Source: Patescibacteria group bacterium
GTDB lineage: Bacteria > Patescibacteriota > Patescibacteriia > 2-12-FULL-57-11
Length of the DNA: 64,000 nucleotides
NCBI GenBank assembly: GCA_004297205.1
Contig: SCUL01000002.1
Coordinates: 658,893 to 722,892, forward strand
Reading direction: 5' to 3'
In this document: positions 1-64,000 of the stretch, one piece after another
How positions within the stretch are numbered: position 1 is the first letter of the stretch
Layout of the letters: every line of letters starts with the position of its first letter
Made by a program: the position numbers and the translations under genes
The notes under the pieces: model-generated
What the model was told of the DNA's origin: nothing
Seen by the model: only the letters and a program-made list of their open reading frames with translations
Database searches by the model: none

Positions 1-1245
1 TTCGATGCCGGAGCGGGCGCGGACAGCGTGGACATCGCCTTGCCGCGCACCGAATCGCCGATGAAGACCGGCGGCTACCGGGACGTCATCGTGAAGAGCC
101 GCGCGGACCTGCCGATCGCGGAGGACCTCGGCCGGCGCGACTTCACCATCAACGCCATGGCCTGGTCGCTCAAGGATGGACGGCTGGTCGATCCCTGGAA
201 GGGGATGGCCGATCTTTCGGCGCGCCGTGTGCGCGCCGTCCGCAACCCGGAGGAACGCTTCCGCGAGGATTACACGCGCATGCTGCGGGCCTTGCGTTTC
301 GCCGTGGAGCTCGATGCGACGATCGTCCCGGCGACCTGGAACGCCATCAAGAAGAACGCCAAGCAGCTCGTGGCCGAACGCGGCGGCAGGCCGGTCGTGG
401 CGCGCGAGCTCGTGGCCAAGGAATTCCTGAAGTCGTTGGCCGCGCATCCGGCCGCGGCCATCCGGCTGTGGGACAAGGCAGGCGCGCTCGACGTGCTGAT
501 GCCCGAAGCGATCGCCATGAAGGGTTGCGCCCAGCCCAGGAATTTCCATACCGAGGGCGACGTCTGGCGGCACGCCCTCCTCGCGGTTGAAATGCTCGAA
601 ACGCCGAAGTTCCGGCGCGAACACGCCTCCGGCTGGAACGCCGAAGTCGCGCTCGCCACGTTCCTGCATGACGTCGCAAAGCCCCGCTGCCAGAAGACGC
701 CGGCCAAGGACAAGGTCGAGCGCATCTGCTTTCCGGGGCATGACGCGGTCGGCGCAGAGATGGCCGCGGCGATCATCGACCGGCTGGCGCTCGCGAGCTT
801 CAAGGCGCAGGACATCGACGTCGACCGGGAGCGCGTCGCGTTCGCCGTCCGCCACCATCTGCTGGCGGTGCACGGCAAACCCAAAGAGATGCTGGCCACG
901 ACCATCGAGAAGCACTTTTTCGCGCAGCCGGCCGCGGCGGAGCTGCTGCTCAAGGTGATGTTCGCCGACGGCTCGGCGACGATCGCCGCGAACGGGCGGC
1001 CGATGCTCGCCGCTTACCGCGCCCTCAAGAAACGCATCGCCGAGGTGGCAGCGGTGCGCGGCAAGCCCGGCAAGCGTCCGGCGCCGCTCCTGCGCGGGGA
1101 GGAGATCATGCGGTTGCTGAAGCTCGCGCCCGGTCCCAAGGTCGGAGAAATCGTGGCGGCGCTGCGCGAGGCCCAGCTGACGGGCACGGCGACGACGCCT
1201 GCTGCGGCGCGCGCTTGGCTGATCAAGACCTATGGCAACGGATGA
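1..1245 (+). CDS. cca: CCA-adding tRNA nucleotidyltransferase / poly(A) polymerase family protein with HD domain, 5' truncated at window edge
   Basis: ORF 28..1245 is open to the window start. It carries the RDFTINAMA nucleotidyltransferase motif and a downstream HD-like region (HDVAKP...FPGHD). The N-terminal catalytic head is missing. Confidence 0.8.
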   Translation, partial: FDAGAGADSVDIALPRTESPMKTGGYRDVIVKSRADLPIAEDLGRRDFTINAMAWSLKDGRLVDPWKGMADLSARRVRAVRNPEERFREDYTRMLRALRFAVELDATIVPATWNAIKKNAKQLVAERGGRPVVARELVAKEFLKSLAAHPAAAIRLWDKAGALDVLMPEAIAMKGCAQPRNFHTEGDVWRHALLAVEMLETPKFRREHASGWNAEVALATFLHDVAKPRCQKTPAKDKVERICFPGHDAVGAEMAAAIIDRLALASFKAQDIDVDRERVAFAVRHHLLAVHGKPKEMLATTIEKHFFAQPAAAELLLKVMFADGSATIAANGRPMLAAYRALKKRIAEVAAVRGKPGKRPAPLLRGEEIMRLLKLAPGPKVGEIVAALREAQLTGTATTPAAARAWLIKTYGNG

Positions 1246-2167
1246 CCTGCGCGTCGAAGGCTGGGGCGGCGGCCAGCGGCTCGACGTCTACCTCTTCAAG
1301 GCCGGCCTCGCGCCGAGCCGCAGCAAGGCGCGCGCCGCCGTGGATGCCGGCGAGGTGCTGCTCGACGGCAAACGGGTCACGGCGCACGTGCTCGTGCGCG
1401 ACGGCCAGGCCCTGACCTTCGTCGCGCCCGAGGCGACGTCGAAAGTTTCCCGGGACATTCCGGCCGTCCGCGTCGTCCACGAGAGCGACGATTACTTCGT
1501 CGTGGAGAAGCCGGCCGGCGTCGTCGTCCACGGAGGGCCCGGCGTGACGGGTCCGCTTTTGACCGACGCGCTTCTCGTGCTCGACAAGAAGATCGCCAAG
1601 GTCGGCGAGAGGGATCGGCCCGGCATCGTGCACCGGCTGGACCGCGACGTCTCCGGGCTCATGGTCGTCGCCCGCACGGCGACCGCGTACAAACACTTCA
1701 CCGAGTTGTTCAGCCAACAGCAAGTGCGCAAGGTCTACACCGCGCTCGCGCACGGCGTCGTGGGGGATGAGGTCGGGGAAATCCGGCTGAAGATCGCCCG
1801 CTCCACGCGCCACGCCCGCATGGCGGCACGCCCCGAGAGCCAGGAAGGAAAGACGGCGGTCACGCACTACGAGGTGCTCGAGCGTTTCCCGAATGCCACG
1901 CTGCTGTCCGTCCGGATTCTCACCGGCCGCACGCACCAGATCCGCGCGCACCTCTACGGCATCGGGCACCCCGTCGTCGGAGATCCGCTGTACGCCTTGC
2001 GCCGCAAGACGCCGCTCACGCTCGGTCGGCCGTTTCTCCATGCCGCACAGTTGAGCTTCATTGATCCTTCCGGCGTGGATCGGACGTTCGAGAGTCCGCT
2101 GCCGCCGGAGCTCGCTGGCGTCCTGGCGGCGTTGCGGGCAAAATACCGGAAAACATCCCGCACATGA
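1232..2167 (+). CDS. RluA-family 23S rRNA pseudouridine synthase (RluD-like)
   Basis: N-terminal S4-like region, catalytic HRLDRDVSGLMVVA motif and C-terminal HQIRAHL motif. The start overlaps the cca stop by 14 nt. Confidence 0.85.
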   Translation: MATDDLRVEGWGGGQRLDVYLFKAGLAPSRSKARAAVDAGEVLLDGKRVTAHVLVRDGQALTFVAPEATSKVSRDIPAVRVVHESDDYFVVEKPAGVVVHGGPGVTGPLLTDALLVLDKKIAKVGERDRPGIVHRLDRDVSGLMVVARTATAYKHFTELFSQQQVRKVYTALAHGVVGDEVGEIRLKIARSTRHARMAARPESQEGKTAVTHYEVLERFPNATLLSVRILTGRTHQIRAHLYGIGHPVVGDPLYALRRKTPLTLGRPFLHAAQLSFIDPSGVDRTFESPLPPELAGVLAALRAKYRKTSRT

Positions 2168-2706
2168 TCATCACCCTCTCCGGCCTGCCCGGCTCCGGAA
2201 AAAGCACCGTCGCGAAGATGCTGGCCCAGAAACTCGGCTATCGGTTTTTCTCGATGGGCGATTTGCGTGGCAAGGCAGCGCTGGAGCGGGGACTCACGAT
2301 CGACGAGTTCAACGCCCTGCCGGAGAACACCGACATCATCGTCGACGACTACCAGAAGAAGCTCGGCGAGACCGAAGATGATCTCGTCATCGACGGTCGG
2401 ATTTCCTGGCACTTCATTCCAAAGAGTTTCAAAGTCTTTCTCGACGTGGACCCGGACGTCGGCGCAGATCGCATCTTCGCCGGCAAGCGCGGCGCAAACC
2501 GCGGCGATGAGCCGGAGTACCGGGACGCGGCCCATGTCCGGGAAACCCTGGCGGCGCGGGTCGCGAGCGACACGGAACGCTACAAGAAACACTACGGCAT
2601 CGACTTCGGCGACCGCTCGGTCTACGACCTGGTGATCGACACCAGCAGCCAGATACCGGAAGAGACGGCGGACGCCATTTTGGCGGCGCTGCCTGCACAG
2701 GGTTGA
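2164..2706 (+). CDS. small P-loop NMP kinase-like protein (cytidylate kinase family)
   Basis: Walker A motif GLPGSGKST within the first 15 residues. 180 aa. The start overlaps the previous stop (ATGA). Confidence 0.6.
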   Translation: MIITLSGLPGSGKSTVAKMLAQKLGYRFFSMGDLRGKAALERGLTIDEFNALPENTDIIVDDYQKKLGETEDDLVIDGRISWHFIPKSFKVFLDVDPDVGADRIFAGKRGANRGDEPEYRDAAHVRETLAARVASDTERYKKHYGIDFGDRSVYDLVIDTSSQIPEETADAILAALPAQG

Positions 2707-2731
2707 CGGCCGCAAGCCCACCCCGTATAGT
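2703..2731 (+). promoter_or_regulatory. sigma70-like promoter for rplS (TTGACG-17 nt-TATAGT)
   Basis: -35 TTGACG overlaps the upstream stop. A 17-nt spacer precedes -10 TATAGT, about 22 nt upstream of the rplS ATG. Confidence 0.55.
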
Positions 2732-2753
2732 GCCGCCGACCTGACACATTCCT

Positions 2754-3086
2754 ATGGCAGACGTGACCAAAACCATTCCTGACCTGAAAGCCGGCATGAC
2801 GGTCGCGGTGCACACCCGCATCGTGGAGCCGAACGCCAAAGGCGAGGAAAAGGAGCGCATCCAGATTTTCGAAGGCATGATTCTCGGCATCCGCGGTGCC
2901 GGCATGTCCAAGAGCTTTACGGTCCGCAAGATGTCGCACGGCATCGGCGTGGAGCGCATCTTCCCCCTGCATTCGCCGATGATCGCCAAGATCATCCCGC
3001 TCAAACAGGCCAAGGTCCGTCGCGCCAAGCTGCGCTACCTGCGCGGCAGCAAGAAGCGTCTCAAGGAAACGGCCATCGCCTCCTAA
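2754..3086 (+). CDS. rplS: 50S ribosomal protein L19
   Basis: 110 aa, matches the L19 family pattern (MADVTKTI..., KRAKLRYLRG). Confidence 0.9.
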   Translation: MADVTKTIPDLKAGMTVAVHTRIVEPNAKGEEKERIQIFEGMILGIRGAGMSKSFTVRKMSHGIGVERIFPLHSPMIAKIIPLKQAKVRRAKLRYLRGSKKRLKETAIAS

Positions 3087-3092
3087 GGCAAC

Positions 3093-3122
3093 AAAACCCC
3101 CGGCATGTGCCGGGGGTTTTCG
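3093..3122. terminator. bidirectional rho-independent terminator (AAAACCCCCGGCATGTGCCGGGGGTTTT)
   Basis: Perfect GC-rich hairpin flanked by an A-run and a T-run. It sits between the convergent rplS (+) and the minus-strand gene ending at 3149. Confidence 0.85.
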
Positions 3123-3148
3123 ATACCGCGCGTGCCGAAGTGCTGCGC

Positions 3149-4501
3149 TCAGGCGCGGCCTTGATCGCGGTCAATGGTGGGAGCGGCGTCCCGCTCGACG
3201 GTCGGTGAGTAGTCGCTCGAAGAGGAGATCGGCGCGCCGAAGACGTAGTTGCCGAAGAGGACGTCGGAGAGGTCGTCGACGAGCGTCGCCCACTGCGCGC
3301 CGTAGATCTCGGCCGCAATCTGTTCGTTCGGGAGCGCGCGGAGCTCGCCGCCCAAGGAAATCGCGTAGACGGTCGGGACGGACATGAATTTCACGAGGCG
3401 CACGCCCGGTCGGTAGCGTACGTTCGCGCCCAGGGGGATCGCCGCCATCTGGCTGATGGTGACCGTCTGGACCGAGGAGAAATCGGCGTACCAGGTGTAG
3501 TAGATGCTCGGCGTCGGGAAGGGATGCCGTTTGCCGTCCGATCCCACATAGTAGACGGCCGAGTCGGCTTGGGTCTCCGGGTTGTGATCGTCGGGAATCT
3601 TGATGAGCGAGCCGGCCGGCAGCGCGCCGCTCGATTCCGGCGTTGTGAACGTGGCATCGGTGGTGACGGTTTCGTTGCCGGCCTGGTCGCGCGCCCGGAT
3701 GCGGTAGTGGTAGAGCGAGTTCGAAGCGAGCGGGAAGAGGAGCACGCGATGGGTGCGCGCCGTCGAGGTCGTCGAGATGCTGCGGCCGTAGCTGGTGTCG
3801 AGGCCGAAGTCCACCGTCACGGTGGCGTCTTCGTCCGTGGAGAAAACAACCTCGGCACTCGTCAGATTCACGTTTTCGACGCGGCGCTCCGAGACCACCG
3901 GTCCGGCGGTGTCGGTGGGAGGCGTGAAGGTCACCACGAGTTCGGCAGGCTGCGCCGATTCGCGTGCGCCGTAGCCCCAGGTGAAGGCCGCGCCCGTTTC
4001 GCGCGAGGCGATCATCATGCCGGTCGAGGTTGCCGGGGCGTTCACCATCTCTTGCAGGAGCGCGGTGATGTCGAGGGTCTGGGTGAGTTCATTGTGCGTG
4101 ACCAGGATCTCGGGGAGCGTCGTGCCGACGGTCGGCATGGTGTTCCAGGTGACCGCGGTTTCTTCCCAGGCGGACGTCGTGCCGGAGACGAACAACGGCA
4201 GGGTGGTCCCACCCGACGTCGTGCGCAGGTGCAGGGACAGGTTGGCGTCCGAAACGACGGAGCCGACCGGAATCTGCGACAGGTCGTACCGGAGAAGCAG
4301 ACGGCTGCGCGTGGGCGGGGTGCCGAGGACGAGGAAGAGGTTGTCCTGGGTGCCCCAGTTTCCCGCAGGGGTGCCGGCATTCACGTAGGTGTCGGCGACG
4401 GGCAGAAGCGTCAGGGTGACGCTCTGGGCGGCCGCGGCCGGTGCGGGCGATGCGGCGGCCAAAAGAATGAGCGGAAGCAGGGAGCTGAGGAGTCTGCGCA
4501 T
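3149..4501 (-). CDS. secreted protein with DNRLRE-like beta-sandwich and fibronectin-III-like domains
   Basis: Internal Met of ORF 3149..5470. The upstream part of that long ORF is an artefact overlapping uvrA. Signal peptide MRRLLSSLLPLILLAAASPAPAAAA; LRYDLSQIPVGSVVSDANLSLHL segment; Fn3-like TSAEVVFSTDEDATVTVDFG...YHYRIRARDQAGNE. Confidence 0.6.
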   Translation of the reverse strand: MRRLLSSLLPLILLAAASPAPAAAAQSVTLTLLPVADTYVNAGTPAGNWGTQDNLFLVLGTPPTRSRLLLRYDLSQIPVGSVVSDANLSLHLRTTSGGTTLPLFVSGTTSAWEETAVTWNTMPTVGTTLPEILVTHNELTQTLDITALLQEMVNAPATSTGMMIASRETGAAFTWGYGARESAQPAELVVTFTPPTDTAGPVVSERRVENVNLTSAEVVFSTDEDATVTVDFGLDTSYGRSISTTSTARTHRVLLFPLASNSLYHYRIRARDQAGNETVTTDATFTTPESSGALPAGSLIKIPDDHNPETQADSAVYYVGSDGKRHPFPTPSIYYTWYADFSSVQTVTISQMAAIPLGANVRYRPGVRLVKFMSVPTVYAISLGGELRALPNEQIAAEIYGAQWATLVDDLSDVLFGNYVFGAPISSSSDYSPTVERDAAPTIDRDQGRA

Positions 4502-4510
4502 AACGGAATC

Positions 4511-4544
4511 AAAATATGCTATCCCTGATAGGATAGCATATTTT
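4511..4544. promoter_or_regulatory. perfect 14-bp inverted repeat AAAATATGCTATCC-(6 nt)-GGATAGCATATTTT between uvrA stop and the downstream gene start
   Basis: AT-rich perfect palindrome in a GC-rich genome, 10 nt upstream of the 4501 start codon and 11 nt after the uvrA stop. It could be an operator or a terminator. Confidence 0.4.
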
Positions 4545-4554
4545 CTCGGGATGT

Positions 4555-7446
4555 TTAGAGGACGCGCTTGAGGAGTTGGCCGGTGACCGAGGCCTTGTTT
4601 TTGGCGATCTCCGCCGGCGTCCCGACGGCCACCACTTCGCCGCCGCGCGCCCCGCCCTCCGGACCCATGTCCACGACCCAGTCCGCCGCGCGGATGACTT
4701 CCAGGTTGTGCTCGATGATGAGCACGGTATTGCCTTTGTTGACGAGCTCGTGGAGCACGCCGAGCAACCGCCCGATGTCCTCGAAGTGGAGCCCGGTCGT
4801 CGGTTCGTCCAGGATGTAGAGGGTGCGGCCCGTGGCCCGCCGGCTGAGTTCGGTTGCCAGCTTCACGCGCTGCGCTTCGCCGCCGGAGAGCGTCGTCGCC
4901 GGCTGGCCGAGTCGGATGTAGCCCAGCCCCACTTCGTAGAGCAGTCCCAGCTTGTCGGCGATGGCCGGCTGGTCCGCGAAGAAGTTCCGCGCTTCGGCCA
5001 CGGTCAGCTCCAGGACGTCGGCGATGTTCTTGCCCTTGTAATGCACTTCGAGCGCTTCGGCGTTGTAGCGTTTGCCGTGGCACTCCTTGCACTCCATGTA
5101 GACGTCCGGCAGGAACTGCATGTCGATCTCCACGTAACCTTCCCCGGCGCAGGCCTCGCAGCGGCCGCCACCCTTCACGTTGAAGCTGAATTTTCCAGCG
5201 TCGAATTTGCGGAGCTTCGCTTCCTGCGTTTCCGTGAACAGGTCGCGGATGGCGGTGAAGACGCCGGTGTAGGTGGCCGGGTTCGAGCGCGGCGTGCGTC
5301 CGATCGGCGTCTGGTCGATGGCGATGACCTTGTCGAGGTGCTCGATGCCTTTGATCGACTTGTGCGCGCCGGGAAGCACTTTGGCGCCGGCGTATTCGGC
5401 CGAGAGCGCCTTGGCCAGGATGTCGATGACGAGCGTCGACTTGCCGGAGCCGGAGACGCCGGTCACGCACACCAAGGTGCCGAGCGGAATGCCCACGTCG
5501 ATGTTCTTGAGGTTGAATTCGGTCGCGCCTTTGACGGTCAGCGTCTTGCCCGTGCCTTTGCGGTATTTGGCGGGCGACGGGATGCGCTTTTTGCCGGAGA
5601 GGTAGGCGCCGGTCAGCGATTCCGGGTCCTTGGTGATGGCGGCGGGCGTCCCCTCGGCGATGATTTCGCCGCCGTATTCGCCGGCGCCGGGGCCGACGTC
5701 GATCACCCAGTCCGCGGCCCTGATGATGGCCTCGTCATGTTCGACGACGATCACGGTGTTGCCGCTGTCGCGCAGCTCCTCCATGGTGGCGATGAGTTTT
5801 TCGTTGTCGCGGCCGTGCAGCCCGATCGACGGTTCGTCCAGGATGTAGATGACGCCGGAGAGCTGGGTGCCGAGCTGGGTGGCCAGGCGCACGCGCTGCG
5901 CTTCGCCGCCGGAGAGCGTGTTGGCCGAACGGTCGAGGGTCAGGTAGCCGACGCCGACGTCGATCAGGTGCCCGAGGCGGACGCGGATTTCTTTGAGCAT
6001 CTGCCGGGCGATCCTCATCTGCTCCTCGGTCAAAAGCGAGCCGACCGTTTGGACGTGGCCGTTGCCGTTCTTCTTGCCGCTCGCTTTGCCGTTGCCGTTT
6101 TTTTCCGCGAACAAGGCCACGGCGTCGGACACGGGCAGGGCCACGAGGTCGGCGATCCCGAACGGGCCGATCTTGACGGCCAGCGCTTCCGGACGCAGCC
6201 GCTTGCCGCGGCAGCTCGGGCATTCCAGCACGCGCATGTAGGTCTCGATTTCCTTGCGCAGGTAATCGGAGTCCGTCTCTTTGAACTTCTGTTCAAGGCC
6301 GGGAATGACGCCCTCATAGGTCAGCGTCTTCGCGCCGACCGTGTAGGTCTCGTCACCCGTGCCGTAGAGGATGGTGTTCAGGACCGCCTCGGACAGATCG
6401 GCGACCGGCGTGTCGATGGAAAAGCCGTGGGTCGCCCCGACCGCGCGCACCAGGTCGAGCTGGGCATTCTGGTTGCCGGCAATGCGCGTCCAGGGCTTGA
6501 TGGCGCCCTGGGCGATGGTCAGCCGCGGGTTGGGGATGACGAGCGACGGTTCGACTTTGAGCGTCGAGCCCAGGCCCGTGCATTCCGGGCAGGCGCCGTG
6601 CGGGCTGTTGAAGGAGAACAGGCGCGGTTCGAGCGGCGGCAGGGAAATGCCGCAGCTCCGACAAGCGAACTCTTCGCTCAGGAGCTGATCCTCGCCGCCG
6701 GCCTTGGCCAGGATCAGGAAGCTGTTGCCGAGCTCGAGTCCCTTGACGACCTGTTTTTTGAGCTCCTCGGGCTTGGCCGAGGCGCCGCGCGGCAGACGCG
6801 CCACGAGCACGCTGATGGAGTGCTTCTTTTGCTTGTCGAGCCGGCGGTCCTGCGCCTCTTCGATGGAGATGAAGTCGCCGTCGAGCCGGACGTCCTTGTA
6901 GCCGCCTTTCTCCAGTTCCGCGAGTTCGTGCCGGTGCTCGCCGCGCGCGTCGCGAATGATCGGCGCGAACACGAAGGCCTCCGCACCCTGGGCGGCGGAG
7001 TGGACGATGTCGACGATCTCATCCACCGTCTGGCGGTGCACCGCAGCATTACAGCGCGGGCAGTGCGGCGTGCCGGCACGCGCGAACAGCAGCCGGAGAT
7101 AGTCGTACATTTCGGTGATGGTCCCGACCGTGGAGCGCGGGTTCTGGGAGACGGTGCGCTGGTCGATGGCGATGGTCGGGGAGAGGCCGGTGATCTCGTC
7201 CACGTCCGGACGGCTCTGCAGTTCCAGGAACTGCCGGGCGTAGGAGGACAGCGATTCCATGTAGCGGCGCTGCCCCTCGGCGAAGATGGTGTCGAAGGCC
7301 AGCGACGACTTGCCGGAACCGGACAGTCCCGTGACAACAACAAGCGCGTTCTTCGGGATGTCGACCGAGACGTTTTTCAGGTTGTGCACGCGCGCGCCGC
7401 GGACGGCGATCACCTGCTTCGGGGCCGGAGAGTGCGGGCTCGGCAT
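4555..7446 (-). CDS. uvrA: excinuclease ABC subunit A
   Basis: Two ABC ATPase modules ([18 protein letters not shown]), zinc-finger Cys clusters and LSGGE signatures. Start taken at [25 protein letters not shown], an internal Met of ORF 4555..7548. Confidence 0.95.
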
Positions 7447-7464
7447 GAGCGGGGGCGGGCAAAA

Positions 7465-7500
7465 ATCAATCGCACGGCAGCATACATGCGCCGTGCGATG
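7465..7500 (-). terminator. hairpin terminator after the 7527..9038 gene
   Basis: 9-bp stem TCGCACGGC/GCCGTGCGA followed on the minus strand by a T-run (TTTTTG). Confidence 0.5.
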
Positions 7501-7526
7501 TTGGCAAGTGTGGCGGGGTGAAGCGG

Positions 7527-9038
7527 CTATCGGGCGCCTTCCATGCAATCCCAGAGGTCGCCGGAGATGGAGGCGATGACGGTTGCAACCAGGCTTCCCG
7601 GACTGCCGACCGGTCCGAGCGTCGACAAGGAACTACCCAGGGTTGTTGGTACGGCGTGACAGCCTGAGGGAATATCGCAGGGATTGTCACGACAGCCGTT
7701 CGGGAAGTTGGGAGCCGCTCGTAATGGATTGATCAGTACCGAGCCGCCACCGTACTGGTCTATTATCATTTCCTCCATGCGCAGCGTCGTGCTGCCGTGC
7801 CGCATCATGAGTTGCGCGTCATAATCGCCGCAGCTGCGGACGGCACTGCAATCGATCGTGGCAAGTGCGCAGACATCGAGTATTGCGTCGAATCTGCTGT
7901 CCTGGGCGTAGACGCAGTCCTTGTGCGTGCTCCCGGTGCTGATCGGTCGGAATCGTCGGCATGCGGCGTCATTTTCGGAGAGGCCCCAGTCGCTCAGATT
8001 TTCTTGTGTGATCGTCGGACAGGCCACGCAACCGTAGCCGCTTCTGCCGCGCAGCACGCAGGCTTCGTTTTCGCCGCTGCACACCCCCCACGTGCAGGTG
8101 TTGGTTGCCAGCCGGGTTCCATCCTGTCGCGCCACAGTTCCGTCTTCTCCGCAGCGCCCGGAGGTGGGCGTGACGGTGAACGTCGCACGGTCGAAGTCTT
8201 CGCATTTGTTCGCGGTGAGCGTCTCCACGGTTTGGATTTCCGGCACGATGATGTTGCGCAGCGTCACCAGATCCGGGTTGATCGTCTGGAGGAGCGTGAA
8301 TGAACCGAGCAGGAGCAGCAGGCCGAGAATGGCGTTGGTGATCCGGCCGCGCGCTGCGCCGACGGCCGAGGGGTTGCCGCGGGCCGTCATGTACTGGAAG
8401 CCGCCGACCACGACCATGACCATGGCGAGCGTCACCCCGACGCCGAGTCCGTAGCGGTAGAGGGCCGTGACGTAGGAGGGGATGTCCACGGCCGAGGCGT
8501 AGCTGCCGATGGTCACTTCGAGCGGAACGGGTCCGGCCGCGGGCTCCGGTTCCCCGCCGCTCGTTGTGGGACCGCCGGTCGGCGCCTCGCCCGCGACCGT
8601 GACCGTGACGGAGGCGCTTTCCGTGATCTGCCGGTCGTCCAGAAGCACGCGGCCGCGGAAGAGGTAGGTGCCCGGGGAGGACGGCGCCGGGATGTTGAAG
8701 TCCCAGTTGTCATCCGTCGCATCGCGGAATTCGGGGTTCGGGATCAGGTCCCAGGTCGGCGTTCGGCGGACGACGGAGTCGATGCTGTTGTAGGTCTGGC
8801 GCGTCTCGCCGACGAGGATCACGCTCGGGTCCGTCACCCCCTCGCCGTCGCACGGCGCGGTGAAGCGGAACTTGAAAGTGAAGCGCAGGGTGCTCCCCGG
8901 CGCCACGTCCGTTTTTGGGTTGACGTCGAACCGGACGGCCCCGGGCGTTTCGTCGCAGGGCGCGGCCAGGACCGGCGCCGGGAGGACCGCGGCGAGGACG
9001 AAGATGAGCGCGGCGAGGAGCGCGGGAGCGCGGCGCAT
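7527..9038 (-). CDS. secreted Cys-rich protein with a central TrbC/VirB2-like pilin hydrophobic hairpin
   Basis: Signal peptide [26 protein letters not shown] and an N-terminal beta-rich domain. After a Pro/Gly/Thr linker comes a TrbC/VirB2-like double hydrophobic segment ([27 protein letters not shown]...[21 protein letters not shown]). The C-terminal ~260 aa carry ~22 Cys. The start overlaps the stop of the DsbA-like gene. Confidence 0.55.
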
Positions 9039-9039
9039 A

Positions 9040-9786
9040 TCAGGAGGCGCTGCCGCCGGAGACGATCTGCCGGATGATGTCGCGCAGGATCGGGTAGGGG
9101 ATGGCGCCTTCGACGCGTGCGCCGTTGATGAAGAATGTCGGCGTTCCGCGCACGCCGGCGTCCTGCGCGTCGGCCACGTCGCGGTCGATTTCGGCGTCGG
9201 TCTCGGCGGAGGACAGGCACTGTTCGAAGCGCAGCAGGTCGAGTCCGATCTGCTGGGCGTAGAAGCTCAGGTCGTTGTCCTTGAGGGCGCCGGCGTTTTG
9301 GTACAGCTTGTCGTGCATGGCCAGGAACTTGCCCTGGAGGTCGGCGCAATTGGCGGCGCGCGCCGCGGCCCGGGCGCGCGGGTGGATGGAGTCGATGGGG
9401 AAGTCGCGGTAGATGAGGCGGACGTCGTTGGGGAATTCCGCCAGGACCTGACGCACGCTCGTAAAGGCCTCGCGCGAGAACGGGCATTCGAAGTCGGCGA
9501 ATTCCACGATCGTGATTTTGGCGTCGGCCGGTCCGACGGCCGGATCGTCGGCCGTGACCACGTCGGCGACGGGCGCGGCCGGGCGTTCGCGGCTGCCCGC
9601 GAGGGTCAGGCGCGTCGGATACTGGGGCAGGTCGATGATTCCGCCGCTCGAGATCAGGCGGTAAAAGAAGAACACGCGCCAGATGAACAGGAACAGGAGG
9701 ACGGCGAGGATCGCCCCCACGGCCGTGCCGATGACGGTCAGGGGATGGTGGCGCCAGGAGCGCGCGTTTGTCTCGGCCTCGGGCAT
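9040..9786 (-). CDS. membrane-anchored DsbA-like thioredoxin-fold protein with CPFS (CxxS) active site
   Basis: Internal Met MPEAETNARSW of ORF 9040..10368. N-terminal TM helix, thioredoxin/DsbA-like fold (ITIVEFADFECPFSREAF ... GTPTFFING). The second active-site Cys is replaced by Ser (codon TCG). Confidence 0.7.
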   Translation of the reverse strand: MPEAETNARSWRHHPLTVIGTAVGAILAVLLFLFIWRVFFFYRLISSGGIIDLPQYPTRLTLAGSRERPAAPVADVVTADDPAVGPADAKITIVEFADFECPFSREAFTSVRQVLAEFPNDVRLIYRDFPIDSIHPRARAAARAANCADLQGKFLAMHDKLYQNAGALKDNDLSFYAQQIGLDLLRFEQCLSSAETDAEIDRDVADAQDAGVRGTPTFFINGARVEGAIPYPILRDIIRQIVSGGSAS

Positions 9787-9852
9787 AGGTGCGCCGCCAG
9801 TATACCATTGACCAGCCGCTGCGGCCCGTGATAGATTCGGATGGATCCCTGA

Positions 9853-10080
9853 TTGTCTATGTTGCAAACGGTGTTTTCCGTGGTTCTGATCGTGCTGTCG
9901 GCGCTGCTCATCGGCGCCATTCTTTTGCAGGCCCGCGGTGCGGGCCTGGGCGCCGCCTTTGGCGGCGAAGGCAACGTCTTCCGCACCAAACGCGGGGTGG
10001 AGCGGGTGCTCTTCCGTGCCACGATCGTGATTTCCATTCTCTTCTTCGGCACGGCCCTGGCAAGCGCGGTGCTCTCTTGA
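9853..10080 (+). CDS. secG: preprotein translocase subunit SecG
   Basis: 75 aa, two TM segments and a Gly-rich loop (LLQARGAGLGAAFGGEGNVF) typical of SecG. Confidence 0.75.
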   Translation: MSMLQTVFSVVLIVLSALLIGAILLQARGAGLGAAFGGEGNVFRTKRGVERVLFRATIVISILFFGTALASAVLS

Positions 10081-10093
10081 GCGCGCACACCTT

Positions 10094-11917
10094 GTGGCTC
10101 TTTCCGACCGTTTTTCCCGGCTCCGCAGCCAACACCCCGCACCCGCGGGAGCGGGCGCGGATCTCAACAAACGGCTCCTGACCCGGTTGTCGCCCCGCCG
10201 CACCCCCAGCTGGCGGCAGCTGCGGTATTTACCGACGGTGCTCTCCCGCGTTGAGCGGCGCGTTGCCGCGAGTCTTCTCGCGGTCGTCTTTGTCGGACTC
10301 GGCGTCATGGCGGTGCGCGTCTGGCAGCTCCACGTCGTCTCCGTGCCGGCGCGCGGCGGCGAATACATCGAAGGGCTCGTCGGCGCGCCGACCTACATCA
10401 ACCCGCTGTTCGCGAGCGCCAACGAGGTCGATCTCGACCTGACGCGGCTCGTCTACAGCGGGCTCATGCGCACCACGCCCGAAGGCACGGTCGTGCCGGA
10501 CTTGGCGGAGTCCGTGGAAACGAGCGAAGACGGAAAGACCATCACCGCCCAGCTGCGCGCGGGCCTGCGTTTCCATGACGGCAAGACGCTGACCACGGAC
10601 GACATCCTGTTCACGTTCGAGGCCATTCAGAATCCGGCCTACAAGAGTCCGTACGCGGGGAGCTTCAAGGGAGTGACGATCGCCGCTCCCGACGAACACA
10701 CCGTCACCTTCACGCTGTCCGAGCCCTACGCGCCGTTTTTGACGGCGCTGACCGTCGGCATCCTGCCTGCGCACCTGTGGCGCGACGTGCCGCCGCAGAG
10801 CGCCAACTTGGCCGAGTTCAACCTCAAACCGATTGGCAGCGGCCCCTACAAGTTCAAGGCGTTTTCCCGCGACCGCGTCGGCACCATCCGCAGCTACACC
10901 TTCGAACGGTTTTCCGACAACGGCGGCTCCGGTCCCTTCATCAACCGCGTGGCCTTCCGGTTCTTCCCGGATTTCGATTCGGCGGTCGAGGCCTACCGCA
11001 GCCGCCAGATCGACGGTCTGGGGTTTGCGCCCACCAGCTTGCGCGACCGGCTGCGCGGCCGCCACGACGCCAACGAATACCCGCTGGCCCTGCCGCAGTA
11101 CACGGCGCTGTTTTTCAACCAGAAGCGCGCCGAGGTCTTGAAAGACCCGCAGGTCCGCGAGGCGCTGACGGTGGCGCTCGACCGCGAACGCATCATCGCC
11201 GACGCGCTGCAGGGCGCCGGGGAGCTCGTCGACGGTCCGGTCTTTCCCGGCTTCGCCGGCGTGACCTCGACGCCGCCGCGCGCCGCATTCGACCCGGACA
11301 AGGCGGCGCAGCTCCTCGAGAAGGCCGGCTGGGCCCTGCCCGAGGGCGGCGGTCCGCGCGTGAAATCCACCAAGGACAGCCGCGGCCGCGTCACCGCGAC
11401 GACCACCCTCACCCTCACCCTCACGACCGCGCAGCGCGACGAGACGAGCATGGCCGCCAAAGCCGTCGCCGACACCTGGCGCGCGCTCGGCATCGACGTG
11501 AAGGTGGACGAAGTGCCGGCCGCACGCATGCAGCGCGACGTGCTGCGTCCCCACGCCTACGACGTGCTTCTCTACGGCCAGATCCTCGGCCGCGATCCGG
11601 ATCCGCTGCCGTTCTGGCACAGCGGGCACGCCGTCGAGGGCGGCTTCAACCTGGCGCTGTATGCGAACCGCAACGCCGATGCGCTGCTCGAAGAAGCCCG
11701 CAAGGAACAGGACGCCGAGAAGCGCGGCCTGCTGTACACGCGGTTCGCGAGCCTCGTCGTGTCCGAGCACGCTGCCGCGTTCCTGTACCGGCCGGTCTAT
11801 CCGTACTTCGTGACGACCGCCGTGAAGGGGGTCCGGGCCGACGAGATCGCCGTGCCGGCAGACCGTTTTTCCGGGGTTGCCGATTGGTACATCAAGACGC
11901 GCAAGGGGTGGCGGTAG
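10094..11917 (+). CDS. ABC transporter substrate-binding protein, family 5 (oligopeptide/nickel type)
   Basis: 607 aa with an N-terminal TM anchor and family-5 SBP-like core. GTG start. Confidence 0.7.
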   Translation: MALSDRFSRLRSQHPAPAGAGADLNKRLLTRLSPRRTPSWRQLRYLPTVLSRVERRVAASLLAVVFVGLGVMAVRVWQLHVVSVPARGGEYIEGLVGAPTYINPLFASANEVDLDLTRLVYSGLMRTTPEGTVVPDLAESVETSEDGKTITAQLRAGLRFHDGKTLTTDDILFTFEAIQNPAYKSPYAGSFKGVTIAAPDEHTVTFTLSEPYAPFLTALTVGILPAHLWRDVPPQSANLAEFNLKPIGSGPYKFKAFSRDRVGTIRSYTFERFSDNGGSGPFINRVAFRFFPDFDSAVEAYRSRQIDGLGFAPTSLRDRLRGRHDANEYPLALPQYTALFFNQKRAEVLKDPQVREALTVALDRERIIADALQGAGELVDGPVFPGFAGVTSTPPRAAFDPDKAAQLLEKAGWALPEGGGPRVKSTKDSRGRVTATTTLTLTLTTAQRDETSMAAKAVADTWRALGIDVKVDEVPAARMQRDVLRPHAYDVLLYGQILGRDPDPLPFWHSGHAVEGGFNLALYANRNADALLEEARKEQDAEKRGLLYTRFASLVVSEHAAAFLYRPVYPYFVTTAVKGVRADEIAVPADRFSGVADWYIKTRKGWR

Positions 11918-12087
11918 TCGGCGACGGGCACGCGTCTCTCGGAACCGCGGTCCGTCCCGACCCGGGCGGGACGTCCGCTACCGCTCAGCCGACGCGGCGG
12001 TCGGCTTCCGCGAGTTTCCTGGAGCCGCATGCCCGTCGCCTGGGGGTTGTGGGGAGAGGCGGGGCGTGGTACAACTTTTCACCGAAC

Positions 12088-12174
12088 GGGCGAGTGGCGG
12101 AACTGGCAGACGCACTAGCTTCAGGAGCTAGCGGGCGCAAGCTCTTAAGGGTTCGACTCCCTTCTCGCCCACCA
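12088..12174 (+). tRNA. tRNA-Leu (anticodon CAG), class II with long variable arm, CCA encoded
   Basis: 7-bp acceptor GGGCGAG/CTCGCCC, anticodon loop TTCAGGA, long variable arm, T-arm AAGGG-TTCGACT-CCCTT, 3' ACCA. Confidence 0.85.
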
Positions 12175-12210
12175 GGGTAAATCAGATACGAGGGATGGAG
12201 TCGAACGGAT

Positions 12211-12239
12211 TTGACAAAAGCTGAAATTTTTGGCATAAT
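12211..12239 (+). promoter_or_regulatory. strong sigma70-type promoter TTGACA-17 nt-CATAAT upstream of RNase J
   Basis: Consensus -35, 17-nt spacer and near-consensus -10, about 200 nt upstream of the RNase J start. Confidence 0.6.
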
Positions 12240-12438
12240 ACTCACGATGTTTCTTGCCCCCCGCCCTGGCGGGGCGGCCCGTCCCGCTCAGCGGGACCCG
12301 TTCCTTCAGAACCAGTAGTCAGAGGATGCTTTCCGAGTTTTTGGTTTTTCGGAAACCCTCCGTTGATTATTCGTGCGCCGGACACGCCGCAGGGCCTGCG
12401 TATCGCCCGCTTCCGTAGCCGCCGCAACCACACAACAC

Positions 12439-14268
12439 ATGTCACCACAGAACACTCCGACGTCGTCCCAGGCGCCGTCCCGCTCAGCGGGACCGCGCCG
12501 CGACGACCGTCGCCATTTCCGCGGCCGCGGGCCGCGGGGACCGCGTCCCCCGGGCGCATCCGTGCCGCAGGGAGCTCCGCACATCAAGGAGTTCACCGGC
12601 GCTGACGGCAAGAAACTCAAGATCATCGTGCTCGGCGGCCTCGAAGAGGTCGGCCGGAATTGCACGTTGGTCGAATACGAAAACGACATCATCTTCATCG
12701 ACATGGGGCTGCAGTTCCCGGAAGAGGACCAGCCCGGGGTGGACTACATCATCCCCAACATGTCCTACGTCCGCGGCAAAGAAAAGAACATCCGCGGCGT
12801 GATCATCACCCACGGCCATTACGACCACATCGGGGCCATCCCGCACGTCGTGCCGCGCATCGGCAATCCGCCGGTCTTCGGGCTGCCGATGACCGCGGGC
12901 ATCATCAAGAAGCGCCAGGAAGATTTTGAAGGCGTGAAGATCAACATCCGCGAGGTGAAGATCGACGACCGGCTCGTGCTCGGCAACTTCCAGGTCGAGT
13001 TCGTGCACATCAACCACTCCATTCCCGACGCCGTGGCCGTCGTCGTCCATACGCCGGTCGGTACCATCATCCATACCGGCGACTGGAAATTCGACTACAC
13101 GCCGATCGGCGCACCGCCGGCCGACTTCATCAAACTGGCTTCGCTGGGCGCCCGCGGCGTGCTCGCGCTCATGGGCGACTCCACGAACGCCGCCCATGCC
13201 GGTCACCAGATTTCGGAGCGCGAAATCGCCAACACGCTGCGGTTGATCCTGGAGAAGGCGCAGGGCCGCGTCATTGTCGGCACCTTCGCCTCGCTTTTGG
13301 GCCGCGTCCGCCAGATCTTCGACATCGCCCAGGACCTGGGCAAGAAGGTCGCGCTCGACGGCTACTCCATGAAGACCAACGTGGAGATCGCCCGCGTGCT
13401 CAAGTACATCAACATCAAGCCGGGTACGCTCATCGACATCGCCCAGATCAACGACTACCCCAAGGACAAGGTCGTGGTAGTCTGCACCGGCGCCCAGGGC
13501 GAAGAGCGGGCCTCGCTCATGCGCATCGCCAACGATGAGCACCGCTCGGTCCGCATTCAGCCGGCGGACACGGTCATCTTTTCGTCCTCCGTCATTCCGG
13601 GGAACGAGCGCACCGTGCAGCGGCTCAAGGACACGCTCTACCGCAAGGGCGCGGACGTCATCCATTACCAGATGATGGACGTGCACGCCGGCGGCCACGC
13701 CATGAAGGAAGACATCAAGTTGATGCTCCTTCTCCTGAAGCCGAAGTACTACATCCCCATCGAGGGCAACCACTTCCTGCTGCGTGAAAACGCCAAGGTG
13801 GCCGCCATGATGGGCATCCCCAAGGAGAACATCTTCGTCGCCGACAACGGCCAGGTCATGGAATTCGTGGCCGGCGGCAAGGGGCGCCTCTCCGACGTCA
13901 AAGTGATGGCCGACTACGTCTTCGTGGACGGCCTCGGGGTGGGCGACATCTCGGAAGTCGTGCTGCGCGACCGCCAGGCGCTGGCCGAAGACGGCATGGT
14001 CGTCGTCGTCGCACCGGTCGCCAAGCGCACCGGCGGGCTCGCCGGTAATCTCGAGATCGTCTCGCACGGCTTCGTGCAGGTGGAACATAACCAGGCGCTG
14101 ATCGACGAGCTGAAGAAACACGTCGAGAAGATCCTGATCGACAAAGACACCAAGAGCGAAGCCGACCCCGACGACATCAAGCGCAAGATCCGCGACGACG
14201 TCGGCGCCTTCCTTTTTACGAAGACGCAGCGTCGGCCGATGATCCTGCCGGTGATCATCGAGGTGTAA
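12439..14268 (+). CDS. rnj: ribonuclease J (metallo-beta-lactamase/beta-CASP RNase)
   Basis: KLKIIVLGGLEEVGRNCTLVEY N-terminal pattern, HGHYDHIG metal motif and full beta-CASP/C-terminal domain. Start uncertain: ATG 12439 or GTG 12373. Both give an Arg/Pro-rich low-complexity N-terminal extension. Confidence 0.9.
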   Translation: MSPQNTPTSSQAPSRSAGPRRDDRRHFRGRGPRGPRPPGASVPQGAPHIKEFTGADGKKLKIIVLGGLEEVGRNCTLVEYENDIIFIDMGLQFPEEDQPGVDYIIPNMSYVRGKEKNIRGVIITHGHYDHIGAIPHVVPRIGNPPVFGLPMTAGIIKKRQEDFEGVKINIREVKIDDRLVLGNFQVEFVHINHSIPDAVAVVVHTPVGTIIHTGDWKFDYTPIGAPPADFIKLASLGARGVLALMGDSTNAAHAGHQISEREIANTLRLILEKAQGRVIVGTFASLLGRVRQIFDIAQDLGKKVALDGYSMKTNVEIARVLKYINIKPGTLIDIAQINDYPKDKVVVVCTGAQGEERASLMRIANDEHRSVRIQPADTVIFSSSVIPGNERTVQRLKDTLYRKGADVIHYQMMDVHAGGHAMKEDIKLMLLLLKPKYYIPIEGNHFLLRENAKVAAMMGIPKENIFVADNGQVMEFVAGGKGRLSDVKVMADYVFVDGLGVGDISEVVLRDRQALAEDGMVVVVAPVAKRTGGLAGNLEIVSHGFVQVEHNQALIDELKKHVEKILIDKDTKSEADPDDIKRKIRDDVGAFLFTKTQRRPMILPVIIEV

Positions 14269-14278
14269 GAAACGGAAC

Positions 14279-14306
14279 AAAGGGCGGGGCAACCCGCCTT
14301 TTGTGT
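14279..14306 (+). terminator. rho-independent terminator after rnj
   Basis: GGGCGGGGCAACCCGCC hairpin followed by TTTTGTGTTT. Confidence 0.7.
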
Positions 14307-14360
14307 TTATCTTGACGTTTCCCCTATTTTCCTGTATCTTCCTGTGGCATCCTTTGAAAA

Positions 14361-14748
14361 GACGCCCAGGAAACCAGACGACCGCGGCGATTCCTTCGGG
14401 AATCGTTGAGGAAAGTCCGAACACCGATGCCGTCGCAAGGCGGCATGAGTGGCAGTCGCGAAATGCGACCGGGAGCAAGGGATCGATCGTTCTCTCGGGT
14501 TACGAGAGAGTGGCTGATCCTCCAAGCCCAGGGACAGTGCAACAGAAAAGACACCGCCGATGGCCCCGCAAGGGGATCAGGTAAGGTTGAAATCGTGGGG
14601 TAAGAGCCCACGCGGGACATGCCTCGTGAGGGGCGCCGTGGAAAACACCTGCCCGGTGCAAGAGCAAGTTTGGTCGCTCGCATAGAGAGATGGTCGTCAC
14701 TCCGCTTCGGCGGGGGACAGAATTCGGCTTACCGGTTTGCTGGGTGTC
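14361..14748 (+). ncRNA. rnpB: RNase P RNA, bacterial type A
   Basis: P4 strands GAGGAAAGTCCG (14408-14419) and ACAGAATTCGGCTTAC (14717-14732). A long run matches the E. coli M1 RNA core: CCAGGGACAGTGCAACAGAAAAGACACCGCCGATGGCCCCGCAAGGGGATCAGGTAAGGTTGAAATCGTGGGGTAAGAGCCCAC. A ~15-bp P1 helix pairs the 5' and 3' ends. All ORFs across it are artefacts. Confidence 0.9.
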
Positions 14749-14758
14749 TTTTGAGAGG

Positions 14759-16162
14759 ATGCTTTTTCGTATGATGAAACGCCTCGATCTCGCGTTTCTG
14801 GCCCTGCGCCTGCCGCTCGACTACTTCGCCATCCTCGGCGCCGGTATCGCGGCCTATTTTCTTCGCTTCCAAACGTTCGCCGAATTCCGTCCGGCCACGG
14901 AAATCATCAGCTTCCCGGCCTACCTCGCGCTCATCTCCGTCGGCGCGCTGCTGTGGATGGGAGCACTTGCGCTCTCCCGGCTGTATGCGCCCGGCCGCAT
15001 CCGCACGCTGGATGAAATCGGCCGCATCCTTGCGGGTTGCTCCACGGCGCTTGCGGTGCTCGTGCTCGTCATCTTTTTCCGGCGAGAATTGTTCGCCTCA
15101 CGTTTTATCGTGCTCGCGGTCTGGGCGCTGTCGATCGTCTTCCTCTTTGTGGAACGCATGGCGCTCCGGGCCCTGCAGACCTACCTCTATAAGAAGCGCT
15201 ATGGGAACCGCGCCATCGCGGTCGTCGGCTCCGGCCGCGCCGCGGGCGCCGTCGCCAAGGAGCTGGCCGCTGCCCCGACCATGGGCTACGAGGTGCGCGG
15301 CAGCGTGCCGGACCTCTCCGAAAAGAGCCTGGCCCGCCTGAAGAAGTTGCGGGCTGAAGCGCGCGGACTCGAGGAAATCTTCCTGGCCGATCCGACCGTG
15401 CCTGCCGCTGACCTGGCCCGCCTCTTGGAATTTTCCGATGCCTATCAGGTCGGCATCCGCTACAACGCGGACCTGCTCGCCGGCCGGCGCGTCGGTTTTG
15501 ACGTCGCCATGTTCGGCGGCGTGCCGTTCGTCGAAGTGAAGCGCACCCCGCTCGAGGGCTGGGGCCGCATCTACAAGCGCGCCTTCGATATCATCGCGGC
15601 GGCCGTCTTGCTCGTCCTCACGAGTCCGCTGCTTCTTGTCGTGGCGCTGTCGGTGAGAGCGACCTCGCCGGGTCCGGTGCTCTTCATCCGCAAGCGGGTG
15701 GGGGAGAACGGCCGGCTGTTTCCGTTCTTCAAGTTCCGCTCGATGCGGCTCGATGCGCCGGAAGACTTGGCCGAGCGCAAACGCCACTCGGAGCGGCCGG
15801 GCATCATCCCCAAGCTTCCGGACAACAGCCGTTGGGTGACGCCGGTCGGCCGCTTCATCCGTCGCTGGAGCATCGACGAGCTGCCGCAGCTTTTGAATGT
15901 CCTGCGCGGGGAGATGAGCCTGGTCGGTCCGCGCCCGCATCTGCCCGAGGAAGTCGCGCAGTACGCCGCGCACCACAAAAAACTGCTTCTGGTGAAGCCG
16001 GGCGTCACCGGTCTGGCCCAGATTTCGGGGCGCGCCGACCTGACCTTCGAGGACGAAGCCGCCTTGGATCTTTCTTATATCGAACGCTGGTCGCCCAAGC
16101 TCGACCTCTCCATTTTGTTCAAAACGCCGCTCGCGGTGTTGTCCAAGAAGGGCTCGTATTAG
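14759..16162 (+). CDS. polyprenyl-phosphate sugar phosphotransferase (bacterial sugar transferase, WbaP/EPS family)
   Basis: Internal Met of ORF 14690..16162; the upstream part overlaps rnpB. N-terminal TM helices; C-terminal PF02397-like domain (RAFDIIAA...LFIRKRVGENGR..FKFRSM...DELPQLLNVLRGEMSLVGPRP...KPGVTGLAQI). Confidence 0.8.
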   Translation: MLFRMMKRLDLAFLALRLPLDYFAILGAGIAAYFLRFQTFAEFRPATEIISFPAYLALISVGALLWMGALALSRLYAPGRIRTLDEIGRILAGCSTALAVLVLVIFFRRELFASRFIVLAVWALSIVFLFVERMALRALQTYLYKKRYGNRAIAVVGSGRAAGAVAKELAAAPTMGYEVRGSVPDLSEKSLARLKKLRAEARGLEEIFLADPTVPAADLARLLEFSDAYQVGIRYNADLLAGRRVGFDVAMFGGVPFVEVKRTPLEGWGRIYKRAFDIIAAAVLLVLTSPLLLVVALSVRATSPGPVLFIRKRVGENGRLFPFFKFRSMRLDAPEDLAERKRHSERPGIIPKLPDNSRWVTPVGRFIRRWSIDELPQLLNVLRGEMSLVGPRPHLPEEVAQYAAHHKKLLLVKPGVTGLAQISGRADLTFEDEAALDLSYIERWSPKLDLSILFKTPLAVLSKKGSY

Positions 16163-16248
16163 GGCGTAGAGGGTGGGGGTAGCGTGTCGGGGCGCGATGA
16201 CCGCGCCCCTGCTGTTTTTTTCTGGGAATCCGGTAAAGTGAGCCGGCT

Positions 16249-17361
16249 ATGCGGATCGCGCTTGTCCACGATTACCTGTCCCAGGACGGCGGGGCGGAGC
16301 GGGTGCTCCGGGCCATGCATGAGCTGTGGCCGGAAGCCCCGATCTTCACCCTGTTCCACGACCCGGAACGGGCCAACCCGGCCTTCCGGGAGATGCGGAT
16401 CGTGACCTCCTCCCTGCAGCGGGTGCCGCTTGCGGTGCGCCACTTCCGCTGGTTCCTGCCGGCCATGCCGCTCGCCACCGAGAGCCACGACCTGTCCGGC
16501 TACGACTTGGTGCTCTCCTCCAGCTCGATGTTCGCCAAGGGCGTGATCACGTCGCCGGAGACCCTGCACCTTTCCTATTGCCACACGCCGACGCGTTTCC
16601 TCTGGACGGACCGCCGGACCTACCTCGACCAGAACGTGCCGACCCCGCTGCGCCGCCTGCTGCCGCCCATCATGACCGCGCTGCGCAGCTGGGACCGTTT
16701 GTCCGTGGAGCGCGTCGACCGTTTCATCGCCAATTCCCGGACCGTCGCCGACCGCATTTGGAAGTACTACCAGCGCCGCGCCGACGTCCTGCATCCGCCG
16801 GTCGACGTTTCCGCCTTCACGGTCGGGCAAGGAACCGGCGGCTACTACCTGACGGGCGGCCGGCTCGTCGCCTACAAGCGGTTCGACCTGGCGGTGCGCG
16901 CCTTCTCGAAGCTCGGCGTGCCGCTCAAGGTCTTCGGCGAAGGGCCGGAGCTGCGGGCGCTCCGCGGCATGGCCAAACGCAACGTGGAATTCCTGGGCCG
17001 CGTCGACGACGCCACGCGCGCCGCGCTGTACCGCGACGCCGCGGCGTTCGTCCATCCGCAGATCGAAGATTTCGGCATCACCGCGCTTGAAGCCATGGCC
17101 AGCGGACGGCCGGTCATCGCCTATCCCTCCGGCGGCGCCACCGAAACCGTGAAGAGCGGGGAGACCGGCGTTTTTTTCGACGAGCAGTCCTGGGAAAATC
17201 TGGCCCATGCCGTGATCCGCTTCGCGCCCGAGCGTTTCGATCCGGCGCGCATCCGCGCCCACGCCGAGCAGTTCGCCACGCCGCTCTTTTTGTCGCGGCT
17301 CTCCGGCTACGTCGCCGAGCGCTACCGCGAATTCCGCGACGGCCGCTTCGAGCGGCGTTGA
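16249..17361 (+). CDS. glycosyltransferase family 4 (GT-B)
   Basis: MRIALVHDYL... N-terminus and a C-terminal EDFGITALEAMASGRPVIA GT4 sugar-donor motif. Confidence 0.8.
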   Translation: MRIALVHDYLSQDGGAERVLRAMHELWPEAPIFTLFHDPERANPAFREMRIVTSSLQRVPLAVRHFRWFLPAMPLATESHDLSGYDLVLSSSSMFAKGVITSPETLHLSYCHTPTRFLWTDRRTYLDQNVPTPLRRLLPPIMTALRSWDRLSVERVDRFIANSRTVADRIWKYYQRRADVLHPPVDVSAFTVGQGTGGYYLTGGRLVAYKRFDLAVRAFSKLGVPLKVFGEGPELRALRGMAKRNVEFLGRVDDATRAALYRDAAAFVHPQIEDFGITALEAMASGRPVIAYPSGGATETVKSGETGVFFDEQSWENLAHAVIRFAPERFDPARIRAHAEQFATPLFLSRLSGYVAERYREFRDGRFERR

Positions 17362-17364
17362 CCT

Positions 17365-18546
17365 ATGCTGGTCTTTGACGCGCGTTCGCTGGCCGACGCC
17401 AAACCGAGCGGCGTGCACGGCGTGACCCGCGCCTGGGCGCGCGGGCTCGCCGCGGCGCTTCCTCCGGGTGCGTTCGTGGCCGTAGCCAATGCCGCCGGCG
17501 CCGGAGCGGTGCGGGCCCGCGCCGCACTCGGTCCCGACGTGCCGCTCGTGGTGCGCCGCTTTCCCAACAAGCTCCTGCATGCCGCCATGCGTTTCCTTGG
17601 CGTCCCGACCATCGAAGCGTTGGCCCGCGCCCCGCGCGGATCAACGGTCATCGCCAATCCGCATTTCCTGCGCGTGCGGCCGGACGCGACGTTCGTGCTG
17701 ATCGTGCATGACCTCTCGTATTTCCGCGAGCCGCACTTTTTTTCCCGGCGGATGCGGCTGTGGCACCGGGTGGTCGACTTTCCGCGGCTCATCGCCCGGG
17801 CTGACCGCATCGCCGTCTGTTCGGCCCACACCAAGCGCGACCTGATGGAACTGTTCGCCGTGCCTGCCGCGAAGATCGGCATCATCCGTCCGTCGATCGA
17901 TCCTGCGCTGTTCTCTCCGCCGGCCGCGGCGGCCCGTGACGCCGCGCGCGCGGCCCGCGGCATTCCACGCGACTATGCCTTCGTCTTTTCGGACGGGCCG
18001 CGCAAGAACCTGGCCGCGGCGCTCTCCGGCATCGCCGCCGCGAAGACCGACCTGGCCGTTGTGGTGGCCGGCTCCGAACACCCAAAGGCCGTCGCCGCCG
18101 CGGCACGCGCCGCGGGGATCGCGGAACGCGTGCTGGCGCTCGGCTACTGCGACGACCGGGAGCGTGCAGCGCTTTTGTCCGGGGCGCGGCTCTTGCTCTA
18201 TCCCTCGCTCTACGAAGGCTTCGGACTGCCGCCGCTCGAAGCCATGGCGCTCGGCGTTCCGGTCATCGCCGCCCACGGCTCGGCACTCGGGGAAACGGCC
18301 GGGGACGCCGCGGTCCTTGTGGATCCGCAGGATGCCGCTTCCGTGACCTGCGCGGTGGAGAGGGTGCTCTCCGAGCCCGCCGCGACGGCCGCCCGCGTGG
18401 CCCGGGGGCGGGAGCGGGCCGCTGCGTTACGCCCGGAAAAAGCGGTCAAAGACCTGCTCATGCTCATCAAAGACGCCCGCCACGCGCCGCTCCGGGCGAA
18501 GCGGGCCGCCGCTGTGGTACACTACCGCCATGCGCATCGGGATTGA
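17365..18546 (+). CDS. glycosyltransferase family 4 (GT-B)
   Basis: YEGFGLPPLEAMALGVPVIA motif. The start lies 4 nt after the previous stop. Confidence 0.75.
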   Translation: MLVFDARSLADAKPSGVHGVTRAWARGLAAALPPGAFVAVANAAGAGAVRARAALGPDVPLVVRRFPNKLLHAAMRFLGVPTIEALARAPRGSTVIANPHFLRVRPDATFVLIVHDLSYFREPHFFSRRMRLWHRVVDFPRLIARADRIAVCSAHTKRDLMELFAVPAAKIGIIRPSIDPALFSPPAAAARDAARAARGIPRDYAFVFSDGPRKNLAAALSGIAAAKTDLAVVVAGSEHPKAVAAAARAAGIAERVLALGYCDDRERAALLSGARLLLYPSLYEGFGLPPLEAMALGVPVIAAHGSALGETAGDAAVLVDPQDAASVTCAVERVLSEPAATAARVARGRERAAALRPEKAVKDLLMLIKDARHAPLRAKRAAAVVHYRHAHRD

Positions 18547-19621
18547 CGCGCGAATGGCCGGTGAAACGGGAATCGGCCGGTACGTCACGCGGCTCGTGGA
18601 GGAGCTCGCCGCGATGCGCCCGCCTGGGTTTGAATTCGTGCTCTTTGAGAGAAATCCTGCCGCCGGAAAATTCGCCGCAACCGGCTTTCCGTCCGTGGCG
18701 GCGCCGCCGCGCTGGTACACCGTCCGCGAGCAGCTTCAGATGCCCGGCATCTTCCGCCGCGAGCGGCTCGACCTGCTGCACGTGCCGCATTGGAACGTGC
18801 CGCTCCTGCCGGTCGGCGCGCCGGTCGTGGTGACGATTCACGACCTGATCCTGCTGACGCATCCCAGCCGTCGCGCATCGCTCGGCGGACCGCTGCGCCA
18901 CGTCGTGAAGAATGCCGCCTACCGCCGCGTGCTCAGGCACGCCCTGCGCGGCAGTCGGAAGATCATCGCCGTGTCCGAGACGACCGCCGCCGACATCCGT
19001 CGGCATGATCCGTCCGTCGCGGACAAGGTCGTGGCCATTCCGCTCGGCGGTCCGGAGCTCGCGGCGCGATCCGCAGCGGCTGTTCCGCCGCCTGCCGGAC
19101 GTTACTTGCTCTACGTCGGCAATGCCTACCCGCATAAAGACGTGGAGACGCTCCTTGCCGCGGTTGCAATGCTGCGCGCCTTGCCGGAGTTCGGCGATGT
19201 GCGTCTGCTCTGGATCGGTCAGGACGATTTCTTTTCGAAGCGCGTGCGCGCTTCGGACGCCTGGCGGAAACTCGGAGAGGTCGCCGCGTGGCTCGGAGCG
19301 GTCGGCGACGCTGAACTGGCCGCCGCCTACCGCGGCGCCCAAGCGCTCGTGACTGCGACGCGCGCCGAGGGCTTCGGCCTGACGCCGCTCGAAGCGCTGG
19401 CCTTCGGCACGCCTGCGGTCGTCACCGACATTCCCGTGCACCGCGAAGTGCTCGGTGCCGCCGCACGCTACGCCCCGCCCGGAAACGCCGCCGGTCTCGC
19501 CGCTGCAATCGCAGCCACGCTCCGCGATCCGCAGGCCCGCGCCGTGGCCGCCCCCTCCCGTTTCTCCTGGCACCGCATGGCCGAACAGACACTCACCGTT
19601 TACGCCGCAGCCCTCGCATAA
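18530..19621 (+). CDS. glycosyltransferase family 4 (GT-B)
   Basis: MRIGIDAR... N-terminus and AEGFGLTPLEALAFGTPAVV motif. Overlaps the previous gene by 17 nt. Confidence 0.75.
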   Translation: MRIGIDARMAGETGIGRYVTRLVEELAAMRPPGFEFVLFERNPAAGKFAATGFPSVAAPPRWYTVREQLQMPGIFRRERLDLLHVPHWNVPLLPVGAPVVVTIHDLILLTHPSRRASLGGPLRHVVKNAAYRRVLRHALRGSRKIIAVSETTAADIRRHDPSVADKVVAIPLGGPELAARSAAAVPPPAGRYLLYVGNAYPHKDVETLLAAVAMLRALPEFGDVRLLWIGQDDFFSKRVRASDAWRKLGEVAAWLGAVGDAELAAAYRGAQALVTATRAEGFGLTPLEALAFGTPAVVTDIPVHREVLGAAARYAPPGNAAGLAAAIAATLRDPQARAVAAPSRFSWHRMAEQTLTVYAAALA

Positions 19622-19625
19622 CCGC

Positions 19626-22373
19626 ATGGCGAAACGCCTTTCCAAACCGAACGACACGCGCACCGTCCGCACCCTCGCCGCCCTGCGGAAACTTGTGCGT
19701 GGATCGCGGCCGGCGCCGCGTTCCGTCGCGCGCGTGCTGCGCGCCGAAGTCGCGGCACCCGTTGCGCCCCCGCCCGTCGCGTTTTCCGAAGATCGCGCCC
19801 GTGCCATCGCCCGGGCCCTGGCTGCCGCGCCGGATGCGCCGCACCGCTCGCCCGCCGCGCTTTCCATCCGTTCGCACGTCGCCGCGCCCTTGTCGCCTCA
19901 CCTCGTTGAGGCGCGCGCCTCCGGCGTGCCGGACCAGGCGGAGCCCACACGGACCGTGCGCCGCACCGGGATGTTGCGCGCCGTGGCCGATTGGACGTCG
20001 GCCGTGCTCGGCGCGCCGGCCCGCCACAGCGCGGAGCTCCGCCTCAACCCGCATCGCGCCGATCAGGTGCGGCCGGACGCCTTCGCCGCCCGCGTCCGTC
20101 TCCACGCCGATATTCCGGCCGCGCTCGTCCGGGGATTGTCGGATGCCGCCGCAGACGGCGCGTCGATCTTGGTCCGACCCTTCGATGCTGCGTTCAATGC
20201 CGGATCAGGCGACCGGCTGCAGCCGCTCCTGCCCTACACCGCCTCCGCCGTGCCGGAGCATGCCGAGCTGGAGATACCCGAACATGTGACGGCCCACATG
20301 CGCGCGCCGCTCCGAACCGATGCGCCGCCGACACTCACGGATGAGGCCTCGGACTACTGGTTCTCCGGCTTGTTGCCATTCGGGCTGGCCGGCAACTGGC
20401 GCCGCTCGTTGGTCGCCGTCGCGGTCATCGCCATCGTGGCCCTCCTGCCCGTCCATTTCTCGGGGGCGTATGCCAGCGCCCGCCGCTTGGTGGCCGACGT
20501 GCGCGTGCGCGGCGACCAGGCCGTCGCTGCCATGCGCTCGGCCGGTGAAGCCGCGGCGGACCGGGATCTCCCGGCCACGACCTCGGCTTTGGCCGCCGCC
20601 TCGGCCGCCTTCGGCGACGTACGCGCCGCGCTCGGCCCCGTGGGGGGCGCGCTCGTGACGCTGGCTGACAAGCTGCCGGGCGGATCGCGCGCCGCGGCGG
20701 GCGCGGCGCTCTTCACCGCAGGCGACACCTTCACCCGCGCGGGCGAAGAGATCGCCACGCGTTTGGCCGCGCTGGAGCATGACGCGCCGCCCACGGCGGT
20801 CCTGGCCGCGCTGCGCGAGAGCGTGGCGCGCCTGGGCCCTGACGTGGCGCGGGCCGCCGAAGCACTCGCCGCCATCGATCCGGAAGACATCCCGGCCGAG
20901 CACCGCGCCGAAATCGCCGCGCTTGCCGCGAGCGCCGGCGGCATCCGCCAGGCCTTTGCTGATTTCCTGCCGCTGGCCGATGCCACCGGGTCGCTGCTCG
21001 GCGCCGACGGCAGCCGCCGCTATCTGCTCGTCTTCCAGAACCAGCACGAGCTGCGTCCGACCGGCGGGTTCATCGGCAGTTTTGCCGAAGTGACGCTCAA
21101 AGACGGCCGCATCAGCGACGTGCGTTTCCCGCCGGGCGGCTCCTATGACATCCAGGGCGACGTGCGCGCCTGGCTGAACCCGCCGGATCCGCTCCGGCTC
21201 GTGGCCGGCCGTTGGCGCTTCCATGACGCCAACTGGTTCCCGGACTTTCCGACGTCGGCCCGCAAGCTTTCCTGGTTCTACGAAAAGAGCGGCGGTCCGA
21301 CCGTGGACGGCGTGATCGCCGTGAATGCCACGGTGCTGTCCGAATTGCTGGCCGTCGTGGGGCCGGTGGAGATGCCGGACTACGGCGTGACGCTGACCTC
21401 GCAGAACGTCCTCGACGAAGTCCAGCGCGCCATCGAACTGCACCCGGCCGATCCGGCCAAGCCCAAGCAGATCCTAGCCGACCTCATGCCGCTCCTGCTC
21501 GCCCGCCTGCAATCGCCGAGTCCGCAGATGAGCTTGGCGCTTGCCGAGCTCGTCGGTCGCGGACTGGCCGCGCGCCGCATCCAGATCAGCGTCGACGACC
21601 CCGCCGTGGCGGGGACCTTTGCCAGCTTCGGCTGGGACGGTGCGCTCAAGCAGACCGACGGCGACTATCTCGACGTCGTGGTGACCAACATCGGCGGCGA
21701 AAAGACCGACGCCGTGATCCGCGACGACATCATGCATGAGATCGCCATCGCCCATGACGGGCGCGTGACCGACACGGTCACCATGACCCGCACCCACCGC
21801 GGCCGGGCCGGCGTCCCCATGACCGGCACCGGCAACTACACGTATCTGCGCATGTATGTGCCGGAAGGCAGCGCGCTCGTCTCCGCCGACGGCGATTTCG
21901 AGGCGCCGCGGGAGAACCTGTTCATCCCGCGCGAGGAGCGTTACGGCGACGATCCGGAGGTCGTGGCCCCGCTCACGAACGCCGCTGTGGACCGCGCCAG
22001 CGGCACCCGCGTCTATGAGGAACTCGGCAAGACTGTCTTCGCCAACTGGATGCGGTTGCTGCCCGGCGAAAGCAAGATGGTGCGTTTCACCTACGAACTG
22101 CCATTCCGCGTCACCGTGCCCGAGCGCGCCGAAGGCCTCGCCGCGGCGCTGGCCGCTCTTTCCGGCGCGCCGGAGCGGGGTCGCTACACGCTCCTTCTCC
22201 AGAAACAGTCCGGCGCCGAAGAACGCTACGTGACGGTGCGCGTGCGTCCGCCGCAGGGGATGCGTCCGCTCGCGGCCCTCCCGGACGAACTGACGCTGAC
22301 GGAGTCCGACGCCCGCCTCGACGTCTGGCACCAGGAGACCGACCGTTTCCTTGGCGTGCTGTTCGGCTTCTGA
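19626..22373 (+). CDS. large membrane-anchored DUF4012-like protein
   Basis: Internal Met MAKRLSKPNDTRT of ORF 19455..22373; the upstream part overlaps the GT4 gene. TM segment then RYLLVFQNQHELRPTGGFIGSFAEVTL... conserved core. The family assignment is from memory of the motif and is not verified. Confidence 0.7.
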   Translation: MAKRLSKPNDTRTVRTLAALRKLVRGSRPAPRSVARVLRAEVAAPVAPPPVAFSEDRARAIARALAAAPDAPHRSPAALSIRSHVAAPLSPHLVEARASGVPDQAEPTRTVRRTGMLRAVADWTSAVLGAPARHSAELRLNPHRADQVRPDAFAARVRLHADIPAALVRGLSDAAADGASILVRPFDAAFNAGSGDRLQPLLPYTASAVPEHAELEIPEHVTAHMRAPLRTDAPPTLTDEASDYWFSGLLPFGLAGNWRRSLVAVAVIAIVALLPVHFSGAYASARRLVADVRVRGDQAVAAMRSAGEAAADRDLPATTSALAAASAAFGDVRAALGPVGGALVTLADKLPGGSRAAAGAALFTAGDTFTRAGEEIATRLAALEHDAPPTAVLAALRESVARLGPDVARAAEALAAIDPEDIPAEHRAEIAALAASAGGIRQAFADFLPLADATGSLLGADGSRRYLLVFQNQHELRPTGGFIGSFAEVTLKDGRISDVRFPPGGSYDIQGDVRAWLNPPDPLRLVAGRWRFHDANWFPDFPTSARKLSWFYEKSGGPTVDGVIAVNATVLSELLAVVGPVEMPDYGVTLTSQNVLDEVQRAIELHPADPAKPKQILADLMPLLLARLQSPSPQMSLALAELVGRGLAARRIQISVDDPAVAGTFASFGWDGALKQTDGDYLDVVVTNIGGEKTDAVIRDDIMHEIAIAHDGRVTDTVTMTRTHRGRAGVPMTGTGNYTYLRMYVPEGSALVSADGDFEAPRENLFIPREERYGDDPEVVAPLTNAAVDRASGTRVYEELGKTVFANWMRLLPGESKMVRFTYELPFRVTVPERAEGLAAALAALSGAPERGRYTLLLQKQSGAEERYVTVRVRPPQGMRPLAALPDELTLTESDARLDVWHQETDRFLGVLFGF

Positions 22374-22374
22374 T

Positions 22375-24276
22375 ATGGCGAAGAAAGAGAAAAAGCCGAT
22401 GGTGCCGGTCGATGCCGTCGTCGAACCGCCGCCTCCGCCCGCACCCGTTTCCACGGAGGCGGATCTCGAGTACGACCTGCGCCAGATCTACGCCGGGGAC
22501 GACGGCAACATGCCGGACCTCCACACGCTGGAGAAAGCGCGCAGCAACCGGTTGCGCACCGCGCTCATCGCGTTGGTGTTCTTTTTCGGACTCTTGGCCG
22601 CGACGGCCTGGGCCGGGTTCTTTGTCTTCCAGCCGGGCGCGTTCCGCGGCGAAGGCGTCAAAGTCAGCGTCGCAGCGCCCGCACCGCTCGTGGCCGGCGG
22701 CATGGCCACGCTCAAGATCCGTTATGTGAACGGGGAGCGCGTGGCGCTCGGTTCGTTCGAAATCGCCGCCACGTTTCCCGAAGGGTTCCATATGATTTCC
22801 GCCACGCCGCCGCCGATCGAAGGGACGCGCTGGATCATCGGGTCGTTGGGCAGCGGCCAGAGCGGGGAGATCGAAGTGACGGGGACGGTCGACGGCGCCG
22901 TCGGCACGCCGCTGGCCTTTTCCGCCTACGGCACCTACATTCCGGCCAATTTCAATTCCGAATTTCAGTCCGTCGGTTCGCTCACCACCGGGGTCGCCGA
23001 CTCCGTGCTGAAGCTCTCCGTTTCGGGACCGGACCGGACTCCGGCAGGGGAGGCGGTCACGTACCTGGTGCGCTACGAGAACGCCGGCGACGTCACCTTG
23101 TCGGGCGCTGCGGTCGAACTGACGCTGCCGCCGGACTTGCTGATCGAATCCGTGACGCCTGCCCAGCGCGTCGAGGACCGCCGCGTGCCGCTGCCGGACA
23201 TCCTGCCCGGCGCGAGCGGCGAGATAGCCGTCCGCGGCAGCTACGCCTCGGAAGCCAGCGGCCAGCGCATCGTCTCGGCCACGGCCGGCGTGCTCGCTCC
23301 GGACCAGCGGCTCGCCGTCTACGCGCGCGCCGAAGGCCGGACCGACGTCGTCGGCGGCGACCTGGTGCTGACCGCGGTCACGAACGGCGTCTCCGGCACC
23401 GGCCGCGTCAATTTCGGCGACACGTTGCGCACCACGCTGACCTATGAGAACCGCGGCTCGGTCGATTTGAGCGGCGTCGACATCACGCTCGTCTACGAGG
23501 CGCGGCCGACTGCGGGTGGGTCGTTTCTGAATTTTGAGACGCTGTCTGACGAATCCGCCGGGGTGCGCGAGGGCGGCCGCGTCACCTGGACCAAGACGCA
23601 GATCGCCCGGCTGGCGAAGCTCGCGCCCGGCGACGAAGGCACGATCGACGTCAGCATCAACCTCGCCGACGCGCCGTTCAGCTTGTCCGACCGCGCGTAC
23701 GCCGTCGACGTTTCGGCCGAGGCGCGCGTCGCCAAGGTCGGCGACCTGCCGGTCGGTCGCGCCGTGAAGAGCGCCAAGACGACGCTCTCCTTGAACTCCG
23801 ACCTGCGCTTCGGCGCCGCGACCCGCTACTTCAACGACGACGACCTGGCCGTCGGCACCGGGCCCGTGCCGCCGCGCGTCGGCGCCACCACCACCTACCG
23901 CGTTTTCTGGACGGCGGACAACACGCTCCATGAGCTCACCGGACTCACTCTGCGCGTTCCGTTGCCGCCGGGCGTTGCCTACGCCGAGCGCGGCCAGGCC
24001 TCGGCCGGAGAAATCCGTTTCGACACCGCGAGTTCCACGGTCGTCTGGACGTTGAACCGCATGCCGGAATCGGTGACCCGCCTCGACGGCGCCTTCGACG
24101 TGCGCATCGTGCCGACCGCCGCCGATGCCGGAAAGATTCTGTCCTTGACCGGCCCGCTCAGCTTTGAAGCGACCGACACCGCGGCCGGCGGCATCATCGT
24201 CCGCACCATCGAGCCGCTCGACACCAACCTCGAAACCGATCCTCAGGTCTCCGGAAAAGGAAACGTCATCGAATAG
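22375..24276 (+). CDS. membrane-anchored cell-surface protein with DUF11/CARDB-like repeats
   Basis: Short cytoplasmic N-terminus, one TM segment (LRTALIALVFFFGLLAATAWAGFFVF), then at least 4 repeats of the type VTYLVRYENAGDVTLSGAAVELTLPPDL. The start is 2 nt after the previous stop. Confidence 0.6.
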   Translation: MAKKEKKPMVPVDAVVEPPPPPAPVSTEADLEYDLRQIYAGDDGNMPDLHTLEKARSNRLRTALIALVFFFGLLAATAWAGFFVFQPGAFRGEGVKVSVAAPAPLVAGGMATLKIRYVNGERVALGSFEIAATFPEGFHMISATPPPIEGTRWIIGSLGSGQSGEIEVTGTVDGAVGTPLAFSAYGTYIPANFNSEFQSVGSLTTGVADSVLKLSVSGPDRTPAGEAVTYLVRYENAGDVTLSGAAVELTLPPDLLIESVTPAQRVEDRRVPLPDILPGASGEIAVRGSYASEASGQRIVSATAGVLAPDQRLAVYARAEGRTDVVGGDLVLTAVTNGVSGTGRVNFGDTLRTTLTYENRGSVDLSGVDITLVYEARPTAGGSFLNFETLSDESAGVREGGRVTWTKTQIARLAKLAPGDEGTIDVSINLADAPFSLSDRAYAVDVSAEARVAKVGDLPVGRAVKSAKTTLSLNSDLRFGAATRYFNDDDLAVGTGPVPPRVGATTTYRVFWTADNTLHELTGLTLRVPLPPGVAYAERGQASAGEIRFDTASSTVVWTLNRMPESVTRLDGAFDVRIVPTAADAGKILSLTGPLSFEATDTAAGGIIVRTIEPLDTNLETDPQVSGKGNVIE

Positions 24277-24329
24277 TCCCGCCGCGGCGGGACTGGTGCG
24301 TCCGGCAAGAATCTCACACGCTCAAAAGG

Positions 24330-24359
24330 AAAACCGCCCCACAGACGTGAGGCGGTTTT
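24330..24359. terminator. bidirectional terminator between the DUF11 gene and tRNA-Arg
   Basis: AAAACCGCC...GGCGGTTTT hairpin flanked by an A-run and a T-run. Confidence 0.7.
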
Positions 24360-24361
24360 CC

Positions 24362-24436
24362 TGGTGCACCCGCCAAGAATCGAACTTGGATCACAGGCTT
24401 CGGAGGCTTGTGTTCTATCCGTTGAACTACGGGTGC
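24362..24436 (-). tRNA. tRNA-Arg (anticodon CCG), CCA encoded
   Basis: On the minus strand: perfect 7-bp acceptor GCACCCG/CGGGTGC, D-arm GTTC-AACGGATA-GAAC, anticodon loop CTCCGAA, T-arm CCAAG-TTCGATT-CTTGG. One A.C mismatch in the anticodon stem. Confidence 0.85.
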
Positions 24437-24457
24437 AAACGAGTGAGGCGCGACCGT

Positions 24458-25405
24458 CTACTTTCCGCGCAGACGGTTCGCGAGCCGGTACAACGTATAC
24501 CAGAACGGGCGCAGCGGCAACTCCTGCGCCCCCGGCAGGGACACGCGCTGCCCGCCGAAGCCGGTCTTGAAGCGGGTGATGCCGGTCCAGCGATGCGAGG
24601 CGGGTGCGTCGGGCGGCGCGACGCCCCAGAAGTCATACCTCGTGCAGCCGGCGAGCTTGGCGATGCGCATGGCCTCGCCGTGCAATAGATACGGCGCCAT
24701 CAGGTTGCGCTTCAGGTCGGCCGAGGCGCCGTGCAGGTACGTTGCCGTGTCGCCGAAACGGATCAGGATCATGCCGGCGAGAAGATCATCCTCGTGTTCG
24801 GCGATGACCAGATGCGCGGTGCAGGTCTGCGCGTCCTCAAGCGGACCGGCGAGCGCGGTAAGCATCTTCTGATAGTACCCCTCCGGATGCAGGGAGAAGC
24901 CGTCGCGTTTGGCCGTGGCCGCGAATATCTGCCAAACGGCGGGCCAGTCTCCGGCGCCGCCGATGCGTACGGTGACGCCGTGCTTCTGCGCCAGGCGCAG
25001 ATTGTAGCGCGTCTTGTGGTGCATGGCCGCCAGCAGCGCCTCCTCGGATTGCGTCAGGTCCAGAAGGAGCGTGTGCTCCGGCAGGCGCGCGGCTGCGGCG
25101 GTGCCACCCGCGACACCGGCGGACGCGGCCGCTTCGACGTGCAGAAAGGTGCCGTTCGTTTTCTTGAGATCGCCGATGAGGCGCTCGGCGAGCGCCTGCG
25201 TGAACGGTGCGCGGAAAACATCCCATTCGGTGAGGCCACCGGGCAACGGCCGGGACACGACCTGCGCCGCAACGCCGCCCTGCTCGTAGCGGCGCACCTC
25301 GCGGCCGACGTTGCGTTGGAATTCACCCCACTGCCATGACTGCAAGAACGCCCCCGAAACGGGAGCGTGGGCGAGCGCGGCGCGGTTCCATTCCTGGGGC
25401 GACAT
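24458..25405 (-). CDS. FemAB-family peptidoglycan interpeptide-bridge aminoacyltransferase (FemX-like)
   Basis: 315 aa with the FemAB/PF02388 pattern (YNLRLAQKHGV...FLVWTT..., C-terminal RYDFWGV). Confidence 0.75.
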   Translation of the reverse strand: MSPQEWNRAALAHAPVSGAFLQSWQWGEFQRNVGREVRRYEQGGVAAQVVSRPLPGGLTEWDVFRAPFTQALAERLIGDLKKTNGTFLHVEAAASAGVAGGTAAAARLPEHTLLLDLTQSEEALLAAMHHKTRYNLRLAQKHGVTVRIGGAGDWPAVWQIFAATAKRDGFSLHPEGYYQKMLTALAGPLEDAQTCTAHLVIAEHEDDLLAGMILIRFGDTATYLHGASADLKRNLMAPYLLHGEAMRIAKLAGCTRYDFWGVAPPDAPASHRWTGITRFKTGFGGQRVSLPGAQELPLRPFWYTLYRLANRLRGK

Positions 25406-25498
25406 GCCGCCATCCTACAAAAGAAAACCCCGAGGGGCTAGAGGCAGCGGGGATTGACAGGCAGGCTTGGCGGTGCGGGAGGGGCGCCGTGATACAGT

Positions 25499-25951
25499 AT
25501 GGCTGTGGATATGCCGAGCAAGAAAAGATACGTCACGGAAGAGTACTTGGAGACCCGCTTGGACAAGCTCGTCCAGGAGGTCGCGGTTGTATTTCAATCG
25601 AGTTTTTCCGAACAACAGGTCCAGATCAATGAGTTGCGCGAGATGGTCAGGCAGGGTTTTGGGATACTTGATGGTTTTGTGGGAAAGATGAATCGTCTAC
25701 ATACGCTTCGTGAGGTCCATCGCTGCCTCCGATCCGTGAGTCGCTTCGCCGCCACATGCCTTCGGGATGTTCCACCCGTCGGTCACGCTGCGGTTCGTCG
25801 CTCCTCGTCCGATATCACCAGTCAGTCTGATGTTCTCGGAAGAGGAGAGGATCTTGGAAGACCCTCTGGAACGGCCGTCGCCCGTTCCTGCCTGTGCGCT
25901 ACGTCTCGCGCACGAGGTCGATTGCGGCCTGCAGATCGGACATATTCCTGA
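25499..25951 (+). CDS. hypothetical small protein (only the N-terminal ~78 aa unique part is convincing)
   Basis: The N-terminus MAVDMPSKKRYVTEEYLETRLDKLVQEV... looks like a real amphipathic protein. From ~25738 the frame reads through repeat element R1, so the C-terminal ~70 aa may not be genuine. Confidence 0.3.
   Translation: MAVDMPSKKRYVTEEYLETRLDKLVQEVAVVFQSSFSEQQVQINELREMVRQGFGILDGFVGKMNRLHTLREVHRCLRSVSRFAATCLRDVPPVGHAAVRRSSSDITSQSDVLGRGEDLGRPSGTAVARSCLCATSRARGRLRPADRTYS
25738..25892 (-). repeat. intergenic repeat element R1 (long form, tail A)
   Basis: Begins GAGTCGCTTCGCC...GGGATGTTCCACCCGTCGGTCA and ends with the hairpin GGAACGGCCGTCGCCCGTTCCTGCC. The core is diverged. Confidence 0.7.
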
Positions 25952-26111
25952 TCCGGTCCACCAGGCCCACCTTCCTGAGCACCGCGCTGATTTCCCTGCC
26001 ACCCGTCGTCAGGCCGGCCTCGGCCAGCAGCGCCTCGGCCTTCTCCTTCGCCTCGAGCAGGGAGCATCGCTGCGTCTCATGCAGCACCCCCATGACGACC
26101 ATTCTGTTCAT
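25899..26111 (-). CDS. hypothetical small protein (70 aa)
   Basis: MNRMVVMGVLHETQRCSLLEAKEKAEALL..., preceded by GGAGA-7 nt-ATG immediately after repeat R2. Confidence 0.4.
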   Translation of the reverse strand: MNRMVVMGVLHETQRCSLLEAKEKAEALLAEAGLTTGGREISAVLRKVGLVDRIRNMSDLQAAIDLVRET

Positions 26112-26123
26112 GTCTTCGTCTCC

Positions 26124-26293
26124 AGTCGCTTCGCCGCTGCGCGCCTTCGGGATATTCCACCCGTCGATCATGCCGCGTTCTCGTTCCTCGTCTCACGCCA
26201 CGAGTACCTGCTCATGCCTTGAGAAGAGGAGAGGGCGCTTGCGCGTACCGCATCGCCCCCGAGACTTTGACCGCTGTCTCCTGCGGGCCGTGT
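26124..26293 (-). repeat. intergenic repeat element R2 (long form, tail B)
   Basis: AGTCGCTTCGCC...GGGATATTCCACCCGTCGATCA...CCTCGTCTCACGCCACGAG...CTCATGCCTTGAGAAGAGGAGAGG, plus hairpin tail GAGGGCG...CGCCCCC. It sits between the stop of the 172-aa gene and the RBS of the 70-aa gene. Confidence 0.75.
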
Positions 26294-26812
26294 TCACGGC
26301 GTTTCGAGCATGTCTTCCCACGTTCGATCATCGCCCCATTCTGCCTGAACGAGGCGTGCGCCGGCTGGTGTCCAGACACCGCACTGCACCGACATCCAAC
26401 TGACTCTCGGGAGATTCACCGGATCGATGCGAGTGAAGAGCTCGGCCGCCTTCCTTTCGTGGAAGTACCCGATGAGACGGCTGTCGCTCCGATTGTCGTA
26501 ACCGCCATCCGGAAGCTTGAACGGAAGGCAGCCCTCGGGGTGTGTCACACCGTAGACCAGGTGGCCGTCCGAAGCGTCGACGCGGAAACGGACGCGGTAG
26601 ACCCTGCCGATGCTGCTGACGGCTTCCGCGGAAGCCGGTTGGATCTCGGGAGCTTCTCCCTTGAAGAACACGACGATCCAGCCGCAGACGGTGAGAGGTA
26701 CGACTTGGACGCGCAGCTCGCGAGCACGCTTGCGCAGGACGTTCGCCTGGCGATTGAGCTCCTCGACCTGCGACTCCACGCTCTTCAGTTCGCTGACCAA
26801 TAGATGAACCAT
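26294..26812 (-). CDS. hypothetical membrane protein (N-terminal coiled coil, one TM segment, C-terminal domain)
   Basis: 172 aa, SD GGGAGAAAAAATG, MVHLLVSELKSVESQVEELNRQANVLRKRARELR, then TM segment VVPLTVCGWIVVFF. Confidence 0.5.
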   Translation of the reverse strand: MVHLLVSELKSVESQVEELNRQANVLRKRARELRVQVVPLTVCGWIVVFFKGEAPEIQPASAEAVSSIGRVYRVRFRVDASDGHLVYGVTHPEGCLPFKLPDGGYDNRSDSRLIGYFHERKAAELFTRIDPVNLPRVSWMSVQCGVWTPAGARLVQAEWGDDRTWEDMLETP

Positions 26813-26838
26813 TTTTTCTCCCGTTCTCCTTTTTGTTT

Positions 26839-26929
26839 CCTCGTCTCACCGCACGAGCGTCGCTCATGCCTTGAGAAGAGAAGGAGTCGCGTGACTCCTT
26901 GGAACGGCCGTCGCCCGTTCCTGCCTTGA
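26839..26929 (-). repeat. intergenic repeat element R3 (short form, tail A)
   Basis: Core CCTCGTCTCACCGCACGAGCGTCGCTCATGCCTTGAGAAGAGAAGGAG plus hairpins AAGGAGTC-acgc-GACTCCTT and GGAACGGCCGTCGCCCGTTCC. The last hairpin abuts the stop of the lipoprotein gene. Confidence 0.7.
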
Positions 26930-27322
26930 TCAGGGAAACGTCGCCACCCATCCGTTCGGAAGGACGAACTCCTCTGCCGGACCGACGTTCCCGGTGGCCA
27001 CCTCGCCGACGAAATTGCCGTCGATGATCTGGATGTTCCGGAGGTGCGCCTCACGAGCGGGAACCACTCGGCAGCGGCTCCGGACGTGGAAGCCATCGGC
27101 GGCTTCGCAGTGGCCACGCTCGTTGGCGGCATCCGGACCGAACCATGTGCCGCGACCGTCGCGCTCGCAGGTCGCCTCGCAGAGCACGTCGGCAGGCTGC
27201 GGACAGCCCGCCTCGATGATGGCGACGGCTTCGGCCAGGTTGTCGTAGCAGGCATCGCCCTCCGACGGAGGCGACTGCGTGCAGCCGACCAGCATCAGAG
27301 CAGAGAAGATGATTGCACGCAT
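26930..27322 (-). CDS. lipoprotein (lipobox LVGC)
   Basis: MRAIIFSALMLVGC-TQSPP signal/lipobox, 130 aa with 8 Cys. Internal Met of ORF 26930..27586. Confidence 0.6.
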   Translation of the reverse strand: MRAIIFSALMLVGCTQSPPSEGDACYDNLAEAVAIIEAGCPQPADVLCEATCERDGRGTWFGPDAANERGHCEAADGFHVRSRCRVVPAREAHLRNIQIIDGNFVGEVATGNVGPAEEFVLPNGWVATFP

Positions 27323-27336
27323 CGCACACCCCATTG

Positions 27337-27507
27337 AGTCGCTTCGCCGTCGCATGTCTCCGGGATATTCCACCCGTTGATCACGTTTCGGTTCATCGCT
27401 CCTCGTCTCACGCCACGAGCGTCGCTCATGCCTTGAGAAGAGGAGAGGGCGCGTGCGCGAATCGCCGCACCCTCGAGACTTTTTTCGTCGGCTGTCTCCC
27501 GCCGGAA
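27337..27507 (-). repeat. intergenic repeat element R4 (long form, tail B)
   Basis: The best-conserved copy: GAGTCGCTTCGCCGTCGCATGTCTCCGGGATATTCCACCCGTTGATCACG...CGCTCCTCGTCTCACGCCACGAGCGTCGCTCATGCCTTGAGAAGAGGAGAGG, plus tail GAGGGCGCG...CGCACCCTC ending at the stop of the upstream gene. Confidence 0.75.
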
Positions 27508-28095
27508 CTACTTCCGCCACCTCGCGATCTCCTTGAACGTGGCCTCGTCCACCTCTAGACCGGGGGATGATCCGAGGGTCCACCACCGCCGCGGCGGTGC
27601 GGCGACGTCCTTCATCGCCGCCTCGTACTCGTCGACCTCGATGAGGTCGAACAGGACCGACGCGTCGAGACCGATCGCATCATCGATCTCAAGAAGACGC
27701 GCGGCCAGGCCGCTGTCCGCCGTTTCCATGAGCGCGCGCTCGAGTGAGCAGCGCGCCGCGAAGCACGAGCGGACGGTGTGGAACTCGTCAACACCGCACG
27801 GCAACTCGCCGTTCGCGATGAGGGGGAGGATTCCCGCCATTTCCTCGAACTCCTCAGCGCATGCGAGCGCGTAGCGGAGTCCGTCCTCCTCTCTTTTCGC
27901 CGTCATCTGTGCGGCGGCGTCGCACATGTTGCGGAGATCGGCCACCTCCCTTCGCACCTCTTCGGCGGTGTCAGGCTCGCACCCGCACACCCCCTCGTCG
28001 GTGCGGCATGGACAACCCATGCCGGAGTGCCCGTATGGGCGCTCCGAGAAGTTCTTTACCCTCTCTGACCCACAGAAAGCACAAGCCATGTGCAT
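27508..28095 (-). CDS. hypothetical Cys-rich (zinc-ribbon-like) acidic protein
   Basis: Internal Met of ORF 27508..28302 (MHMACAFCGSERVKNF...GMGCPCRTDEGVCGC...). SD AAGGAG precedes the start. The upstream part of the long ORF is repeat-encoded. Confidence 0.5.
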   Translation of the reverse strand: MHMACAFCGSERVKNFSERPYGHSGMGCPCRTDEGVCGCEPDTAEEVRREVADLRNMCDAAAQMTAKREEDGLRYALACAEEFEEMAGILPLIANGELPCGVDEFHTVRSCFAARCSLERALMETADSGLAARLLEIDDAIGLDASVLFDLIEVDEYEAAMKDVAAPPRRWWTLGSSPGLEVDEATFKEIARWRK

Positions 28096-28108
28096 CTCCT
28101 TTTTTCTT

Positions 28109-28262
28109 GAGTCGCTTCGCCACAACGCGCCTCCGGGATATTTCACCCATCGGTCACATTGTAGCTCATCGCTCCTCGTCTCACACCACGAGCGGATTCG
28201 TGAGTTGAGATGAAGAAGAGGATCTTGGAAGACCCTCTGGAACGGCCGTCGCCCGTTCCTGC
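28109..28262 (-). repeat. intergenic repeat element R5 (long form, tail A)
   Basis: GAGTCGCTTCGCCACAACGCGCCTCCGGGATATTTCACCCATCGGTCA...CCTCGTCTCACACCACGAG...GAAGAGGATCTTGGAAGACCCTCTGGAACGGCCGTCGCCCGTTCCTGCC. Confidence 0.75.
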
Positions 28263-28268
28263 CGATTG

Positions 28269-28447
28269 CTACTCGTTCAATGCCATCTCCTCGATCAACC
28301 ACCGTTCGTCGGGGTCCTCGAGGTCCATTTCGTACTTCTCCGCGAGTTCCAACACTCGCTGCGCGAACAGCTGCTGCGCCTTTGTTTCATCGAACCCGGC
28401 GGCGATGAAGTCACCGAGGGTGAAGGCTGCCGTCTCGTACACTGCCA
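28269..28447 (-). CDS. hypothetical small acidic protein (~59 aa)
   Basis: MAVYETAAFTLGDFIAAGFDETKAQQLFAQRVLELAEKYEMDLEDPDERW..., SD GAGGAGG directly after R6. Below the ORF-track length cutoff; coordinates are approximate. Confidence 0.35.
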
Positions 28448-28453
28448 TGGTTT

Positions 28454-28544
28454 CCTCCTCGTCTCACGCCACGAGCGTTGCTCATGGTTTGAGATGAAAA
28501 GAGGATCTTGGAAGATCCCCTGGAACGGCCGATGCCCGTTCCTG
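28454..28544 (-). repeat. intergenic repeat element R6 (short form, tail A)
   Basis: CCTCCTCGTCTCACGCCACGAGCGTTGCTCATGGTTTGAGATGAAAAGAGGATCTTGGAAGATCC...GGAACGGCCGATGCCCGTTCCTGC. Its second hairpin GGATCTT-gg-AAGATCC shows compensatory changes relative to R1/R5. Confidence 0.7.
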
Positions 28545-28597
28545 CTTGCCCCGAGCGAAGTCGAGGGGCCTGTCCCGCGCGTCTCGCGGGACTGTAG

Positions 28598-28689
28598 TGG
28601 CACCGTCGGGAGTCGAACCCACTGATTGCCCCGACACTTGGTGTTGCCAAGCTGGAGAATCCCCTCCATATATATCGTCAGGCAGTGCC
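28598..28689 (-). other. tRNA-like fragment / pseudo-tRNA (possible integration-site remnant)
   Basis: On the minus strand: GGCACTG...GTGGG-TTCGACT-CCCGA-CGGTGCC-A. There is a 7-bp acceptor-like pairing including one G.U and a canonical T-arm/T-loop. No D-arm or anticodon arm could be folded. It is followed by an 8-bp GC hairpin GTCCCGCG/CGCGGGAC. Confidence 0.25.
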
Positions 28690-28718
28690 TTGTGCGCCCT
28701 TTGTCGAGGCGCTGTTCA

Positions 28719-28841
28719 CTACTTTTTGTCGCTGTCCTCCTGAACCGCGATCCAGCCGCGCTTGATGGCGTAACGGACCAGCAACGCGCCGGCAGAACAG
28801 ATCATGACCCAGATGAACGCAACGATGATGATCTTCAACAT
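28719..28841 (-). CDS. hypothetical 40-aa single-TM protein
   Basis: MLKIIIVAFIWVMICSAGALLVRYAIKRGWIAVQEDSDKK, SD GAGGAGG-4 nt-ATG directly after R7. Confidence 0.3.
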   Translation of the reverse strand: MLKIIIVAFIWVMICSAGALLVRYAIKRGWIAVQEDSDKK

Positions 28842-28845
28842 GCGA

Positions 28846-28930
28846 CCTCCTCGTCTGACCGCACCACCGGAGTGATGCCTTCGGAAGAGGAGAGAGCGCA
28901 TGCGCGATCCGCATCGCTCTCTGGACCCGT
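28846..28930 (-). repeat. intergenic repeat element R7 (short, diverged core, tail B-like hairpin)
   Basis: CCTCCTCGTCTGACCGCACCACCGGAGTGATGCCTTCGGAAGAGGAGAGAGCG-catgcgcgatccgcat-CGCTCTC. The hairpin is perfectly complementary and shows compensatory changes versus R2/R4. Confidence 0.6.
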
Positions 28931-28965
28931 TTTGTTTCTCCGGTGGGGTCCGAACCGGTTGTGCC

Positions 28966-29238
28966 TCAGCGCGAGGCGTAGATGATGGCCTCGCCATCGG
29001 CCACGATGTGCGTGGTTCCGACGGTGTACTCCTCGTGGGAGCGCAGCGTCTCGACCACCACGGGCACACGACCGACGATCTCGATCGTGTCGAGGACGAT
29101 CACGTGGCTTTCGGGCCGCGTGGTCTCCCGCGCCTCGTGGCGCTCTTCCCAGGCGAGAACCGCCGGGGACGTCATCGTGAGCGACGCGAACGCCGAGAGG
29201 CAGAGAACCGCGAACCCGAGCACCATGAGCTTCGTCAT
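28966..29238 (-). CDS. hypothetical secreted protein (~90 aa, signal peptide)
   Basis: Internal Met MTKLMVLGFAVLCLSAFASLTMTSPAVLA of ORF 28966..29529. The upstream part of that ORF is low-complexity. Confidence 0.45.
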   Translation of the reverse strand: MTKLMVLGFAVLCLSAFASLTMTSPAVLAWEERHEARETTRPESHVIVLDTIEIVGRVPVVVETLRSHEEYTVGTTHIVADGEAIIYASR

Positions 29239-29480
29239 CTTCGTTTTTCCGTTTTCCCGGTAGAGCTCTCCGCAGTGGCGTTTCCGCGTACTGAGTGCTC
29301 TCCGCCACACGACCCGATCTCTCACCCTCAGGTCTTGTGGCGGTGGGTTTTCAAGGTCCGCTTCGGCCGGCACCTGTGACGACAAGCTGCACATGTGCCG
29401 TCCGGTTCCTCCTTTTCCATCCTTAAAGAACGCATGACTATAGCATGCCCAAGCGGTTTTGTCAAGCCTGCGCCTGGCAT

Positions 29481-29512
29481 AAAGCAAAGAAAGTGGCTCA
29501 TCTGAGCCACTT
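29481..29512 (-). terminator. rho-independent terminator downstream of ruvA
   Basis: Perfect 10-bp palindrome AAGTGGCTCA-tc-TGAGCCACTT, followed on the minus strand by a T-rich run. Confidence 0.7.
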
Positions 29513-29539
29513 TCCCTGTATAGAGCCAAGAAACACGTG

Positions 29540-30091
29540 TTATTTTCTCTTCAAAATAGCCAGTGTTTTTTTGAACCGTTCGGCATCCGGAAGATCCATG
29601 GAAACGGCGCTGAGCGCGGCTGCCGCTTCCTGCTTGCCGTAGCCCATGGTGACGAGCGCGTCCTGCAGATCGTCGGTCGGGCCGTCGTCGGCATCCACCA
29701 GCTTTCCCTTGAGTTCGAGGACGATTTTTTGGGCGGTTTTTTTGCCGACGCCGTGGGCCGAGGAAATGGCGCCGATGTCGCCCCGCTCGATTGCCGAGCG
29801 CACCGTCTGCGGGCTGCCCATGGCGAGGATGGCCAGCCCGGTGCGCGGTCCGACCCCGGAAACCGCGATCAGCTGCCAGAATAGTTCGAGCGCGTCGAGC
29901 GTGGCAAAGCCGAAGATCTCGCGGCCGTCGTCGCGGATCGCTTCATGGGTGTAGAGCGTGGTGCTGCTGCCGGGCGCGTTCTTGGCGAGCAGGTCCGCCG
30001 CGCACACAACACGGTAGCCGACCCCGGCCACGTCGATGATGACGTAGTCGTTGCCGCGGGCCAGGATTGTTCCGGTGAGAGAAGCGATCAT
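29540..30091 (-). CDS. ruvA: Holliday junction DNA helicase RuvA
   Basis: 183 aa with the RuvA N-terminal OB domain, helix-hairpin-helix pair and C-terminal domain pattern. Confidence 0.9.
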   Translation of the reverse strand: MIASLTGTILARGNDYVIIDVAGVGYRVVCAADLLAKNAPGSSTTLYTHEAIRDDGREIFGFATLDALELFWQLIAVSGVGPRTGLAILAMGSPQTVRSAIERGDIGAISSAHGVGKKTAQKIVLELKGKLVDADDGPTDDLQDALVTMGYGKQEAAAALSAVSMDLPDAERFKKTLAILKRK

Positions 30092-30098
30092 GCGGGCT

Positions 30099-30142
30099 GT
30101 AGGGGCGGACCAATGTGTCCGCCCTCAACTAGTAATTACAAT
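30099..30142. repeat. 27-nt GC hairpin GTAGGGGCGGACCAATGTGTCCGCCC plus TTACAAT box; near-identical copy at 37567-37609
   Basis: 26/27 identity with the copy after rpe. Located between the nrdJ stop and the ruvA start. Confidence 0.5.
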
Positions 30143-32261
30143 TCGGCGTCGGACACCCACCCGCGTATTCCGGGTCCACGGTCAGCTGCGCCGTGGCCGC
30201 CTCGTCCGCGCCGCGCGGGAGGGAGCCGACGGAGAGCACCTGTTCCTGCTTGGTGCCGTAGCGGTACACGGTGATGCCTTTGCACTTCATCTTCCAGGCC
30301 AGCAGATATGCCTTGCGCACGTCTTCGATCGTGGCTTTCTCCGGCAGGTTGATGGTTTTGGAGACGGCATTGTCCGACCACTTCTGGAAGGCGGCCTGCA
30401 TCTTCACGTGCCAGGCCGGTGGGATTTCGAGCGCGGTCTGGAAAAGTTTTTTGACCGGCGCCGGCACGCCCTTGGCGCGGGCGACGTTGCCGGTCTGCGC
30501 CGCGTGGAACAGGATGTCCTGGCTGTAGAATCCGCGGCCGCGGGCGATCCGCTCGAACTGCGCGTTCACTTCAAGGAGGCGCGTGCCTTCCATGACGTTG
30601 CGGACGAAGGCGATGGCGAAGAGCGGTTCGATGCCCGACGAGCAGCCGGCAATGATGGAGATCGTGCCGGTGGGTGCGATCGTCGTGACCGTGGCGTTGC
30701 GCATGTGGCGGCGGCCCATCTTCTGCCAGCGGCTGCCTTTGAACGACGGGAAGTCGCCGCGGAGTCTCCCGAGCGCCTGGGAGGTTTTGTGCCCCTCGGT
30801 CCAGACGGCCTTCATGAGTTTGTCGGCGAAGGCGAGCGCCCGGGGGGAGGCATAGGGGATGCCGAGCGCGACCAGCGCTTCGGCAAAGCCCATCACGCCG
30901 AGTCCGATGCGGCGGTGTTCTTTGGTGACTTCGGCCACGCGCGGCAGGGGATAGGTGTTGATGTCGATGACGTCGTCAAGGAAGCGCACGCCGAGCCGGG
31001 TCAGGCGGGCGAGCTTCTCCCAGTCGAAGCCGTTGGTACCGACGAGTTTGGCCAGGTTGATGGAACCGAGCGTGCAGCTTTCGTACGGATGCAACGGCTG
31101 CTCGCCGCAGGGGTTGGTGGCCTCGATGCGGCCGGCGTGGCGCGTCGGGTTTGTGCGGTTGATTTCGTCGATGAAGACGAGCCCCGGATCGCCCGTGGCC
31201 CAGGCCTGCTCGCAGATCTCGCGGAACAGCTCGCGCGCTTTGCGGCTGCCGGTTTTTTTGCCGGTGCGGGGGTTCACGAGCTCCACCGTTCCGCCCGTTG
31301 CGACGGCGCGAAGGAAACGGTCGGTCGCGGCCACCGAGATGTTGAAGTTCTTGAGCGTCAGGCCGTCGCCCTTGAGCGCGATGAAGCGCTCGACGTCCGG
31401 ATGCGTCACGTCGAGCATGCCCATGTTGGCGCCGCGCCGCCGGCCGCCCTGCTTGATGACCTCGGTCGTGGCGTCGAACAGCTGCATGAAGCTGAGCGGT
31501 CCGCTGGCCACGCCGCCGGTGGAACGCACCAGGTCGCCGTCCGGCCGGATGGCGGAGAAGTTGAAGCCGGTGCCGCCGCCGGACTGGTGGATGAGCGCGG
31601 TGGCCTTCAGCGTGTCGAAAATGCTCTCCAGTTCGTCGCGGATGGGGAGGACGAAGCAGGCCGCGAGCTGCCCGCGCGGGTTGCCGGCGTTCATGAGCGT
31701 CGGCGAGTTCGGCAGGAATTCGCCCGCGGCCATGGCCCGGTAGAACTCCTCGGCGGCCTTCGCGATCACGTCGGTCGGCGCGCCGTAGCGCTGCTCGCCC
31801 TGGGCCACGGCGCCCGCCACGCGGCGGAACATTTGGGACGGCGTCTCGATGATGCGGCCGTTCTCGTCTTTTTTCAGGTAACGGCGCTCCAGGACTTTGA
31901 TGGCGTTGACGCCGAGTTTGAGGTCATCGGCGATGCCGAAGTACGTTTTGTGTTTGCCGTTCGGCCGTTTCAGCGTCGGATACAGGACGTAGGCCTTGGC
32001 GACCTCCGGCATGTGGAGCTGCATGAGTGTCTCTTCGACGGCGTCGCGCACGTCGGCGGTCGAGGGGATCCGGCCCTCGAAGGTTTCGGCGATGACCGTT
32101 GCGACGCGGTCGGCCGCGGCCGCGGCCTTGGCGCGCGACGGATGCCCCATGACGTCGGCCATGGCCTTGCTCACCGAGCGCGCGATTTTCGCGAGCTGGA
32201 ACGGTTCGAGCCGGCCGTCGGATTTTCGCACCATCTTCGGCGCGTCGGGGACGCTCTTCAT
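30129..32261 (-). CDS. nrdJ: adenosylcobalamin-dependent (class II) ribonucleotide reductase
   Basis: Class II RNR core including NPCGEQPL and C-terminal Cys pairs. Start taken at MKSVPDAPKMVRKSDGR, an internal Met of ORF 30129..32417. Confidence 0.9.
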   Translation of the reverse strand: MKSVPDAPKMVRKSDGRLEPFQLAKIARSVSKAMADVMGHPSRAKAAAAADRVATVIAETFEGRIPSTADVRDAVEETLMQLHMPEVAKAYVLYPTLKRPNGKHKTYFGIADDLKLGVNAIKVLERRYLKKDENGRIIETPSQMFRRVAGAVAQGEQRYGAPTDVIAKAAEEFYRAMAAGEFLPNSPTLMNAGNPRGQLAACFVLPIRDELESIFDTLKATALIHQSGGGTGFNFSAIRPDGDLVRSTGGVASGPLSFMQLFDATTEVIKQGGRRRGANMGMLDVTHPDVERFIALKGDGLTLKNFNISVAATDRFLRAVATGGTVELVNPRTGKKTGSRKARELFREICEQAWATGDPGLVFIDEINRTNPTRHAGRIEATNPCGEQPLHPYESCTLGSINLAKLVGTNGFDWEKLARLTRLGVRFLDDVIDINTYPLPRVAEVTKEHRRIGLGVMGFAEALVALGIPYASPRALAFADKLMKAVWTEGHKTSQALGRLRGDFPSFKGSRWQKMGRRHMRNATVTTIAPTGTISIIAGCSSGIEPLFAIAFVRNVMEGTRLLEVNAQFERIARGRGFYSQDILFHAAQTGNVARAKGVPAPVKKLFQTALEIPPAWHVKMQAAFQKWSDNAVSKTINLPEKATIEDVRKAYLLAWKMKCKGITVYRYGTKQEQVLSVGSLPRGADEAATAQLTVDPEYAGGCPTPNCNY

Positions 32262-32276
32262 ACGCACACAGGGTAG

Positions 32277-32304
32277 CACAAAACCAGGCCGTATGGCCTG
32301 GTTT
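32277..32304 (-). terminator. hairpin terminator after the methyltransferase gene
   Basis: AACCAGGCC-gtat-GGCCTGGTT, followed on the minus strand by TTTTG. Confidence 0.55.
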
Positions 32305-32331
32305 GAGCGCCCTCTCGGGATGCGCGCTGCT

Positions 32332-32868
32332 CTACCACTCATACCGCAGCAGCCGCTTCTTTTTGAAACCTGAACCGAGCGTGACCACCTCCGTCGGTTG
32401 GCGTCGGGGAAAGGCAAAAGCGTGCGAAATGACCACCGTGCCGGGACGCAATTCCGCCTCGAACTTCGGTTCGAGGTACGCCATGATGTGCGGGAAGGTG
32501 TACAGGAAGATCACGTCGGCGTTTCCCACCGGCACCGAGCGCATGTCGCGGCGGAGGTACGTGATGGCATGGCCCGAGAGGGCGATCCGCAAGCGGCCGA
32601 GCAGCCACACCGTCGGTACGAGTTCCACGCCCATTGCCGTGATCGACGGGTGCGTGTTCTTGGCGGCGAGCAGGATGGAACCGTCGCCCGCGCCCAGGTC
32701 CATCACGTGTTCGCCGCCGCGCAGATGCGCCAGACGGATCATCTCGCGGACCACGTGCTTCGGCGTCCGGATGAAGGGGACGCCGACGAAGAGCCCGAAG
32801 GCCGCCGTGACGACCAGCACGACGCTCAGCGTGACCATCAAGATGATCACGAAGTCGAGGGGCTGCAT
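32332..32868 (-). CDS. small membrane-anchored class I SAM-dependent methyltransferase
   Basis: N-terminal TM helix and motif I VMDLGAGDGSILLAAA. Confidence 0.65.
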   Translation of the reverse strand: MQPLDFVIILMVTLSVVLVVTAAFGLFVGVPFIRTPKHVVREMIRLAHLRGGEHVMDLGAGDGSILLAAKNTHPSITAMGVELVPTVWLLGRLRIALSGHAITYLRRDMRSVPVGNADVIFLYTFPHIMAYLEPKFEAELRPGTVVISHAFAFPRRQPTEVVTLGSGFKKKRLLRYEW

Positions 32869-32874
32869 TGCGGA

Positions 32875-35760
32875 TCAGGCCTTTTTGATGCCGATCCAGA
32901 AGGCGCTTTCGCCGATCTGGATTTGCGCGTCCGCCAACACGTCCGGGGATTTTTCCTCGCGGATGAGGTCGGCGCGGATCGCGGCTTTGATCTCGTCATG
33001 GTGCGCGCGCAGGGCGGCCAGGAGATCGTCGTCCGCGCCCATGATGGAGAGCGTGATGCGGTCGGCCACGGTGAGCTTGGCGTTCTTGCGGAGGTTCTGG
33101 ACGTGGCGGATGAGTTCGCGCAGCGCACCCTGGAGTTTCAGCTCCGGCGTCATGGTCGTGTCGAGGGTCACGACGATGGAATCGCCGGACGGTTCTTTGA
33201 AGGCGACGGCCAGCACGTTCAGCTCCTCGCGGATGAGGGCCGCCGCTTCTTCTGAAACGGCCTTGGCCTGGATGGCGGCCGCGGCCAGCGGTTGGCGGAC
33301 AGGGACCTTGAGGCGGGCGCGCTCTTCTTGGCCGAAGGAGACGATGCGCCGCGTATGGTCCATCTCGGTGAGCAGCGCTTCGTCCGCGCCGCCCGCCGCC
33401 GGCCAGTCCTCGAGGTGCACGCTCTCCTTGCCGCCGTCGACGCGGGCGTAGAGCGATTCGGCGATGAACGGCAGGAACGGCGCGGCCAGCCGCGCGAAGG
33501 CGGCAAGCACCTGCTGGAGCGTGGCGGCCGCGGCGGCGCCGTCCGGTCCTTTCATGCGGTCGCGGCTGCGGCGCACGTACCACGTCGAGAGGTCGTCGAC
33601 GAAGGCGGAGAGGGCACGTCCGGCTTCCGTGATGCGCAGGGCGTCGAGGTCGGCGGTCATGTCTTCGGTCAGCCGGTTGAGGCGCGCCAGAATCCAGCGG
33701 TCGAGGATGTGTGTGCTCGGCGCGGCTGTGGTTGCGGTCTGCGGGCGGTAGGTCTCCCAGAACGTGAGGACGTTCCACAGGATGTTCAAGGTTTTTTTCA
33801 CGACCATGTCGAGGTCGGCCTCGTCGAAGCGCTTGGGGTCGCCCGGCTGGTTGACCGTGTACATGTAGAAGCGGCAGGCGTCGGCGCCGTAGCGGTCGAT
33901 CATCTCGAAGGGATTCACGACGTTGCCCTTCGACTTCGACATCTTCTGTCCCTTGGCGTCCAAAATGTGGCCGAGGCAGACGACGTTCTTGTACGGCACG
34001 CCGCGGCCGAGCAACGTCGACGTGGCGAGCAGGGTGTAGAACCAGCCGCGGGTCTGGTCGATGGCCTCGGCGATGTAGTCGGCCGGAAATGCTTCCGCCC
34101 GCCCTGAGCGTGTCGAAGGGTCCACCTTCTCCTTGTTCTCGAACGGGTAGTGCCATTGCGCGAACGGCATGGCGCCCGAGTCGAACCAGACGTCCATGAC
34201 GTCCGGGATGCGCATCATGGTGCCGCCGCAGGCGCAGCGGAGCTCCACCGCGTCGATGAACGGCCGGTGCGGATCGAACCCCTCTGTCTTCGGGCGCGTG
34301 GCGTCCGTGGCGCGGTCCGCGAGTTCCGCGAACGAGCCGATGCAGTCCTTCTTCCCGCAGGCCGCGCAGGTCCAGACCGGGATCGGCGTGCCCCAGTAGC
34401 GCTCGCGGCTGATGGCCCAGTCGCGCACGCCGTTCAGCCATTCGCCGAAGCGGCCCTCTTTGATGTAGCCGGGGGTCCAGGTGATCTGTTCGGCGTTGGC
34501 CATGAGTTCGGCCTTCACTTTGGAGACGGCGAAGAACCAGGAACGCTTGGCGTAGTACAGGAGCGGCGTCGAACAGCGCCAGCAGAACGGGTATTCGTGC
34601 ACGTACGGCTCGACCCGCCACAGCAGGCCGCGGCCTTTCAGGTCCTCGGTGATGAGCGCGTCGCCGTCTTTCACGAACATGCCGTTCAGCTGCATGCCGA
34701 ACGGATTCTCCGTGATGAAGGCGAACTGCCCTTCGGCATTCACGGTGCGCAGCAGAGGGAGCGCGTTCTCACGGGCCACGCGCAAGTCGTCTTCGCCGAA
34801 GGCCGGGGCGATATGGACGATGCCGGTGCCGTCCTCCGTGGAGACGAAGTCGCCGGAGACGACCCGGTGCGCCGGCGCGTCCGGTGCAGCGAGCGCGTAG
34901 AGCGGCTCGTAGTCCTTGCCCACGAGATCCTTGCCGGCGAGCTCGCGGAGCACCGCGTATTCCTGGCCTTCGAGGACCATCAAGCGCGACTTGGCGAGGA
35001 TCAGCCGCTCGCCGCCGATGTCCACCTCGACGTAGGTGATGTCCGGGCCGACCGCCAGCGCGACGTTCGCGGGCAGCGTCCAGGGCGTCGTCGTCCAGAC
35101 GAGGAACGCGGCGCCGTCCTTCGTCTTGAACCGCACGTAGACCGACGGGTCACGTACTTCTTTATATCCCTGCGCCACCTCGTGGCTGGAGAGCGCCGTA
35201 CCGCAGCGCGGGCAGTAGGGGACGATCTTGTCATCCTCGACCATCAGCCCGCGGTCCCAGATCTGCCGGATCATGGCCCAGAGCGATTCGACGTAGGCCG
35301 GCTCGTAGGTCACGTAGGGATGCTCCAAATCGACCCAGAAGCCGATGCGCTTGGTGAGCCGCTTCCAGTCCTCGAGGTAGGTCCAGACCGACTCCTTGCA
35401 GAGCGCGTTGAAGTGGGCGATCGATTCCGTGACCGTCGGCTTCAACTTTTCGATCTGCGGCTTGCCGGAGATGCCGAGTTTTTTTTCGACTTCGAGCTCG
35501 ACCGGGAGCCCGTGGGTGTCCCAACCGGCTTTGCGTTCCACGCGGAAACCGCGCATCGTCTTGTAGCGGGGGATGATGTCCTTGTAGGCGCGGGCCTCGA
35601 CGTGGTGGATGCCGGGCTTGCCGTTGGCCGTCGGCGGACCTTCGTAGAAGACGAAGCTGCCCTGCGGCGCGGGCTTCTCCAGCGTTTTTTCGAAGATGCG
35701 CTCCCGCTCCCAGCGGGCCAGCACGTCCTCTTCCATCTTCGGGAAATCTATGCCGGGCAT
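32875..35760 (-). CDS. ileS: isoleucine--tRNA ligase
   Basis: Class I HIGH-type motif (PTANGKPGIHHV), KMSKSKGN, editing domain and C-terminal Zn-binding Cys. Start taken at MPGIDFPKMEEDV (alternative 35793). Confidence 0.95.
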   Translation of the reverse strand: MPGIDFPKMEEDVLARWERERIFEKTLEKPAPQGSFVFYEGPPTANGKPGIHHVEARAYKDIIPRYKTMRGFRVERKAGWDTHGLPVELEVEKKLGISGKPQIEKLKPTVTESIAHFNALCKESVWTYLEDWKRLTKRIGFWVDLEHPYVTYEPAYVESLWAMIRQIWDRGLMVEDDKIVPYCPRCGTALSSHEVAQGYKEVRDPSVYVRFKTKDGAAFLVWTTTPWTLPANVALAVGPDITYVEVDIGGERLILAKSRLMVLEGQEYAVLRELAGKDLVGKDYEPLYALAAPDAPAHRVVSGDFVSTEDGTGIVHIAPAFGEDDLRVARENALPLLRTVNAEGQFAFITENPFGMQLNGMFVKDGDALITEDLKGRGLLWRVEPYVHEYPFCWRCSTPLLYYAKRSWFFAVSKVKAELMANAEQITWTPGYIKEGRFGEWLNGVRDWAISRERYWGTPIPVWTCAACGKKDCIGSFAELADRATDATRPKTEGFDPHRPFIDAVELRCACGGTMMRIPDVMDVWFDSGAMPFAQWHYPFENKEKVDPSTRSGRAEAFPADYIAEAIDQTRGWFYTLLATSTLLGRGVPYKNVVCLGHILDAKGQKMSKSKGNVVNPFEMIDRYGADACRFYMYTVNQPGDPKRFDEADLDMVVKKTLNILWNVLTFWETYRPQTATTAAPSTHILDRWILARLNRLTEDMTADLDALRITEAGRALSAFVDDLSTWYVRRSRDRMKGPDGAAAAATLQQVLAAFARLAAPFLPFIAESLYARVDGGKESVHLEDWPAAGGADEALLTEMDHTRRIVSFGQEERARLKVPVRQPLAAAAIQAKAVSEEAAALIREELNVLAVAFKEPSGDSIVVTLDTTMTPELKLQGALRELIRHVQNLRKNAKLTVADRITLSIMGADDDLLAALRAHHDEIKAAIRADLIREEKSPDVLADAQIQIGESAFWIGIKKA

Positions 35761-35875
35761 AGGAAAGATGGGAGAAGCGTACCGGGCGGACACGCGCCCG
35801 GCAAGAGTTGACAGGACGGCGGAAAGTCGCTAGGTTGGCCTGTCCGCACCCCGCCGCGGAAAGAAAGGAGGAGGC

Positions 35876-36424
35876 GTGGACGCTGGAAGAGAAGCACGTC
35901 TGTCCGTGATCAAGAAGATCTCGGATCCGATCGACCGAACCAGGGAAATCCTCGCCGATGTCGCCGACTTCTTCGACCAGGAAGTCCGCAGGCGGGCGGA
36001 GCTGGTCACGCGCCTGCGCTCGCCGACGCCGCCGACGGAGATCGAGGGTCACACGCTGCCGCCGCGCGAGGCGGCCATCAGGATCTTTCGATCAGAGATC
36101 GTGGACATGACGAACGTCGTCCTGTACCCGGGCGTCAAAGCCCGTCTCAACAAGAACGACGTCAACCACCTGAATTTCCACAAAGAGCATCTGCTCTTCG
36201 TGAACAGGCTGCTCGCGAGCTTCCTCGACAGGCTCAAGATCTCGAAGCGTCGGGGCAGCATCATGCTCTCCCGCCACCTAGGTGACGCCGCGGCCGCCGC
36301 GGAGTGGATGGAGTCGGTCCATGCCCTGGTCGTCCTGACCGTCGTCGAGATCGACGCGCTCATCCTGGCCGAAGAGGACAGGGAAACGCTCCGGCCCGCC
36401 GCAAGCGGACCACCGGAGGAGTGA
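35876..36424 (+). CDS. hypothetical protein (182 aa)
   Basis: A clean ORF with coding-like composition. No confident family assignment. Confidence 0.5.
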   Translation: MDAGREARLSVIKKISDPIDRTREILADVADFFDQEVRRRAELVTRLRSPTPPTEIEGHTLPPREAAIRIFRSEIVDMTNVVLYPGVKARLNKNDVNHLNFHKEHLLFVNRLLASFLDRLKISKRRGSIMLSRHLGDAAAAAEWMESVHALVVLTVVEIDALILAEEDRETLRPAASGPPEE

Positions 36425-36460
36425 AGCGCCACGCACACGCGGGGCGCGCTTTTTTATTCA

Positions 36461-36469
36461 TGCTACAAT
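36461..36469 (+). promoter_or_regulatory. extended -10 element TGCTACAAT about 9 nt upstream of the rpiB ATG
   Basis: A T-run precedes it and the start codon follows 8-10 nt downstream, suggesting a leaderless or very short-leader transcript. Confidence 0.4.
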
Positions 36470-36477
36470 CACCGCGT

Positions 36478-36936
36478 ATGAAACCCGTCGTCATCATCGG
36501 CACGGACCACGCCGGGTACCGCCTCAAGGAACGGCTGAAGCGCTGGCTTGCGGCCTCCGGGTACGAGGTGCTCGATTTTGGCACGACCTCGGGGAGCGAC
36601 GCGGACTATCCGGACTTCGTGATTCCGGTGGCCGAGGCGGTGGCGGCCGCGAAGGGCGCGGCACGCGGCATCGTGCTCGGCGGCAGCGGCAACGGCGAGG
36701 CGATCGCCGCCAACAAAGTGCGCGGTGTCCGCGCCGCGCTGTGTTTCGATGCGCAGACGGCGAAGCTCGCTCGGGAACACAACGATGCCAACATCCTGGC
36801 GCTCGGTGCCCGCACCGTGACGCGCAGTTTCCCACTCGTCCAGCGCGTCGTCCGCCTGTTTTTGACGACGCCGTTTACGAAAGCGCCGCGCCACGTCCGC
36901 CGTCTCAAAAAAATCGCCGCCTATGAGGCGAGCTGA
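36478..36936 (+). CDS. rpiB: ribose-5-phosphate isomerase B
   Basis: MKPVVIIGTDHAGYRLKE...GTTSGSDADYPDF...VLGGSGNGEAIAANK pattern. Internal Met of ORF 36304..36936. Confidence 0.85.
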   Translation: MKPVVIIGTDHAGYRLKERLKRWLAASGYEVLDFGTTSGSDADYPDFVIPVAEAVAAAKGAARGIVLGGSGNGEAIAANKVRGVRAALCFDAQTAKLAREHNDANILALGARTVTRSFPLVQRVVRLFLTTPFTKAPRHVRRLKKIAAYEAS

Positions 36937-37567
36937 ACTCATTCCGTCGCTGCTTGTTCCCGACGAGGCCGCCTTTCGCGCCCGCATCGCGCTTCTGGGG
37001 GACGTGGCCCAGGCCGTGCACATCGACGTCATGGACGGCGTCTTCGTCGCCAACACCACCTGGGCCGATCCCGCGGCCATCCGGAACATGCACCTGCCCT
37101 TCGTGATCGAGGCGCATCTCATGGTGACGCATCCCGAGCGCCTCGTGGACGACTGGATCATGGCCGGCGCGCGCCGCGTCTTTGTCCATGTGGAAGCGCC
37201 GGGGAATCCTTTGGCTGCCGTCGAGGCGATGCGCGCCGTGGGACGGGAAGGGGGACTGGCCATCAACCCGGAGACGCCGGTCTCCCGGATCGCCGACCTG
37301 CTCGCGGAACTCGACGCCGTGCTCGTGATGGGCGTGAAGCCCGGCTGGAGCGGCCAGGCATTCCAGAGCGTGGCGCTCAGCAAGGTCGCGGAGCTGAAAC
37401 GGCTGCGGCCGGAGCTGCGCGTCGGCGTCGACGGCGGCGTGACGCCGCCGATCGCCGCCGATCTCGCGGCGCTCGGCTGCGACGCCGTGGTCGCGGCGCA
37501 CGCCCTGTACGACGCGCCGGATTTCAAAAAAGCGGTGGAGGATTTCGAGAAGGCATTGGCGGGGTAG
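36923..37567 (+). CDS. rpe: ribulose-phosphate 3-epimerase
   Basis: HIDVMDGVFV and MGVKPGWSGQAF motifs. Overlaps rpiB by 14 nt. Confidence 0.9.
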   Translation: MRRAELIPSLLVPDEAAFRARIALLGDVAQAVHIDVMDGVFVANTTWADPAAIRNMHLPFVIEAHLMVTHPERLVDDWIMAGARRVFVHVEAPGNPLAAVEAMRAVGREGGLAINPETPVSRIADLLAELDAVLVMGVKPGWSGQAFQSVALSKVAELKRLRPELRVGVDGGVTPPIAADLAALGCDAVVAAHALYDAPDFKKAVEDFEKALAG

Positions 37568-37609
37568 GGGCGGACCGATGTGTCCGCCCCGCCTCGTTTT
37601 TGTTACAAT
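37567..37609 (+). terminator. hairpin GGGGCGGACCGATGTGTCCGCCCC plus T-run, then TTACAAT box upstream of tktA
   Basis: Terminator-like structure after rpe, followed by a -10-like TTACAAT 9 nt before the tktA ATG. Same hairpin as at 30099. Confidence 0.55.
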
Positions 37610-37618
37610 GCCGTTCGT

Positions 37619-38479
37619 ATGGCGCATGCCCACGACAAGGAGATCGCCCGGCTGGAGGAGATCGCCAACGACATCCGGAAGAGCATCATCGAGATGCTCT
37701 TGGCCGCCGGTTCGGGGCACTCGGCCGGCCCGCTCGGCATGGCGGACTTCTTTGCCGCCATGTACTTCCACGTCCTCCATCACAATCCCAAAAAGCCGCA
37801 CTGGGAGGAGCGCGACCGGCTGATCCTCTCGAACGGCCACATCTGTCCGGGGCGCTACGCGGCCATGGCCCACGCCGGCTACTTCCCCAAGAAGGAATTG
37901 CTGACGCTCCGCAAATTCGGGACGCGGCTCCAGGGACATCCGGAGCGCGAACGGCTTCCGGGCGTGGAAACGACCTCCGGCCCGCTCGGCGCCGGTCTGG
38001 CGCAGTCCGCGGGTTTGGCCTACGCCGCGCGCCTCGACGGCAAGAAGTGGCGCACCTACTGCCTGACCTCGGACGGCGAACAAGAAGCCGGGCTCCACTG
38101 GGAGGCGGCGCTCTTCGCCGGCAAATACCGGCTGGCCAACCTCACGGCCTTCGTCGACCGCAACAACATCCAGATCGACGGCATGACGGAAGACATCATG
38201 CCGATCGAGCCGTTGCGCGCGAAGTGGGAGGCCTTCAACTGGCATGTCATCGACTGCGACGGCAACAACATGCAGGCCATCATCGACGCCGTGCATGAGG
38301 CCAAGGCCATCGTCGAAAAGCCGACCGTCATCATCCTGCACAACATTCCCGGCCGTGGCGTCTCCTTCATGGAAGGGAAGTTCGAGTGGCATGGCATGCC
38401 GCCGAACGCCGAGCAGGCCGCCATCGCGCTCCGGGAGCTCCGCACGCTCGGCGGTCGGATCCGTGCTGAACACGAATAG
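37619..38479 (+). CDS. transketolase, N-terminal (TPP-binding) subunit
   Basis: Split transketolase; N-terminal section with TPP-binding region LSNGHICPGRYAAMAHAGYF. Confidence 0.9.
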   Translation: MAHAHDKEIARLEEIANDIRKSIIEMLLAAGSGHSAGPLGMADFFAAMYFHVLHHNPKKPHWEERDRLILSNGHICPGRYAAMAHAGYFPKKELLTLRKFGTRLQGHPERERLPGVETTSGPLGAGLAQSAGLAYAARLDGKKWRTYCLTSDGEQEAGLHWEAALFAGKYRLANLTAFVDRNNIQIDGMTEDIMPIEPLRAKWEAFNWHVIDCDGNNMQAIIDAVHEAKAIVEKPTVIILHNIPGRGVSFMEGKFEWHGMPPNAEQAAIALRELRTLGGRIRAEHE

Positions 38480-38481
38480 GT

Positions 38482-39468
38482 ATGGCACTGAATCCCAAGG
38501 CATATCTCGCCGCCGATCTGCTGGCAAAGACGATCCTGAAGAAGCCGACCCGCGACGGCTACGGCGACGGCGTCGTCGAAGCGGGCAAGAAGAATCCGAA
38601 CGTCGTCGTCTGCTGCGCGGACCTGACCGAGTCGACGCGCTCCTTGGCATTCAAAAAGGCCTTCCCGGAGCGTTTCGTGCAGTTCGGCGTCTCCGAGCAG
38701 TCGCTCGCGGCCGTCGCCGCCGGCATGGCCATGGCCGGCAAGGTGCCGTTCATTTCTTCCTACGCGATGTTCTCTCCGGGCCGCAACTGGGAGATGATCC
38801 GCACCAACATCGCGCTGAACAACGTCAACGTGAAGATCATGGGCGCGCACGCCGGCGTCTCGGTGGGCCCCGACGGCGCCACGCACCAGGCCGTCGAGGA
38901 CATGGCCATCACCCGCGTCATCCCGCGCATGACCGTGATCGCGCCCTGCGACATGCACGAGACGCGCAAGGCGACCATCGCCGCCGCGACGCTCGCGGGC
39001 CCCGTCTACGTGCGCTTCGCCCGCGAGAAGACGCCGGTCTTCACCACGAACAAGACGCCGTTCAAGATCGGCCGCGCGGAGACGTTCCGTTTCGGGAAGC
39101 ACGCGACCATCGTGGCCTGCGGCCCGCTCGTCCATACCGCGCTGCTTGCCGCCGAGGTGCTTGCCAAGAAGGGGATCGACTGCGAGGTCATCGACAACCA
39201 CACCGTGAAGCCGATGGATGCCAGGACGATCCTCGCCTCGGCCCGCAAAACGCGCCGCGTCGTGACCGTCGAGGAGCACCAGGTGCACGGCGGCATGGGC
39301 TCGCGCGTCGCCGAGATTCTCGCCGCCTCCCTGCCGGTCCCCATGGAGTTCGTCGGCATGCAGGACCGTTTCGGCGAAAGCGGCAATCCGGAGGAGCTGA
39401 TCGAACATTTCGGCATGGGCGTCTCGGCCGTCATCGCGGCCGTGCGTAAAGTGATGAAACGGAAGTGA
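38482..39468 (+). CDS. transketolase, C-terminal (pyrimidine-binding) subunit
   Basis: GVSEQSLAAVAAGMAMAGKVPFISSYAMF... Immediately follows the N-terminal subunit. Confidence 0.9.
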   Translation: MALNPKAYLAADLLAKTILKKPTRDGYGDGVVEAGKKNPNVVVCCADLTESTRSLAFKKAFPERFVQFGVSEQSLAAVAAGMAMAGKVPFISSYAMFSPGRNWEMIRTNIALNNVNVKIMGAHAGVSVGPDGATHQAVEDMAITRVIPRMTVIAPCDMHETRKATIAAATLAGPVYVRFAREKTPVFTTNKTPFKIGRAETFRFGKHATIVACGPLVHTALLAAEVLAKKGIDCEVIDNHTVKPMDARTILASARKTRRVVTVEEHQVHGGMGSRVAEILAASLPVPMEFVGMQDRFGESGNPEELIEHFGMGVSAVIAAVRKVMKRK

Positions 39469-39517
39469 CTTGTCATTTCGGCTCATATGACCACACTTGA
39501 GGGTTCGAAATGATATG
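39466..39517 (+). promoter_or_regulatory. conserved intercistronic element copy 1 (TGACTTGTCATTTCGG...CTTGAGGGTTCGAAATGATATGG)
   Basis: Spans from the tktB stop codon to the pfkB start codon. Near-identical ends recur at 42419-42469. Confidence 0.5.
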
Positions 39518-40492
39518 GCCAGGAAGCTCGACATCATCTCGATCGGCGACGCCACGCTCGACACCTTCATCCGGGTGTCCGACGCCTCCTTGATGTGCAC
39601 GGTGGACCGCGAGAATTGCCTGCTCTGCTTCAACTACGCCGACAAGATCCCGATCGTCTCCTTGGACCGCACCGTGGCCGGCAACGCCGCCAACAACGCC
39701 GTCGGTTCGGCGCGGCTCGGCATGCAGGCCGCCTTCTACTCCGTGATCGGCGACGACGAGGTCGGCCGCATGATCCGCGCCACGATGAAGAAGGAAGGCG
39801 TCTCCGAGGACTATCTGGTCATCGACAAGAAGCGGCCGTCGAACTATTCGGTCGTGTTGAACTACCAGGGCGAGCGCACCATCCTTTATTACAGCGAACC
39901 GCGCACCTACAAGCTTCCGCCGCTCGCGCCGGCCTCCTGGATGTATTACACGGCGATCGGCAGCAACCACCACAGCTTGGAACGCTCGATGCTGGCGTAT
40001 CTCAAGCGCCACAAGACCAAGCTCGGCTACAATCCGGGCACCGGCCAGATCCGCGAAGGCCTGAAGCGCCTGAAGCCGCTCCTGGCCGTGACCGAAGTGC
40101 TGTTCGTGAACAAGCAGGAAGCCGAGCAACTCGTCGGCCGGCGCGGGGAGATGCATGAACTGGCCGCCGCGCTCCGCCAGACGGGCCCCAAGATCGTCGT
40201 CATCACCGACGGGCCGCGCGGCGCGCACGCCTTCGACGGCAGCCATCTGTGGAAGATGGGCGTCTTTCCGGCCAAGGTCGTGGAAATGACCGGCGCCGGC
40301 GACAGTTTCGCCACGGGATTCGTGGCCGCGCTCCACCGCGGGCTTGGCGTCGCGGACGCGCTCAAATGGGGGAGCGCCAATTCGGCCGGCGTCATCGGAA
40401 AAATCGGTCCGCAGGCCGGCCTCCAGACCGTGGCCGGCATCAAGAAGATGATTACCACGTACAAGGCGGTAAAACCCGTGGAGGAATCCTGA
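39515..40492 (+). CDS. PfkB-family carbohydrate kinase (ribokinase-like)
   Basis: PfkB signatures (DIISIGDATLD, GAGDSFATGF). ATG at 39515 preferred over TTG 39497 because the upstream 18 nt are a conserved element shared with an unrelated gene. Confidence 0.8.
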   Translation: MARKLDIISIGDATLDTFIRVSDASLMCTVDRENCLLCFNYADKIPIVSLDRTVAGNAANNAVGSARLGMQAAFYSVIGDDEVGRMIRATMKKEGVSEDYLVIDKKRPSNYSVVLNYQGERTILYYSEPRTYKLPPLAPASWMYYTAIGSNHHSLERSMLAYLKRHKTKLGYNPGTGQIREGLKRLKPLLAVTEVLFVNKQEAEQLVGRRGEMHELAAALRQTGPKIVVITDGPRGAHAFDGSHLWKMGVFPAKVVEMTGAGDSFATGFVAALHRGLGVADALKWGSANSAGVIGKIGPQAGLQTVAGIKKMITTYKAVKPVEES

Positions 40493-40493
40493 C

Positions 40494-41435
40494 ATGCTCA
40501 CCGCACTCGCTCCCGTCCTGCAGAAGGCGCACCGCGGCCGCTACGCCGTCGGCGCGTTCAATATCAACAACCTGGAATTGGCCCAGGGCATCATGGCGGC
40601 GGCCGAGAAGCTGCGCGCGCCGGTGATCCTGCAGACCTCGGAAGGCGCGATTGACTACGCCGGCATGGAGTACCTCGCGGCCATCGCCTGGGTCGCGGCC
40701 GAGCGGGTCAAGACGCCCGTCGTCTTCCATCTCGATCACGGCAAGAATCCCTCCCTCGTGGAGCGTGCCATCAAAAGCGGCTTCTACACCTCGGTCATGA
40801 TCGACGGCTCGCATCATCCCTATAAGGAAAACGTCCGCGTCACCAAAAAGATCGTGGCCATGGCCCACCGCCGCGGCGTGTCCGTGGAAGCGGAGCTGGG
40901 CGCCATCGCCGGCATCGAGGACTTCGTGTCCGTGGCCGAGCGCGACGCGCGTCTCACGAATCCGGAGGAAGCCCGCCGCTTCGTGCGCGAGACCGGCTGC
41001 GACGCCCTGGCGGTCGCGATCGGCACGGCGCACGGCGTCTTCAAGTTCAAAGGCGCACCCAAGCTCGACATCCCGCGGTTGCGCAAGATCAAGGCGGCCA
41101 CGAAACTGCCGCTCGTCCTCCACGGCGCCTCCGGCGTCGATCCCAAACTGCGTGCCGCGCTCAAGGACCACTGCGACGACCTGCACGACTGCAACCGCGT
41201 CAAAGACGCCCGCGGCGTGTCCGACGCGCTCATCCGCCAGGCGGTCCGCGCCGGCATCAACAAGATCAACATCGACTCCGACCTGCGCCTGGCCTTCACG
41301 GCCGCCGTGCGCAGCGCGTTGATGAAGGACGTCAAGACCGTCGACCCCCGCAAGGTCGTCGGTCCGGCCCGCGACGCGGTCACGGACGTCGTGATGGGTA
41401 AGATGACGTTGTTCGGTTGCGCCCGGAAAGGCTGA
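40494..41435 (+). CDS. fba: class II fructose-bisphosphate aldolase
   Basis: Class II aldolase pattern (GAFNINNLE, VILQTSEGA, HLDHG, LHGASG). Confidence 0.9.
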   Translation: MLTALAPVLQKAHRGRYAVGAFNINNLELAQGIMAAAEKLRAPVILQTSEGAIDYAGMEYLAAIAWVAAERVKTPVVFHLDHGKNPSLVERAIKSGFYTSVMIDGSHHPYKENVRVTKKIVAMAHRRGVSVEAELGAIAGIEDFVSVAERDARLTNPEEARRFVRETGCDALAVAIGTAHGVFKFKGAPKLDIPRLRKIKAATKLPLVLHGASGVDPKLRAALKDHCDDLHDCNRVKDARGVSDALIRQAVRAGINKINIDSDLRLAFTAAVRSALMKDVKTVDPRKVVGPARDAVTDVVMGKMTLFGCARKG

Positions 41436-41437
41436 CT

Positions 41438-42421
41438 ATGAAGAAACTTCCCGCCATCGCCACGCTCGGCGCAGCCACCATCGACGCCTTCGTCTGGTCG
41501 CGCGCCTTTTCCGAAATCCGTTCCTCCCGTTTTTCGACCGGGGTGGGCGAGTGCTTCTCGCTCGGCGCCAAGATCGACATCGACCGTTTCATGCTCTCCA
41601 CCGGCGGCGGCGCCACGAACGCGGGCGCGACGTTTGCCAACCTCGGCTTCGGCACCGCCTGCGCCTGCGCCGTCGGCGACGACCTGTTCGGCCGCGCGGT
41701 GCGCGATGATCTGCGCGAGCGCGGCATCGGCACGGAAGCCGTCGCCGTGCTGCCCGGCGAGCAGACCGCGTTTTCCACGATCCTCGTCATGCCCTCGGGC
41801 GAGCGCACCGTGCTCGTCCACCGCGGCGCCTCGGAGAAGCTGACCGCGGCGCGCGTCCCCTGGAAGAAGCTGCGCGGCGCGTGGCTCTACATGACGTCGG
41901 TCGGCGGGCGGATGGACGTGCTCAAAGGCGCGATGGCGCACGCCGCGCGCGCCAAGCAGCGGGTGTTTTGGAATCCGGGCGGCAAGGACATCGCCCACGG
42001 CCTGCGCGCGCTCAAACCCCATCTGCGCGGCGTCTCGGTGCTTTCGTTGAACCGCGAGGAAGCGGCGACCCTGACCGGCCGCCAGGTCAAAGACACGATC
42101 GGCATGCTGCGCGATTTGCACATGCATGTTCCCGGCGTGGTGTTCACGGACGGCAGCCACGGTGCCTGGTGGAGCGACGGCGAACGTTTGCTCTTCGCGA
42201 AACCGACCGGCGTCAAGGCCCTGAACCGCACCGGCGCGGGAGACGCCTTCGGCTCCGGGTTCCTGGCGGGCTTCATCCGCTTCGGCGATCCGGCCAAGGC
42301 GCTCCAGCTTGCCACCGTGAACGCCGAGGGCGTGATCCGCAAGATCGGCGCCAAGACCGGGTTGCTCCGCCGTTGGCCGTCCGCCGCCGCGCTCACAAAG
42401 ATCCGCATCACCGCTCGCTGA
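41438..42421 (+). CDS. PfkB-family carbohydrate kinase (second copy)
   Basis: Internal Met MKKLPAIATLGAATID of ORF 41417..42421. GAGDAFGSGF motif. Confidence 0.8.
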   Translation: MKKLPAIATLGAATIDAFVWSRAFSEIRSSRFSTGVGECFSLGAKIDIDRFMLSTGGGATNAGATFANLGFGTACACAVGDDLFGRAVRDDLRERGIGTEAVAVLPGEQTAFSTILVMPSGERTVLVHRGASEKLTAARVPWKKLRGAWLYMTSVGGRMDVLKGAMAHAARAKQRVFWNPGGKDIAHGLRALKPHLRGVSVLSLNREEAATLTGRQVKDTIGMLRDLHMHVPGVVFTDGSHGAWWSDGERLLFAKPTGVKALNRTGAGDAFGSGFLAGFIRFGDPAKALQLATVNAEGVIRKIGAKTGLLRRWPSAAALTKIRITAR

Positions 42422-42469
42422 CTTGTCCTTTCGGTTGTCTAACAAATCTTGATGGTTCGAAAGGATATG
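42419..42469 (+). promoter_or_regulatory. conserved intercistronic element copy 2 (TGACTTGTCCTTTCGG...CTTGATGGTTCGAAAGGATATGG)
   Basis: Same organisation as copy 1: it begins at the stop codon TGA of the upstream gene and ends at the ATG of the downstream gene. Confidence 0.5.
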
Positions 42470-43450
42470 GGAAAGATTTTCGTGACGCGTCAGATCCCGG
42501 ATGAAGGATTGAAGAAGCTGAAGGCCGCGGGCCACAGCCTCGCCGTCTACGGCGGCGACCGCGCGATTCCGCGCAAGGAACTCCTGGCCGGCGTGAAAGG
42601 CGTCGACGCGCTGCTCCCGCTGCTGACCGACAAGATCGACGCCGAGGTCATGAATGCCGGCGGCAAGAGACTGAAGATCATCGCCAACTACGCGGTCGGA
42701 TTCGACAACGTCGATCTTGCTGCAGCCAAACAGCGCGGCATTCCCGTCACCAACACGCCGGCGCCGGAAGTCTCGGAGACCGTGGCCGAACACGCCTTCG
42801 CGTTGATGATTTCGCTGGCCCACCGCATTCCCGAGTCCGACCGCTTCGCACGCGCCGGCAAATATAAGGGCTGGGGACCGCAGATGCTCCTGGGTGTCGA
42901 CCTCTACGGCAAAACGCTCGGCATCGTCGGGCTCGGCCGCATCGGCCGCGCCGTTTGCGAACGCGCCGTGAAGGGCTTCCGCATGAAGGTCGTCTACAGC
43001 GACCCGCGCAAGGACAAGGAATTCGAGAAGGAGTTCGGCGCGCGCTATCTGCCGCTCGAGAAGTTGTTGCAGGAGGCCGACTTCGTGTCGCTGCACGTGC
43101 CGCTCCTGCCTTCGACGCGCCACATGATTTCGACCGCCGAGTTCGCGCTCATGAAGAAGACGTCGTACCTCGTGAACACCTCGCGCGGACCGGTCATCGA
43201 CGAGAAGGCGCTCGAGCGCGCCCTGCGCACCAAGCGCATCGCCGGCGCCGGGCTCGACGTCTTTGAGTGCGAGCCGCTCATCGACTGCGACCCCTCGGAT
43301 ACCCTCGAGCTGCGCAAGATGGAAAACGTCGTGCTGACCCCGCACACCGCGAGCGCCACCATCGAAGCGCGCCAGGCCATGTCCCGACTCGCCGCCGACA
43401 ACGTCATCGCGGTCTTGAAAGGCAAGCCGCCCTTGACCCCTGCGAAATAA
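42467..43450 (+). CDS. D-isomer-specific 2-hydroxyacid dehydrogenase (glycerate/hydroxypyruvate reductase-like)
   Basis: NAD-binding GLGRIGRAV motif and catalytic region. ATG 42467 preferred (TTG 42449 alternative). Confidence 0.85.
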   Translation: MGKIFVTRQIPDEGLKKLKAAGHSLAVYGGDRAIPRKELLAGVKGVDALLPLLTDKIDAEVMNAGGKRLKIIANYAVGFDNVDLAAAKQRGIPVTNTPAPEVSETVAEHAFALMISLAHRIPESDRFARAGKYKGWGPQMLLGVDLYGKTLGIVGLGRIGRAVCERAVKGFRMKVVYSDPRKDKEFEKEFGARYLPLEKLLQEADFVSLHVPLLPSTRHMISTAEFALMKKTSYLVNTSRGPVIDEKALERALRTKRIAGAGLDVFECEPLIDCDPSDTLELRKMENVVLTPHTASATIEARQAMSRLAADNVIAVLKGKPPLTPAK

Positions 43451-43459
43451 TACGCTTCC

Positions 43460-44395
43460 ATGTCGCGCCTTCCGGCACTGTTGCGTCATCTGGCGGAGTC
43501 CTACGTCGCCGTCCTTGTTATCGCGCTCACAATAGGCCTTTTTGTTCCGTCCGTCGGCCGGCAGCTGTCGCCCTACAGCACGTTCATCTTACAGAGCATC
43601 TTTTTCCTTTCCGCGTTGAAACTCGATCTGAAGTCCGTAGCGCGGGAGATGCGCAATTGGCGCGCTGTCGCCCTGGCAAATGCGTTCATGCTTATGGCGT
43701 TTCCGGCGGTCGGCTATCTGCTTGCTCGTCTTTTTGCGCCGCAGTACGCATTACCCGTCCTGATCCTCGCCGCCATGCCGGCGGGGATGACGACGCCGTT
43801 GCTCGCCGAACTCGTCGGCGGGTCGGCGGCATTCGCTCTGGTGCTTACGGTAACGACCTCGCTGCTTGCCCCGGTGACGGTCCCGCTTGTCATCCAATGG
43901 CTTGCCGGCGCAGCCGTCGAAGTGTCGTTCCTGACGATGTTCCTTTCGCTGCTCTCCGTGATCATTGCGCCGTTCGCGCTCGGACAGCTTGTCCGCGCGT
44001 TCATGAAGAAACGGATCGACGCAACATCGTTTGCGTTCAAGCCCGTGTCTCTCACACTGCTCGGTCTGCTGATCGTGAGTGTGATTGCAAAACAGGCCGA
44101 AGCAATTTTGGGGAACGGGCGGCTGCTCGTCGAGGGACTGGCGGTACTCATTGTTTATTTTGTGCTTGCGCATGCAGCGGGATTTTTCGGGTTTCCTTGG
44201 TTGCGTCGGGACCTGCGGCTCTCGACGACGGTGTGCTTGTCGTACATGAATTTCACACTCGCCATCTACCTGGCGGGTCGATTTTTCCCGCAACCGGAGG
44301 TGCTTGTACCGGTCGTGCTCTCCGTCATCCCGTGGAGCGTCGGCATTATTCCCTTCCGTGCGCTAACGCGACGGGCGCGGTACCATGCAGGTTGA
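43460..44395 (+). CDS. bile acid:sodium symporter (BASS) family membrane transporter
   Basis: 311 aa, ~9 TM helices, BASS-like repeats. Confidence 0.65.
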   Translation: MSRLPALLRHLAESYVAVLVIALTIGLFVPSVGRQLSPYSTFILQSIFFLSALKLDLKSVAREMRNWRAVALANAFMLMAFPAVGYLLARLFAPQYALPVLILAAMPAGMTTPLLAELVGGSAAFALVLTVTTSLLAPVTVPLVIQWLAGAAVEVSFLTMFLSLLSVIIAPFALGQLVRAFMKKRIDATSFAFKPVSLTLLGLLIVSVIAKQAEAILGNGRLLVEGLAVLIVYFVLAHAAGFFGFPWLRRDLRLSTTVCLSYMNFTLAIYLAGRFFPQPEVLVPVVLSVIPWSVGIIPFRALTRRARYHAG

Positions 44396-44398
44396 CCT

Positions 44399-44809
44399 AT
44401 GCACGGATTCACCAAGCGCTGCCACTGCGGCAGCCGCACCATTCCCTTCTGGGCGCGCGCCCCCTTCGACGAGCATGCCGTGGCCCAGGTCTTTTGCCCG
44501 CATTGCGTGAACCAGGCGCCGCCGGAAGCGCTCGACGTGGCCGTGACCGGGGTCCACGGCTGGTCCGGCGTCTACGCCATCGACTGGAATCAGGCGGCGC
44601 TCCACGACCGTGATGCAAAGTTCCGCGACGCGCCCGCCTACTACGAGAAGCTGTTCAAGAAGGATTTGGTCACGTTCGGCTTCCTGCCGCGGATACGGGC
44701 CGAGGGCGCCTATACCCTGTTAGGCATCCGCGGATTCGTGCCGAGCGAATCGGCGCCGCTCTCCGCCAAGAGCAAGAAGGCCCTCAAGAACGAGGAACGC
44801 GCGGGTTGA
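44399..44809 (+). CDS. hypothetical Cys-cluster protein (CHCG...CPHC)
   Basis: 136 aa with two Cys pairs (KRCHCG, FCPHCVNQ) suggesting a zinc ribbon. Confidence 0.5.
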   Translation: MHGFTKRCHCGSRTIPFWARAPFDEHAVAQVFCPHCVNQAPPEALDVAVTGVHGWSGVYAIDWNQAALHDRDAKFRDAPAYYEKLFKKDLVTFGFLPRIRAEGAYTLLGIRGFVPSESAPLSAKSKKALKNEERAG

Positions 44810-44937
44810 CCCCCGCTCGTTTTTCGATTACAACTAGTGTCATTCTGAGCGGCGCGAAGAATCCTACCGGTGCTTGTCAGAGATCCTGCAGCGACAAGAA
44901 GGATCCTTCATTACCTTTCAGGATGACAACAACACGC

Positions 44938-45011
44938 GGGCCGCTAGCTTAGTGGCAGAGCACCCGGTTTGCATCCGGGAGATGAGGGTTCGATTCCCTC
45001 GCGGTCCACCA
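44938..45011 (+). tRNA. tRNA-Ala (anticodon TGC), CCA encoded
   Basis: Acceptor GGGCCGC/GCGGTCC with the G3.U70 Ala identity pair, anticodon loop TTTGCAT, T-arm GAGGG-TTCGATT-CCCTC, 3' ACCA. Confidence 0.85.
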
Positions 45012-45171
45012 GAGAGAACCTAACCCAGACAATAAGGTGGAAGTGCATGACGGCGCTCAAGAAAGCGCCGTTTTCGTTCCCGATCGATCCGGGTAGTTCC
45101 GTCCACGACACCAGGAGAGAAACCGAACCCAAGATAAAGAAAGAGACTGAGCAAAGTCAGTCTCGTGGACG

Positions 45172-45393
45172 TCAGTCGTCCTGGCTATCTCCGCTCTCAT
45201 CGGGGATTACGCCCCAAAGGCGGAGGTAGGGCTTTCCGAACGTGGTTCCCATGAAGAAGCCGACCTGGATCGCGACGAACGCGACCGCAGTCGGCCACCA
45301 GAGGGGAACAAGGAACGAGAGCACGAGAACGTTTCCGAGCAGATGTGCCGTGGCGAACTTCCACTGACGCTGAGTTCCCATTCTCGGGTTCAC
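45172..45393 (-). CDS. hypothetical small membrane protein (2 TM helices)
   Basis: 73-aa ORF with two hydrophobic helices. Confidence 0.4.
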   Translation of the reverse strand: MNPRMGTQRQWKFATAHLLGNVLVLSFLVPLWWPTAVAFVAIQVGFFMGTTFGKPYLRLWGVIPDESGDSQDD

Positions 45394-45432
45394 TCCTTTC
45401 CCGAGATCGAAGACCCAGCCCCGATGGAATCT

Positions 45433-45972
45433 CTAGCCTGTACGACGCAGCTCTACGTACAGAATCATGATTCCTGACTCGTCGATACGATTCGCTACCA
45501 AGTAGCCCGTCATCGCGTCGCCCATCGGACTGATTTGGAGTAGCCCGGCTCCGAAATCGTGCGTCCGAGGATCATCACTGGCAAACGCGAGTCGCACAAA
45601 GTCGTCGTGCTCGAAGTGCATGTCCTCGATGACCTCGTGGTAGTTCGAGCCTGCGCCCCCGTCCACGATCGTGACCGCCTCGATGATTCCGCCGAGTCCG
45701 CCCGCGGTCGGTACCAAAGTCAGGGTAACCTGGAAATGCCGGGCCGGGGATCCCAGAGCAGCGTGACCCGCGTTGACAATGACTTCGTCAGATACTCCCT
45801 CCCATCGCCCGGTCACATCGCGGGTGGGCGACTCTGCTGCTGCGACGGGCGTCGGACTTCCACGGCCAGTCGTGAGAGTTGCGGCCGCGGTGATGAGAGA
45901 TGCCAGGATCGCGGTCCCCGCGCCCACGAGCGTCATCGTTCGCGTCGACCAGCTGCGCGCTGCCATGCTCAC
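45433..45972 (-). CDS. hypothetical secreted protein
   Basis: 179 aa with N-terminal signal-like segment MSMAARSWSTRTMTLVGAGTAILASLITAAA. Confidence 0.5.
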   Translation of the reverse strand: MSMAARSWSTRTMTLVGAGTAILASLITAAATLTTGRGSPTPVAAAESPTRDVTGRWEGVSDEVIVNAGHAALGSPARHFQVTLTLVPTAGGLGGIIEAVTIVDGGAGSNYHEVIEDMHFEHDDFVRLAFASDDPRTHDFGAGLLQISPMGDAMTGYLVANRIDESGIMILYVELRRTG

Positions 45973-46010
45973 CTCCGTGTGGGCGTCCTCGGGTTACCCT
46001 GCCCGGACGT

Positions 46011-47480
46011 TCAGGTCCTGTCAACGGGGACAGCGACCGCGGGTGCGTCTACAGTCTGTCCGCGGAGCTCGCGCCACGCGGGCCGGACGATGATCTCCGG
46101 ACTGCCGCCGACGATCTCGATGCACTCGACGACGCCGTCGACGGCCCGGCGTCGCAGCACGGGGTCGGGCGAAGCGAGCCACGCCTCGCAGTTCTCCGCG
46201 ATCTCGAGCAGCGCCTGTGTCCCGCGGGTCTCCTCCCCGTCGACCTTGACCGCGCGCAGCCTGCTCTCGCAGGCGCGCATCGCCTGATGGATGTCCGTGA
46301 ACTCCTTCTCGTAGGCGCCGATCGAGACAAGCTCGTTCGCCATCCGCATGACGAGCTGCCGGTACTGGACGTCGAGGCCGCGGCGACCGGCGCGAAGCGC
46401 GCGTACCTGCTCGGCCTGACGCGCAGTCTCCCGACGCATCTCCTCGCGGAGCTGCCGCCGCAGGATTGGTGCAGCACGTTCGGCCAGCCGTAGATCGCGC
46501 ACCTGCCGCACCACCTCCGTCTCGAGCGGCTCCGCTGCGGTGAGGTACCGGCAGGTGCTCCCGGCCCAGTGGCAGCGGTAGTAGGAGTAGACGCGGCCGG
46601 AGGGCTTCACGTGCCGCTCGGGGATCAGGTTCTTCCCGCAGCTCGGGCACCTCACCTTCCCGGAGAGCAGATGCTCGAGCCGTATGCGGGTGCGCCCGCC
46701 CGAGTCCTTCTGACGGAAGACCTCCTGGACGCGGGCGAACACCTCGCGCGAGACGAGCGCCGGGTGCGTTCCGTCGTGCTCGATGCCGCGCACCCGCATG
46801 ATGCCGGCGTAGAACGGGTTCTTGAGCAGGCGGCACAGGCCCGTCGCCGTGACCCGCTTACCGGTCCTCGAGACCAGGCCCTTCCGGTGGAGCTCGTCGG
46901 AGAGGGTGGTCGTCGGTACGGTGCCGGTCGCGAAGCGCTCGAAGGCTTCGCGCATCATCGGCGAGCGAGCCGGGTCGATGAGGACCCGGCCGCGTTCCTT
47001 GAGGTAGCCGACGGGTACCGCCCGAGCCCACCGGCCGCGGCGCAACGACTCGTCGATGCCTTTGCGGATCTCGAGACCGAGATTCGCGCTGTAGAACTCG
47101 GCGTGTGCAGCCATGATGTGTTCGAGGAACTCGCCCATCGGGTTGTCATCGAAACCCTCGACGAGGGAGACGATGCGCACCCCGACGCGGCGGAGCTTTC
47201 CCTTAAGAGTGAGGTAGCCGTAGATGTTCCGGGCGAGCCGATCGACGCGATGGACGAGCAGGACGTCGACCGTGCGGTCCGAGCTCGCGTGCCGCAGCAG
47301 CGACAACAATCCGGTACGTCCACGAAGCGTCTTGCCTGAGCCGACGTCCTGATACTCGCCGGCGATGGGCCAGCGTTCATCGGTAGCCCGGCGCCTGAGC
47401 GCGTGGAGCTGGGCGGGGATCGAGAGATCGCGCTCGGCCTGCTCACCGGTCGAGACGCGGGCGTAGAGAAGGACTGACAT
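46011..47480 (-). CDS. large serine recombinase (resolvase/invertase catalytic domain + recombinase domain + zinc ribbon)
   Basis: YARVSTGEQ catalytic-Ser motif, recombinase domain and CPSCG...C zinc ribbon. Start taken at MSVLLYARVSTGEQ; the ORF track's 47504 start is an upstream GTG. Confidence 0.85.
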   Translation of the reverse strand: MSVLLYARVSTGEQAERDLSIPAQLHALRRRATDERWPIAGEYQDVGSGKTLRGRTGLLSLLRHASSDRTVDVLLVHRVDRLARNIYGYLTLKGKLRRVGVRIVSLVEGFDDNPMGEFLEHIMAAHAEFYSANLGLEIRKGIDESLRRGRWARAVPVGYLKERGRVLIDPARSPMMREAFERFATGTVPTTTLSDELHRKGLVSRTGKRVTATGLCRLLKNPFYAGIMRVRGIEHDGTHPALVSREVFARVQEVFRQKDSGGRTRIRLEHLLSGKVRCPSCGKNLIPERHVKPSGRVYSYYRCHWAGSTCRYLTAAEPLETEVVRQVRDLRLAERAAPILRRQLREEMRRETARQAEQVRALRAGRRGLDVQYRQLVMRMANELVSIGAYEKEFTDIHQAMRACESRLRAVKVDGEETRGTQALLEIAENCEAWLASPDPVLRRRAVDGVVECIEIVGGSPEIIVRPAWRELRGQTVDAPAVAVPVDRT

Positions 47481-47481
47481 A

Positions 47482-47510
47482 CTGAGGTGGTTACGGGTTA
47501 CCACCTCAGC
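47482..47510. promoter_or_regulatory. GC-rich hairpin CTGAGGTGG-ttacgggttac-CCACCTCAG abutting the recombinase start codon
   Basis: 9-10 bp stem immediately 5' of the recombinase ATG. Candidate operator or att-associated site. Confidence 0.35.
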
Positions 47511-47699
47511 GTGCCAAACATCATCTCGAGGACGAACGCGCGTCGTCAGTGGGAGAACGGGACGAAGATGTCCCCACCCAGCATGCAGAATCGTAACGGC
47601 GGTGGGAGGTGGGCGTGGGACACACGATGTCGACAGTTGTCCACAAATCGAGAGCGGTGTGATTGAATTGGCGCCAGCCGGCTGCTGATCTCAAAGAGA

Positions 47700-47733
47700 A
47701 AACCCCTCGGCGCAGGACGTCCGAGGGGTCTCG
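47700..47733 (-). terminator. rho-independent terminator after the Cas2-like gene
   Basis: CCCCTCGG-cgcaggacgt-CCGAGGGG, followed on the minus strand by TTTTCTCTTT. Confidence 0.65.
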
Positions 47734-47742
47734 ATCGGTGGC

Positions 47743-48015
47743 TCAGCTGACGTTATTGTGCATCCACCGGAGGACGACGTCGTCAAGATTTTCAGACCAC
47801 CAAGAAGTCGTCATCCTGGTGATCAGCAGCCGGTCATTCGCGTCGAGACCGCCGGAGCCAAGGAGGTGGGTACGGAGTTCATCGCCCGAGAGAGACGTCT
47901 TCACCAGCCAGACGGATTCAAGAGGCCTGGCATAGGCGAACTGCCGCAGCGCCGCGTGCAATGTCGAATAGTCCTTCCCCACCTTCCGGAGATCGTAGCT
48001 GACCAAGTAGGTCAT
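47743..48015 (-). CDS. stand-alone Cas2/VapD-like small protein
   Basis: 90 aa, MTYLVSYDL...VGKDY..ALRQFAYARPLESVWLV... matches the Cas2 beta-alpha-beta layout (YDV....VAK...YG.RVQNSVF). No cas1 and no CRISPR array in the window. Confidence 0.35.
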   Translation of the reverse strand: MTYLVSYDLRKVGKDYSTLHAALRQFAYARPLESVWLVKTSLSGDELRTHLLGSGGLDANDRLLITRMTTSWWSENLDDVVLRWMHNNVS

Positions 48016-48147
48016 GTGATTGTTGGGCCGCCAGTGTGCTACACTAGTCGTGGTCCTGCTCCACGTCGCGCGTGCTTGGAGCGGCCGCTCTAGGAATGAA
48101 TGGACCGTTATCCCGGTCCATTCGGTATTTTCCCGCAGGTGTGAATC

Positions 48148-48177
48148 TTTGTCAACTTACTCCACACGGGTTGACAA
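48148..48177 (+). promoter_or_regulatory. inverted repeat TTGTCAAC-N13-GTTGACAA overlapping a -35 TTGACA upstream of the XRE gene
   Basis: Perfect 8-bp arms. The right arm contains TTGACA about 31 nt upstream of the ATG. Candidate autoregulatory operator. Confidence 0.45.
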
Positions 48178-48207
48178 CATCCATGTGCCTTGTAAAGATA
48201 GACCTCT

Positions 48208-48561
48208 ATGCAAACCCTTGGTGAGAAGATCAAGGTTCTCCGGGTGGCCAAGGGAATGACGCAGGAGGATCTGGCCGGGAAGCTTGGCTACTCGAAGTCT
48301 TTCATTTCCTATATTGAGAGTGGCGAGCGGAATCTGAGTGACGTCGATACCGATCGTATCGCGAAATGCCTAGAAGTGAGCGCGGAAGACCTTCGTTCGA
48401 AAGGTGCCGTCGTTTCGTTTCAGTTTCGTTCATCGAAGGTCGGCACAGACGAGGAGCACCGCAAGGTTGCTCAGAAGTTCACAGATTACGCGAGGAAACT
48501 AATCGAGGATTCGGATTCCAACCAGGAAGCCAGCGTATGGAAGGGCAGTCAGAAAAGATAA
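48208..48561 (+). CDS. XRE-family helix-turn-helix transcriptional regulator
   Basis: KIKVLRVAKGMTQEDLAGKLGYSKSFISYIESGERNLS HTH. Confidence 0.8.
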   Translation: MQTLGEKIKVLRVAKGMTQEDLAGKLGYSKSFISYIESGERNLSDVDTDRIAKCLEVSAEDLRSKGAVVSFQFRSSKVGTDEEHRKVAQKFTDYARKLIEDSDSNQEASVWKGSQKR

Positions 48562-49013
48562 GAGGAATATTGAAACAAGCGGGCATTACTGTTCCGCCCG
48601 TGGACGTCACAAAGGTGGCCGAGCTGTTTTCGATCCCTGTCATTCCCTACCCAGACTTCCCCGAAGACATCTCGGGGACCATCGTCCGTTTGGATGACAA
48701 CGGCAAGGCGGTGATCGGCATCAATCAGAAACACGCGGCCGTTCGGCAGCGGTTCACGGTGGCGCACGAATTGGGTCACTACCTCTGCGGCCATGACGAC
48801 CGCACCATTGTCGATGATCGTCTCGACAAGGACAGTCCGAAGGAAACCGAAGCCAACCGTTTCGCAGCGGAGCTTCTCATGCCTCGGGATTTGCTTGTCG
48901 TTGACCTAAAGAAGGGTCGCTTTGATATACCTGCTCTAGCTCAGCGCTACCAGGTGAGTGAGCAGGCGATGTCGGTAAGGTTGCTCCAGTCCGGATTGCT
49001 GAAGAAGTTCTAA
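48537..49013 (+). CDS. ImmA/IrrE-family metallopeptidase (HEXXH)
   Basis: FTVAHELGHYLCGHDD HEXXH motif, ...EANRFAAELLMP. Internal Met MEGQSEK of ORF 48366..49013, overlapping the XRE gene by 25 nt. Confidence 0.8.
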   Translation: MEGQSEKIRGILKQAGITVPPVDVTKVAELFSIPVIPYPDFPEDISGTIVRLDDNGKAVIGINQKHAAVRQRFTVAHELGHYLCGHDDRTIVDDRLDKDSPKETEANRFAAELLMPRDLLVVDLKKGRFDIPALAQRYQVSEQAMSVRLLQSGLLKKF

Positions 49014-49099
49014 GTGCGATTCCACTTCGCTTTCAGGAAGTGATTTCTAACATCGTTGATTGGGGTCCACCAAAAGGATTCCAGCATTTGCCATGAAAT

Positions 49100-49660
49100 A
49101 TGCCTGATGAACAAAAAGAAAAGATCGAGATTGCGAGACATTTCGATACTCAGCTTTGGGCAATTCCAGCAGTATTTGTAACCATGGTCGCGTTTCTTTC
49201 TGAAGGACTCGACAAGAAAGACTTTGTAGGTTGGTGGAATTTTTGCTTTTTTCTGACAGCAGCCGCCTTTTCCTGGCTCCTGTTGTTGCTTTTTAATAAA
49301 GTTCACTTTCAACAACTGAGGCTTAGTCACCCTTCAAAGAAAAGCGCGCCCCAGGAGAGCGAGGACAAGGGCGACAAAGAACTCGCGCTTGATTCATTTT
49401 TTTCGCTCTCGAGAGGTGAAGTTGTTCAAGAGGTTCAACGACTAAAGGGTGAGGGCGTGGATATATCACTTTGGCAAGAGTGGCTTGCAAAGCGGACCGT
49501 GGCGGCATGGTGGCGCATTGTCATGACCCTTTTCGCTGTTGGAACTCTTGTGGTAGCTGCATACATTTTTTTCATTCTGATCGGTGATTGTGCAACGCGG
49601 ACGCAGAGTCGGCCTTTTGTTCAGTGTGTAATATCAGCAAAGGCGATTACATATAATTAA
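49100..49660 (+). CDS. hypothetical membrane protein
   Basis: 186 aa with several TM helices; AT-richer than the flanking core genome. Confidence 0.5.
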   Translation: MPDEQKEKIEIARHFDTQLWAIPAVFVTMVAFLSEGLDKKDFVGWWNFCFFLTAAAFSWLLLLLFNKVHFQQLRLSHPSKKSAPQESEDKGDKELALDSFFSLSRGEVVQEVQRLKGEGVDISLWQEWLAKRTVAAWWRIVMTLFAVGTLVVAAYIFFILIGDCATRTQSRPFVQCVISAKAITYN

Positions 49661-49663
49661 GAT

Positions 49664-50125
49664 ATGGATGATCGGGCATTTCTCGAGATCGCAGTAGATG
49701 TTTCTCGGGAATCAGTTATTCTCGGCGGTTTTCCCGTCGGGGCGATCATTGTTCGAGAAGGAGAAATCATTTCGCGCGGCGTCAGCAATGGCAAGCAGCT
49801 GAAAGATCCGACCAGTCACGCTGAAATCGCCGCCATCCGTGACGCCTGTCAGAAGTTGCAGAGGCAGAGTTTGAAAGATGCGGTTCTTTACTCGTCGATG
49901 GAGCCGTGCCTGATGTGCTTTGCTGCGGCGACGTGGGCCTCCGTACCGAGAATAGTGTATGCCTGTGGCAGGGCACGGGTGGGTGAAGAGCATTTTGAAG
50001 GCGCGCACGATGTCCCCGCGTTGAATGCACGTGCCCGCAAGCCCATCGAATTCCTCCACATCACCACCCTCGAAGAAACGGCGGCCCAAGTGATAAGCGA
50101 ATGGAAAACGGAATCCTCGCGATAA
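49664..50125 (+). CDS. cytidine/deoxycytidylate-type zinc deaminase (TadA/guanine deaminase-like)
   Basis: SHAEIAAI and MEPCLMCFAA zinc-binding motifs (H-A-E ... P-C-x-x-C). Confidence 0.8.
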   Translation: MDDRAFLEIAVDVSRESVILGGFPVGAIIVREGEIISRGVSNGKQLKDPTSHAEIAAIRDACQKLQRQSLKDAVLYSSMEPCLMCFAAATWASVPRIVYACGRARVGEEHFEGAHDVPALNARARKPIEFLHITTLEETAAQVISEWKTESSR

Positions 50126-50187
50126 GAGAGGATAAATTCGGTGAAATAGCTGCTAGAATCAGAGAGGTGGAGGGACGGTCGTAGCCG

Positions 50188-51099
50188 TTGGCGGCTTACT
50201 TGAATACCATGCATTGGATTTCACTCTCCTTGCTTGGCCCGCTCTTTTGGGCCTCATCTAATTTCGTCGATAAGTACATCCTCAGTAAACACTCGAAGGG
50301 GATCTTCGACTTCCTTTTCTTTTCAACAATCACGAGTTGGTTCTTGTTTGTCCTTCTGTTTATTTTTGTCGGGATGCCGGAACTGACGGTGTACTCATGG
50401 ATACCTATTTTGACGGGAGTCATCCTCATCTACTCGTACGGCTTCTACGGAAAGGCGCTCGAACAGGGGGACACATCGGCGCTCGTCATTCTGTTCAAGT
50501 TGATTCCAGTTATCACGCTCATCCTGGCGTTCGTCTTTTTAGGTCAAACCGTATCTTCTCGTGAGCTGCTCGGTTTTTTGATCGTTCTTGCGGGAGCAAC
50601 GATCGTTTCGTTTGAAAAAAGCAGAGGCGTCCTTATCAAAGGTTTTGGCATGATACTCATTGCCATATTCATGTGGTCCGTGATGACCCTTTTCATCGAT
50701 TACGGACTCACAAAGATGTCTTTCTGGGATTACTTTTTGCTCGATACTTTGGGTTCAGCGATAGCCGGACTGACGTTTTTTATTGTTCCCGCGATGCGGA
50801 GACAAATCATTGATGGGTTGAAAACTGCCACCACCGGTAAATATGTTTGGTTTTCCGGAAACAATCTTTTGGATTTCTTTGGCCAAATGAGCGTTAAGAA
50901 GGCTCTTGCGATTGCTCCCTCTGCCGGCCTGGTGACGGTCGTCACGCAAGTACAATCTTTCTATGCGATAGTGATTGGACTTGTGCTGACGCTCCTCATC
51001 CCCAAGATCATAAAGGAAGACATCTCCAGGTTTACTTTAGTGAAAAGATTCGTTGGCGCTTTGATCATGTTCTCGGGAGTCTATATTTTGTTGGCGTAG
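50188..51099 (+). CDS. EamA/DMT-superfamily transporter
   Basis: 303 aa, ~10 TM helices in two halves. Start possibly at MHWISLS (50209). Confidence 0.7.
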   Translation: MAAYLNTMHWISLSLLGPLFWASSNFVDKYILSKHSKGIFDFLFFSTITSWFLFVLLFIFVGMPELTVYSWIPILTGVILIYSYGFYGKALEQGDTSALVILFKLIPVITLILAFVFLGQTVSSRELLGFLIVLAGATIVSFEKSRGVLIKGFGMILIAIFMWSVMTLFIDYGLTKMSFWDYFLLDTLGSAIAGLTFFIVPAMRRQIIDGLKTATTGKYVWFSGNNLLDFFGQMSVKKALAIAPSAGLVTVVTQVQSFYAIVIGLVLTLLIPKIIKEDISRFTLVKRFVGALIMFSGVYILLA

Positions 51100-51241
51100 T
51101 TTTTCAATCGGGCGGAACAAAAGCCGAGGCGGGGTGAGTCCCGTTACGCTCGGGTTGCGATTACCGCCAGTGCCTTCGTAGTCGATACGGTGATACAATG
51201 CTTCCGTCGATCATGGCCATTCATCATTTAACAGAACGGGT

Positions 51242-51589
51242 ATGCCATACAGCTGCGGAGAAAACAAGCATCGAGCGATCGTTTTGGCGATCGCCGCGGC
51301 ACATGACACGAAGGATGCGGCCGTCGCAGAGGCAAAGAAACTCTTTGAGGACATCGTGCAGAAAGATTTCGACGGTCATGTCAAAGAGGCATGTCCTCGG
51401 GGGAAATGTCCTGAAGCCCATATTTTCGGCTCCGTGGATCCCAACCCCCCGAAAATCGACGCGCATCAGGATCGCCAGGGGAAGTGGGTCTGTGGCATTT
51501 CAAGTAACCTCATCATCGACGTCTACTGTCTGCCTAAATCTGAAACGGGACCCGTTACCTTCCCTCCGACTATCGAGTGGGAAGAATAG
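51242..51589 (+). CDS. hypothetical protein (115 aa, Cys pairs)
   Basis: CPRGKCPEAH... No family assignment. Confidence 0.45.
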   Translation: MPYSCGENKHRAIVLAIAAAHDTKDAAVAEAKKLFEDIVQKDFDGHVKEACPRGKCPEAHIFGSVDPNPPKIDAHQDRQGKWVCGISSNLIIDVYCLPKSETGPVTFPPTIEWEE

Positions 51590-51609
51590 ACTCGACTTCG
51601 CCATCGCAC

Positions 51610-51633
51610 GCCGCGGTTACCCCGCGGCGTTTT
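51610..51633 (+). terminator. rho-independent terminator (GCCGCGG-ttacc-CCGCGGC + TTTTG)
   Basis: Perfect 7-bp GC stem followed by a T-run after the 51242..51589 gene. Confidence 0.65.
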
Positions 51634-51636
51634 GTA

Positions 51637-51665
51637 TTGACGCGCGTTTTGGGCGGGGGTATGGT
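51637..51665 (+). promoter_or_regulatory. promoter TTGACG-17 nt-TATGGT upstream of the TrpF-like gene
   Basis: -35 and -10 with a 17-nt spacer, then SD GGAAGGAGG and ATG at 51690. Confidence 0.5.
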
Positions 51666-51689
51666 CGCGCCGGTGGAAGGAGGACCACG

Positions 51690-52472
51690 ATGCCCAGTTA
51701 CGTCGGCGTAACCGGATTCACACAGCACGACCAGGTGATGCGCGCGCTCCAGGCGGTGCCGGAGCGTTCGGCCCGGAAGTTCATGGTGGGCGTGTTGGCG
51801 AGCGCCAAGTCGCTGCGCGGCATCCCGCTCAAGCCGGAGTGGCAGGATCGTTACCCGAAGCGCGAGGAGATCGCCGGGATCTTCCCGGACGATCCGCGCA
51901 CGCTCAACCTGGTGCACTACGCGCCCGGGGAGGAGTACCGGGAGACGTTGATCAACGACCTCATCGCGCTCAGCGAAATGGCCGGCCCGCGTTTGCACGG
52001 TTTTCAGCTGAACGCCGCCTGGCCGCGGCCGACCACGCTCGGCGTCTACAGGGAACACTGCGGCTACCGCAACGACGTCATCGTGCTCCAGCTCGGACGG
52101 GCCGCGCTCGCCGAAATGGCGGGCGACCACCGTGCCGTGGCGGAGCGGGTCCGGGAATACGGCGCGCTCATCGACGCCGTGCTCGTGGATCCGAGCTGCG
52201 GCACGGGGCAGCCGTTCGACGCCCGCGCTGCGCGGGCTCTCCTGGCCGCCGTCGCCGACCGCTGTCCGCATCTCGGTCTCGGCGTGGCCGGCGGACTTGG
52301 TCCGGATCGGCTCGACGCGGCGCTTGAGCTGGCGACGGATTTCCCCCGGCTCTCGATCGATGCCGAGGGACGGCTGCGGAGCCCCGACGGGCTGAATGAG
52401 CACGTCGTGTCTGCCTACCTGCAGCAGGCCTACGGCGTACTCGACCGCGTCCCGTACGCATTGCCGGCCTGA
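51690..52472 (+). CDS. TrpF-like (phosphoribosylanthranilate isomerase family) TIM-barrel protein
   Basis: Internal Met MPSYVGVTGFTQHD of ORF 51198..52472 with a strong SD. C-terminal pattern D-x-S-x-GTGQPFD ... GVAGGLGPDRLDAAL ... SIDAEGRL resembles TrpF. No other trp genes are nearby. Confidence 0.55.
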   Translation: MPSYVGVTGFTQHDQVMRALQAVPERSARKFMVGVLASAKSLRGIPLKPEWQDRYPKREEIAGIFPDDPRTLNLVHYAPGEEYRETLINDLIALSEMAGPRLHGFQLNAAWPRPTTLGVYREHCGYRNDVIVLQLGRAALAEMAGDHRAVAERVREYGALIDAVLVDPSCGTGQPFDARAARALLAAVADRCPHLGLGVAGGLGPDRLDAALELATDFPRLSIDAEGRLRSPDGLNEHVVSAYLQQAYGVLDRVPYALPA

Positions 52473-52510
52473 GGAGTTCGTTCGGCCCCACCGGAGGTGT
52501 CGGCCTCAGG

Positions 52511-52547
52511 ACGTCGCACGCCATTGATGCGTGCGACGCTTTTTTAT
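52511..52547 (+). terminator. rho-independent terminator (ACGTCGCACGC-cattgat-GCGTGCGACG + TTTTTT)
   Basis: 10-bp stem plus a T6 run after the TrpF-like gene. Confidence 0.8.
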
Positions 52548-52560
52548 GTATCATGTCGGC

Positions 52561-53325
52561 ATGCCGAAACGCCTCCTCACGCTCGCCGCTGCAATTGCGC
52601 TCCTCGGCGCGTCTTGTTCATCCCCGCCCGCGACCGGCTATCTGCCGCCGCCGGCGGAGCAGCCGCCGCTGGTTGCACCCGCCCGCGAACAGAATCTGAT
52701 CGTCGAAGAGCGCACCGCTTCTTCGTCACGGTTTTTGGTGATCCGGCAGAAGGAGCCGCAGGTGAAGCTGGCGCTTATTCGCCCGGACGAGAACGATCCG
52801 GACATCCTCCTGTCCGTCCCCGGCACGTACACGTCTCCTCAGGATACCATCGAAGGCTACGTCGTGCTCGACGGGCAGATCGTGCAACAAAAGGAACGGC
52901 AGGGCTGGGACGGCGCGATCGCGTTCAAGGACGGCGGCGTCGACATCCGCCAAACCAACCGCGGGCGCGCGCTCACCAAAGAGGCGCTGGCCGACATCGC
53001 TGCACAGGGCGCCTCGCTCATCCAGGTGCATCTGCTTGTCAAAGACGGGACGCCGCAGCACTTCAAGGAACAGCCGCCGACGTTGCGCCGTGCGTTGGCT
53101 GTGATGAAAGATGGCACGCCGGCCGTGATCGAAAGCCGCGACTTCTTCGACCTGAACGCCTTTGCCGCGTTGCTCGTCGAGCTCGGCGCGCGCGACGCCG
53201 CCAACCTCGACATGGGCAGCTGGAGTGCCGGCTGGTACAGGGGCGGCGATGGCCGGCCGGTGCCGATCGGCTATCCGCATGAAAACGCCAAGCGGCAGAC
53301 GAACTGGATCGTCTTCGGGGAGTGA
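52561..53325 (+). CDS. lipoprotein (lipobox LGASC), hypothetical
   Basis: MPKRLLTLAAAIALLGASC-SS signal/lipobox. Internal Met of ORF 52531..53325. Confidence 0.6.
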   Translation: MPKRLLTLAAAIALLGASCSSPPATGYLPPPAEQPPLVAPAREQNLIVEERTASSSRFLVIRQKEPQVKLALIRPDENDPDILLSVPGTYTSPQDTIEGYVVLDGQIVQQKERQGWDGAIAFKDGGVDIRQTNRGRALTKEALADIAAQGASLIQVHLLVKDGTPQHFKEQPPTLRRALAVMKDGTPAVIESRDFFDLNAFAALLVELGARDAANLDMGSWSAGWYRGGDGRPVPIGYPHENAKRQTNWIVFGE

Positions 53326-53366
53326 ACCGGGCCATCAGGGTCCGGTTTTGGTATGATGCTCCCGAT

Positions 53367-55913
53367 ATGGAGGAACGCCGGTATCTGGCGCATGCGACGC
53401 GCAGCGTGGAGGAATCCCTGCGCATGCTTGGCAGTGCGCCGGAAGGACTCACGGTACGCGAGGCCGTCGGCCGGCTGCACTCGGTCGGCGAGAACCGGCT
53501 GACGACGCGGCGCGTCACGCCGCAGCGCGTCCTGGCCCGCCAGTTCCGCTCGGCCTACGTCGGCCTGCTGCTCGTGGCCGCGCTGATTGCGCTCGGCCTC
53601 GGTGAGCGGCTCGATGCCGCGCTCATCCTGTTGTTCGTCGTCCTGAACGCGACGCTCGGGTTCTTCCAGGAATACCGCGCCGAGCGGGCGCTCGAATTGC
53701 TGCGTCTGCTCGTCCCCAAAAAGGCGCGCGTGCGGCGCGACGGAACGGAACAGCTCTTGGAGGCCGCGCATCTCGTGCCGGGCGACGTGGTCCGGCTCGT
53801 GCCCGGCGACCAGGTGCCGGCCGACCTGCGCGTCATCACCGCCGAGGGGCTGCTCGTCGACGAGTCGGCGCTCTCCGGCGAGTCGGCGCCGGCCGCCAAA
53901 GACGCGCGGCCGCTCGCAAAGCCGCCGGCCACCGATCTGGAAGCGCGCAACGTCCTGTTCTCCGGCACCGCCGTCGTCTCCGGCACCGCCGAAGGCGTCG
54001 TCGTGGCCACCGCCGGACGCACCGTGGTCGGGGAGTTGGCGCGCACCGTTGCGGAGACGCCGGAGACCTCCGAGCTCGCCCGGACGCTCGCCGGCTTCGG
54101 CCGTTTTTCGATGGCGCTGACGTTCGTGACGCTCGCCGTCATCTTTTGCGTGAAGTACCTGCTCGCACCCGGGCAGTTCAATGCCGCCGATTATCTGATT
54201 TTTGCGATCGCTCTGGCGGTCGGCGTGATTCCGGAGGCGTTGCCGCTCGTCGTCACGGTCTCGCTGTCCGCCGGCGCGCATCGTCTGGCCCGCAAGAAAG
54301 TCGTGCCGCGCCGGCTGTCCGCCATCGAAGACCTGGGTTCGATCCAGGTGCTGTGCACGGACAAGACCGGCACCATCACCGAGAACGCCATGTCGGTCGC
54401 GGACGTGGCCGGGGAGCGCACCGCGGTGCTTGCGGCCGCGCTTGCCGCCGCGCCGTCCGACGCCTTTGCCGAACACCAGCCGGGCAACGCGTTTGATCGC
54501 GCGCTCGCCGCCGCGGCCAACGTCGAGGCGCGCGCCGCTGCCGGCAGCGCCAAGAGAGTCCAAGAAATCCCGTTCACGCCGGAGCGGCGCCGCAACGTCA
54601 TGCGGCTTCAGGACGCGCGCGGCAACGAACGGCTCGTGGTCCGCGGCGCGCCGGAGGTCGTCCTGCCGCTGTGCGCGGCGGGGCTGGCCGCCGGTCCGCT
54701 TGCCGACTGGGTGGCAGAGCGCGGCCGGGAAGGCAAGCGCGTGCTTGCCGTGGCCGAGAAAGCCGTGGCGCGCGGCGAGGACACCGCCGCCGCGGAGACC
54801 GGCGGCTTCACCTTGCTCGGCGCCGCGGCTTTCGCCGACCCGTTGAAGCGGGACGCCGCAAGCACCATCGCCCGTGCCCGCGCGGCCGGCATCCAGGTCA
54901 AGATTCTGACCGGCGACGGGCCGGACGTCGCGGGCGCCGTCGGCGTGGCCGTGGGGCTTGTGGCGCGGCCGGAGGATGTCGTGACCGGCGCCGCCTTCAG
55001 CGCGCTGAGCTCTTCGGAGAAGCACGTCATCGCCCATGAGCGTCACGTCTTCGCCCGCGTCTCGCCGGCGCAGAAGTTCGAGATCATCGCCATTCTCAAG
55101 GAGCTGCAGGTCGTCGGCTTCCTGGGAGAAGGCTTCAACGACGCGCCGGGGCTCAAACTCGCGCACGTCGGGCTCGCCGTGGACAAGGCCGCCGACGTCG
55201 CCAAGGACGCGGCCGACATCATCCTCCTGAACCACGGCCTGCACGTGATCGTGGACGGCATCATGGAAGGGCGGCGCACCTTCTCGAACACCATGAAGTA
55301 CGTGCGCAACACGCTGTCCGCGAATTTCGGCAATTTCTTCGCGGTGGCGCTGTCCTCGCTGTTCGTGCCGTTCCTGCCGATCCTGCCGGTCCAGATCCTG
55401 CTCATCAACCTGCTGTCCGATTTCCCGATGATCTCGATCGCCACCGACCGCGTCGAGCCGGAAGACCTGCGCCGGCCGGCGGTGGCGCACATCCGGGACG
55501 TGGTGCTGTTCGCGCTCGTGCTCGGGCTCGTGTCCACGGTCTTCGATTTCATCTTTTTCGGCTGGTTCGTCCGTTTCGGCGAGCGGCCGTTGCAGACGAT
55601 GTGGTTCATGGGGTCGATCCTGACCGAACTCGTTCTGTTCTACTCGCTGCGCACCGCGCGTCCGTTCTGGAAGGGCGGTCGGCCGAGCCTGCTCGTGATG
55701 GCGCTGACCTGCGTTGCGACTGCGGCGACGCTCACCCTGCCGTACCTGATCGTCGCCCGCGGCGTCTTCCACTTCGTGCGTCCGGCGCCGGAGTGGATGA
55801 CCGCGGTCGTCGGCATCACCGCCGCCTACTTCGTCACGACGGAAATCGTGAAACTTGCCTACGAGAAGCTCCTTGGGGTACGAAACGGGGAGCATGTCCA
55901 TGATGTTTCCTGA
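53367..55913 (+). CDS. cation-transporting P-type ATPase
   Basis: CTDKTGTITEN phosphorylation motif, TGDGPD / GDGxNDAP-like (GFNDAPGLKLAHVG) motifs and 10-TM architecture. Start taken at MEERRYLAHA. Confidence 0.9.
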   Translation: MEERRYLAHATRSVEESLRMLGSAPEGLTVREAVGRLHSVGENRLTTRRVTPQRVLARQFRSAYVGLLLVAALIALGLGERLDAALILLFVVLNATLGFFQEYRAERALELLRLLVPKKARVRRDGTEQLLEAAHLVPGDVVRLVPGDQVPADLRVITAEGLLVDESALSGESAPAAKDARPLAKPPATDLEARNVLFSGTAVVSGTAEGVVVATAGRTVVGELARTVAETPETSELARTLAGFGRFSMALTFVTLAVIFCVKYLLAPGQFNAADYLIFAIALAVGVIPEALPLVVTVSLSAGAHRLARKKVVPRRLSAIEDLGSIQVLCTDKTGTITENAMSVADVAGERTAVLAAALAAAPSDAFAEHQPGNAFDRALAAAANVEARAAAGSAKRVQEIPFTPERRRNVMRLQDARGNERLVVRGAPEVVLPLCAAGLAAGPLADWVAERGREGKRVLAVAEKAVARGEDTAAAETGGFTLLGAAAFADPLKRDAASTIARARAAGIQVKILTGDGPDVAGAVGVAVGLVARPEDVVTGAAFSALSSSEKHVIAHERHVFARVSPAQKFEIIAILKELQVVGFLGEGFNDAPGLKLAHVGLAVDKAADVAKDAADIILLNHGLHVIVDGIMEGRRTFSNTMKYVRNTLSANFGNFFAVALSSLFVPFLPILPVQILLINLLSDFPMISIATDRVEPEDLRRPAVAHIRDVVLFALVLGLVSTVFDFIFFGWFVRFGERPLQTMWFMGSILTELVLFYSLRTARPFWKGGRPSLLVMALTCVATAATLTLPYLIVARGVFHFVRPAPEWMTAVVGITAAYFVTTEIVKLAYEKLLGVRNGEHVHDVS

Positions 55914-57606
55914 TCCGCGCTGGTTTCTTGACCGGCCCCGACTCCTTCTCGCCGCGCTGCTTCTCGGGGCAGCTCTCTTCTTTTTGCCGAATTTGGCCGA
56001 TCCGTTCGTCTCCGACGATTGGCACCACCTGTGGATCGCCGGGCACCGCACGCAGCCGCTCCTGGCGTATTTCACGACGAACTACGAAGGCACAACCAGC
56101 GGCGGCTCGTACCGGCCGCTCGTGAACGTGCTGTGGGCCGCGGTCGATGCCGCGGGCGGGGGAATGTCGCTTTCCGGCCGGCTGTTCGGCCACACTGCGG
56201 CGCTGGCGGCGCACCTCTTGTGCGTCGCGCTCCTCTTTTTGATCGGTCGGATGCTGGTGCCCGGGCGGCGCGGCACGGCGCTCGGCGCGCTGGCGGCGTT
56301 GTTCTTTGCGCTCATGCCCAACCATCCGGAAGCCGTGAACTGGGTGGGCGCGGCCAGCGATCCCATCGCCACGGCAGCCGTGCTCGCAGGCCTGCTCGTG
56401 TATCTGGACGCGCGGCAGGCGGCGCGGCTGGACTGGACGCATCTGGTGATTCCGGCCGCGGCCATGGCCGTCGGCCTCGCTGCAAAAGAAACGGCGATCG
56501 TCCTGCCGGTGGTCATTGGTCTGCACGCGCTCCTCACGCTGCGCCGTCCGTGGCGCGCGTCCCTCGCGCGGGGCGCCGCATTGCTCGCGCCGCTCGTCCT
56601 CGTCGCCGTCGCCTACCTGCTGATTCGCTTCCGCGCCACCGGGCTCCTCTACGGCTATTATGGCGCCGAGCGCATCCAGACTGATCTCATGGTCGCGGCG
56701 CGCACGTTCCTGGCGATTCCCGTTTCGCAGTTCCTGGCCGGTCCGGCGCGCAGCCATCTGATGCAGGCGCTCTATCGCGGCATCGACACGCACGCCGAAA
56801 CGTATCTGTTGGCCACGCTCGTTCCCGGACTCCTTCTCCTGTTCCGCGCCCGGCGCATCGTCTGGTGGCTGGCCGCCTCGTTTCTTCTCGCCATCGTCCC
56901 GGTCATGCAGTTCGGTTTGAACCATCTGCCCGGCCGCTGGAGCGATGAAGGCGAGCGCTACGCCTACCTGCCGTCGGCTTTCGGCGCCATGCTTGCGGCC
57001 TGGGCGGTGATCGCGCTCTGGAAGCGCGTCCACCGTTCGCGCCCGGCGCTGATCGCCGTCTGCCTCGCCGTGGTCGCCGTGCTGGCCGGACAGCTCGCGG
57101 CAAAAAACGCCGTGTGGTTCCGCGCCAGCCGTTTCGCAGAACAGGTTGCCCGGTCCTGGCCCGCGGACGCGGCACGGCAGGTCTTCGTCTACGGCCTGCC
57201 CGACAACCTGCGCGGCGTCCCGCTGTGGCGCAACGGGTTTGCGCAACGGCTGGAAGCGGCAGGCACGCGTCCCGCCGACCTGCGTGTCTCGGATATCCGC
57301 ACGGTCATGGACGAACCGCATGGATTTCAAGTGAACGACAACGGCCAGAATGTCTTTTGGTACGGCGATCCGGACGACACGTTCGACGTCGTGGGGCCGA
57401 CGCCGCCGGACCGCGTGGCGACGTCCTATGGCACGCTTCTCGGACAACCGCGCTTTGCCGTCTACGCCCTCACCTACCGGCATTTCGCCTCGGATGCGCT
57501 GGCGATTCCGGAGCCGACCCGCTCCGATGCCGCCGCCGCGTTTTGGACCGGGCAGGGTTGGACGATCCGTCCGCTTTCCTTGCCGCCGGGCGAGGCGGTA
57601 CAGTAG
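55894..57606 (+). CDS. multi-TM GT-C-fold glycosyltransferase-like membrane protein (ArnT/PMT-like)
   Basis: About 12 TM helices with an acidic first-loop motif (FVSDDWHH) and a soluble C-terminal domain. The family call is tentative. The start is uncertain and overlaps the P-type ATPase gene end. Confidence 0.45.
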   Translation: MSMMFPDPRWFLDRPRLLLAALLLGAALFFLPNLADPFVSDDWHHLWIAGHRTQPLLAYFTTNYEGTTSGGSYRPLVNVLWAAVDAAGGGMSLSGRLFGHTAALAAHLLCVALLFLIGRMLVPGRRGTALGALAALFFALMPNHPEAVNWVGAASDPIATAAVLAGLLVYLDARQAARLDWTHLVIPAAAMAVGLAAKETAIVLPVVIGLHALLTLRRPWRASLARGAALLAPLVLVAVAYLLIRFRATGLLYGYYGAERIQTDLMVAARTFLAIPVSQFLAGPARSHLMQALYRGIDTHAETYLLATLVPGLLLLFRARRIVWWLAASFLLAIVPVMQFGLNHLPGRWSDEGERYAYLPSAFGAMLAAWAVIALWKRVHRSRPALIAVCLAVVAVLAGQLAAKNAVWFRASRFAEQVARSWPADAARQVFVYGLPDNLRGVPLWRNGFAQRLEAAGTRPADLRVSDIRTVMDEPHGFQVNDNGQNVFWYGDPDDTFDVVGPTPPDRVATSYGTLLGQPRFAVYALTYRHFASDALAIPEPTRSDAAAAFWTGQGWTIRPLSLPPGEAVQ

Positions 57607-57614
57607 TTCGCACT

Positions 57615-58115
57615 ATGGCATCCGCCTCCGATTTCTCCCGTCGCACCGCCGCCGCGGTGGGCGCGCTGGCCCTCGTTTTTCTCGTCGGCGTGGCGGTCGT
57701 CCGCCGTCAGGAACAACCCGTCGTCAGCGACCGGGCGGTCGAGGCCATCGCGGCGCTCGAAGCGGGGCTCGTATTCACCGGGACGCGCTACGACGTCGTC
57801 GTGGCCCAGCTGCGCGCCTCGGCAGACGTCACGCAGAACATCACCGGGCTTGCCACCGACGCCGATGCCATCGCCGGCGCGGCTTCGGCGGTCACGGCTT
57901 CGCTCGGCGGCGTGCGCGGTCCGAGCAAGGACGCGGCCCGGGCCGGCGCGGAGCGCGCCGTGCAGGCCGCCGTTGCCGTGCGCACCTCGGCCCAGGTCCT
58001 TGCCAAGTACGCGGACGGCAGCGCGCCCGCAGTCGACGCCGTGGCCAGCATTCAGACGGCGCTCAGCGAGATCAGCGCCGCCCGTTCGCACATCGCGCCG
58101 CTGCGCATGCAATAA
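57615..58115 (+). CDS. hypothetical membrane-anchored Ala-rich protein
   Basis: Internal Met MASASDFSRR of ORF 57114..58115. Single N-terminal TM helix then an Ala-rich helical region. Confidence 0.45.
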   Translation: MASASDFSRRTAAAVGALALVFLVGVAVVRRQEQPVVSDRAVEAIAALEAGLVFTGTRYDVVVAQLRASADVTQNITGLATDADAIAGAASAVTASLGGVRGPSKDAARAGAERAVQAAVAVRTSAQVLAKYADGSAPAVDAVASIQTALSEISAARSHIAPLRMQ

Positions 58116-58150
58116 AAAAACGACCCCCGCCATGGCGGGGGTCGTTTTGC
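58113..58150. terminator. bidirectional rho-independent terminator (AAAAAAACGACCCCCGCC-atgg-CGGGGGTCGTTTT)
   Basis: Perfect hairpin with an A-run and a T-run, between convergent genes. Confidence 0.85.
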
Positions 58151-58153
58151 GTG

Positions 58154-59293
58154 TTAGATGAGGGGCAATGCGGCTTGGAGTCCGGCCACGAGGTCCCGCT
58201 CGGCATCGGCCAGCGTTTTGCCGCGGATGCAGATGCGGGCGCGGCGCATGCCGCCTTCCGGCTTCCAGGGCGCGGTCAGGCGCGCGGCGTCGTGCGGACG
58301 CGCGGCGTCGACGATGGCGCAGACCGTGCCGTCGGCGGCCTCAAAGGCGAGCAGGGCGACGCGCGCGTCCGGCGAGGTGGCGACCAGTTCGTCGAGCACG
58401 TCGGCGAGTTCCGTGTCCGCCGCGCCGGCCAGGGCAAAGTCCTGGCGGGTCAGCGAGCTCCAGACGAATTTTCGTGCCGGATCGTGCTTGAGGCGGGCCA
58501 GGGCGCGGCCCCACAGGCGCAGCGTCTGCACGGAGCGGGTGCGGTACAGGCCGTGGACGATGCGCTCGCGGTCGGCGCCGAGCGCCACGAGCTCCGCCGC
58601 GGCGGTCAGCGTGTCCGGAGCAATCTTCTCGCTCGTGAAACTGCGGCTCTTCGAAATCATGCCGGCCAGGAGCGCGGTGGCGATTTCCTCGTCGACGAGG
58701 CCGCGGTCGTGGTCCTTGATGAGGCGCCACAGCACTTCCGTGACCGAGGCCGCGGTCAGGTCGACGTAGTTCATGGTGCCGAAATGTTCATTGGCCGGAT
58801 CGTGGTCGAGGTTCGCGGTCGGCACTTTGAAGAAGAGGTCCGGCTGGTCGGCGAACAGCGCTCCGAGCGCGTTCAGATCCGCCGCGCCCAAGGTCACGAT
58901 GAAGTCGTACTTCATGCCGCTCGTCTCGGCGCGCACGTCTTCCGGCCGCCAGCCGCCCTGCTTGGGCGAGACGGCGATTTCGAGATGCGTGTCCGTCAGA
59001 CGGTAGGAGAGGTCGTGGAGCGGGACGTTCTGGGTGGGCAGGCGGATCAGCAGCGTCGTGACCGGCGGCAGCGTCGCGCGCACCCGGCCGGCGAGCGGCA
59101 GATAGGGATGAGCCGCGGCGTCGACAAAGCCATGGGAGACGGCGTCGGCCGGTTTGCCGAGTTTGGCGCAGATGCCCAAAAGGCCCGCGGCGGCGGCGAG
59201 CTGGTCGACGTTCGGGTGGGTCGGCAGGGCAATGAGCACGTGCCGGCTGCGGCCGAGCGCTTCGAAAAATTGGGCGGTTTGGGTGAGGGCCAT
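58154..59293 (-). CDS. nrnA: DHH-family phosphoesterase (NrnA-like bifunctional oligoribonuclease/pAp phosphatase)
   Basis: DHH motif region (HPNVDQLAAAAGL... DHD) and a DHHA1 C-terminal domain. Internal Met MALTQTAQFF of ORF 58154..60403. Confidence 0.75.
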   Translation of the reverse strand: MALTQTAQFFEALGRSRHVLIALPTHPNVDQLAAAAGLLGICAKLGKPADAVSHGFVDAAAHPYLPLAGRVRATLPPVTTLLIRLPTQNVPLHDLSYRLTDTHLEIAVSPKQGGWRPEDVRAETSGMKYDFIVTLGAADLNALGALFADQPDLFFKVPTANLDHDPANEHFGTMNYVDLTAASVTEVLWRLIKDHDRGLVDEEIATALLAGMISKSRSFTSEKIAPDTLTAAAELVALGADRERIVHGLYRTRSVQTLRLWGRALARLKHDPARKFVWSSLTRQDFALAGAADTELADVLDELVATSPDARVALLAFEAADGTVCAIVDAARPHDAARLTAPWKPEGGMRRARICIRGKTLADAERDLVAGLQAALPLI

Positions 59294-59431
59294 GGGAAAG
59301 AAGGAAGCACTATACGGGACATCCGGGGAGCCGTCAACGGGGGTGGTCGGGGGTCTTGACAAAGACGCCCCGCCGTGCCCGCGCCATAGTAGGGGAGCAC
59401 CCCGCCAGGGCGGGGTCAGGAGGATAGGACG

Positions 59432-60322
59432 ATGACGAGGAAGCGTGCGGTGCGGATCGCCGTGTTGTTGACGGCGGTCTGGTGCGCGGCGGGATGCCGC
59501 GAAGAACCGCGCTGGCCGGTGACCACGTCCACGCCGCGGATCGACTGCGGGCCGGCCGTGGGCGATGCGGGAACGTCCGAGGCGGACGCGGGGTTCGCGT
59601 TGTCCGACGCGGGGACGGCAGCGGGAGATGCGGCCGCCGACGGTGCGCCGCCCGCGGACGGCGGACCGCCGCCGCGCTGCATCGGCAGCTACGCCGAGGG
59701 CGTGGCGCTGTTCGCCGCCGAGACGTACGTCGTGCTGCGCGCGCACGTCGATCCGGAGGAGACGGCCGAGATCACTGCCTGGCCGTGGCAGACGTCGCTG
59801 GGCTCGGTGCGCCCGGTGGCGCGCGAGGTCGAGTGGCGGACCGAGGGCGACGCGGCGATGTTCCGCACGGAACCGCTGGCCGACCCGCGCGAACGGCGGC
59901 TGCGGCTCGCGGTCGCGGGCGACGCCTTCGACATGGGCGGGCGGGAACCGTACCTGACGGTCCGGGCCTGCGTGCGCAACGGCTGCCCGGCGGCCGCCGC
60001 GGACGGGTCCCCGTGCCGGTGCGAGGAGGAAGTCTGCAGCCCGATCATCCTCGCTGCGGCCGTGCCGTCCCTCGACGGGCGCTGGAGCTTCAGCGAAGAC
60101 GGCGCGGAGATGGGCGCCTTCGACATCCGGCAGTCCGGCCGGGTCCTCTCCGGCCTGCCCTACGACTTCCCGTTCAACATCGAGGGCGTGGGAGTGCAGG
60201 GCGGCGAGCTCGGCATCCTGGTCACGGGCGCCGTCGCCCCCGACCGTCGCAGCATCAGCGGGCTGCGGTTCACCGAAGACGGCGACGTCATCGGTCCCTG
60301 GTCCGCGCGGCGCGCGGACTGA
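59432..60322 (+). CDS. hypothetical lipoprotein (lipobox AAGC)
   Basis: MTRKRAVRIAVLLTAVWCAAGC signal/lipobox. SD AGGAGGA. Confidence 0.55.
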   Translation: MTRKRAVRIAVLLTAVWCAAGCREEPRWPVTTSTPRIDCGPAVGDAGTSEADAGFALSDAGTAAGDAAADGAPPADGGPPPRCIGSYAEGVALFAAETYVVLRAHVDPEETAEITAWPWQTSLGSVRPVAREVEWRTEGDAAMFRTEPLADPRERRLRLAVAGDAFDMGGREPYLTVRACVRNGCPAAAADGSPCRCEEEVCSPIILAAAVPSLDGRWSFSEDGAEMGAFDIRQSGRVLSGLPYDFPFNIEGVGVQGGELGILVTGAVAPDRRSISGLRFTEDGDVIGPWSARRAD

Positions 60323-60386
60323 GGCGGTCCTGCTGCGGGGCAGGGCCTTTTTCTTTTGGTTTTGCCTTGGTACGCTGGTTCCCGCT

Positions 60387-63044
60387 ATGGCCGAGATGCC
60401 CAAAGCCTACGACCCGTCCGCGCACGAGGATGCCATCCGCCGCCGCTGGGAAGACAGCGGCTACTTCACGCCGGAAAAGTTGCCGGGCAAGCGCACGGAG
60501 TCGTTCACGATCGTCATGCCGCCGCCGAACGTCACCGGCACGCTCCACATGGGCCATGCCGTCATGCTCGCCGTCGAAGACCTGATGATCCGTTTCGAGC
60601 GCATGCGCGGCAAGCGCGCGCTTTGGATTCCCGGCACCGACCACGCCGCCATCGCCACGCAGACGAAGGTCGAGAAGCTGATCATGGAAAAAGAGAAGAA
60701 GACGCGCCATGACTTGGGCCGCGAGGCGTTCTTGAAGCGCGTCGAAGCCTTTGCCGCGGAATCGCACGACACCATCGTGAACCAGGTGCGCATGATGGGC
60801 AGCTCCTGCGATTGGTCGCGCGAGGCGTACACGCTGGACGCGGCGCGCGGCGAATCCGTGAACGAAGCGTTCCAGCAGCTCTACGACATGGGGTTGCTCT
60901 ATCGCGGCGACCGCGTCATCAACTGGTGCCCGCGCTGCGCCTCGACGCTCGCCGATGACGAAGTGGAATACAAGGAAGGGGAGACGACGCTCTACACCTT
61001 CCGCTACGCCAAGGATTTTCCGATCGCCATCGCCACGACGCGTCCCGAGACCAAAGTCGGCGACACCGCCGTCGCCGTGAATCCGGAAGACGCCCGCTAT
61101 AAAAAGTTCATCGGCCAGGAAATCCGGGTGGACTTTTTGGGCGTGCCGCTCACCCTGAAGATCGTCGGACACCGCGCGGTGGATGCCGGCTTCGGCACCG
61201 GCGCGCTCGGCGTCACCCCGGCGCACAGCCAGGTCGACGAGCAGATCGCCCGCGAGAACGATCTGCCGGCGCTCCAGGTCATCGGCGAAGACGGCACGAT
61301 GACGGCGCTGGCTGGAGCATACGCCGGACTCTCGGTGCTCGAGGCGCGCAAACGGATTGTCGCGGATTTGAAGCAGGTCGGACTGATCGAAAGGGAGGAA
61401 ACCGTCGGTCAAAACCTCTCCGTCTGCTACCGCTGCGGCACGCCGGTCGAACCGCTGCCGAAGTTGCAGTGGTTCATCGCCGTGAATACGCACTTCCCGT
61501 TCGCGCAGTCCAAGCGCCATCCGATCCAGGGGATCAAAGACGGCCAGGAAGTGACGCTCAAGGAAGTCATGAGCCATGTCGTGAAGACCGGGCAGATCAA
61601 GATCGTTCCCGAGCGTTTCGAGAAGACGTACTTCCACTGGATCGACAACCTGCGCGACTGGTGCGCGTCGCGCCAGATTTGGTTCGGGCACCGCATTCCC
61701 GTTTGGTACCACTCGGAGAAGAAAGGCGACGATGCCTATGCCGTGGGCGCGCCGCCCAAGGGTTCCGGTTGGCAGCAGGACGGCGACACGCTCGACACCT
61801 GGTTCTCCTCCGGACTCTGGACGTTCTCGACCTTGGGCTGGCCGGACGAAAAAGCCAAGGACCTCGCCACCTACCATCCGACCTCGGTGCTTGAAACGGG
61901 CTACGACATCCTGTTCTTCTGGATCGCCCGTATGATCCTGATGTCCGTGGCGTTGCGCGGCGAAGTGCCGTTCAAAGAGGTCTACCTGCACGGGCTGGTG
62001 CGCGACGAGCAGGGACGCAAGATGTCCAAGTCGCTCGGCAATATCATCGACCCGCTCGACATGATCGCCAAGTTCGGCACCGACGCGGTACGCCTCTCGC
62101 TCGTCGTGGGATCCACGCCCGGCAATGACACGCGTCTCTCGGAAGAGAAGGTCGCCGGCTTCCGGAATTTCACGAACAAGCTCTGGAACATCGGCCGCTA
62201 CGTGCTGACGACGACCTCCGGCGAAACGCCCGATGAGCCGCCCGCGCCGAAGACGCTTGCCGACCGCTGGATTTTGTCGCGTCTCGCCGTGACGCAGGAG
62301 AAGGTGACGGCCCTCCTTGGTACCCACCAGTTCTCGGCCGCCGGTGAGGCGCTGCGCGACTTCACCTGGAGCGAGTACGCTGACTGGTACCTCGAAATCA
62401 GCAAAGGCCAGAAGCAGGATGCCGACCCGGCGTCGACCGACGCCATCCTGCGTTTTTCGCTCGCCACGCTCCTGAAGCTCTGGCACCCCTTCATGCCGTT
62501 CGTGACCGAGATGCTCTGGAAAGAGATGGGGGAGAAGGAATTGATCATGGTTGCCGACTGGCCCGACCACATCGGTCTCGAAGACGTGATCGCGGAGCGC
62601 GAGATGCAGCGCGTCCAGGATGTGGTCATCGCCATCCGCAACGTCCGCAGCGAGCACAAGATCAATCCCAAGCAGGAGATCGAAGTGAACCTGGCCGCCG
62701 GCAGCGAGCGCGAGCTGTTCATCCAGAACGCCGCCGCCGTTTCCGACCTCGCCAACGCCTGCTGCGTGGCCTTCGACGACCGCGAGAAGAAAGCGGAAGA
62801 AGTCGCCGCCGTCTCCGGCGCGGTGCAGATCTACGTCTTCCTTCCAACTGTGGGTGATGAAAAGAGCGAGGCCAAGCTCACGGCGCGCGCTGAGGAGCTG
62901 GAGCGCTACATCGCGCTCATCGAAGGAAAGCTCGCCAACGAGGAATTCACCGGCAAGGCGCCGCCCGCGGTCATCGAAAAGGAAAAGCAGAAGCGGGTCA
63001 CGGCGGCCGAGGAACTCGACAAGATCCGCAAGCAATTGGGGTAG
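60387..63044 (+). CDS. valS: valine--tRNA ligase
   Basis: Class I motifs (PPPNVTGTLHMGHA, KMSKSLGN), editing domain and C-terminal coiled coil. Confidence 0.95.
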   Translation: MAEMPKAYDPSAHEDAIRRRWEDSGYFTPEKLPGKRTESFTIVMPPPNVTGTLHMGHAVMLAVEDLMIRFERMRGKRALWIPGTDHAAIATQTKVEKLIMEKEKKTRHDLGREAFLKRVEAFAAESHDTIVNQVRMMGSSCDWSREAYTLDAARGESVNEAFQQLYDMGLLYRGDRVINWCPRCASTLADDEVEYKEGETTLYTFRYAKDFPIAIATTRPETKVGDTAVAVNPEDARYKKFIGQEIRVDFLGVPLTLKIVGHRAVDAGFGTGALGVTPAHSQVDEQIARENDLPALQVIGEDGTMTALAGAYAGLSVLEARKRIVADLKQVGLIEREETVGQNLSVCYRCGTPVEPLPKLQWFIAVNTHFPFAQSKRHPIQGIKDGQEVTLKEVMSHVVKTGQIKIVPERFEKTYFHWIDNLRDWCASRQIWFGHRIPVWYHSEKKGDDAYAVGAPPKGSGWQQDGDTLDTWFSSGLWTFSTLGWPDEKAKDLATYHPTSVLETGYDILFFWIARMILMSVALRGEVPFKEVYLHGLVRDEQGRKMSKSLGNIIDPLDMIAKFGTDAVRLSLVVGSTPGNDTRLSEEKVAGFRNFTNKLWNIGRYVLTTTSGETPDEPPAPKTLADRWILSRLAVTQEKVTALLGTHQFSAAGEALRDFTWSEYADWYLEISKGQKQDADPASTDAILRFSLATLLKLWHPFMPFVTEMLWKEMGEKELIMVADWPDHIGLEDVIAEREMQRVQDVVIAIRNVRSEHKINPKQEIEVNLAAGSERELFIQNAAAVSDLANACCVAFDDREKKAEEVAAVSGAVQIYVFLPTVGDEKSEAKLTARAEELERYIALIEGKLANEEFTGKAPPAVIEKEKQKRVTAAEELDKIRKQLG

Positions 63045-63097
63045 GGCGACGGGACCGGTTTGAACCGGTCCCGTTTCGTTGTTAGGATACCGTGCGT

Positions 63098-64000
63098 ATG
63101 AAAGGACTGAGCGAAGCCCAGATCGCGGCGCTGTTCGGACGCTCCGTGGAGAACGTCGTGGTCCGCGACCATCTTGTGACGCGCCTGAAAGAGGGGAAGA
63201 AGCTGCGCATCAAGATCGGCATGGATCCGACGGCGCCGGACCTGCATCTGGGGCACGCCGTGGCGCTGCGCCTCTTGCGCCGTTTTCAGGATGCCGGGCA
63301 CACGGTGGTCTTCATCATCGGCGATGCCACGGCGCTGATCGGCGACCCCTCGGGTAAATCCAAGACGCGGCCCCAGCTCGATGCCAAGGAGATCGACCGC
63401 AATGCCAAAACCTACTTCGCCCAGGTCGGGAAGATTCTCGACGTCAAAAAGGCCGAGGTTCGTTACAACTCCGAATGGCTCGGCAAGCTGAAGTTCGCCG
63501 ACGTCATCCGTCTCGCGGCCAAGTTCACGGTGGCGCGCATCCTCGAGCGCGACGACTTCGCTAAAAGGTACAAGAGCGGGATCGACATTTCCGCGCACGA
63601 GCTGCTCTATCCGATGATGCAGGCCTACGACTCGGTGGCCATCAAAGCCGACGTCGAAGTCGGGGGCACGGACCAGACCTTCAACATGCTGGCCGGTCGC
63701 GAACTGCAGAAGAAGATGGACATGTCGGAGCAGGACGTCCTGACCGTGCCCCTGCTTGTCGGCATCGACGGCGTCAACAAGATGTCCAAGTCGCTCGGCA
63801 ACTACGTCGGCTTGTCCGAAAAGCCGGAAGATATGTACGGCAAGGTCATGAGCATTCCGGACGCGCTGATCCCCAGCTGGTTCATGCTGGCGACGGAGCT
63901 CACCGACGCCGAGATTGCGGAAGCGGCGCGCGTCGACAATCCCCGCGACCGCAAGATGCGCCTGGCCCGCGAGATCGTTGTGCTCTATCACGGTGCAAAA
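63098..64000 (+). CDS. tyrS: tyrosine--tRNA ligase, 3' truncated at window edge
   Basis: HLGH (PDLHLGHAVAL) and KMSKS motifs. The ORF is open to the window end. Confidence 0.9.
   Translation, partial: MKGLSEAQIAALFGRSVENVVVRDHLVTRLKEGKKLRIKIGMDPTAPDLHLGHAVALRLLRRFQDAGHTVVFIIGDATALIGDPSGKSKTRPQLDAKEIDRNAKTYFAQVGKILDVKKAEVRYNSEWLGKLKFADVIRLAAKFTVARILERDDFAKRYKSGIDISAHELLYPMMQAYDSVAIKADVEVGGTDQTFNMLAGRELQKKMDMSEQDVLTVPLLVGIDGVNKMSKSLGNYVGLSEKPEDMYGKVMSIPDALIPSWFMLATELTDAEIAEAARVDNPRDRKMRLAREIVVLYHGAK

Follow-up and report, generated by a model that had tools for sequence, protein, structure and literature searches.

Organization of the two-gene unit

The window, by which we mean the whole 64-kb stretch of a Patescibacteria MAG contig that was analyzed, carries on its reverse strand a two-gene unit, in which a gene for a 248-aa DsbA-like protein is followed by a gene for a 503-aa protein built around a membrane hairpin (hereafter the hairpin protein; Table 1). 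Genes called independently on a Logan contig had the same 503- and 248-aa products, and the 503-aa product was identical to the NCBI hypothetical protein EPO33_04720 from Patescibacteria group bacterium. A previous reading of this DNA from its letters and open reading frames (hereafter the sequence-only reading) had described the start codon of the second gene as overlapping the stop codon of the first, but the two are separated by 1 nt (position 9039). The resulting TGAtATG junction is compatible with termination-reinitiation coupling, and the corresponding distances at orthologous junctions were −11, +1, +15, −1, and +3 nt. Downstream of the unit, a terminator-like hairpin may mark the end of a two-gene operon; the consensus scan that picked it found four sites where 2.4 are expected by chance, and confidence in this site is low.

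Table 1 Features of the two-gene unit. Positions are those of the window; residue numbers refer to the respective protein.
Feature	Position	Strand	Basis and remarks
Terminator-like hairpin (weak), then ATTGATTTTT	7471–7490	−	Between the hairpin-protein gene and uvrA; consensus scan only
Gene for hairpin-centered surface protein, 503 aa	7527–9038	−	Stop codon 7527–7529; ORF call, NCBI identity, Logan contig
16-Cys ectodomain, aa 263–503, probably eight disulfides	7530–8252	−	Cys conservation; AF2; Foldseek
T4SS-pilin-type module, aa 171–262	8253–8528	−	Pre-helix, TM1 (~192–216), basic loop, TM2 (~233–252), TINPDL motif; PF18895
Gly/Pro/Thr-rich flexible linker, aa 151–170	8529–8588	−	Composition; inside aa 151–189, pLDDT <50
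Ig-like β-sandwich N-terminal ectodomain, aa 26–150	8589–8963	−	AF2, Foldseek; Cys28 and Cys63 invariant
Signal peptide, aa 1–25	8964–9038	−	MRR, hydrophobic core, VLA/A; hydropathy and sequence reading; predicted cleavage site
Gene junction TGA-t-ATG, 1-nt spacer	9036–9042	−	TGA 9042–9040, base 9039, ATG 9038–9036
Gene for membrane-tethered DsbA/MdbA-like thioredoxin-fold protein, 248 aa, natural CxxS	9040–9786	−	Stop codon 9040–9042
G214-T215-P216 cis-Pro loop	9139–9147	−	Invariant in 99/99 CxxS homologues; predicted cis conformation
Helical-insert segment, Cys147 (9346–9348) to Cys190 (9217–9219)	9217–9348	−	Both Cys in 98/99 homologues
Active site C101-P-F-S104 (TGC CCG TTC TCG), resolving Cys replaced by Ser	9475–9486	−	Sequence and homologues
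N-terminal transmembrane anchor, aa 16–38	9673–9741	−	Kyte-Doolittle windows >1.6 starting at aa 13–29, peak 2.64

Domains flanking the hairpin

Sequence, hydropathy, and AF2 models bore out the signal peptide, β-rich N-terminal domain, and Pro/Gly/Thr linker that had been described for the 503-aa protein. A lipoprotein reading was discarded because Pro, Asp, or a similar residue precedes Cys28, leaving no lipobox. The AF2 models were built on nine sequences, with pLDDT values of 67 and 74.5. They predicted eight strands for the N-terminal domain (aa ~26–150, pLDDT ~80), which matched the NPC2/ML and CARDB β-sandwiches of the PDB in a Foldseek search (E values of 2.5e-5 to 4e-4). This Ig-like domain is restricted to a close subfamily, and the majority of relatives have an N-terminal domain with approximately 10 Cys residues. 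The hairpin protein contains 18 Cys residues, two in the N-terminal domain and 16 in the C-terminal domain, all of which are invariant across nine full-length homologues (46–76% identity).

For the C-terminal domain, approximately 22 Cys residues in ~260 aa had been reported, but we counted 16 in about 241 aa. Each of them is 89 to 96% conserved among 100 representatives sharing 19 to 37% identity. The domain is common to 131 of 152 related proteins, and the number of Cys residues after the hairpin is even in 95% of 151 relatives. Among the other residues, only G297 and Y406 are conserved in close to 90% of the 100 representatives, and E280, P355, S356, D380, D452, and P453 are conserved in a majority (60–82%). 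The AF2 model of this domain (pLDDT 74.5, pTM 0.66) had no fold match by Foldseek in the PDB (best E value 1.3) or BFVD (0.21), and its sequence matched nothing in Pfam, NCBIfam, or the PDB. An enzymatic role is unsupported, given the lack of matches in these databases and the few conserved non-Cys residues.

A profile search retrieved 27,922 cluster representatives, and the top matches were mostly proteins of 400 to 600 aa with the same hairpin and 16-Cys domain. Judged by these sequences, the architecture is a very large Patescibacteria family and not rare in sequence space. The sequence-only reading had presented the fusion of a pilin with an ectodomain as an uncharacterized architecture; sequence space is rich in it, and the hairpin is also found on GDSL and SLT enzymes. 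In three cases (P0010, P0011, and L006), the C-terminal domain is swapped for an unrelated one that is again Cys-rich (24–30 Cys residues), and the pairing with DsbA is kept.

Relationship of the hairpin to T4SS pilins

The hairpin is the best-conserved region of the 503-aa protein: the identity of the module is 86% in the close family and 41% over 100 representatives, compared with 18% for the C-terminal domain, and the motifs GGxQY...AKxRIxNA...G...NPxL are kept family-wide. Hydropathy and sequence place two hydrophobic helices around a basic loop with three Arg residues, and AF2 predicted helices at aa 185 to 218 and 223 to 253. The protein thus combines the signal peptide, two hydrophobic helices, and short basic loop that mark the pilin superfamily.

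The sequence-only reading had likened the hairpin to TrbC/VirB2. The window protein had no match to the PF04956 TrbC/VirB2 profile at E ≤ 1, but it matched Pfam T4SS_pilin (PF18895) at aa 199 to 244 (26.6 bits, E value 6.5e-6), marginally in that the score exactly equals the gathering cut-off of 26.6 bits. Among 100 distant relatives, 99 matched PF18895 (best E value 9.8e-28) and eight matched PF04956 (best 6.7e-8), and a weak NCBIfam match of the hairpin was to the Mbov_0395 pilin-like conjugal transfer family. No solved pilin was matched among PDB sequences, and a word-index search with the hairpin segment alone returned no matches. Sequence comparison therefore supports placing the hairpin in the T4SS-pilin (VirB2-like) superfamily, and the earlier assignment holds at this level although not for PF04956 in the window protein itself. 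That the hairpin is merely a generic double transmembrane segment with a spurious pilin likeness is hardly credible: the score at the cut-off and the missing PF04956 and solved-pilin matches would fit it, but the PF18895 and TrbC/VirB2 matches of the relatives show that it is not generic, and the independent Mbov_0395 match and the family-wide motifs also speak against it.

The protein is not, however, a small hairpin-only pilin, since its 503 aa include ~145 aa ahead of the module and 241 aa behind it. Canonical Patescibacteria array pilins have 120 to 250 aa, and most extend no more than about 10 aa past the hairpin. In a related-locus search covering 11 loci, the window hairpin was 31 to 41% identical to the arrayed small pilins of Saccharibacteria and Doudnabacteria. 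At locus L014 of a related MAG, GDSL plus SLT domains and also a second Cys-rich protein are joined to a hairpin 57% identical to that of the window, which shows that the hairpin serves as a carrier for extracytoplasmic domains.

The CxxS DsbA-like protein

The 248-aa protein matched the Pfam families Thioredoxin_4 (1.3e-26) and DSBA (1.3e-20); of the two families that had been put forward for this gene pair, DSBA was thus matched by its protein and PF04956 was not. The profile match indicates a DsbA-type thioredoxin fold with a helical insert, and the nearest solved relatives are 3gyk, the DsbA chains 4pwo/4pwp, 7unn, and ScsC. The catalytic dithiol CxxC is absent: the protein retains the N-terminal Cys of a thioredoxin fold and has Ser (codon TCG) at the resolving position, which makes it monothiol. 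With its N-terminal transmembrane anchor, the protein agrees with the membrane-anchored, DsbA-like CPFS protein of the sequence-only reading.

CPFS, CPYS, or a similar site was found in 99 of 120 homologues. In this CxxS group, all from Patescibacteria, Cys101 is present in 99/99 and Ser occupies the resolving position in 98/99; Ser104 is therefore a clade trait and not a sequencing error, which had been named as a possible objection. Selenocysteine at this position, raised by a weak NCBIfam match to a thioredoxin-like selenolipoprotein family, was rejected because the codon is TCG and not TGA. The CxxC matches of 404 to 431 aa probably represent tandem-DsbA proteins; because P0028 (locus L009), the only one checked, comes from an archaeon, they are probably irrelevant. 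P0055, in the same size range, has CPFS.

The DxxCx[FY] signature is intact in the CxxS clade, and Cys147 and Cys190 form a probable structural disulfide of the helical insert, by analogy with Mt-DsbA. Because Ser replaces the resolving Cys, the protein is unable to cycle as an oxidase. No DsbB or VKOR was found among the scanned genes of the window, which covers ~7% of the ~856-kb genome; a re-oxidizing partner of this kind could not act on the CxxS site in the usual way.

Conservation and genomic context of the gene pair

The CxxS DsbA gene and the hairpin gene adjoin each other in nine of 11 sampled loci (the window, L002, L004, L006, a JGI 312-kb contig, L008, L010, L012, and L013), with gaps of −11 to +15 nt, and identity across the paired loci drops to ~44% for DsbA and ~28% for the hairpin protein. 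The gene order is RNase J, SBP_bac_5, SecG, DsbA, hairpin protein, and UvrA. In a related MAG, a CxxC paralogue of DsbA lies directly upstream of other Cys-rich hairpin proteins. The tightness and conservation of the pair make a dedicated folding partnership, as proposed in the sequence-only reading, a reasonable inference, although the pairing is not obligatory: L007 has a DsbA gene without a hairpin gene, and L011 a hairpin gene without a DsbA gene.

Against a dedicated partnership, the adjacency could simply mirror a strongly conserved housekeeping gene order. In that case, the DsbA-like protein would serve the cell as its general thiol enzyme outside the cytoplasm, or would protect in a thiol-dependent way, for example as an enzyme linked to sulfenic acids or low-molecular-weight thiols. 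Synteny indeed extends over the entire RNase J–UvrA block in loci of 47 to 66% GC, each gene also occurs alone, and the MdbA-like proteins form a core family enriched in CPR (10.1101/335083). We nevertheless consider this reading rather unlikely, because the gap of −11 to +15 nt is kept in six measured junctions, whereas the flanking genes are 60 to 500 nt apart; moreover, the downstream partner is Cys-rich even where its C-terminal domain has been replaced, and the CxxC paralogue also sits just upstream of Cys-rich hairpin genes.

A pilus-like role had also been suggested. VirB4, VirB6, and VirB3/PrgI were found neither in the 64-kb window (genome ~856 kb) nor in the annotated syntenic loci, and in the sampled loci the context of the pair is always housekeeping (SecG, UvrA, and RNase J) and never T4SS genes. 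A role in a pilus is therefore a candidate only. The hairpin protein is single-copy in the window, which contains no other pilin paralogue, and no pilin array adjoins the pair in the 11 loci. VirB4 is also absent within 6 kb of the pilin arrays L016 and L018 of Saccharibacteria, which therefore gave no direct link to a T4SS.

Proposed function of the pair

The best explanation of these data is that the DsbA and hairpin genes are a chromosomal two-gene unit conserved in an Uhrbacteria-like Patescibacteria lineage. With about even confidence, we propose that the unit encodes a hairpin-anchored or hairpin-docked surface adhesin together with a dedicated monothiol disulfide isomerase/holdase that folds it; the gene structures, domain families, conservation, and synteny are what we observed, and the topology, the disulfides, the client relationship, and the adhesive role are what we infer. 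The hairpin protein would be exported by Sec, and its signal peptide would be removed. The hairpin would make two passes through the membrane and leave its basic loop on the cytoplasmic side, so that both flanking domains would be extracellular. This topology is favored by the even, invariant Cys count of each ectodomain (2 and 16), the signal peptide, the two transmembrane helices, and the three-Arg loop. Outside the cell, the protein would present a 240-aa domain locked by eight disulfides and, carried by a flexible linker, an Ig-like β-sandwich with a single disulfide. Because few non-Cys residues are conserved in them, these ectodomains most likely serve in binding or adhesion and not in catalysis. 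The hairpin, as the best-conserved part, is most likely more than an anchor and probably docks to other hairpin proteins or to a T4SS-like apparatus.

The CxxS DsbA-like protein would be a dedicated disulfide isomerase/holdase for its co-translated Cys-rich client, attacking client disulfides or thiols via Cys101 and holding or shuffling them, like CxxS PDIs. For the first oxidation of the client, a CxxC paralogue or nonenzymatic oxidants would be responsible. CxxS thioredoxin-fold proteins isomerize or hold disulfides and neither oxidize nor reduce (PMC12384036), and Mt-DsbA, which is of the same subfamily type as the 248-aa protein, is an isomerase (PMC3853704). However, the C92S (CxxS) mutant of Mt-DsbA lost isomerase activity in vitro (PMC3853704), and such activity is therefore not guaranteed for a CxxS DsbA.

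Alternatively, the hairpin protein could be a minor, tip, or base subunit whose hairpin assembles together with small VirB2-like pilins, so that one or a few copies of the adhesive ectodomains are placed on a pilus or at the T4SS channel. The single copy in the window as opposed to the small-pilin arrays elsewhere in the phylum, the 31 to 41% identity to those pilins, and the combination of variable ectodomains with a constant hairpin would all suit this arrangement. Pilin arrays and T4SS genes are unlinked to the pair in the 11 loci, however, and to our knowledge no VirB2-type pilus has a pilin-fold tip subunit; we judge it unlikely.

Distinctly unlikely, in our view, is a true polymerizing pilin, that is, a VirB2-type filament made by a T4SS encoded elsewhere, with subunits that decorate themselves with N- and C-terminal domains. 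Pilin termini face outward in solved conjugative pili, and terminal fusions are geometrically conceivable. T4SS_pilin membership, the TrbC/VirB2 matches of eight of the 100 relatives, and the far better conservation of the hairpin and basic loop relative to the ectodomains also point in this direction, and T4SS with VirB2-like pilins are widespread in Patescibacteria and essential in one cultured species (PMC12102498, PMC10633639). Nevertheless, VirB4, VirB6, and VirB3 are absent from the window and syntenic loci, the canonical array pilins are short and mostly end at the hairpin, and a thin filament would leave little room for ~365 aa of folded domains on every subunit. The same hairpin also occurs on GDSL and SLT enzymes, where polymerization seems needless.

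The most far-reaching proposal, which we regard as very unlikely, is a T4SS-type filament or lattice of hairpin subunits carrying their own disulfide-locked adhesins. The monothiol DsbA would then be a quinone-independent folding catalyst in cells with no respiratory chain, and the hairpin a general display module that also brings cell wall–degrading enzymes to the host surface.

[quoted passage not shown] Both genes of the pair belong to large uncharacterized families. The analysis defines a very large family, as yet unnamed, whose conjugative-pilin hairpin bears folded disulfide-rich ectodomains, and a clade-wide natural CxxS DsbA that is genetically coupled to it; the 16-Cys domain of the family belongs to no Pfam family and matched no fold in the PDB or BFVD. 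If the coupling is functional, the dedicated monothiol PDIs of the eukaryotic ER would have in this pair their first counterpart from bacteria, and the pair would be relevant to disulfide formation in organisms without quinones. The hairpin proteins are candidate host-binding proteins for structural and binding work.

Comparison with known systems

VirB2-like pilin arrays occur in Patescibacteria (PMC12102498), and pilins are essential in Ca. Southlakia epibionticum (PMC10633639). The window protein shares with VirB2/TrbC T4SS pilins the signal peptide, helical hairpin, short basic loop, and homology at the HMM level. By contrast, these pilins have about 120 to 250 aa and mostly end at the hairpin, whereas the 503-aa window protein carries its hairpin mid-protein between two folded ectodomains and is not encoded with T4SS genes. 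Monoderm conjugative T4SS also include VirB1-like peptidoglycan hydrolases with SLT and CHAP domains (PMC12102498). The hairpin-GDSL-SLT fusion of L014 is comparable to these, but the window protein has no hydrolase domain or recognizable catalytic motif.

The 248-aa protein resembles actinobacterial MdbA and Mycobacterium tuberculosis DsbA (Mt-DsbA) in its N-terminal transmembrane anchor, DsbA fold with helical insert, DxxCx[FY] signature, and Thr-cisPro. In Mt-DsbA, the Thr before the cis-Pro and the Asp of DxxCx[FY] form a signature linked to isomerase activity, and the helical domain has a structural disulfide, Cys140–Cys192 (PMC3853704), a probable counterpart of which is present in the 248-aa protein. 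A CPR-enriched MdbA-like family, 3.6k.fam00998, has been proposed to help in type IV pilin folding, and 92% of its members have CxxC (10.1101/335083). MdbA, Mt-DsbA, and 3.6k.fam00998 thus differ from the 248-aa protein, in which CxxS replaces CxxC and which is therefore no self-contained oxidase. It has no VKOR neighbor and adjoins a T4SS-pilin-hairpin gene rather than a sortase or type IV pilin gene.

Natural CxxS thioredoxin-fold proteins occur in eukaryotes: yeast Eug1p is one of them, and AGR2 serves a Cys-rich secreted client, mucin. ERp44 and AGR2/AGR3 of the eukaryotic ER share the monothiol CxxS site with the 248-aa protein (PMC12384036). These ER proteins are of the PDI a-domain type, whereas the 248-aa protein is a bacterial, extracellular, membrane-tethered DsbA with a helical insert, and its resemblance to ERp44, AGR2, and Eug1p would be only an analogy of mechanism and not family membership.

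The gene pair and its setting

The pair is carried by a stretch of about 65% GC, from an uncultured member of the Patescibacteria, whose content is housekeeping throughout. Both ORFs lie where the sequence-only reading had placed them, and gene prediction on a Logan contig arrived at both products independently; the longer product, protein A, is identical to the NCBI hypothetical protein EPO33_04720, on an 855,898 bp contig. The start and stop codons, claimed in that reading to overlap, are separated by a single base (TGA-t-ATG: stop 9042-9040, spacer 9039, start 9038-9036). The terminator-like hairpin ahead of uvrA may, with low confidence, mark the end of a two-gene unit.

On one side the pair is flanked by SecG (divergent), an SBP_bac_5 solute-binding protein, a tRNA, RNase J and RNase P RNA, and on the other by UvrA, a CBM96 protein, L19, cytidylate kinase and pseudouridine synthase, with tRNA synthetases, ribonucleotide reductase and pentose-phosphate enzymes further out. 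Neither a second hairpin paralogue, nor VirB4 or VirB6, nor VKOR, DsbB or CcdA was found within the 64-kb window. The RNase P RNA overlaps the longest sugar-transferase ORF, so the true start of that gene probably lies further downstream. The DUF4012 and DUF11-repeat proteins are probable surface proteins, and the serine recombinase with the low-GC block next to it looks like a mobile element integrated at the tRNA gene.

Features of the window (nucleotide positions) and domains of protein A (aa positions)
Feature	Position	Strand	Description
ORF A	7527-9038	-	protein A, 503 aa
ORF B	9040-9786	-	protein B, 248 aa, Met at 9786
Weak terminator-like hairpin	7490-7471		between ORF A and uvrA
Signal-peptide-like segment	aa 1-25		no lipobox
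N-domain	aa 26-150		eight-stranded beta-sandwich, AlphaFold2 prediction, block pLDDT 67-85
Linker	aa 151-170		disordered, Gly/Pro/Thr
Hairpin module	aa 171-262		conserved pre-helix, hydrophobic helices ~192-216 and 233-252, then TINPDL motif
C-domain	aa 263-503		16 Cys between aa 279 and 498
CBM96-domain protein	3149-4300	-	secreted; just downstream of uvrA
RNase P RNA	14366-14747	+	Bacterial RNase P RNA class A, 143 bits
Longest sugar-transferase ORF	14690-16162		5' end overlapped by RNase P RNA
Glycosyltransferase/sugar-transferase cluster	14690-18546		DUF4012/DUF11 genes downstream
DUF4012 and DUF11-repeat genes	19455-24276		two large adjacent genes, 972 aa and 641 aa
tRNA gene	44938-45008	+	
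Large serine recombinase	46011-47504	-	Resolvase, Recombinase, Zn_ribbon_recom domains
Mobile-element-like region	44938-52500		tRNA gene, recombinase, then low-GC block: GC 0.51-0.53 vs ~0.65; IrrE/Peptidase_M78-like protein, cytidine deaminase, EamA transporter

Domains and topology of protein A

About 22 cysteines had been counted in the C-domain from the sequence; the whole of protein A has 18, namely, Cys28 and Cys63 in the N-domain and 16 in the C-domain. Foldseek matched the N-domain model to NPC2/ML-type and CARDB-type sandwiches in the PDB (E 2.5e-5 to 4e-4). The C-domain had no match in Pfam, NCBIfam, or PDB sequences, and its model, made separately with AlphaFold2 (pLDDT 74.5, pTM 0.66), had no fold neighbour (best E 1.3 in PDB and 0.21 in BFVD). 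The loop between the hairpin helices, [15 protein letters not shown], contains three Arg. The predicted topology is outside, TM1, cytoplasmic basic loop, TM2, outside, which would leave both Cys-bearing domains extracellular; the even, invariant Cys counts in both domains agree with this placement.

Protein B is a DsbA-like protein with a conserved CxxS site

Profile searches bore out the proposed DsbA-like identity of protein B, which has a DsbA-type thioredoxin fold (Pfam Thioredoxin_4, 1.3e-26; DSBA, 1.3e-20) and is anchored by an N-terminal TM segment. The solved structures nearest to it are 3gyk, the DsbA chains 4pwo/4pwp, the thioredoxin-domain protein 7unn, and ScsC; we take 4pwo/4pwp and 7unn to be actinobacterial MdbA. 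The active site reads D98-F-E-C101-P-F-S104. Of the top 120 homologues, Cxx[S/T] is found in 99 and CxxC in 21, and Cys101, Ser104 (98/99), Cys147, Cys190, and the G-T-P cis-Pro loop are invariant or nearly so in the CxxS group. Every homologue with a Patescibacteria or Uhrbacteria name has a CxxS or CxxT site. The named non-Patescibacteria homologue, P0097 from Baltobacteraceae, is CxxC, as are most homologues of 404-431 aa; of these, the one that was examined, P0028 at locus L009, proved to be a tandem-DsbA protein from an archaeon, and P0055, in the same size range, carries CPFS. Ser104 is therefore a clade trait and not a sequencing error, which the sequence-only reading had already thought unlikely.

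Cys147 and Cys190 match in position the Cys140-Cys192 structural disulfide in the helical domain of Mycobacterium tuberculosis DsbA, an enzyme with a DxxCxYC plus Thr-cisPro signature that acts as an isomerase and does not oxidise hirudin (PMC3853704). In a previously described CPR-enriched MdbA-like family, 92% of members are CxxC and VKOR is the commonest neighbour (10.1101/335083); the CxxS clade of protein B probably falls within the remaining 8%. Our literature search found no paper discussing a CxxS DsbA in Patescibacteria.

Conservation of the pairing

The SecG / DsbA(CxxS), hairpin protein, UvrA order is shared by loci L002, L004, L006, L008, L010, L012, and L013 and a JGI 312-kb contig. 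The pair is present in 9 of the 11 sampled loci, window included, whose GC contents span 47-66%; the exceptions are a DsbA gene without a hairpin gene (L007) and a hairpin gene without a DsbA gene (L011). Measured junctions were -11, +1, +15, -1, +1, and +3 nt. In P0010, P0011, and L006 an unrelated C-domain is substituted that is still Cys-rich (24-30 Cys), and the pairing is kept. In L004, too, uvrA is followed by the CBM96 gene; the block of conserved synteny is thus larger than the pair.

A second locus, L014 (contig CAZYLV010000001.1), sits in the same MAG (CAZYLV01) as the orthologous locus L013. Its order is ClpB-like, PD40-repeat protein, CxxC DsbA-like protein, 26-Cys hairpin protein, GDSL/hairpin/SLT fusion, RadA, and RecG. 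At L014 4815-8817, the DsbA-like protein (CEYC site, 33% identical to protein B) is encoded directly upstream of the two large hairpin proteins, the first with a C-terminal region that is CHAP/NlpC-like by eye and the second a GDSL-lipase/T4SS_pilin hairpin/SLT fusion; the hairpin is 57% identical to that of the window. This locus shows that the hairpin carries varied extracytoplasmic domains, VirB1-like cell-wall hydrolases among them, that DsbA genes lie repeatedly just upstream of Cys-rich hairpin genes, and, together with L013, that CxxC and CxxS DsbA coexist in at least one related genome. The MAG is labeled "uncultured Gammaproteobacteria bacterium," probably a taxonomic misassignment because its gene content and synteny match Patescibacteria loci.

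Protein B could instead be a general-purpose DsbA whose adjacency to the hairpin gene is inherited synteny. We consider this rather unlikely, setting the conserved order around the pair and the lone DsbA gene of L007 beside the pairing kept across substituted C-domains.

The protein A family and its pilin-type hairpin

A word-index search found only nine full-length homologues (46-76% identity), among which 18 of 18 Cys are invariant, and two proteins sharing the hairpin alone. An exhaustive HMMER search of 1.84 billion cluster representatives with the nine-sequence profile gave 27,922 matches at E<=1e-3, 8,852 at E<=1e-10, and 122 at E<=1e-30; in most of the best 150 of the 27,922, the alignment covers the hairpin through the C-domain. 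A set of 151 proteins (147 listed matches, P0001, P0010, P0011, and the weaker match P0280) has a median length of 498 aa, with the hairpin at ~aa 129-226 and a post-hairpin part of median 259 aa and 16 Cys, the Cys count there being even in 95%. The pre-hairpin part usually has ~10 Cys, and the Ig-like two-Cys N-domain of protein A is a subfamily trait. The C-domain is common to 131/152 proteins at E<1e-3.

Across 100 representatives (19-37% identity to protein A), conservation at the 16 C-domain Cys positions ranges from 89 to 96%; G297 and Y406 are the only other C-domain residues at ~90%, with E280, P355, S356, D380, D452, and P453 at 60-82%. No region is better conserved than the hairpin (41% identity vs 18% in the C-domain and 8% in the N-domain), also in the close family (86% vs 47-56% for other regions). 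The SLT lytic transglycosylase domain occurs in 4 of the 100.

In Pfam, aa 199-244 match T4SS_pilin (PF18895) with E 6.5e-6 and a score, 26.6 bits, that equals the gathering threshold, and in NCBIfam aa 189-253 weakly match the Mycoplasma ICE Mbov_0395 pilin-like conjugal transfer family (E 0.015). The TrbC/VirB2 resemblance noted at first sight holds for the family but not for protein A itself, which has no Pfam match to PF04956; 8 of the 100 representatives match this profile (best E 6.7e-8) and 99 match PF18895 (best E 9.8e-28). By sequence, the hairpin is thus pilin-like at the family level. It is 31-41% identical to small tandem-array pilins of Saccharibacteria and Doudnabacteria, which, together with PF18895 membership, makes protein A a pilin homologue; however, it departs from a canonical pilin in size, hairpin position, and linkage to T4SS genes. 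The array pilins have 120-250 aa and, in most, a C-terminal hairpin. Such arrays of 5-10 genes were seen at L015, L016, L017, L018, and L020 (Saccharibacteria, Doudnabacteria, and another bacterium), without VirB4 within 6 kb at L016 and L018; a 922-aa SLT-domain protein adjoins the array at L018. We equate these arrays with the catalogued VirB2-like pilins of Patescibacteria (PMC12102498), which are essential in Ca. Southlakia (PMC10633639).

Protein A as a tip or minor subunit co-assembling with small pilins is unlikely, in spite of its kinship with the arrayed pilins and its single copy in the window. A self-decorated polymerising pilin is more doubtful still: homology is shared, and size and hairpin position differ. 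A spurious pilin resemblance is essentially refuted by the PF18895 and PF04956 counts and can be discounted as very improbable.

Proposed function and comparison with known systems

The reading that we favor, to which we give about an even chance, joins a hairpin-held surface protein with a monothiol enzyme that shuffles or holds disulfides. Protein A would be held in the membrane by its pilin-type hairpin, whose strong conservation points to a probable further role in docking to like hairpins or a T4SS-like apparatus, and would display the Ig-like domain and an eight-disulfide domain, both as binding modules. Without a resolving Cys, protein B is unable to cycle as an oxidase. Most likely, by analogy with other CxxS thioredoxin-fold proteins, it would use Cys101 to form short-lived mixed disulfides with the Cys-rich client as the client emerges, and would shuffle or hold client disulfides until the native set is reached, the initial oxidation presumably coming from a CxxC paralogue or non-enzymatic oxidants. 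Beyond the observed sequences, families, conservation, and synteny, we infer the topology, the disulfide bonds, the tie between enzyme and client, and the adhesive role.

A clade-wide natural CxxS DsbA, and its tight genetic coupling with a hairpin protein, appear to be undescribed. Named families already cover both genes, which carry the annotations "hypothetical protein" and "DsbA family protein," and the folding of pilins by a CPR MdbA-like enzyme has been proposed (10.1101/335083). Natural and engineered CxxS thioredoxin-fold proteins isomerise or hold disulfides, with no oxidation or reduction (PMC12384036); the C92S mutant of M. tuberculosis DsbA, which lost isomerase activity in vitro (PMC3853704), calls for caution in assigning that role to protein B.

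Follow-up and report, generated by a model that had tools for sequence, protein, structure and literature searches.

Why a run of small, unrelated minus-strand genes should be separated by copies of one intergenic element is the question raised by this locus, which lies on the chromosome of a small-genome groundwater bacterium of the Patescibacteria. The analysed stretch (64 kb, the window) had been described in an earlier note as having a layout that resembles either a cassette array, integron-like or of another shuffling type, or a family of structured RNAs co-regulating an accessory secretome. We consider it somewhat probable (roughly 0.55) that the elements are RNA modules placed between cistrons, with roles in processing, stability and the control of translation, and that they also provide homology for cassette exchange.

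Core motifs of the element occurred 4-5 times, compared with 0.00-0.02 expected from shuffles. A covariance model built on the shared core, HP3, gave exactly seven matches in the 64-kb window (53-72 bits). Each of them lies inside the array and on the minus strand, as expected from the seven same-orientation copies first described; the next-best match scored 11.6 bits. The copies are not a single element of 90-170 bp, as had been assumed. Each is a mosaic of modules, with two alternative 5' modules, an optional 3' module and a common core of ~55 nt. From 5' to 3', a gap reads stop codon, pseudoknot or HP1, HP2, HP3, optional leader hairpin, and Shine-Dalgarno sequence (SD) with start codon. 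The first 5' option is a pseudoknot of the H type whose third loop is A-rich, beginning 3-10 nt past the stop codon; the second is the HP1 hairpin. HP3 directly abuts HP2 and forms a rod of about 22 bp-equivalents, in which an anti-SD-like CUCCUC is paired with an SD-like GAGGAG. Inside its 12-bp outer stem (CUCCUCUUCNNA / UNNGACGAGGAG) come a 3x3 internal loop, then an inner stem of 6-7 bp that contains a conserved U·G pair, and finally a variable loop. The optional leader hairpin after HP3 is module A (HP4), or D in relatives.

The only promoter-like site in 25300-29700 is located upstream of G0 (29437..29465, minus strand, as are all array features below). It is of sigma-70 type with a TG extension (TTGACA-17-TATAGT, 11/12 positions matched), and TTGACA..TATAGT/TATGCT is also visible 5' of the G0 homologues in the related loci L130, L138 and L139. 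A scan of the same interval found no U-tract terminator between array genes, and terminators follow the last element in the relatives L006, L130 and L140. In these relatives an intrinsic terminator ends the operon; in the window it was removed by deletion. With a single promoter-like site, and a terminator at the array end in relatives, the array is therefore read as one operon, and we infer that this promoter drives all of it. G0 to G6 thus constitute a single accessory operon built from cassettes.

The 5' UTR of G0 contains the D leader hairpin (29302..29343; CCGCC..GACCUGAGGGUGAGAGAUCGGGUC..GGCGG), a weak match to the HP3 model (11.6 bits) that is also found 5' of the Cys-rich gene in L130, L138 and L139. 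G0, the first cistron (28966..29238, 90 aa, GC3 0.90), has an N-terminal signal-peptide-like segment and five homologues (51-100% identity), and is kept in all relatives. R7 (28843..28965) follows with pseudoknot (28923-28958), HP2 (28891-28922) and HP3 (28846-28890; model match 28842-28896, 68.7 bits), its GAGGAGG lying 3 nt 5' of the start codon of G1 (28719..28841), which encodes a 40-aa transmembrane peptide. Transmembrane-peptide genes occupy the matching position in L006 and L130. The G1 stop codon is separated from R6 by a tRNA-like element (28598..28689) and two additional hairpins (28572-28592 and 28548-28569). In its consensus fold, the tRNA-like element has a 7-bp acceptor stem, a T-arm-like GGGUUCGACUCCC and a branched domain; it was called neither by ARAGORN nor by Rfam, and is kept in L006 and L118. 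R6 (28449..28546) consists of HP1 (28522-28542), HP2 (28500-28521) and HP3 (28454-28500; match 28450-28505, 57.8 bits), with GAGGAGG 5 nt 5' of the start codon of G2 (28269..28448), an acidic 59-aa protein without known family.

R5 (28090..28268) comprises HP1+HP2 (28212-28264), HP3 (28172-28218; match 28167-28221, 53.1 bits) and A/HP4 (28110-28165), then AAGGAG and the start of G3 (27508..28089). G3 encodes 193 aa with a Cys-rich N-terminus, has a single distant homologue in a set of 1.8 billion cluster representatives, and yielded a low-confidence structure model (pLDDT 51). R4 (27323..27507) carries pseudoknot (27475-27504), HP2 (27445-27474), HP3 (27390-27445; match 27394-27449, 71.9 bits) and A/HP4 (27337-27391), and precedes G4 (26930..27322), a putative 130-aa lipoprotein with lipobox MRAIIFSALMLVGC. 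In R3 (26813..26929), HP1+HP2 (26881-26921) and HP3 (26837-26880; match 26832-26887, 65.6 bits) are followed by an A-rich leader with its own SD. G5 (26294..26812, 172 aa, N-terminal helix) is the NCBI entry 'hypothetical protein EPO33_04800 [Patescibacteria group bacterium]' and has a homologue of 64% identity in L140. R2 (26112..26293), with pseudoknot (26261-26286), HP2 (26231-26260), HP3 (26184-26231; match 26179-26235, 63.9 bits) and A/HP4 (26124-26177), leads to G6 (25899..26111, 70 aa, without known family). R1 (25721..25898) contains HP1+HP2 (25844-25894), HP3 (25801-25847; match 25796-25851, 58.3 bits), A/HP4 (25739-25793) and the SD GGAGG, after which comes only MDLTKRM* (25697..25720). 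These seven codons are the remnant of a cassette gene that is intact in L140 (210 aa, MELTKRMYG...), and the deletion fuses them to the middle of a convergent plus-strand gene (25499..). The exact fit between stop codon and next SD or start, claimed for every copy, thus holds for six of the seven; R1 lacks an intact following gene, and R6 is set off from the G1 stop by the intervening structures.

The intervening genes proved unrelated to each other, as stated before (lowest pairwise BLASTP E = 0.23), and are not fragments of one disrupted gene. None matched Pfam, PHROG, NCBIfam or PADLOC. Regional GC is indeed lower, but only modestly so (0.59-0.66 vs about 0.65-0.70 in the flanks), and GC3 of the six genes compared (G0-G2 and G4-G6, G3 being left out) is 0.74-0.90, similar to that of core genes (0.79-0.87). 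Secretome co-regulation is plausible if limited to the signal-peptide, lipoprotein and transmembrane members.

The proposal of a structured RNA family is supported by sense-strand folding and by compensatory changes in HP3, module A and the pseudoknot. Across 19 HP3 copies from 6 loci, 93.3% of cells were paired, compared with 37-54% when partners were slid; both sides had changed in 12 of 18 pairs, and RNAalifold independently gave the same fold. None of 500 shuffles matched the observed percentage paired or the covariation score, although shuffle statistics overstate independence, the copies being related to one another. Module A was paired in 88.4% of cells (21-46% when slid), with 6 compensated pairs. 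The pseudoknot formed in 12/12 C2-type copies, with six distinct complementary versions of stem 2 and a seventh in L141; 14% of shuffled sequences form such a pseudoknot. Covariation implies selection on the fold. The elements fold on the sense strand, marked by G·U pairs: HP3 contains 33 G·U cells vs 7 C·A cells, which would pair on the opposite strand, and 18/19 copies retain the U·G pair of alignment columns 23-36. The sense fold was more stable in 20/26 copies (mean difference 6.8 kcal/mol), for example in R4 (-80.4 kcal/mol, z -3.2, vs -65.7, z -1.25, for antisense). L141 runs counter to this bias, antisense folding better in three of its four gaps.

In R6 and R7, the HP3 GAGGAG(G) is the sole SD, 3-5 nt 5' of AUG. 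A second SD follows in the other 5/7 window copies, so that the HP3 GAGGAG is not the SD used there, and SD sequestration therefore cannot be a universal role. HP3-like hairpins also end the arrays of L006, L130 and L140, with no gene after them. These observations bear on the possibility that HP3, alone or together with module A, is a leader of sensory, cis-regulatory type (riboswitch, RNA thermometer or protein operator) switching translation of all cassettes together, with the repeats serving co-regulation and not processing. The SD-like GAGGAG is wholly paired (stem of 12 + 7 bp), distant genomes share the sequence of the module A loop GGGUGGAAUAUCCC and the tail GGCGAAGCGACU but not the reading frame, and in topology the pseudoknot matches small pseudoknots that bind ligands. 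We nevertheless regard a sensory leader as unlikely: a second, unpaired SD is present in most copies, HP3 occurs also where no gene follows, its internal and terminal loops are not conserved as a ligand pocket would be, and an Rfam search of the elements returned no family even at E <= 10.

Module A might alternatively encode a short leader peptide (upstream ORF, consensus MNRxxINGWNIPxT..GEA) translationally coupled to the downstream gene. Most copies have an AUG after GAGGAG, the predicted peptides of R4 and L141 have 13/20 residues in common with four synonymous third-position changes (own count), and the stop codon of the L141 peptide overlaps the start AUG of the G3 homologue. Such a peptide is nonetheless very improbable. 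Several copies have a broken or shifted frame (TGA in R5, no AUG in R1, a +1-nt shift in L141 6738), agreement with the frame of the gene is seen in only about 3/10 copies, as expected by chance, and the SD-AUG spacing is just 2 nt. No protein among 5.8 billion clusters contained three 5-residue words of the motif query, and the codons that vary fall on covarying positions of the stem.

The same grammar with other genes was found at about five related Patescibacteria loci (L006/L134, L118, L130, L138, L139 and L140). Cassette content differs among them with elements at the boundaries, a variation that had been named beforehand as a check. Between genomes, homology is lost at the HP2|HP3 junction. 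Nucleotide identity in the CDS, from stop to junction, and in the next 45 nt was 72%, 93% and 57% for window vs L140 (at R2), 85%, 93% and 55% for H41 vs L118, and 71%, 93% and 76% for window vs L139. Three of the four mapped breakpoints fall in one block of 11-13 nt, which is short for RecA-type recombination; the fourth (G3 vs L141) lies later, in the 3' strand of HP3. A conserved short block, CUCUCCUCUUC, is present at every junction. The order also differs: the 210-aa cassette is located 5' of G5 in L140, and its remnant 3' of G5 and G6 in the window. In related genomes, genes have been gained, lost and placed in another order, with a fixed junction within the element as the site of change; the 5' modules travel with the upstream gene, and HP3 plus leader with the downstream gene. 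In L141, at a different locus, the HP3+A leader is kept 5' of the homologue of G3 (about 40% amino-acid identity). Pseudoknot and HP2 modules are about 93% conserved, adjacent coding DNA 71-85%, and HP2 variants of identical sequence occur in separate genomes beside genes that are not related (window R3, L130 e3). Such a pattern would suit sequence-specific recognition or recent exchange better than a purely structural constraint.

The fixed breakpoint in three comparisons, the changed cassette order relative to L140 and the better conservation of site-proximal modules could also be explained by DNA recombination sites of a new, integron-resembling cassette platform without adjacent integrase. 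A recombinase acting in trans would cut the HP2|HP3 junction (core CTCTCCTCTTC) and move [HP3-leader-ORF-PK/HP1-HP2] units, the hairpins being recognition structures on folded single-stranded or cruciform DNA. The layout is integron-like, with unrelated ORFs that lack promoters of their own and all follow one promoter in a single orientation, and the outer stem, unpaired spacer, inner stem and variable loop of HP3 echo the R box, UCS, L box and VTS of attC (PMC5027507). L141 has opposite-strand toxin-antitoxin modules between HP3 copies, and a large serine recombinase lies 17 kb away. Yet no copy contains the RYYYAAC / GTTRRRY core on either strand, and the strand marked by G·T(U) pairs is the top (sense) one, not the bottom strand on which attC sites fold (PMC5027507), so membership in the integron family could not be upheld. 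A tyrosine integrase was absent from the 30 non-cassette window ORFs scanned, and in L130 and L134 the 10 kb around the array contained no recombinase. HP3+A remains the 5' leader of its gene across distant genomes, as expected of an expression signal, and the HP3 GAGGAG is a working SD in R6 and R7. Homologous recombination followed by selection for intact hairpins accounts equally well for the junction. On balance, we consider dedicated recombination sites doubtful.

Small selfish mobile repeats (MITE, REP/BIME or BOX type), inserted between genes and tolerated, are an extremely improbable explanation of the copies. Mosaic modules with stable hairpins recall BOX and BIME (PMC3049150), and identical modules stand beside unrelated genes in different genomes. 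However, no terminal inverted repeats were found in the copies, which are neither MITE remnants nor, as had been argued before, IS remnants. They are confined to the array both in the 64-kb window and in the 20-kb loci of relatives, with one real match in a whole representative MAG; their single orientation, exact fit from stop codon to SD, and covariation indicating selection on the fold also argue against mere tolerance.

As intercistronic RNA modules, the elements would punctuate a polycistronic transcript. The pseudoknot or HP1, together with HP2, may act as 3' stability and insulation structures of the upstream cistron, and HP3 may hide the downstream ribosome-binding region until opened or cleaved. 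In size and internal loop, HP3 would suit processing of RNase III type, as at the signals between the cistrons of phage T7 early mRNA. Through punctuation, 3' protection and HP3 occlusion, the modules would thus furnish each promoterless ORF with portable, self-contained expression signals. Because the same block is present at every junction, CUCUCCUCUUC could serve as crossover point for cassette gain, loss and reordering, most simply by homologous or short-homology recombination.

Among known systems, SD-sequestering leader hairpins and RNA thermometers pair the SD with an anti-SD-like strand, as is the SD-like GAGGAG of HP3. The preQ1-I aptamer is a small H-type pseudoknot with an A-rich third loop, resembling the one found here. 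The elements differ from both in lacking an Rfam match, in the position of the pseudoknot after a stop codon and not in a 5' leader, and in the unconserved HP3 loops. Enterobacterial REP/BIME likewise combine mosaic modules and stable RNA hairpins, and are found genome-wide in both orientations. Pneumococcal BOX elements (PMC3049150) also consist of variously combined modules, form stable RNA hairpins and are co-transcribed with flanking genes, but are dispersed genome-wide in both orientations. Unlike BOX and REP/BIME, the present copies lie in one operon (one island in L141), in one orientation and in register with gene boundaries. The element was rejected as integron attC, PeSL, REP/BOX, MITE or Rfam family, in line with the earlier remark that it was not recognised as a known repeat family.

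Integron arrays, including integrase-less ones, resemble the locus in their promoterless, unrelated ORFs in one orientation under one promoter, a structured repeat at each boundary, content and order varying among relatives, and a two-part hairpin with an unpaired central region. Here, in contrast, AAC/GTT core triplets are missing, the fold bias is to the sense and not the bottom strand, no IntI was found, the breakpoint falls between two hairpins with HP3 staying with the downstream gene, and the element also provides an SD. PeSL of T4-type phages (PMC2839356) are similar as repeated composite motifs between stop and SD of small ORFan genes in hyperplastic regions, with stem-loops containing G·T pairs and gene shuffling by recombination between motifs. 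Each PeSL, however, contains a strong sigma-70 promoter, which is found in no element here; the present locus is on a bacterial chromosome and not in a phage, and its structures are much larger and show covariation.

Polycistronic T7 mRNA carries RNase III processing signals, with 3' hairpins as stability determinants; cleavage of this type leaves mRNA-stabilising 3' hairpins and can free the next ribosome-binding site (PMC3867540). Common to the T7 early-gene signals and the present elements are conserved hairpins between the cistrons of one long transcript, of about two helical turns with an interrupting internal loop (PMC3867540). There is no sequence similarity, and the hairpin here differs in having HP2 and either a pseudoknot or HP1 as neighbours and in marking DNA-level cassette boundaries.

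In a repeat search of the window, families of repeats that overlap one another were recovered from 25.7 to 28.9 kb, and three core motifs occurred 5, 4 and 4 times in 64 kb versus 0.00–0.02 expected in shuffles. A covariance model of the shared core gave exactly seven matches (R1–R7, 53–72 bits), all on the minus strand and all within 25796–28896; the next best match in the window scored 11.6 bits. The seven same-orientation copies reported in the earlier note were thereby recovered. The genes separating them (G0–G6, G0 being the first at the 5' end and G6 the last before R1) are all encoded on the minus strand and, as the same note had claimed, mutually unrelated (best pairwise BLASTP E = 0.23). 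GC3 of the six genes measured (G0–G2 and G4–G6) was 0.74–0.90 versus 0.79–0.87 in core genes; since their bias is like that of core genes, they look like real resident genes and not noise. The cassette proteins had no match in Pfam, PHROGs, NCBIfam or PADLOC. With 2 aligned sequences as input for each protein, AlphaFold modelled G3 and G5 (NCBI protein EPO33_04800) at pLDDT values of 51 and 44, respectively, a quality insufficient for searching by fold.

On the minus (sense) strand the gaps are ordered as stop codon, pseudoknot or hairpin HP1, HP2, HP3, optional hairpin A (HP4), Shine-Dalgarno sequence (SD) and start codon. An H-type pseudoknot follows the stop codon in R2, R4 and R7; its alternative HP1 (GGAACGG..CCGUUCC) is present in R1, R3, R5 and R6. 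HP2 is found in all gaps and abuts HP3 with no linker. In HP3 (R1–R7) an outer stem of 12 bp (CUCCUCUUCNNA / UNNGACGAGGAG) is separated by an internal loop (3x3) from an inner stem of 6–7 bp, which ends in a variable loop, and hairpin A (R1, R2, R4 and R5) has the loop GGGUGGAAUAUCCC and the tail GGCGAAGCGACU. All of these lie on the minus strand. Instead of the single element family proposed earlier, the copies thus form a mosaic of modules. Their placement between a stop codon and the next SD or start held in general, except that R1 precedes only a 7-codon stub, and the tight fit to gene ends failed for R6, where a tRNA-like element and two extra hairpins intervene after the stop. Two copies, R6 and R7, use the GAGGAGG of HP3 as their SD, 3–5 nt before AUG; the other five copies (R1–R5) have a second SD further downstream of HP3. 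In the outer stem of R7 HP3 (28846–28890), CCGA on the 5' side faces UCAG on the 3' side with a C·A mismatch, the expected product of a crossover inside HP3 between CCGA..UCGG (element b of the related locus L006) and CUGA..UCAG (element a of the related locus L118). A further leader module, D (CCGCC..GGACCUGAGGGUGAGAGAUCGGGUC..GGCGG), is located at 29302–29343 (minus strand) in the 5' UTR of G0 and recurs upstream of a Cys-rich cassette gene in the related loci L130 (~11290–11330), L138 (~1300–1345) and L139 (~205–260 and 1205–1247).

For HP3, 19 copies from six loci were aligned. 93.3% of the cells were paired, versus 37–54% with the 3' partners slid, and both-sided changes occurred in 12 of 18 pairs; as the copies are related to one another, these and the following structure statistics overstate independence. 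None of 500 shuffles attained the observed percentage paired or covariation score, and RNAalifold, run unguided, predicted the same fold. Pseudoknots were checked by script, copy by copy. A pseudoknot was found in 12/12 copies of its type, beginning 3–10 nt past the stop codon, at a chance rate of 14% of shuffled sequences. Its loop 3 is A-rich, and its stem 2 exists in six complementary versions (GGACCC/GGGUCC, GGACC/GGUCC, GGAUCC/GGAUCC, AGUUCC/GGGACU, GCAACGG/CCGUUGC and GAGAC/GUCUC), with a seventh, CCGACU(C)/(G)AGUCGG, in the more distant genome L141. In hairpin A, 88.4% of the cells were paired versus 21–46% when slid, with six compensated pairs.

It is the sense strand that folds. A U·G pair is retained in 18 of the 19 HP3 copies, 33 G·U cells in HP3 compare with 7 C·A cells able to pair on the opposite strand, and module A has many G·U cells on the sense strand. 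The sense fold was more stable in 20 of 26 gaps (mean difference 6.8 kcal/mol). The elements are a real and new family of structured RNAs, as one of the suggestions in the earlier note had it; the family includes a pseudoknot and is backed by covariation. A leader peptide encoded in module A is very improbable: the frames are broken or shifted, variable codons coincide with covariation, and a protein search with the module-A peptide found none. Function as a sensory riboswitch or thermometer is unlikely, given unconserved HP3 loops, the presence of second SDs and the lack of an Rfam match.

The sole sigma-70-type promoter in 25300–29700 (TTGACA-17-TATAGT, 29465–29437) is located upstream of G0, and none was seen inside R1–R7. 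Convincing U-tract terminators were not found in the gaps; the one terminator-like call was HP2 of R6, the tail of which (TTTCATCTCA) is not a U-tract. In the related loci L006, L130 and L140 a strong intrinsic terminator closes the array after the last HP3-like hairpin; in the window it is absent owing to a deletion. From the single promoter, the lack of convincing terminators in the gaps and the terminal terminator in relatives, we infer at sequence level that the array would form one polycistronic operon.

The tRNA-like element ahead of R6 (28598–28689, minus strand) recurs in L006 (~4383–4480) and L118 (~910–1008). It has a 7-bp acceptor stem and a T-arm-like GGGUUCGACUCCC, while a branched domain replaces the D and anticodon arms; it was not called by ARAGORN or Rfam. 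Directly past its 3' end the three sequences diverge. Possible identities are a tRNA remnant and a processing signal of RNase P/Z type. An origin as att-site copy of the nearby tRNA-Arg was rejected, and only a 13-nt T-loop is shared with tRNA-Leu. Genes for RNase J (12373–14268, plus strand) and RNase P RNA (14366–14747, plus strand) adjoin in the window, and both bear on any model of operon mRNA processing.

Related arrays were found at a common chromosomal locus, between ruvA/ribonucleotide reductase and FemAB/tRNA-Arg, in L006 (identical to L134; Hainich H41 MAG), L118, L130 (GCA_964648865.1), L138, L139 and L140. They share the same grammar (covariance-model scores of 48–70 bits) but carry different genes; within the window, copies were confined to the array. 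The cassette order is G0, Cys-rich + TM peptide, tRNA-like element, 59 aa in H41; 62 aa, G0, 128 aa, 93 aa, Cys-rich + TM, 68 aa, 193 aa in L130; G0, 123 aa and further cassettes in L139; and, after others, 155 aa, 210 aa, G5 homologue in L140. Cassette turnover, which the earlier note had proposed to check, is thus seen as differences in both gene content and order. An apparent strain difference between L130 and L131 (93 aa vs 76 aa) was discarded as gene-calling only, the DNA being 99.97% identical.

In the more distant genome L141 (GC 50–58%) the elements occupy a different locus, an island composed of genes of no assigned function plus two toxin-antitoxin pairs on the opposite strand. Its HP3 copies are weaker (20–26 bits); the pseudoknot and HP2 also occur, and module A is nearly identical. 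HP3+A is located there directly 5' of the sole detectable G3 homologue. The pairs, a ParE-like toxin with partner and HicA/HicB (6202–6647 and 8178–8649), sit between HP3 copies and recall the toxin-antitoxin cassettes that occur in chromosomal integrons.

Of 8 matches to an exact pattern scanned in one genome per species, L006 alone was real. In a metagenome pattern scan, among the matches listed (at least 120 loci), the real ones were L118 and L054, which represents the L006 locus. Other loci at 23–30 bits with the covariance model were rejected as picked by the search pattern itself. An identical match is shared by L101, L120 and L123; in L120, the copy examined, it falls within a coding region on the opposite strand. 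On viral contigs the family was not found in two scans, and no description of such elements in Patescibacteria was found in the literature. The family looks rare, with six loci at the same chromosomal position and one more distant island. That the copies are selfish repeats is highly improbable, as they are confined to the array in the 64-kb window and in the relatives' 20-kb loci, share a single orientation and have no terminal inverted repeats.

Homology between genomes breaks at the boundary between HP2 and HP3: the pseudoknot/HP1+HP2 part goes with the upstream gene, HP3 plus leader with the downstream gene. After G5, nucleotide identity of window and L140 was 72% in the coding region, 93% from the stop codon to ..CCUCUCCUCUUC and 57% in the next 45 nt. 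The corresponding values were 85%, 93% and 55% for H41 vs L118 (after the 59-aa gene) and 71%, 93% and 76% for window vs L139 (after G0). Conversely, R1 and element b of L140 are unlike upstream and alike from the HP3 5' strand through A, SD and seven codons. These seven codons (MDLTKRM, followed by a stop) are the window remnant of a 210-aa gene of L140. A deletion fuses the remnant to the middle of a convergent plus-strand gene, and also removed the terminator of the operon together with the 3' end of the plus-strand gene. The window copy of this small gene (25499–25951) is truncated after ..GKMNRL, its ORF now running antisense through R1; intact versions encode 116 aa (L006), 110 aa (L130) and 98 aa (L140). 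As the 210-aa cassette is located upstream of G5 in L140 and its remnant downstream of G5 and G6 in the window, order changes and not content alone.

A dedicated recombination site is suggested by the fixed junction, the reordering of cassettes, modules that are highly conserved next to the junction, and an HP3 built much like attC. This reading is nevertheless unlikely: AAC/GTT cores are absent, for attC the folding bias should lie on the other strand (PMC5027507), and HP3+A is kept with its gene as leader across distant genomes. Pfam annotation revealed no recombinase within 10 kb on either side in two relatives (L130 and L134). Among the 30 non-cassette ORFs scanned in the window, the only recombinase is a large serine type 17 kb away beside tRNA-Ala, and the Phage_integrase domain was absent. 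Somewhat less probable still is a genuine site-specific recombination site at the HP2|HP3 junction, i.e. a previously unknown cassette platform without adjacent integrase and with sites folding on the sense strand. CTCTCCTCTTC would then be the presumptive excision point, cassettes would carry their own RNA expression modules, and the mechanism would be distinct from integron attC recombination.

The serine recombinase (46011–47504, minus strand; Resolvase, Recombinase and Zn_ribbon_recom domains) is encoded ~1 kb from tRNA-Ala (44938–45011). It adjoins a low-GC block (47.7–51 kb, GC 0.48–0.54) with an HTH_3 regulator (48208–48561) and an EamA transporter (50188–51099), and together they are probably an integrated element.

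Our preferred explanation, at a probability of roughly 0.55, is that the elements are intercistronic RNA modules for processing, stability and translation control, the junction block of which supplies homology for cassette turnover. Stacked sense-strand structures are present at every cistron boundary, with an SD-like strand paired to an anti-SD-like strand. The modules would punctuate the operon transcript: the stop-proximal pseudoknot or hairpin and HP2 may shield and insulate the upstream cistron, and HP3 may hide the downstream ribosome-binding region until opened or cut. With about two helical turns and an internal loop, HP3 resembles the signals that RNase III cleaves between early genes of phage T7, where 3' hairpins left by the cut stabilise the mRNA (PMC3867540). 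More speculatively, the tRNA-like piece that follows G1 might have a comparable part, as a signal of RNase P/Z type. The conserved junction block would offer homology for loss, gain or movement of cassettes.

The locus can thus be viewed as a compact, reusable plug (stop-proximal pseudoknot or hairpin, second hairpin and putatively SD-occluding hairpin) that strings unrelated promoterless genes into one operon, and the same plug marks gene-swap points between genomes. Such a link of an RNA element family to cassette turnover is unusual, and its mechanism is here a proposed one. Patescibacteria (CPR) have tiny genomes and many small proteins of no assigned function, and to our knowledge little is known about regulation and exchange of their accessory genes. 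The array offers a model of how transcripts might be processed between cistrons in an uncultivated lineage, and a candidate cassette-exchange mechanism without integron chemistry.

In the earlier note the element was not recognised as any known repeat family, and the elements matched none of the families tested here. MITEs are defined by terminal inverted repeats and target-site duplication. They were rejected, in line with the initial view that the element is not a decayed IS remnant: the longest terminal inverted matches of R1–R7 were 3–9 nt and inconsistent between copies, and no inverted repeat bounds them. REP/BIME and BOX elements occur in many copies genome-wide in both orientations, REP with a RAYT transposase. 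These were rejected as well, copies being found only in the array (64-kb window) and in the relatives' 20-kb loci; the representative MAG held one real pattern match. No Rfam 15 family matched at gathering threshold or E ≤ 10. T7-type RNase III signals are intercistronic hairpins whose stem spans about two helical turns and is interrupted by an internal loop; HP3 fits this layout, and cleavage is predicted. Integron attC sites have an R box with conserved AAC/GTT triplets, the hairpin base being formed by an inverse core (RYYYAAC) and a core (GTTRRRY), and a folding bias opposite to the sense (top) strand bias of the array (PMC5027507). RYYYAAC and GTTRRRY are absent from both strands of all seven elements; the HP3 outer stem reads CUCCUCUUC/GACGAGGAG. 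attC sites also have an unpaired central spacer, extrahelical bases and a variable terminal structure. In HP3 an internal loop (3x3), a variable loop and a mismatch conserved at alignment columns 12/47 were observed; conserved extrahelical bases were not seen. Integrons further have an adjacent IntI tyrosine integrase with attI and Pc. With no IntI found within 10 kb of the arrays of L130 and L134 or among the 30 window ORFs scanned, the integron-like nature suggested earlier did not survive as membership. Membership was rejected for attC on the AAC/GTT core, strand bias and integrase, and for PeSL (promoter-early stem-loop) cassettes on the promoter per copy, since PeSL carry a sigma-70 promoter inside every repeat (PMC2839356) and R1–R7 do not. 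The array nevertheless resembles integrons in its promoterless cassettes of one orientation and of variable content between relatives, and PeSL of T4-type phages in that ORFan genes of a hypervariable region have a stem-loop placed between the stop codon and the SD (PMC2839356). Overall, the mode of action would come closest to that of intercistronic signals for processing and translation, and the organisation is nearest to that of an integron array or of PeSL regions in T4-type phages.

Follow-up and report, generated by a model that had tools for sequence, protein, structure and literature searches.

The window analyzed in this study is a 64-kb stretch of a high-GC Patescibacteria chromosome. 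Between ruvA and a FemAB gene it contains a repeat array (25735–28965) in which every gap between small minus-strand genes is filled by a copy of the repeat, resulting in seven copies (R1 to R7) in a single orientation (Table 1). Neighbors of the array are ruvA, RNR and IleRS upstream and FemAB, tRNA-Arg, DUF11 and DUF4012 downstream. The genes between the repeats have no known relatives and are unrelated to each other. For G8, the first gene, no match was obtained in Pfam, PHROG or PADLOC. G3 is under purifying selection relative to its single homolog (differences by codon position 45/28/74), and a homolog of G7 sits after a Cys-rich gene in the related arrays L006 and L010. After R1, nothing but a 7-codon gene remnant is left. 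Within 25300–29700, the only promoter-like site is located at the head of the array, and this promoter is kept in L006, L014 and L015. Canonical terminators, i.e. a GC hairpin followed by a T-run of 4–5, were found at the array end only, in L006, L010 and L017. Searches for phage DNA and phage proteins gave no matches.

Table 1. Coordinates of the promoter, genes and junction repeats of the array in transcriptional order.
Feature	Position	Strand	Description
Promoter	29437–29465	−	sigma-70-type, TTGACA-17-TATAGT with TG, 11/12 matches; upstream of G8
G8	28966–29238	−	90 aa, first gene; signal-peptide-like N-terminus; kept in all five related genomes
R7	28848–28965	−	AACCGGTT; P0b 28923–28951; P2 (tail B) 28892–28921; P3 28848–28891; MFE −52.8 kcal/mol, z −3.9
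G7	28719–28842	−	ORF; 40-aa predicted membrane peptide
R6	28456–28542	−	P1 28522–28542; P2 (tail A) 28501–28520; P3 28456–28500; z −4.7
G6	28269–28448	−	ORF; 59 aa, without known relatives
R5	28106–28259	−	P1 28239–28259; P2 (tail A) 28217–28238; P3 28173–28216; P4 and GGCGAAGCGACUC 28106–28172
G5	27508–28092	−	195 aa, Cys-rich (EPO33_04810); sole database match is itself
R4	27333–27498	−	GAGAC..GUCUC hairpin 27475–27498; P2 (tail B) 27445–27474; P3 27400–27444; P4 and GGCGAAGCGACUC 27333–27399; MFE −56.6 kcal/mol, z −4.2
G4	26930–27323	−	ORF; 130 aa, lipoprotein-like, without known relatives
R3	26838–26921	−	P1 26901–26921; P2 (tail A′) 26883–26898; P3 26838–26882
G3	26294–26812	−	172 aa (EPO33_04800); one homolog, 64% identity, in related array L017
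R2	26120–26280	−	GAGAC..GUCUC hairpin 26261–26280; P2 (tail B) 26231–26260; P3 26185–26230; P4 26120–26184
G2	25899–26111	−	ORF; 70 aa, without known relatives
R1	25735–25888	−	P1 25868–25888; P2 (tail A) 25847–25866; P3 25802–25846; P4 25735–25801; z −4.9

A sequence-only reading had described the repeat as a conserved core with an additional long module in R1, R2, R4 and R5, short copies R3, R6 and R7, and either tail A (R1, R3, R5 and R6) or tail B (R2, R4 and R7). This layout is correct and all sequences quoted for it are present in the window. The repeats within the span given (26124–28930) are real, but R1 (25735–25898 as a repeat) falls outside, and the long module measures about 67 nt instead of 75 nt. 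A covariance model of the core returned exactly seven copies across the 64 kb of the window, all on the sense strand and within 25802–28891, and neither this model nor searches for core, module and hairpin found copies in the remaining 60 kb. The core occurs five times at ≤3 mismatches versus 0.01 expected by chance, the long module four times versus 0 expected, and the GGAACGG..CCGTTCC hairpin four times. Copies within a genome are 60–98% similar. The junctions match no known family in Rfam: no match in the array reached the gathering threshold, and at E ≤ 5 over 25600–29600 none was located in a junction.

Hairpins of the junctions

The core, previously taken for a linear conserved sequence, is a long hairpin of 44–46 nt (P3) and the site of the strongest covariation. 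Its pyrimidine-rich 5′ arm, the “anti-Shine-Dalgarno” CUCCUCUUC, pairs with the Shine-Dalgarno-like 3′ arm GAAGAGGAG, and the lower stem reads UCCUC.UCNNA / UNNGA.GAGGA. P3 consists of 18 pairs, a mismatch and an internal loop of 2–3 nt, corresponding to about 21 stacked layers, and its length is constant in 22 copies, with a small variable loop and no bulged bases. The mismatch is recurrent (U.C in eight copies, A.C in five; a U-A pair in six), and a U.G at columns 17–30 is kept in 21 of the 22 copies with adjacent pairs covarying.

P3 was part of the MFE fold in all 18 copies first folded. Using a covariance model from 18 copies, four more were detected in L017 (E ≤ 1.5e-7), which fold alike, and nothing further was found in the window or in unrelated loci. 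For covariation analysis, the 22 copies from five related genomes were aligned with MAFFT without fitting to the structure (18 copies in an earlier version). In this alignment of copies that stem from few lineages and hence are not independent events, 94.7% of cells pair, two-sided (compensatory) changes occur at 12 of the 18 pairs, and the covariation score is 0.375 versus 0.153 for shuffles, with none of 500 shuffles reaching 0.375. In slid registers, pairing falls to 37–54%. The earlier observation that complementarity is kept through sequence change is confirmed with these additional homologs, and its interpretation as functional structure is supported.

For the short copies it had been proposed that the core end GACGAGGAGG directly serves as Shine-Dalgarno sequence of the next gene. 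This holds for R7, where the 3′ arm of P3 is located 4 nt ahead of the start of G7, and for R6 with GGAGG 5 nt before the ATG of G6, but not for R3, where a separate GGAG/GGGAG lies about 25 nt downstream. Altogether, the arm is the working Shine-Dalgarno sequence of a called gene in only two of the 22 copies. P3 resembles Shine-Dalgarno-sequestering leaders such as RNA thermometers and riboswitch expression platforms, where a pyrimidine tract pairs with the Shine-Dalgarno sequence right before the start codon, and also the SAS/ESAS motifs of Cluster K mycobacteriophages, which are repeated, anchored to translation starts and have an inverted repeat upstream. It differs from the leaders by the rare use of the paired arm and by terminal copies without downstream gene, and its sequence is not similar to ROSE, fourU or SAS, the latter motif being GGGATAGGAGCCC (PMC3203893). 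In the terminal copies (L006, L010 and L017), P3 is kept with compensatory changes, with no gene following and a true terminator adjacent. Therefore, Shine-Dalgarno sequestration is not the whole function of P3, and 3′ protection would be redundant at these sites.

The tails (P0b, P1 and P2) and the long module (P4) form hairpins too, and 21 of the 22 copies have a gap of 0 nt between P2 and P3. The P2 hairpin is rich in GC, and next to it comes UCCUCUUC, which is itself paired as the 5′ arm of P3. In a terminator scan, P2 of R6 passed while six of the seven P2 hairpins in the window failed. Compensatory changes are also seen in P0b, P1, P2 and P4, e.g. GAGAGCG/CGCUCUC versus GAGGGCG/CGCCCUC within one tail type. 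The covariation claimed for the tails is real within each type, but part of it had compared the alternative tails A and B, which have only the basal 5 bp of one hairpin in common (GAGGG/CCCTC) and are wholly different above since they belong to different upstream gene cassettes. The long module begins with an ATG where the short copies have their start codons. P4 is free of codon-position bias (11/8/13), and its pairing is kept despite an in-frame stop in one copy and a frameshift in another.

Strand preference

Whether the structure acts as RNA or DNA had been left open in the sequence-only reading. On the gene-sense strand, G.U exceeds A.C by 68 to 15 overall, by 40 to 10 in P3 and by 17 to 2 in P4, and folding is more stable for the sense than for the antisense strand in all seven window junctions and in 19 of 22 P3 hairpins. 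This asymmetry favors the mRNA and makes a top-strand ssDNA less likely, although it leaves some room for a role of top-strand DNA because G.T pairs also stabilize ssDNA hairpins. Strong covariation together with the preference for the transcribed strand makes the hairpins most likely RNA signals.

Comparison with cassette arrays and extragenic repeats

According to block homology, each tail moves together with the gene it follows and P3/P4 together with the gene they precede, which places the cassette boundaries at one point, P2|P3. Gene content varies among related genomes at one fixed site between ruvA and FemAB, the G3 and “MELTKRMYG” cassettes are arranged in another order in L017 than in the window, and tail B of R2 has its ortholog in the L017 tail that follows G3. 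Orthologous junctions stay with their genes across genomes.

These features also fit an integron-like DNA site, with P2|P3 as a structured att site folded as ssDNA, a recombinase encoded elsewhere that moves circular cassettes [P3-ORF-P2], and RNA effects being secondary. As in integron attC or CALIN arrays (the latter being clusters of attC sites without integrase), one promoter precedes small genes that lack promoters, share one orientation and have unknown functions, each of them followed by an imperfect palindrome conserved in structure and variable in sequence, the sites resemble one another within the lineage, and the cassette boundaries lie inside a composite site. Also, the gene-less P3 at the array end resembles an empty site, and the conserved hairpin length, mismatch and internal loop partly resemble those of attC (PMC5027507). 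However, the junctions lack the R box of attC, in which an AAC triplet is conserved and RYYYAAC at one end of the site pairs with GTTRRRY at the other (PMC5027507): both boxes are found in 0 of 22 junctions on either strand, and no AAC triplet is conserved. An attC site folds into one imperfect hairpin whose terminal structure varies and which has extrahelical bases and an unpaired central spacer; here, P3 has no bulged bases and always comes with a second, abutting hairpin (P2), and G.T pairs favor the top (coding) strand, whereas in attC the bottom strand is favored, with more G:T pairs and lower free energy (PMC5027507). Unlike in a complete integron, no IntI tyrosine recombinase adjoins the first cassette, and the array lies between housekeeping genes of tiny Patescibacteria genomes. 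No integrase Pfam family or recombinase domain was found within about 10 kb on each side of the L010 array, and no recombinase domain among the scanned neighbor genes of the window array. Two different loci were never seen to share an identical cassette, circular junctions were not observed either, and homologous recombination in and around the near-invariant CCUCUCCUCUUC tract would create the same boundaries. We regard an integron-like site as unlikely.

Exchange points between variable unknown genes are also known from T4-type phages, where composite promoter-early stem-loop (PeSL) motifs in a hyperplastic region mediate shuffling (PMC2839356, PMC4122927). In a PeSL, a sigma-70-like early promoter comes after a stem-loop terminator (PMC4122927). 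In a PeSL/moron-type array, transcription would stop after each gene at P2 with the pyrimidine tract behind it and start anew from a promoter in the core, in agreement with the GC-rich P2 ahead of UCCUCUUC and with the R6 hairpin that passes the terminator scan. But a promoter-like hexamer pair is present in no junction, true terminators here have T-runs of 4–5, the other P2 hairpins fail the scan, and the long covarying helices of P3 and P4 as well as the conserved U.G are left unexplained, so that this reading appears very improbable.

The BIMEs of enterobacteria and pseudomonads are palindromic, mosaic, extragenic units of modular make-up, often intercistronic, and REP/BIME elements are known to stabilize upstream mRNA segments. 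The junctions share this palindromic, mosaic, extragenic and modular character (for REP properties, see PMC3733652 and PMC3116915) and could be REP/BIME/MITE-type selfish or structural repeats that colonize intergenic DNA with no specific role in the operon. REPs, in contrast, are 20–40 bp long and are scattered in hundreds of copies, in either orientation or as inverted doublets (REPINs). Their marks are a GTAG or CGTC tetranucleotide at one palindrome end and an associated RAYT transposase gene (PMC3733652). Here, all seven copies share one orientation relative to the genes and sit within 3.3 kb at a single locus, with none in the other 60 kb of the window, and in L010 six of six copies lie inside the array with none elsewhere in 20 kb. 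Repeat search and alignment revealed no inverted doublets, nor the marks of a MITE, namely terminal inverted repeats spanning a unit and target-site duplications. No GTAG or CGTC tag is common to the hairpin ends, the 5′ flank of P1 being GCAG in the window copies and either GTAG or GCAG in those of L010. Together with the retention of orthologous junctions this makes dispersed repeats of that type highly improbable. Neutral leftovers of a tandemly duplicated ancestral gene and spacer without selected structure are hardly credible, since the similarity of copies within a genome and the aligned ATG of the long module are outweighed by mutually unrelated genes, by the compensatory changes in P3, P0b, P1, P2 and P4 and by P4 pairing that persists without coding bias, the covariation controls having largely refuted this explanation.

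Proposed role on the transcript

We favor the explanation, to which we give roughly even odds, that the repeats form composite junctions of a small-gene operon with one promoter, where they act chiefly through RNA structure in the sense transcript, in its processing, stability and translation, and in addition as recombination junctions. Phage T7 RNase III signals such as R1.1 are likewise hairpins of about two turns with an internal loop between cistrons and shortly upstream of the next ribosome binding site; once they are cleaved, the upstream message retains a protective 3′ hairpin, whereas cleavage of the junctions is putative. Unlike the T7 signals, the junctions are located on a bacterial chromosome and contain additional hairpins (P0b/P1/P2/P4), and the two are unrelated in sequence. 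Published features of RNase III reactivity are a length of two helical turns, stacking of coaxial helices and internal loops, which limit cleavage and leave protective 3′ hairpins (PMC1540722), and P3 with the directly abutting P2 has this geometry. A six-frame search of the 64-kb window for an ERLEFLGD-type motif revealed no RNase III gene; RNase J is encoded in the window at 12373–14268.

Each junction consists of the 3′ tail of the upstream cassette (P0b or P1, then P2) abutting the 5′ leader of the downstream cassette, i.e. P3 and sometimes P4. The presumably co-transcribed genes would yield a polycistronic mRNA that may be cleaved at the stacked P2/P3 helices or inside them; the endonuclease would be double-strand- or junction-specific, with RNase III as the obvious candidate. 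Thereby, each gene would keep a 3′ hairpin blocking 3′ exonucleases, and the structured 5′ end would resist 5′-end-dependent decay by RNase J. Where the 3′ arm of P3 is a real Shine-Dalgarno sequence, cutting or melting may also gate translation. As a secondary consequence, cassettes of the type P3-(P4)-ORF-tail would be gained, lost and re-ordered by recombination at P2|P3.

The gene array and the hairpins at its junctions

The window is bacterial chromosome with a GC content of about 65% and carries RNase P RNA, three tRNAs, and genes for IleRS, ribonucleotide reductase, RuvA, RNase J and a FemAB-family protein; one stretch of lower GC (0.51–0.53 vs ~0.65 elsewhere) may be a foreign island. 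All genes between ruvA and FemAB lie on the minus strand, including seven consecutive small genes, G8 (90 aa), G7 (40 aa), G6 (59 aa), G5 (195 aa), G4 (130 aa), G3 (172 aa) and G2 (70 aa). Every intergenic gap of this array contains one repeat (R1 to R7) in uniform orientation; sequences are given here for the sense strand. Two array proteins are identical to the database entries EPO33_04800 and EPO33_04810, and none of the seven genes had a match in Pfam, PHROG or PADLOC.

Coordinates of features in the window and in related arrays
Feature	Sequence	Position	Strand
ruvA	window	29540-30091	
FemAB-family gene	window	24458-25405	
Repeat R1	window	25735-25898	
Sigma-70-like site TTGACA-17-TATAGT	window	29437-29465	
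Palindrome directly after ruvA	window	29485-29529	both
Hairpin GGACNUGA/GGGUGAGAGA	window	29302-29343	-
Hairpin GGACNUGA/GGGUGAGAGA	L010	~11275-11330	
Palindrome AACCGGUU	window	28952-28965	-
tRNA-like element	window	28598-28689	-
tRNA-like element	L006	~4390-4480	-
13-mer GGCGAAGCGACUC	window	25735-25747, 26120-26132, 27333-27347, 28106-28120	-
Deletion scar	window	25659-25720	-
Convergent coiled-coil ORF	window	25499-25951	+
Low-GC stretch	window	48001-52000	
Hairpin CCUCCCA...UGGAGAGG	L010	10366-10402	
Hairpin CCUCCCA...UGGAGAGG	L015	~739-775	

We class the repeats as structured elements between the cistrons of an array with variable gene content. A sequence-only reading had described them as modular, with a conserved core and two covarying hairpin tails. 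All sequences it named are present in the window, far more frequently than by chance, and its distribution of long (R1, R2, R4, R5) and short copies and of the two tail types (A in R1, R3, R5, R6; B in R2, R4, R7) agrees with ours; R1 falls just outside the interval it delimited. The core did not hold up as a linear conserved sequence: when each intergenic region was folded, every copy gave the same hairpin domain of 44–46 nt, termed P3. In its lower stem, a pyrimidine run closing the tail region (UCCUC-U-UCUCA) pairs with a purine run, the "Shine-Dalgarno end" (UGAGA-C-GAGGA), followed by an internal loop of 2–3 nt, an upper stem of 6–8 bp (CAUGAGC/GCUCGUG or CAUCAC/GUGGUG) and a terminal loop of 3–6 nt. 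This longer covarying helix replaces the CTCGT..ACGAG mini-hairpin considered for the core. The purine arm had also been taken as the Shine-Dalgarno sequence of the next gene in all short copies, which is correct for R6 and R7; R3 has its own GGAG further downstream.

Covariation was analyzed in a plain MAFFT alignment of 22 P3 copies from the window and related arrays, with no fitting to the structure. Standard pairs occupied 94.7% of 395 cells, and 12 of the 18 pairs showed two-sided changes, so that the proposed covariation persisted after homologs had been added. The covariation score was 0.375 compared to 0.153 ± 0.015 in column shuffles, none of which (0/500) reached the observed value, and sliding the partner strand by 1–3 columns lowered pairing to 37–54% and the score to 0.05–0.11. 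Examples from the inner part of the lower stem, changed on both sides, are UCUCA/UGAGA, UCCGA/UCGGA, UCCCA/UGGGA, UCUCGG/CCGAGA and CAAACGG/CCGUUG. When a covariance model was trained on 18 copies, it detected four copies of the related array L017 that were not in the training set (E <= 1.5e-7), and no further site in the 64-kb window, in the 20 kb of the related contig L010 that lie beyond its array, or at any of eight unrelated loci.

P2, the tail hairpin adjoining the core, directly abuts P3 (gap of 0 nt in 21 of the 22 copies, 1 nt in the remaining one). P2 was counted by base anchoring; MAFFT alignments of these short hairpins were out of register. Tails A and B have the basal GAGGG/CCCUC pairs in common and diverge above them, with compensatory changes inside the P2 types (A-U vs G-C at pair 4; inner-stem GCG/CGC vs UGG/CCA). 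The tail hairpin P1, GGAACGG..CCGUUCC, changes to GUCGCGG..CCGCGAC and GCGAUGG..CCAUCGC in L010, thereby preserving the 7-bp stem and a GCNNCGG-like loop. P0b, an extra hairpin of R7-type tails (GGACCC..GGGUCC), covaries to GGAUCC/GGAUCC and AGUUCC/GGGACU. Also in R7-type tails, an 8-nt palindrome, AACCGGUU, lies 3′ of the stop codon and recurs at the same position in nine other junctions. Its CCGGU could pair with ACCGG inside the P0b loop, possibly giving two mutually exclusive hairpins or a pseudoknot.

The "75-nt module" of the long copies is the 17-pair hairpin P4, of which the supposedly variable "N7" forms one strand of the stem. Six copies showed compensatory change at three pairs and many exchanges among G-C, G.U and A-U. 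An ATG at the start of P4 in 4 of 6 aligned copies corresponds in position to the start codons of the short copies, and P4 may descend from a former gene start. The reading of P4 as a leader peptide or as an N-terminal coding stub was rejected in favor of RNA structure, because substitutions are unbiased by codon position (11/8/13) and the reading frame contains a stop in one copy and is shifted in another. P4 has at its 3′ end the 13-mer GGCGAAGCGACUC, with a GCGAAGC mini-hairpin motif. This 13-mer hardly changes among the window and L017 copies and little more in L010 (GGUGAAGCGACUC), in contrast to the variable stems next to it; GCGACUC also serves the P2 hairpin of tail A′ as its 3′ arm.

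Imperfect pairs are overwhelmingly G.U on the sense strand, equivalent to A.C on the other strand (G.U vs A.C: P3, 40 vs 10; P4, 17 vs 2; P2, 7 vs 3; P0b and P1, 4 vs 0). One U.G of the P3 upper stem is kept in 21 of 22 copies, and the pairs on either side of it covary. The sense fold was more stable than the antisense fold in all seven window junctions, by 2.3 to 10.6 kcal/mol, with sense z-scores of −2.7 to −4.9, and in 19 of 22 isolated P3 hairpins. This strand bias points to mRNA, with the top DNA strand as a formal alternative.

Related arrays, cassette boundaries and transcription

Scanning 185,579 genomes for exact patterns returned one true relative, the Patescibacteria MAG L006, and seven chance matches; a metagenome scan returned solely the population of L006. 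This genome has the same ruvA-array-FemAB synteny with only two junctions. With the G8 protein as query, four more proteins were obtained, leading to contigs with six, one and two junctions (L010 with its duplicates L011-13, L014 and L015, respectively), and a further array with four junctions, L017, was reached through the sole homolog of G3. L016 turned out to be the strain of the window from a different sample. An apparent strain-level cassette swap between L010 and L011-13 was merely a different start-codon call. Differences between G3 and its L017 homolog are distributed over the codon positions as 45/28/74, and by its sequence G3 evolves as a real gene.

Three comparisons define the cassette boundaries. 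The G3 block common to the window and L017 extends from the upstream P3 through tail B and ends 8 nt into the next P3, and the upstream tails and downstream cores around it differ. In R1, P3, P4, the ribosome-binding site and the first codons match an L017 junction (L017_b), and the preceding tails differ (tail A vs P0b plus tail B). Junctions L014_a and L015_b have the P3 type and the downstream gene in common and differ in their upstream genes. Therefore, the moving unit is [P3-(P4)-ORF-tail], and the repeat appeared modular in the sequence-only reading because two cassette ends meet in it. The G3 cassette and a second one, 'MELTKRMYG', follow each other in a different order in L017 than in the window. 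The 'MELTKRMYG' gene is intact in L017 (about 150 aa), and the window has only a 7-codon stub after R1 (MDLTKRM*). At this end of the window array, a deletion scar was observed that joins the stub to the middle of the convergent coiled-coil gene; the frame of that gene now continues through R1 into G2, and the terminal P3 and terminator of L006, L010 and L017 are absent.

Between 25300 and 29700 there is a single sigma-70-like site, upstream of G8 and just past a hairpin resembling a ruvA terminator, and relatives have kept it. The terminator scan was passed only by P2 of R6. The last junction element of the array in L006, L010 and L017 is a P3, after which come GGAAAAC, a canonical terminator (GC hairpin and T4-5) and the convergent coiled-coil gene. 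From these sequence features, we infer that the array would be a single operon with readthrough of the junctions.

Several other elements were noticed in these regions. Immediately after ruvA lies the palindrome AAAGUGGCUCA-gaug-AGCCACUUU with UCUUU behind it; this palindrome is kept in all relatives, is probably the ruvA terminator and also caused weak, spurious "mir-1255" matches in Rfam. A second repeated hairpin, CCGCC-N-GGACNUGA[GGGUGAGAGA]UCNNGUC-N-GGCGG, was found in the long 5′ UTR of G8, in L006 and L010, and twice each in L014 and L015; in relatives it lies just before a small Cys-rich gene, with the start codon in its 3′ arm. Its 10-nt purine loop is conserved, its stem covaries (GACCUGA/UCGGGUC, GGCAUGA/UCGUGCC, GGACAUGA/UCAUGUC), and Rfam gave no match for it. 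Between G7 and R6 lies a tRNA-like element of 92 nt, 85% conserved in L006, with a 7-bp acceptor-like stem (GGCACUG/CGGUGCC) followed by A, the T-arm-like hairpin GGGUUCGACUCCC and two extra internal hairpins. It was called neither by ARAGORN nor by Rfam, and may be a tRNA that has degenerated, the scar of an old integration or a signal within the operon for processing by RNase P/Z.

Candidate functions of the junctions

Bacterial RNase III substrates comprise two helical turns, extendable by coaxial stacking, and internal loops restrict cleavage in them and leave a protective 3′ hairpin (PMC1540722). The junctions have matching features, namely a helix of constant length and about two turns with an internal loop and a second hairpin stacked against it, placed between cistrons just before the ribosome-binding site. 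Intercistronic sites of T7 follow the same design of a two-turn helix with an internal loop between cistrons. Because of these matches, we favor, by analogy, the junctions as a processing, stability and translation module. After a cut at P2/P3, each message would have P2 at its end and structure at its beginning, and the latter would be relevant as the organism encodes RNase J. Structure at the 5′ end matters for decay by RNase J. In R6 and R7, where the P3 arm is a real Shine-Dalgarno sequence, the cut would unmask it. We infer a combination of cleavage, stabilization and translational gating, within the limits that terminal copies retain P3 though no gene lies downstream and that the paired arm is a working Shine-Dalgarno sequence in only 2 of 22 copies. 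No RNase III gene was found in the 64-kb window. In L010 and L015, another hairpin 3′ of P3, CCUCCCA...UGGAGAGG, pairs a CCUCC tract with the Shine-Dalgarno sequence of the next gene (128 and 123 aa, respectively); Shine-Dalgarno sequestration therefore recurs in the array with unrelated sequences.

We consider it unlikely that the primary role of the junctions is recombination, as sites of a type not yet described. The closest known architecture is indeed an integron cassette array or a CALIN, a cluster of attC sites without integrase (PMC4889954), and the cassettes differ in order and neighbors between relatives. However, the RYYYAAC/GTTRRRY boxes of attC occur in none of the 22 junctions, no integrase lies within about 10 kb of the array in L010 or among the neighboring genes scanned in the window, and the strand favored in attC (PMC5027507) is opposite to that of the junctions. 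We would give rather little credence to a specific integron analogue in Candidate Phyla Radiation bacteria, in which promoterless [P3 hairpin-ORF-P2 hairpin] cassettes are inserted, excised and re-ordered at P2|P3 by an unlinked recombinase, the att site folds on the top strand without the attC consensus, and the same hairpins also punctuate the mRNA. REP/BIME elements differ in copy number, dispersion, orientation and tag, and PeSL elements in the promoter. A phage origin (50,697 phage records searched at the DNA level with no match, no PHROG match, and nothing or one chance match within a coding region in three pattern scans of viral contigs for core, P0 and P3), a defense system (no PADLOC match), a known RNA family (no match of the junction repeats in an Rfam scan) and TIGR-Tas arrays, irrelevant as the units here contain protein-coding genes, were rejected. 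A literature search gave no relevant report of such junctions.

Relevance for Patescibacteria

Patescibacteria have tiny genomes and little is known about their regulation; to our knowledge, this clade has no cultured representative. The array provides a self-contained, strongly covarying RNA module punctuating an operon of small secreted, membrane and Cys-rich proteins with fast turnover, and thereby a concrete, testable case of post-transcriptional operon organization in these bacteria. If the junctions were recombination sites, the integron problem would have been solved a second time, independently of attC. Metagenomes and metatranscriptomes can be searched directly with our covariance model, and the array shows a route for slotting new genes of unknown function into an expressed site.
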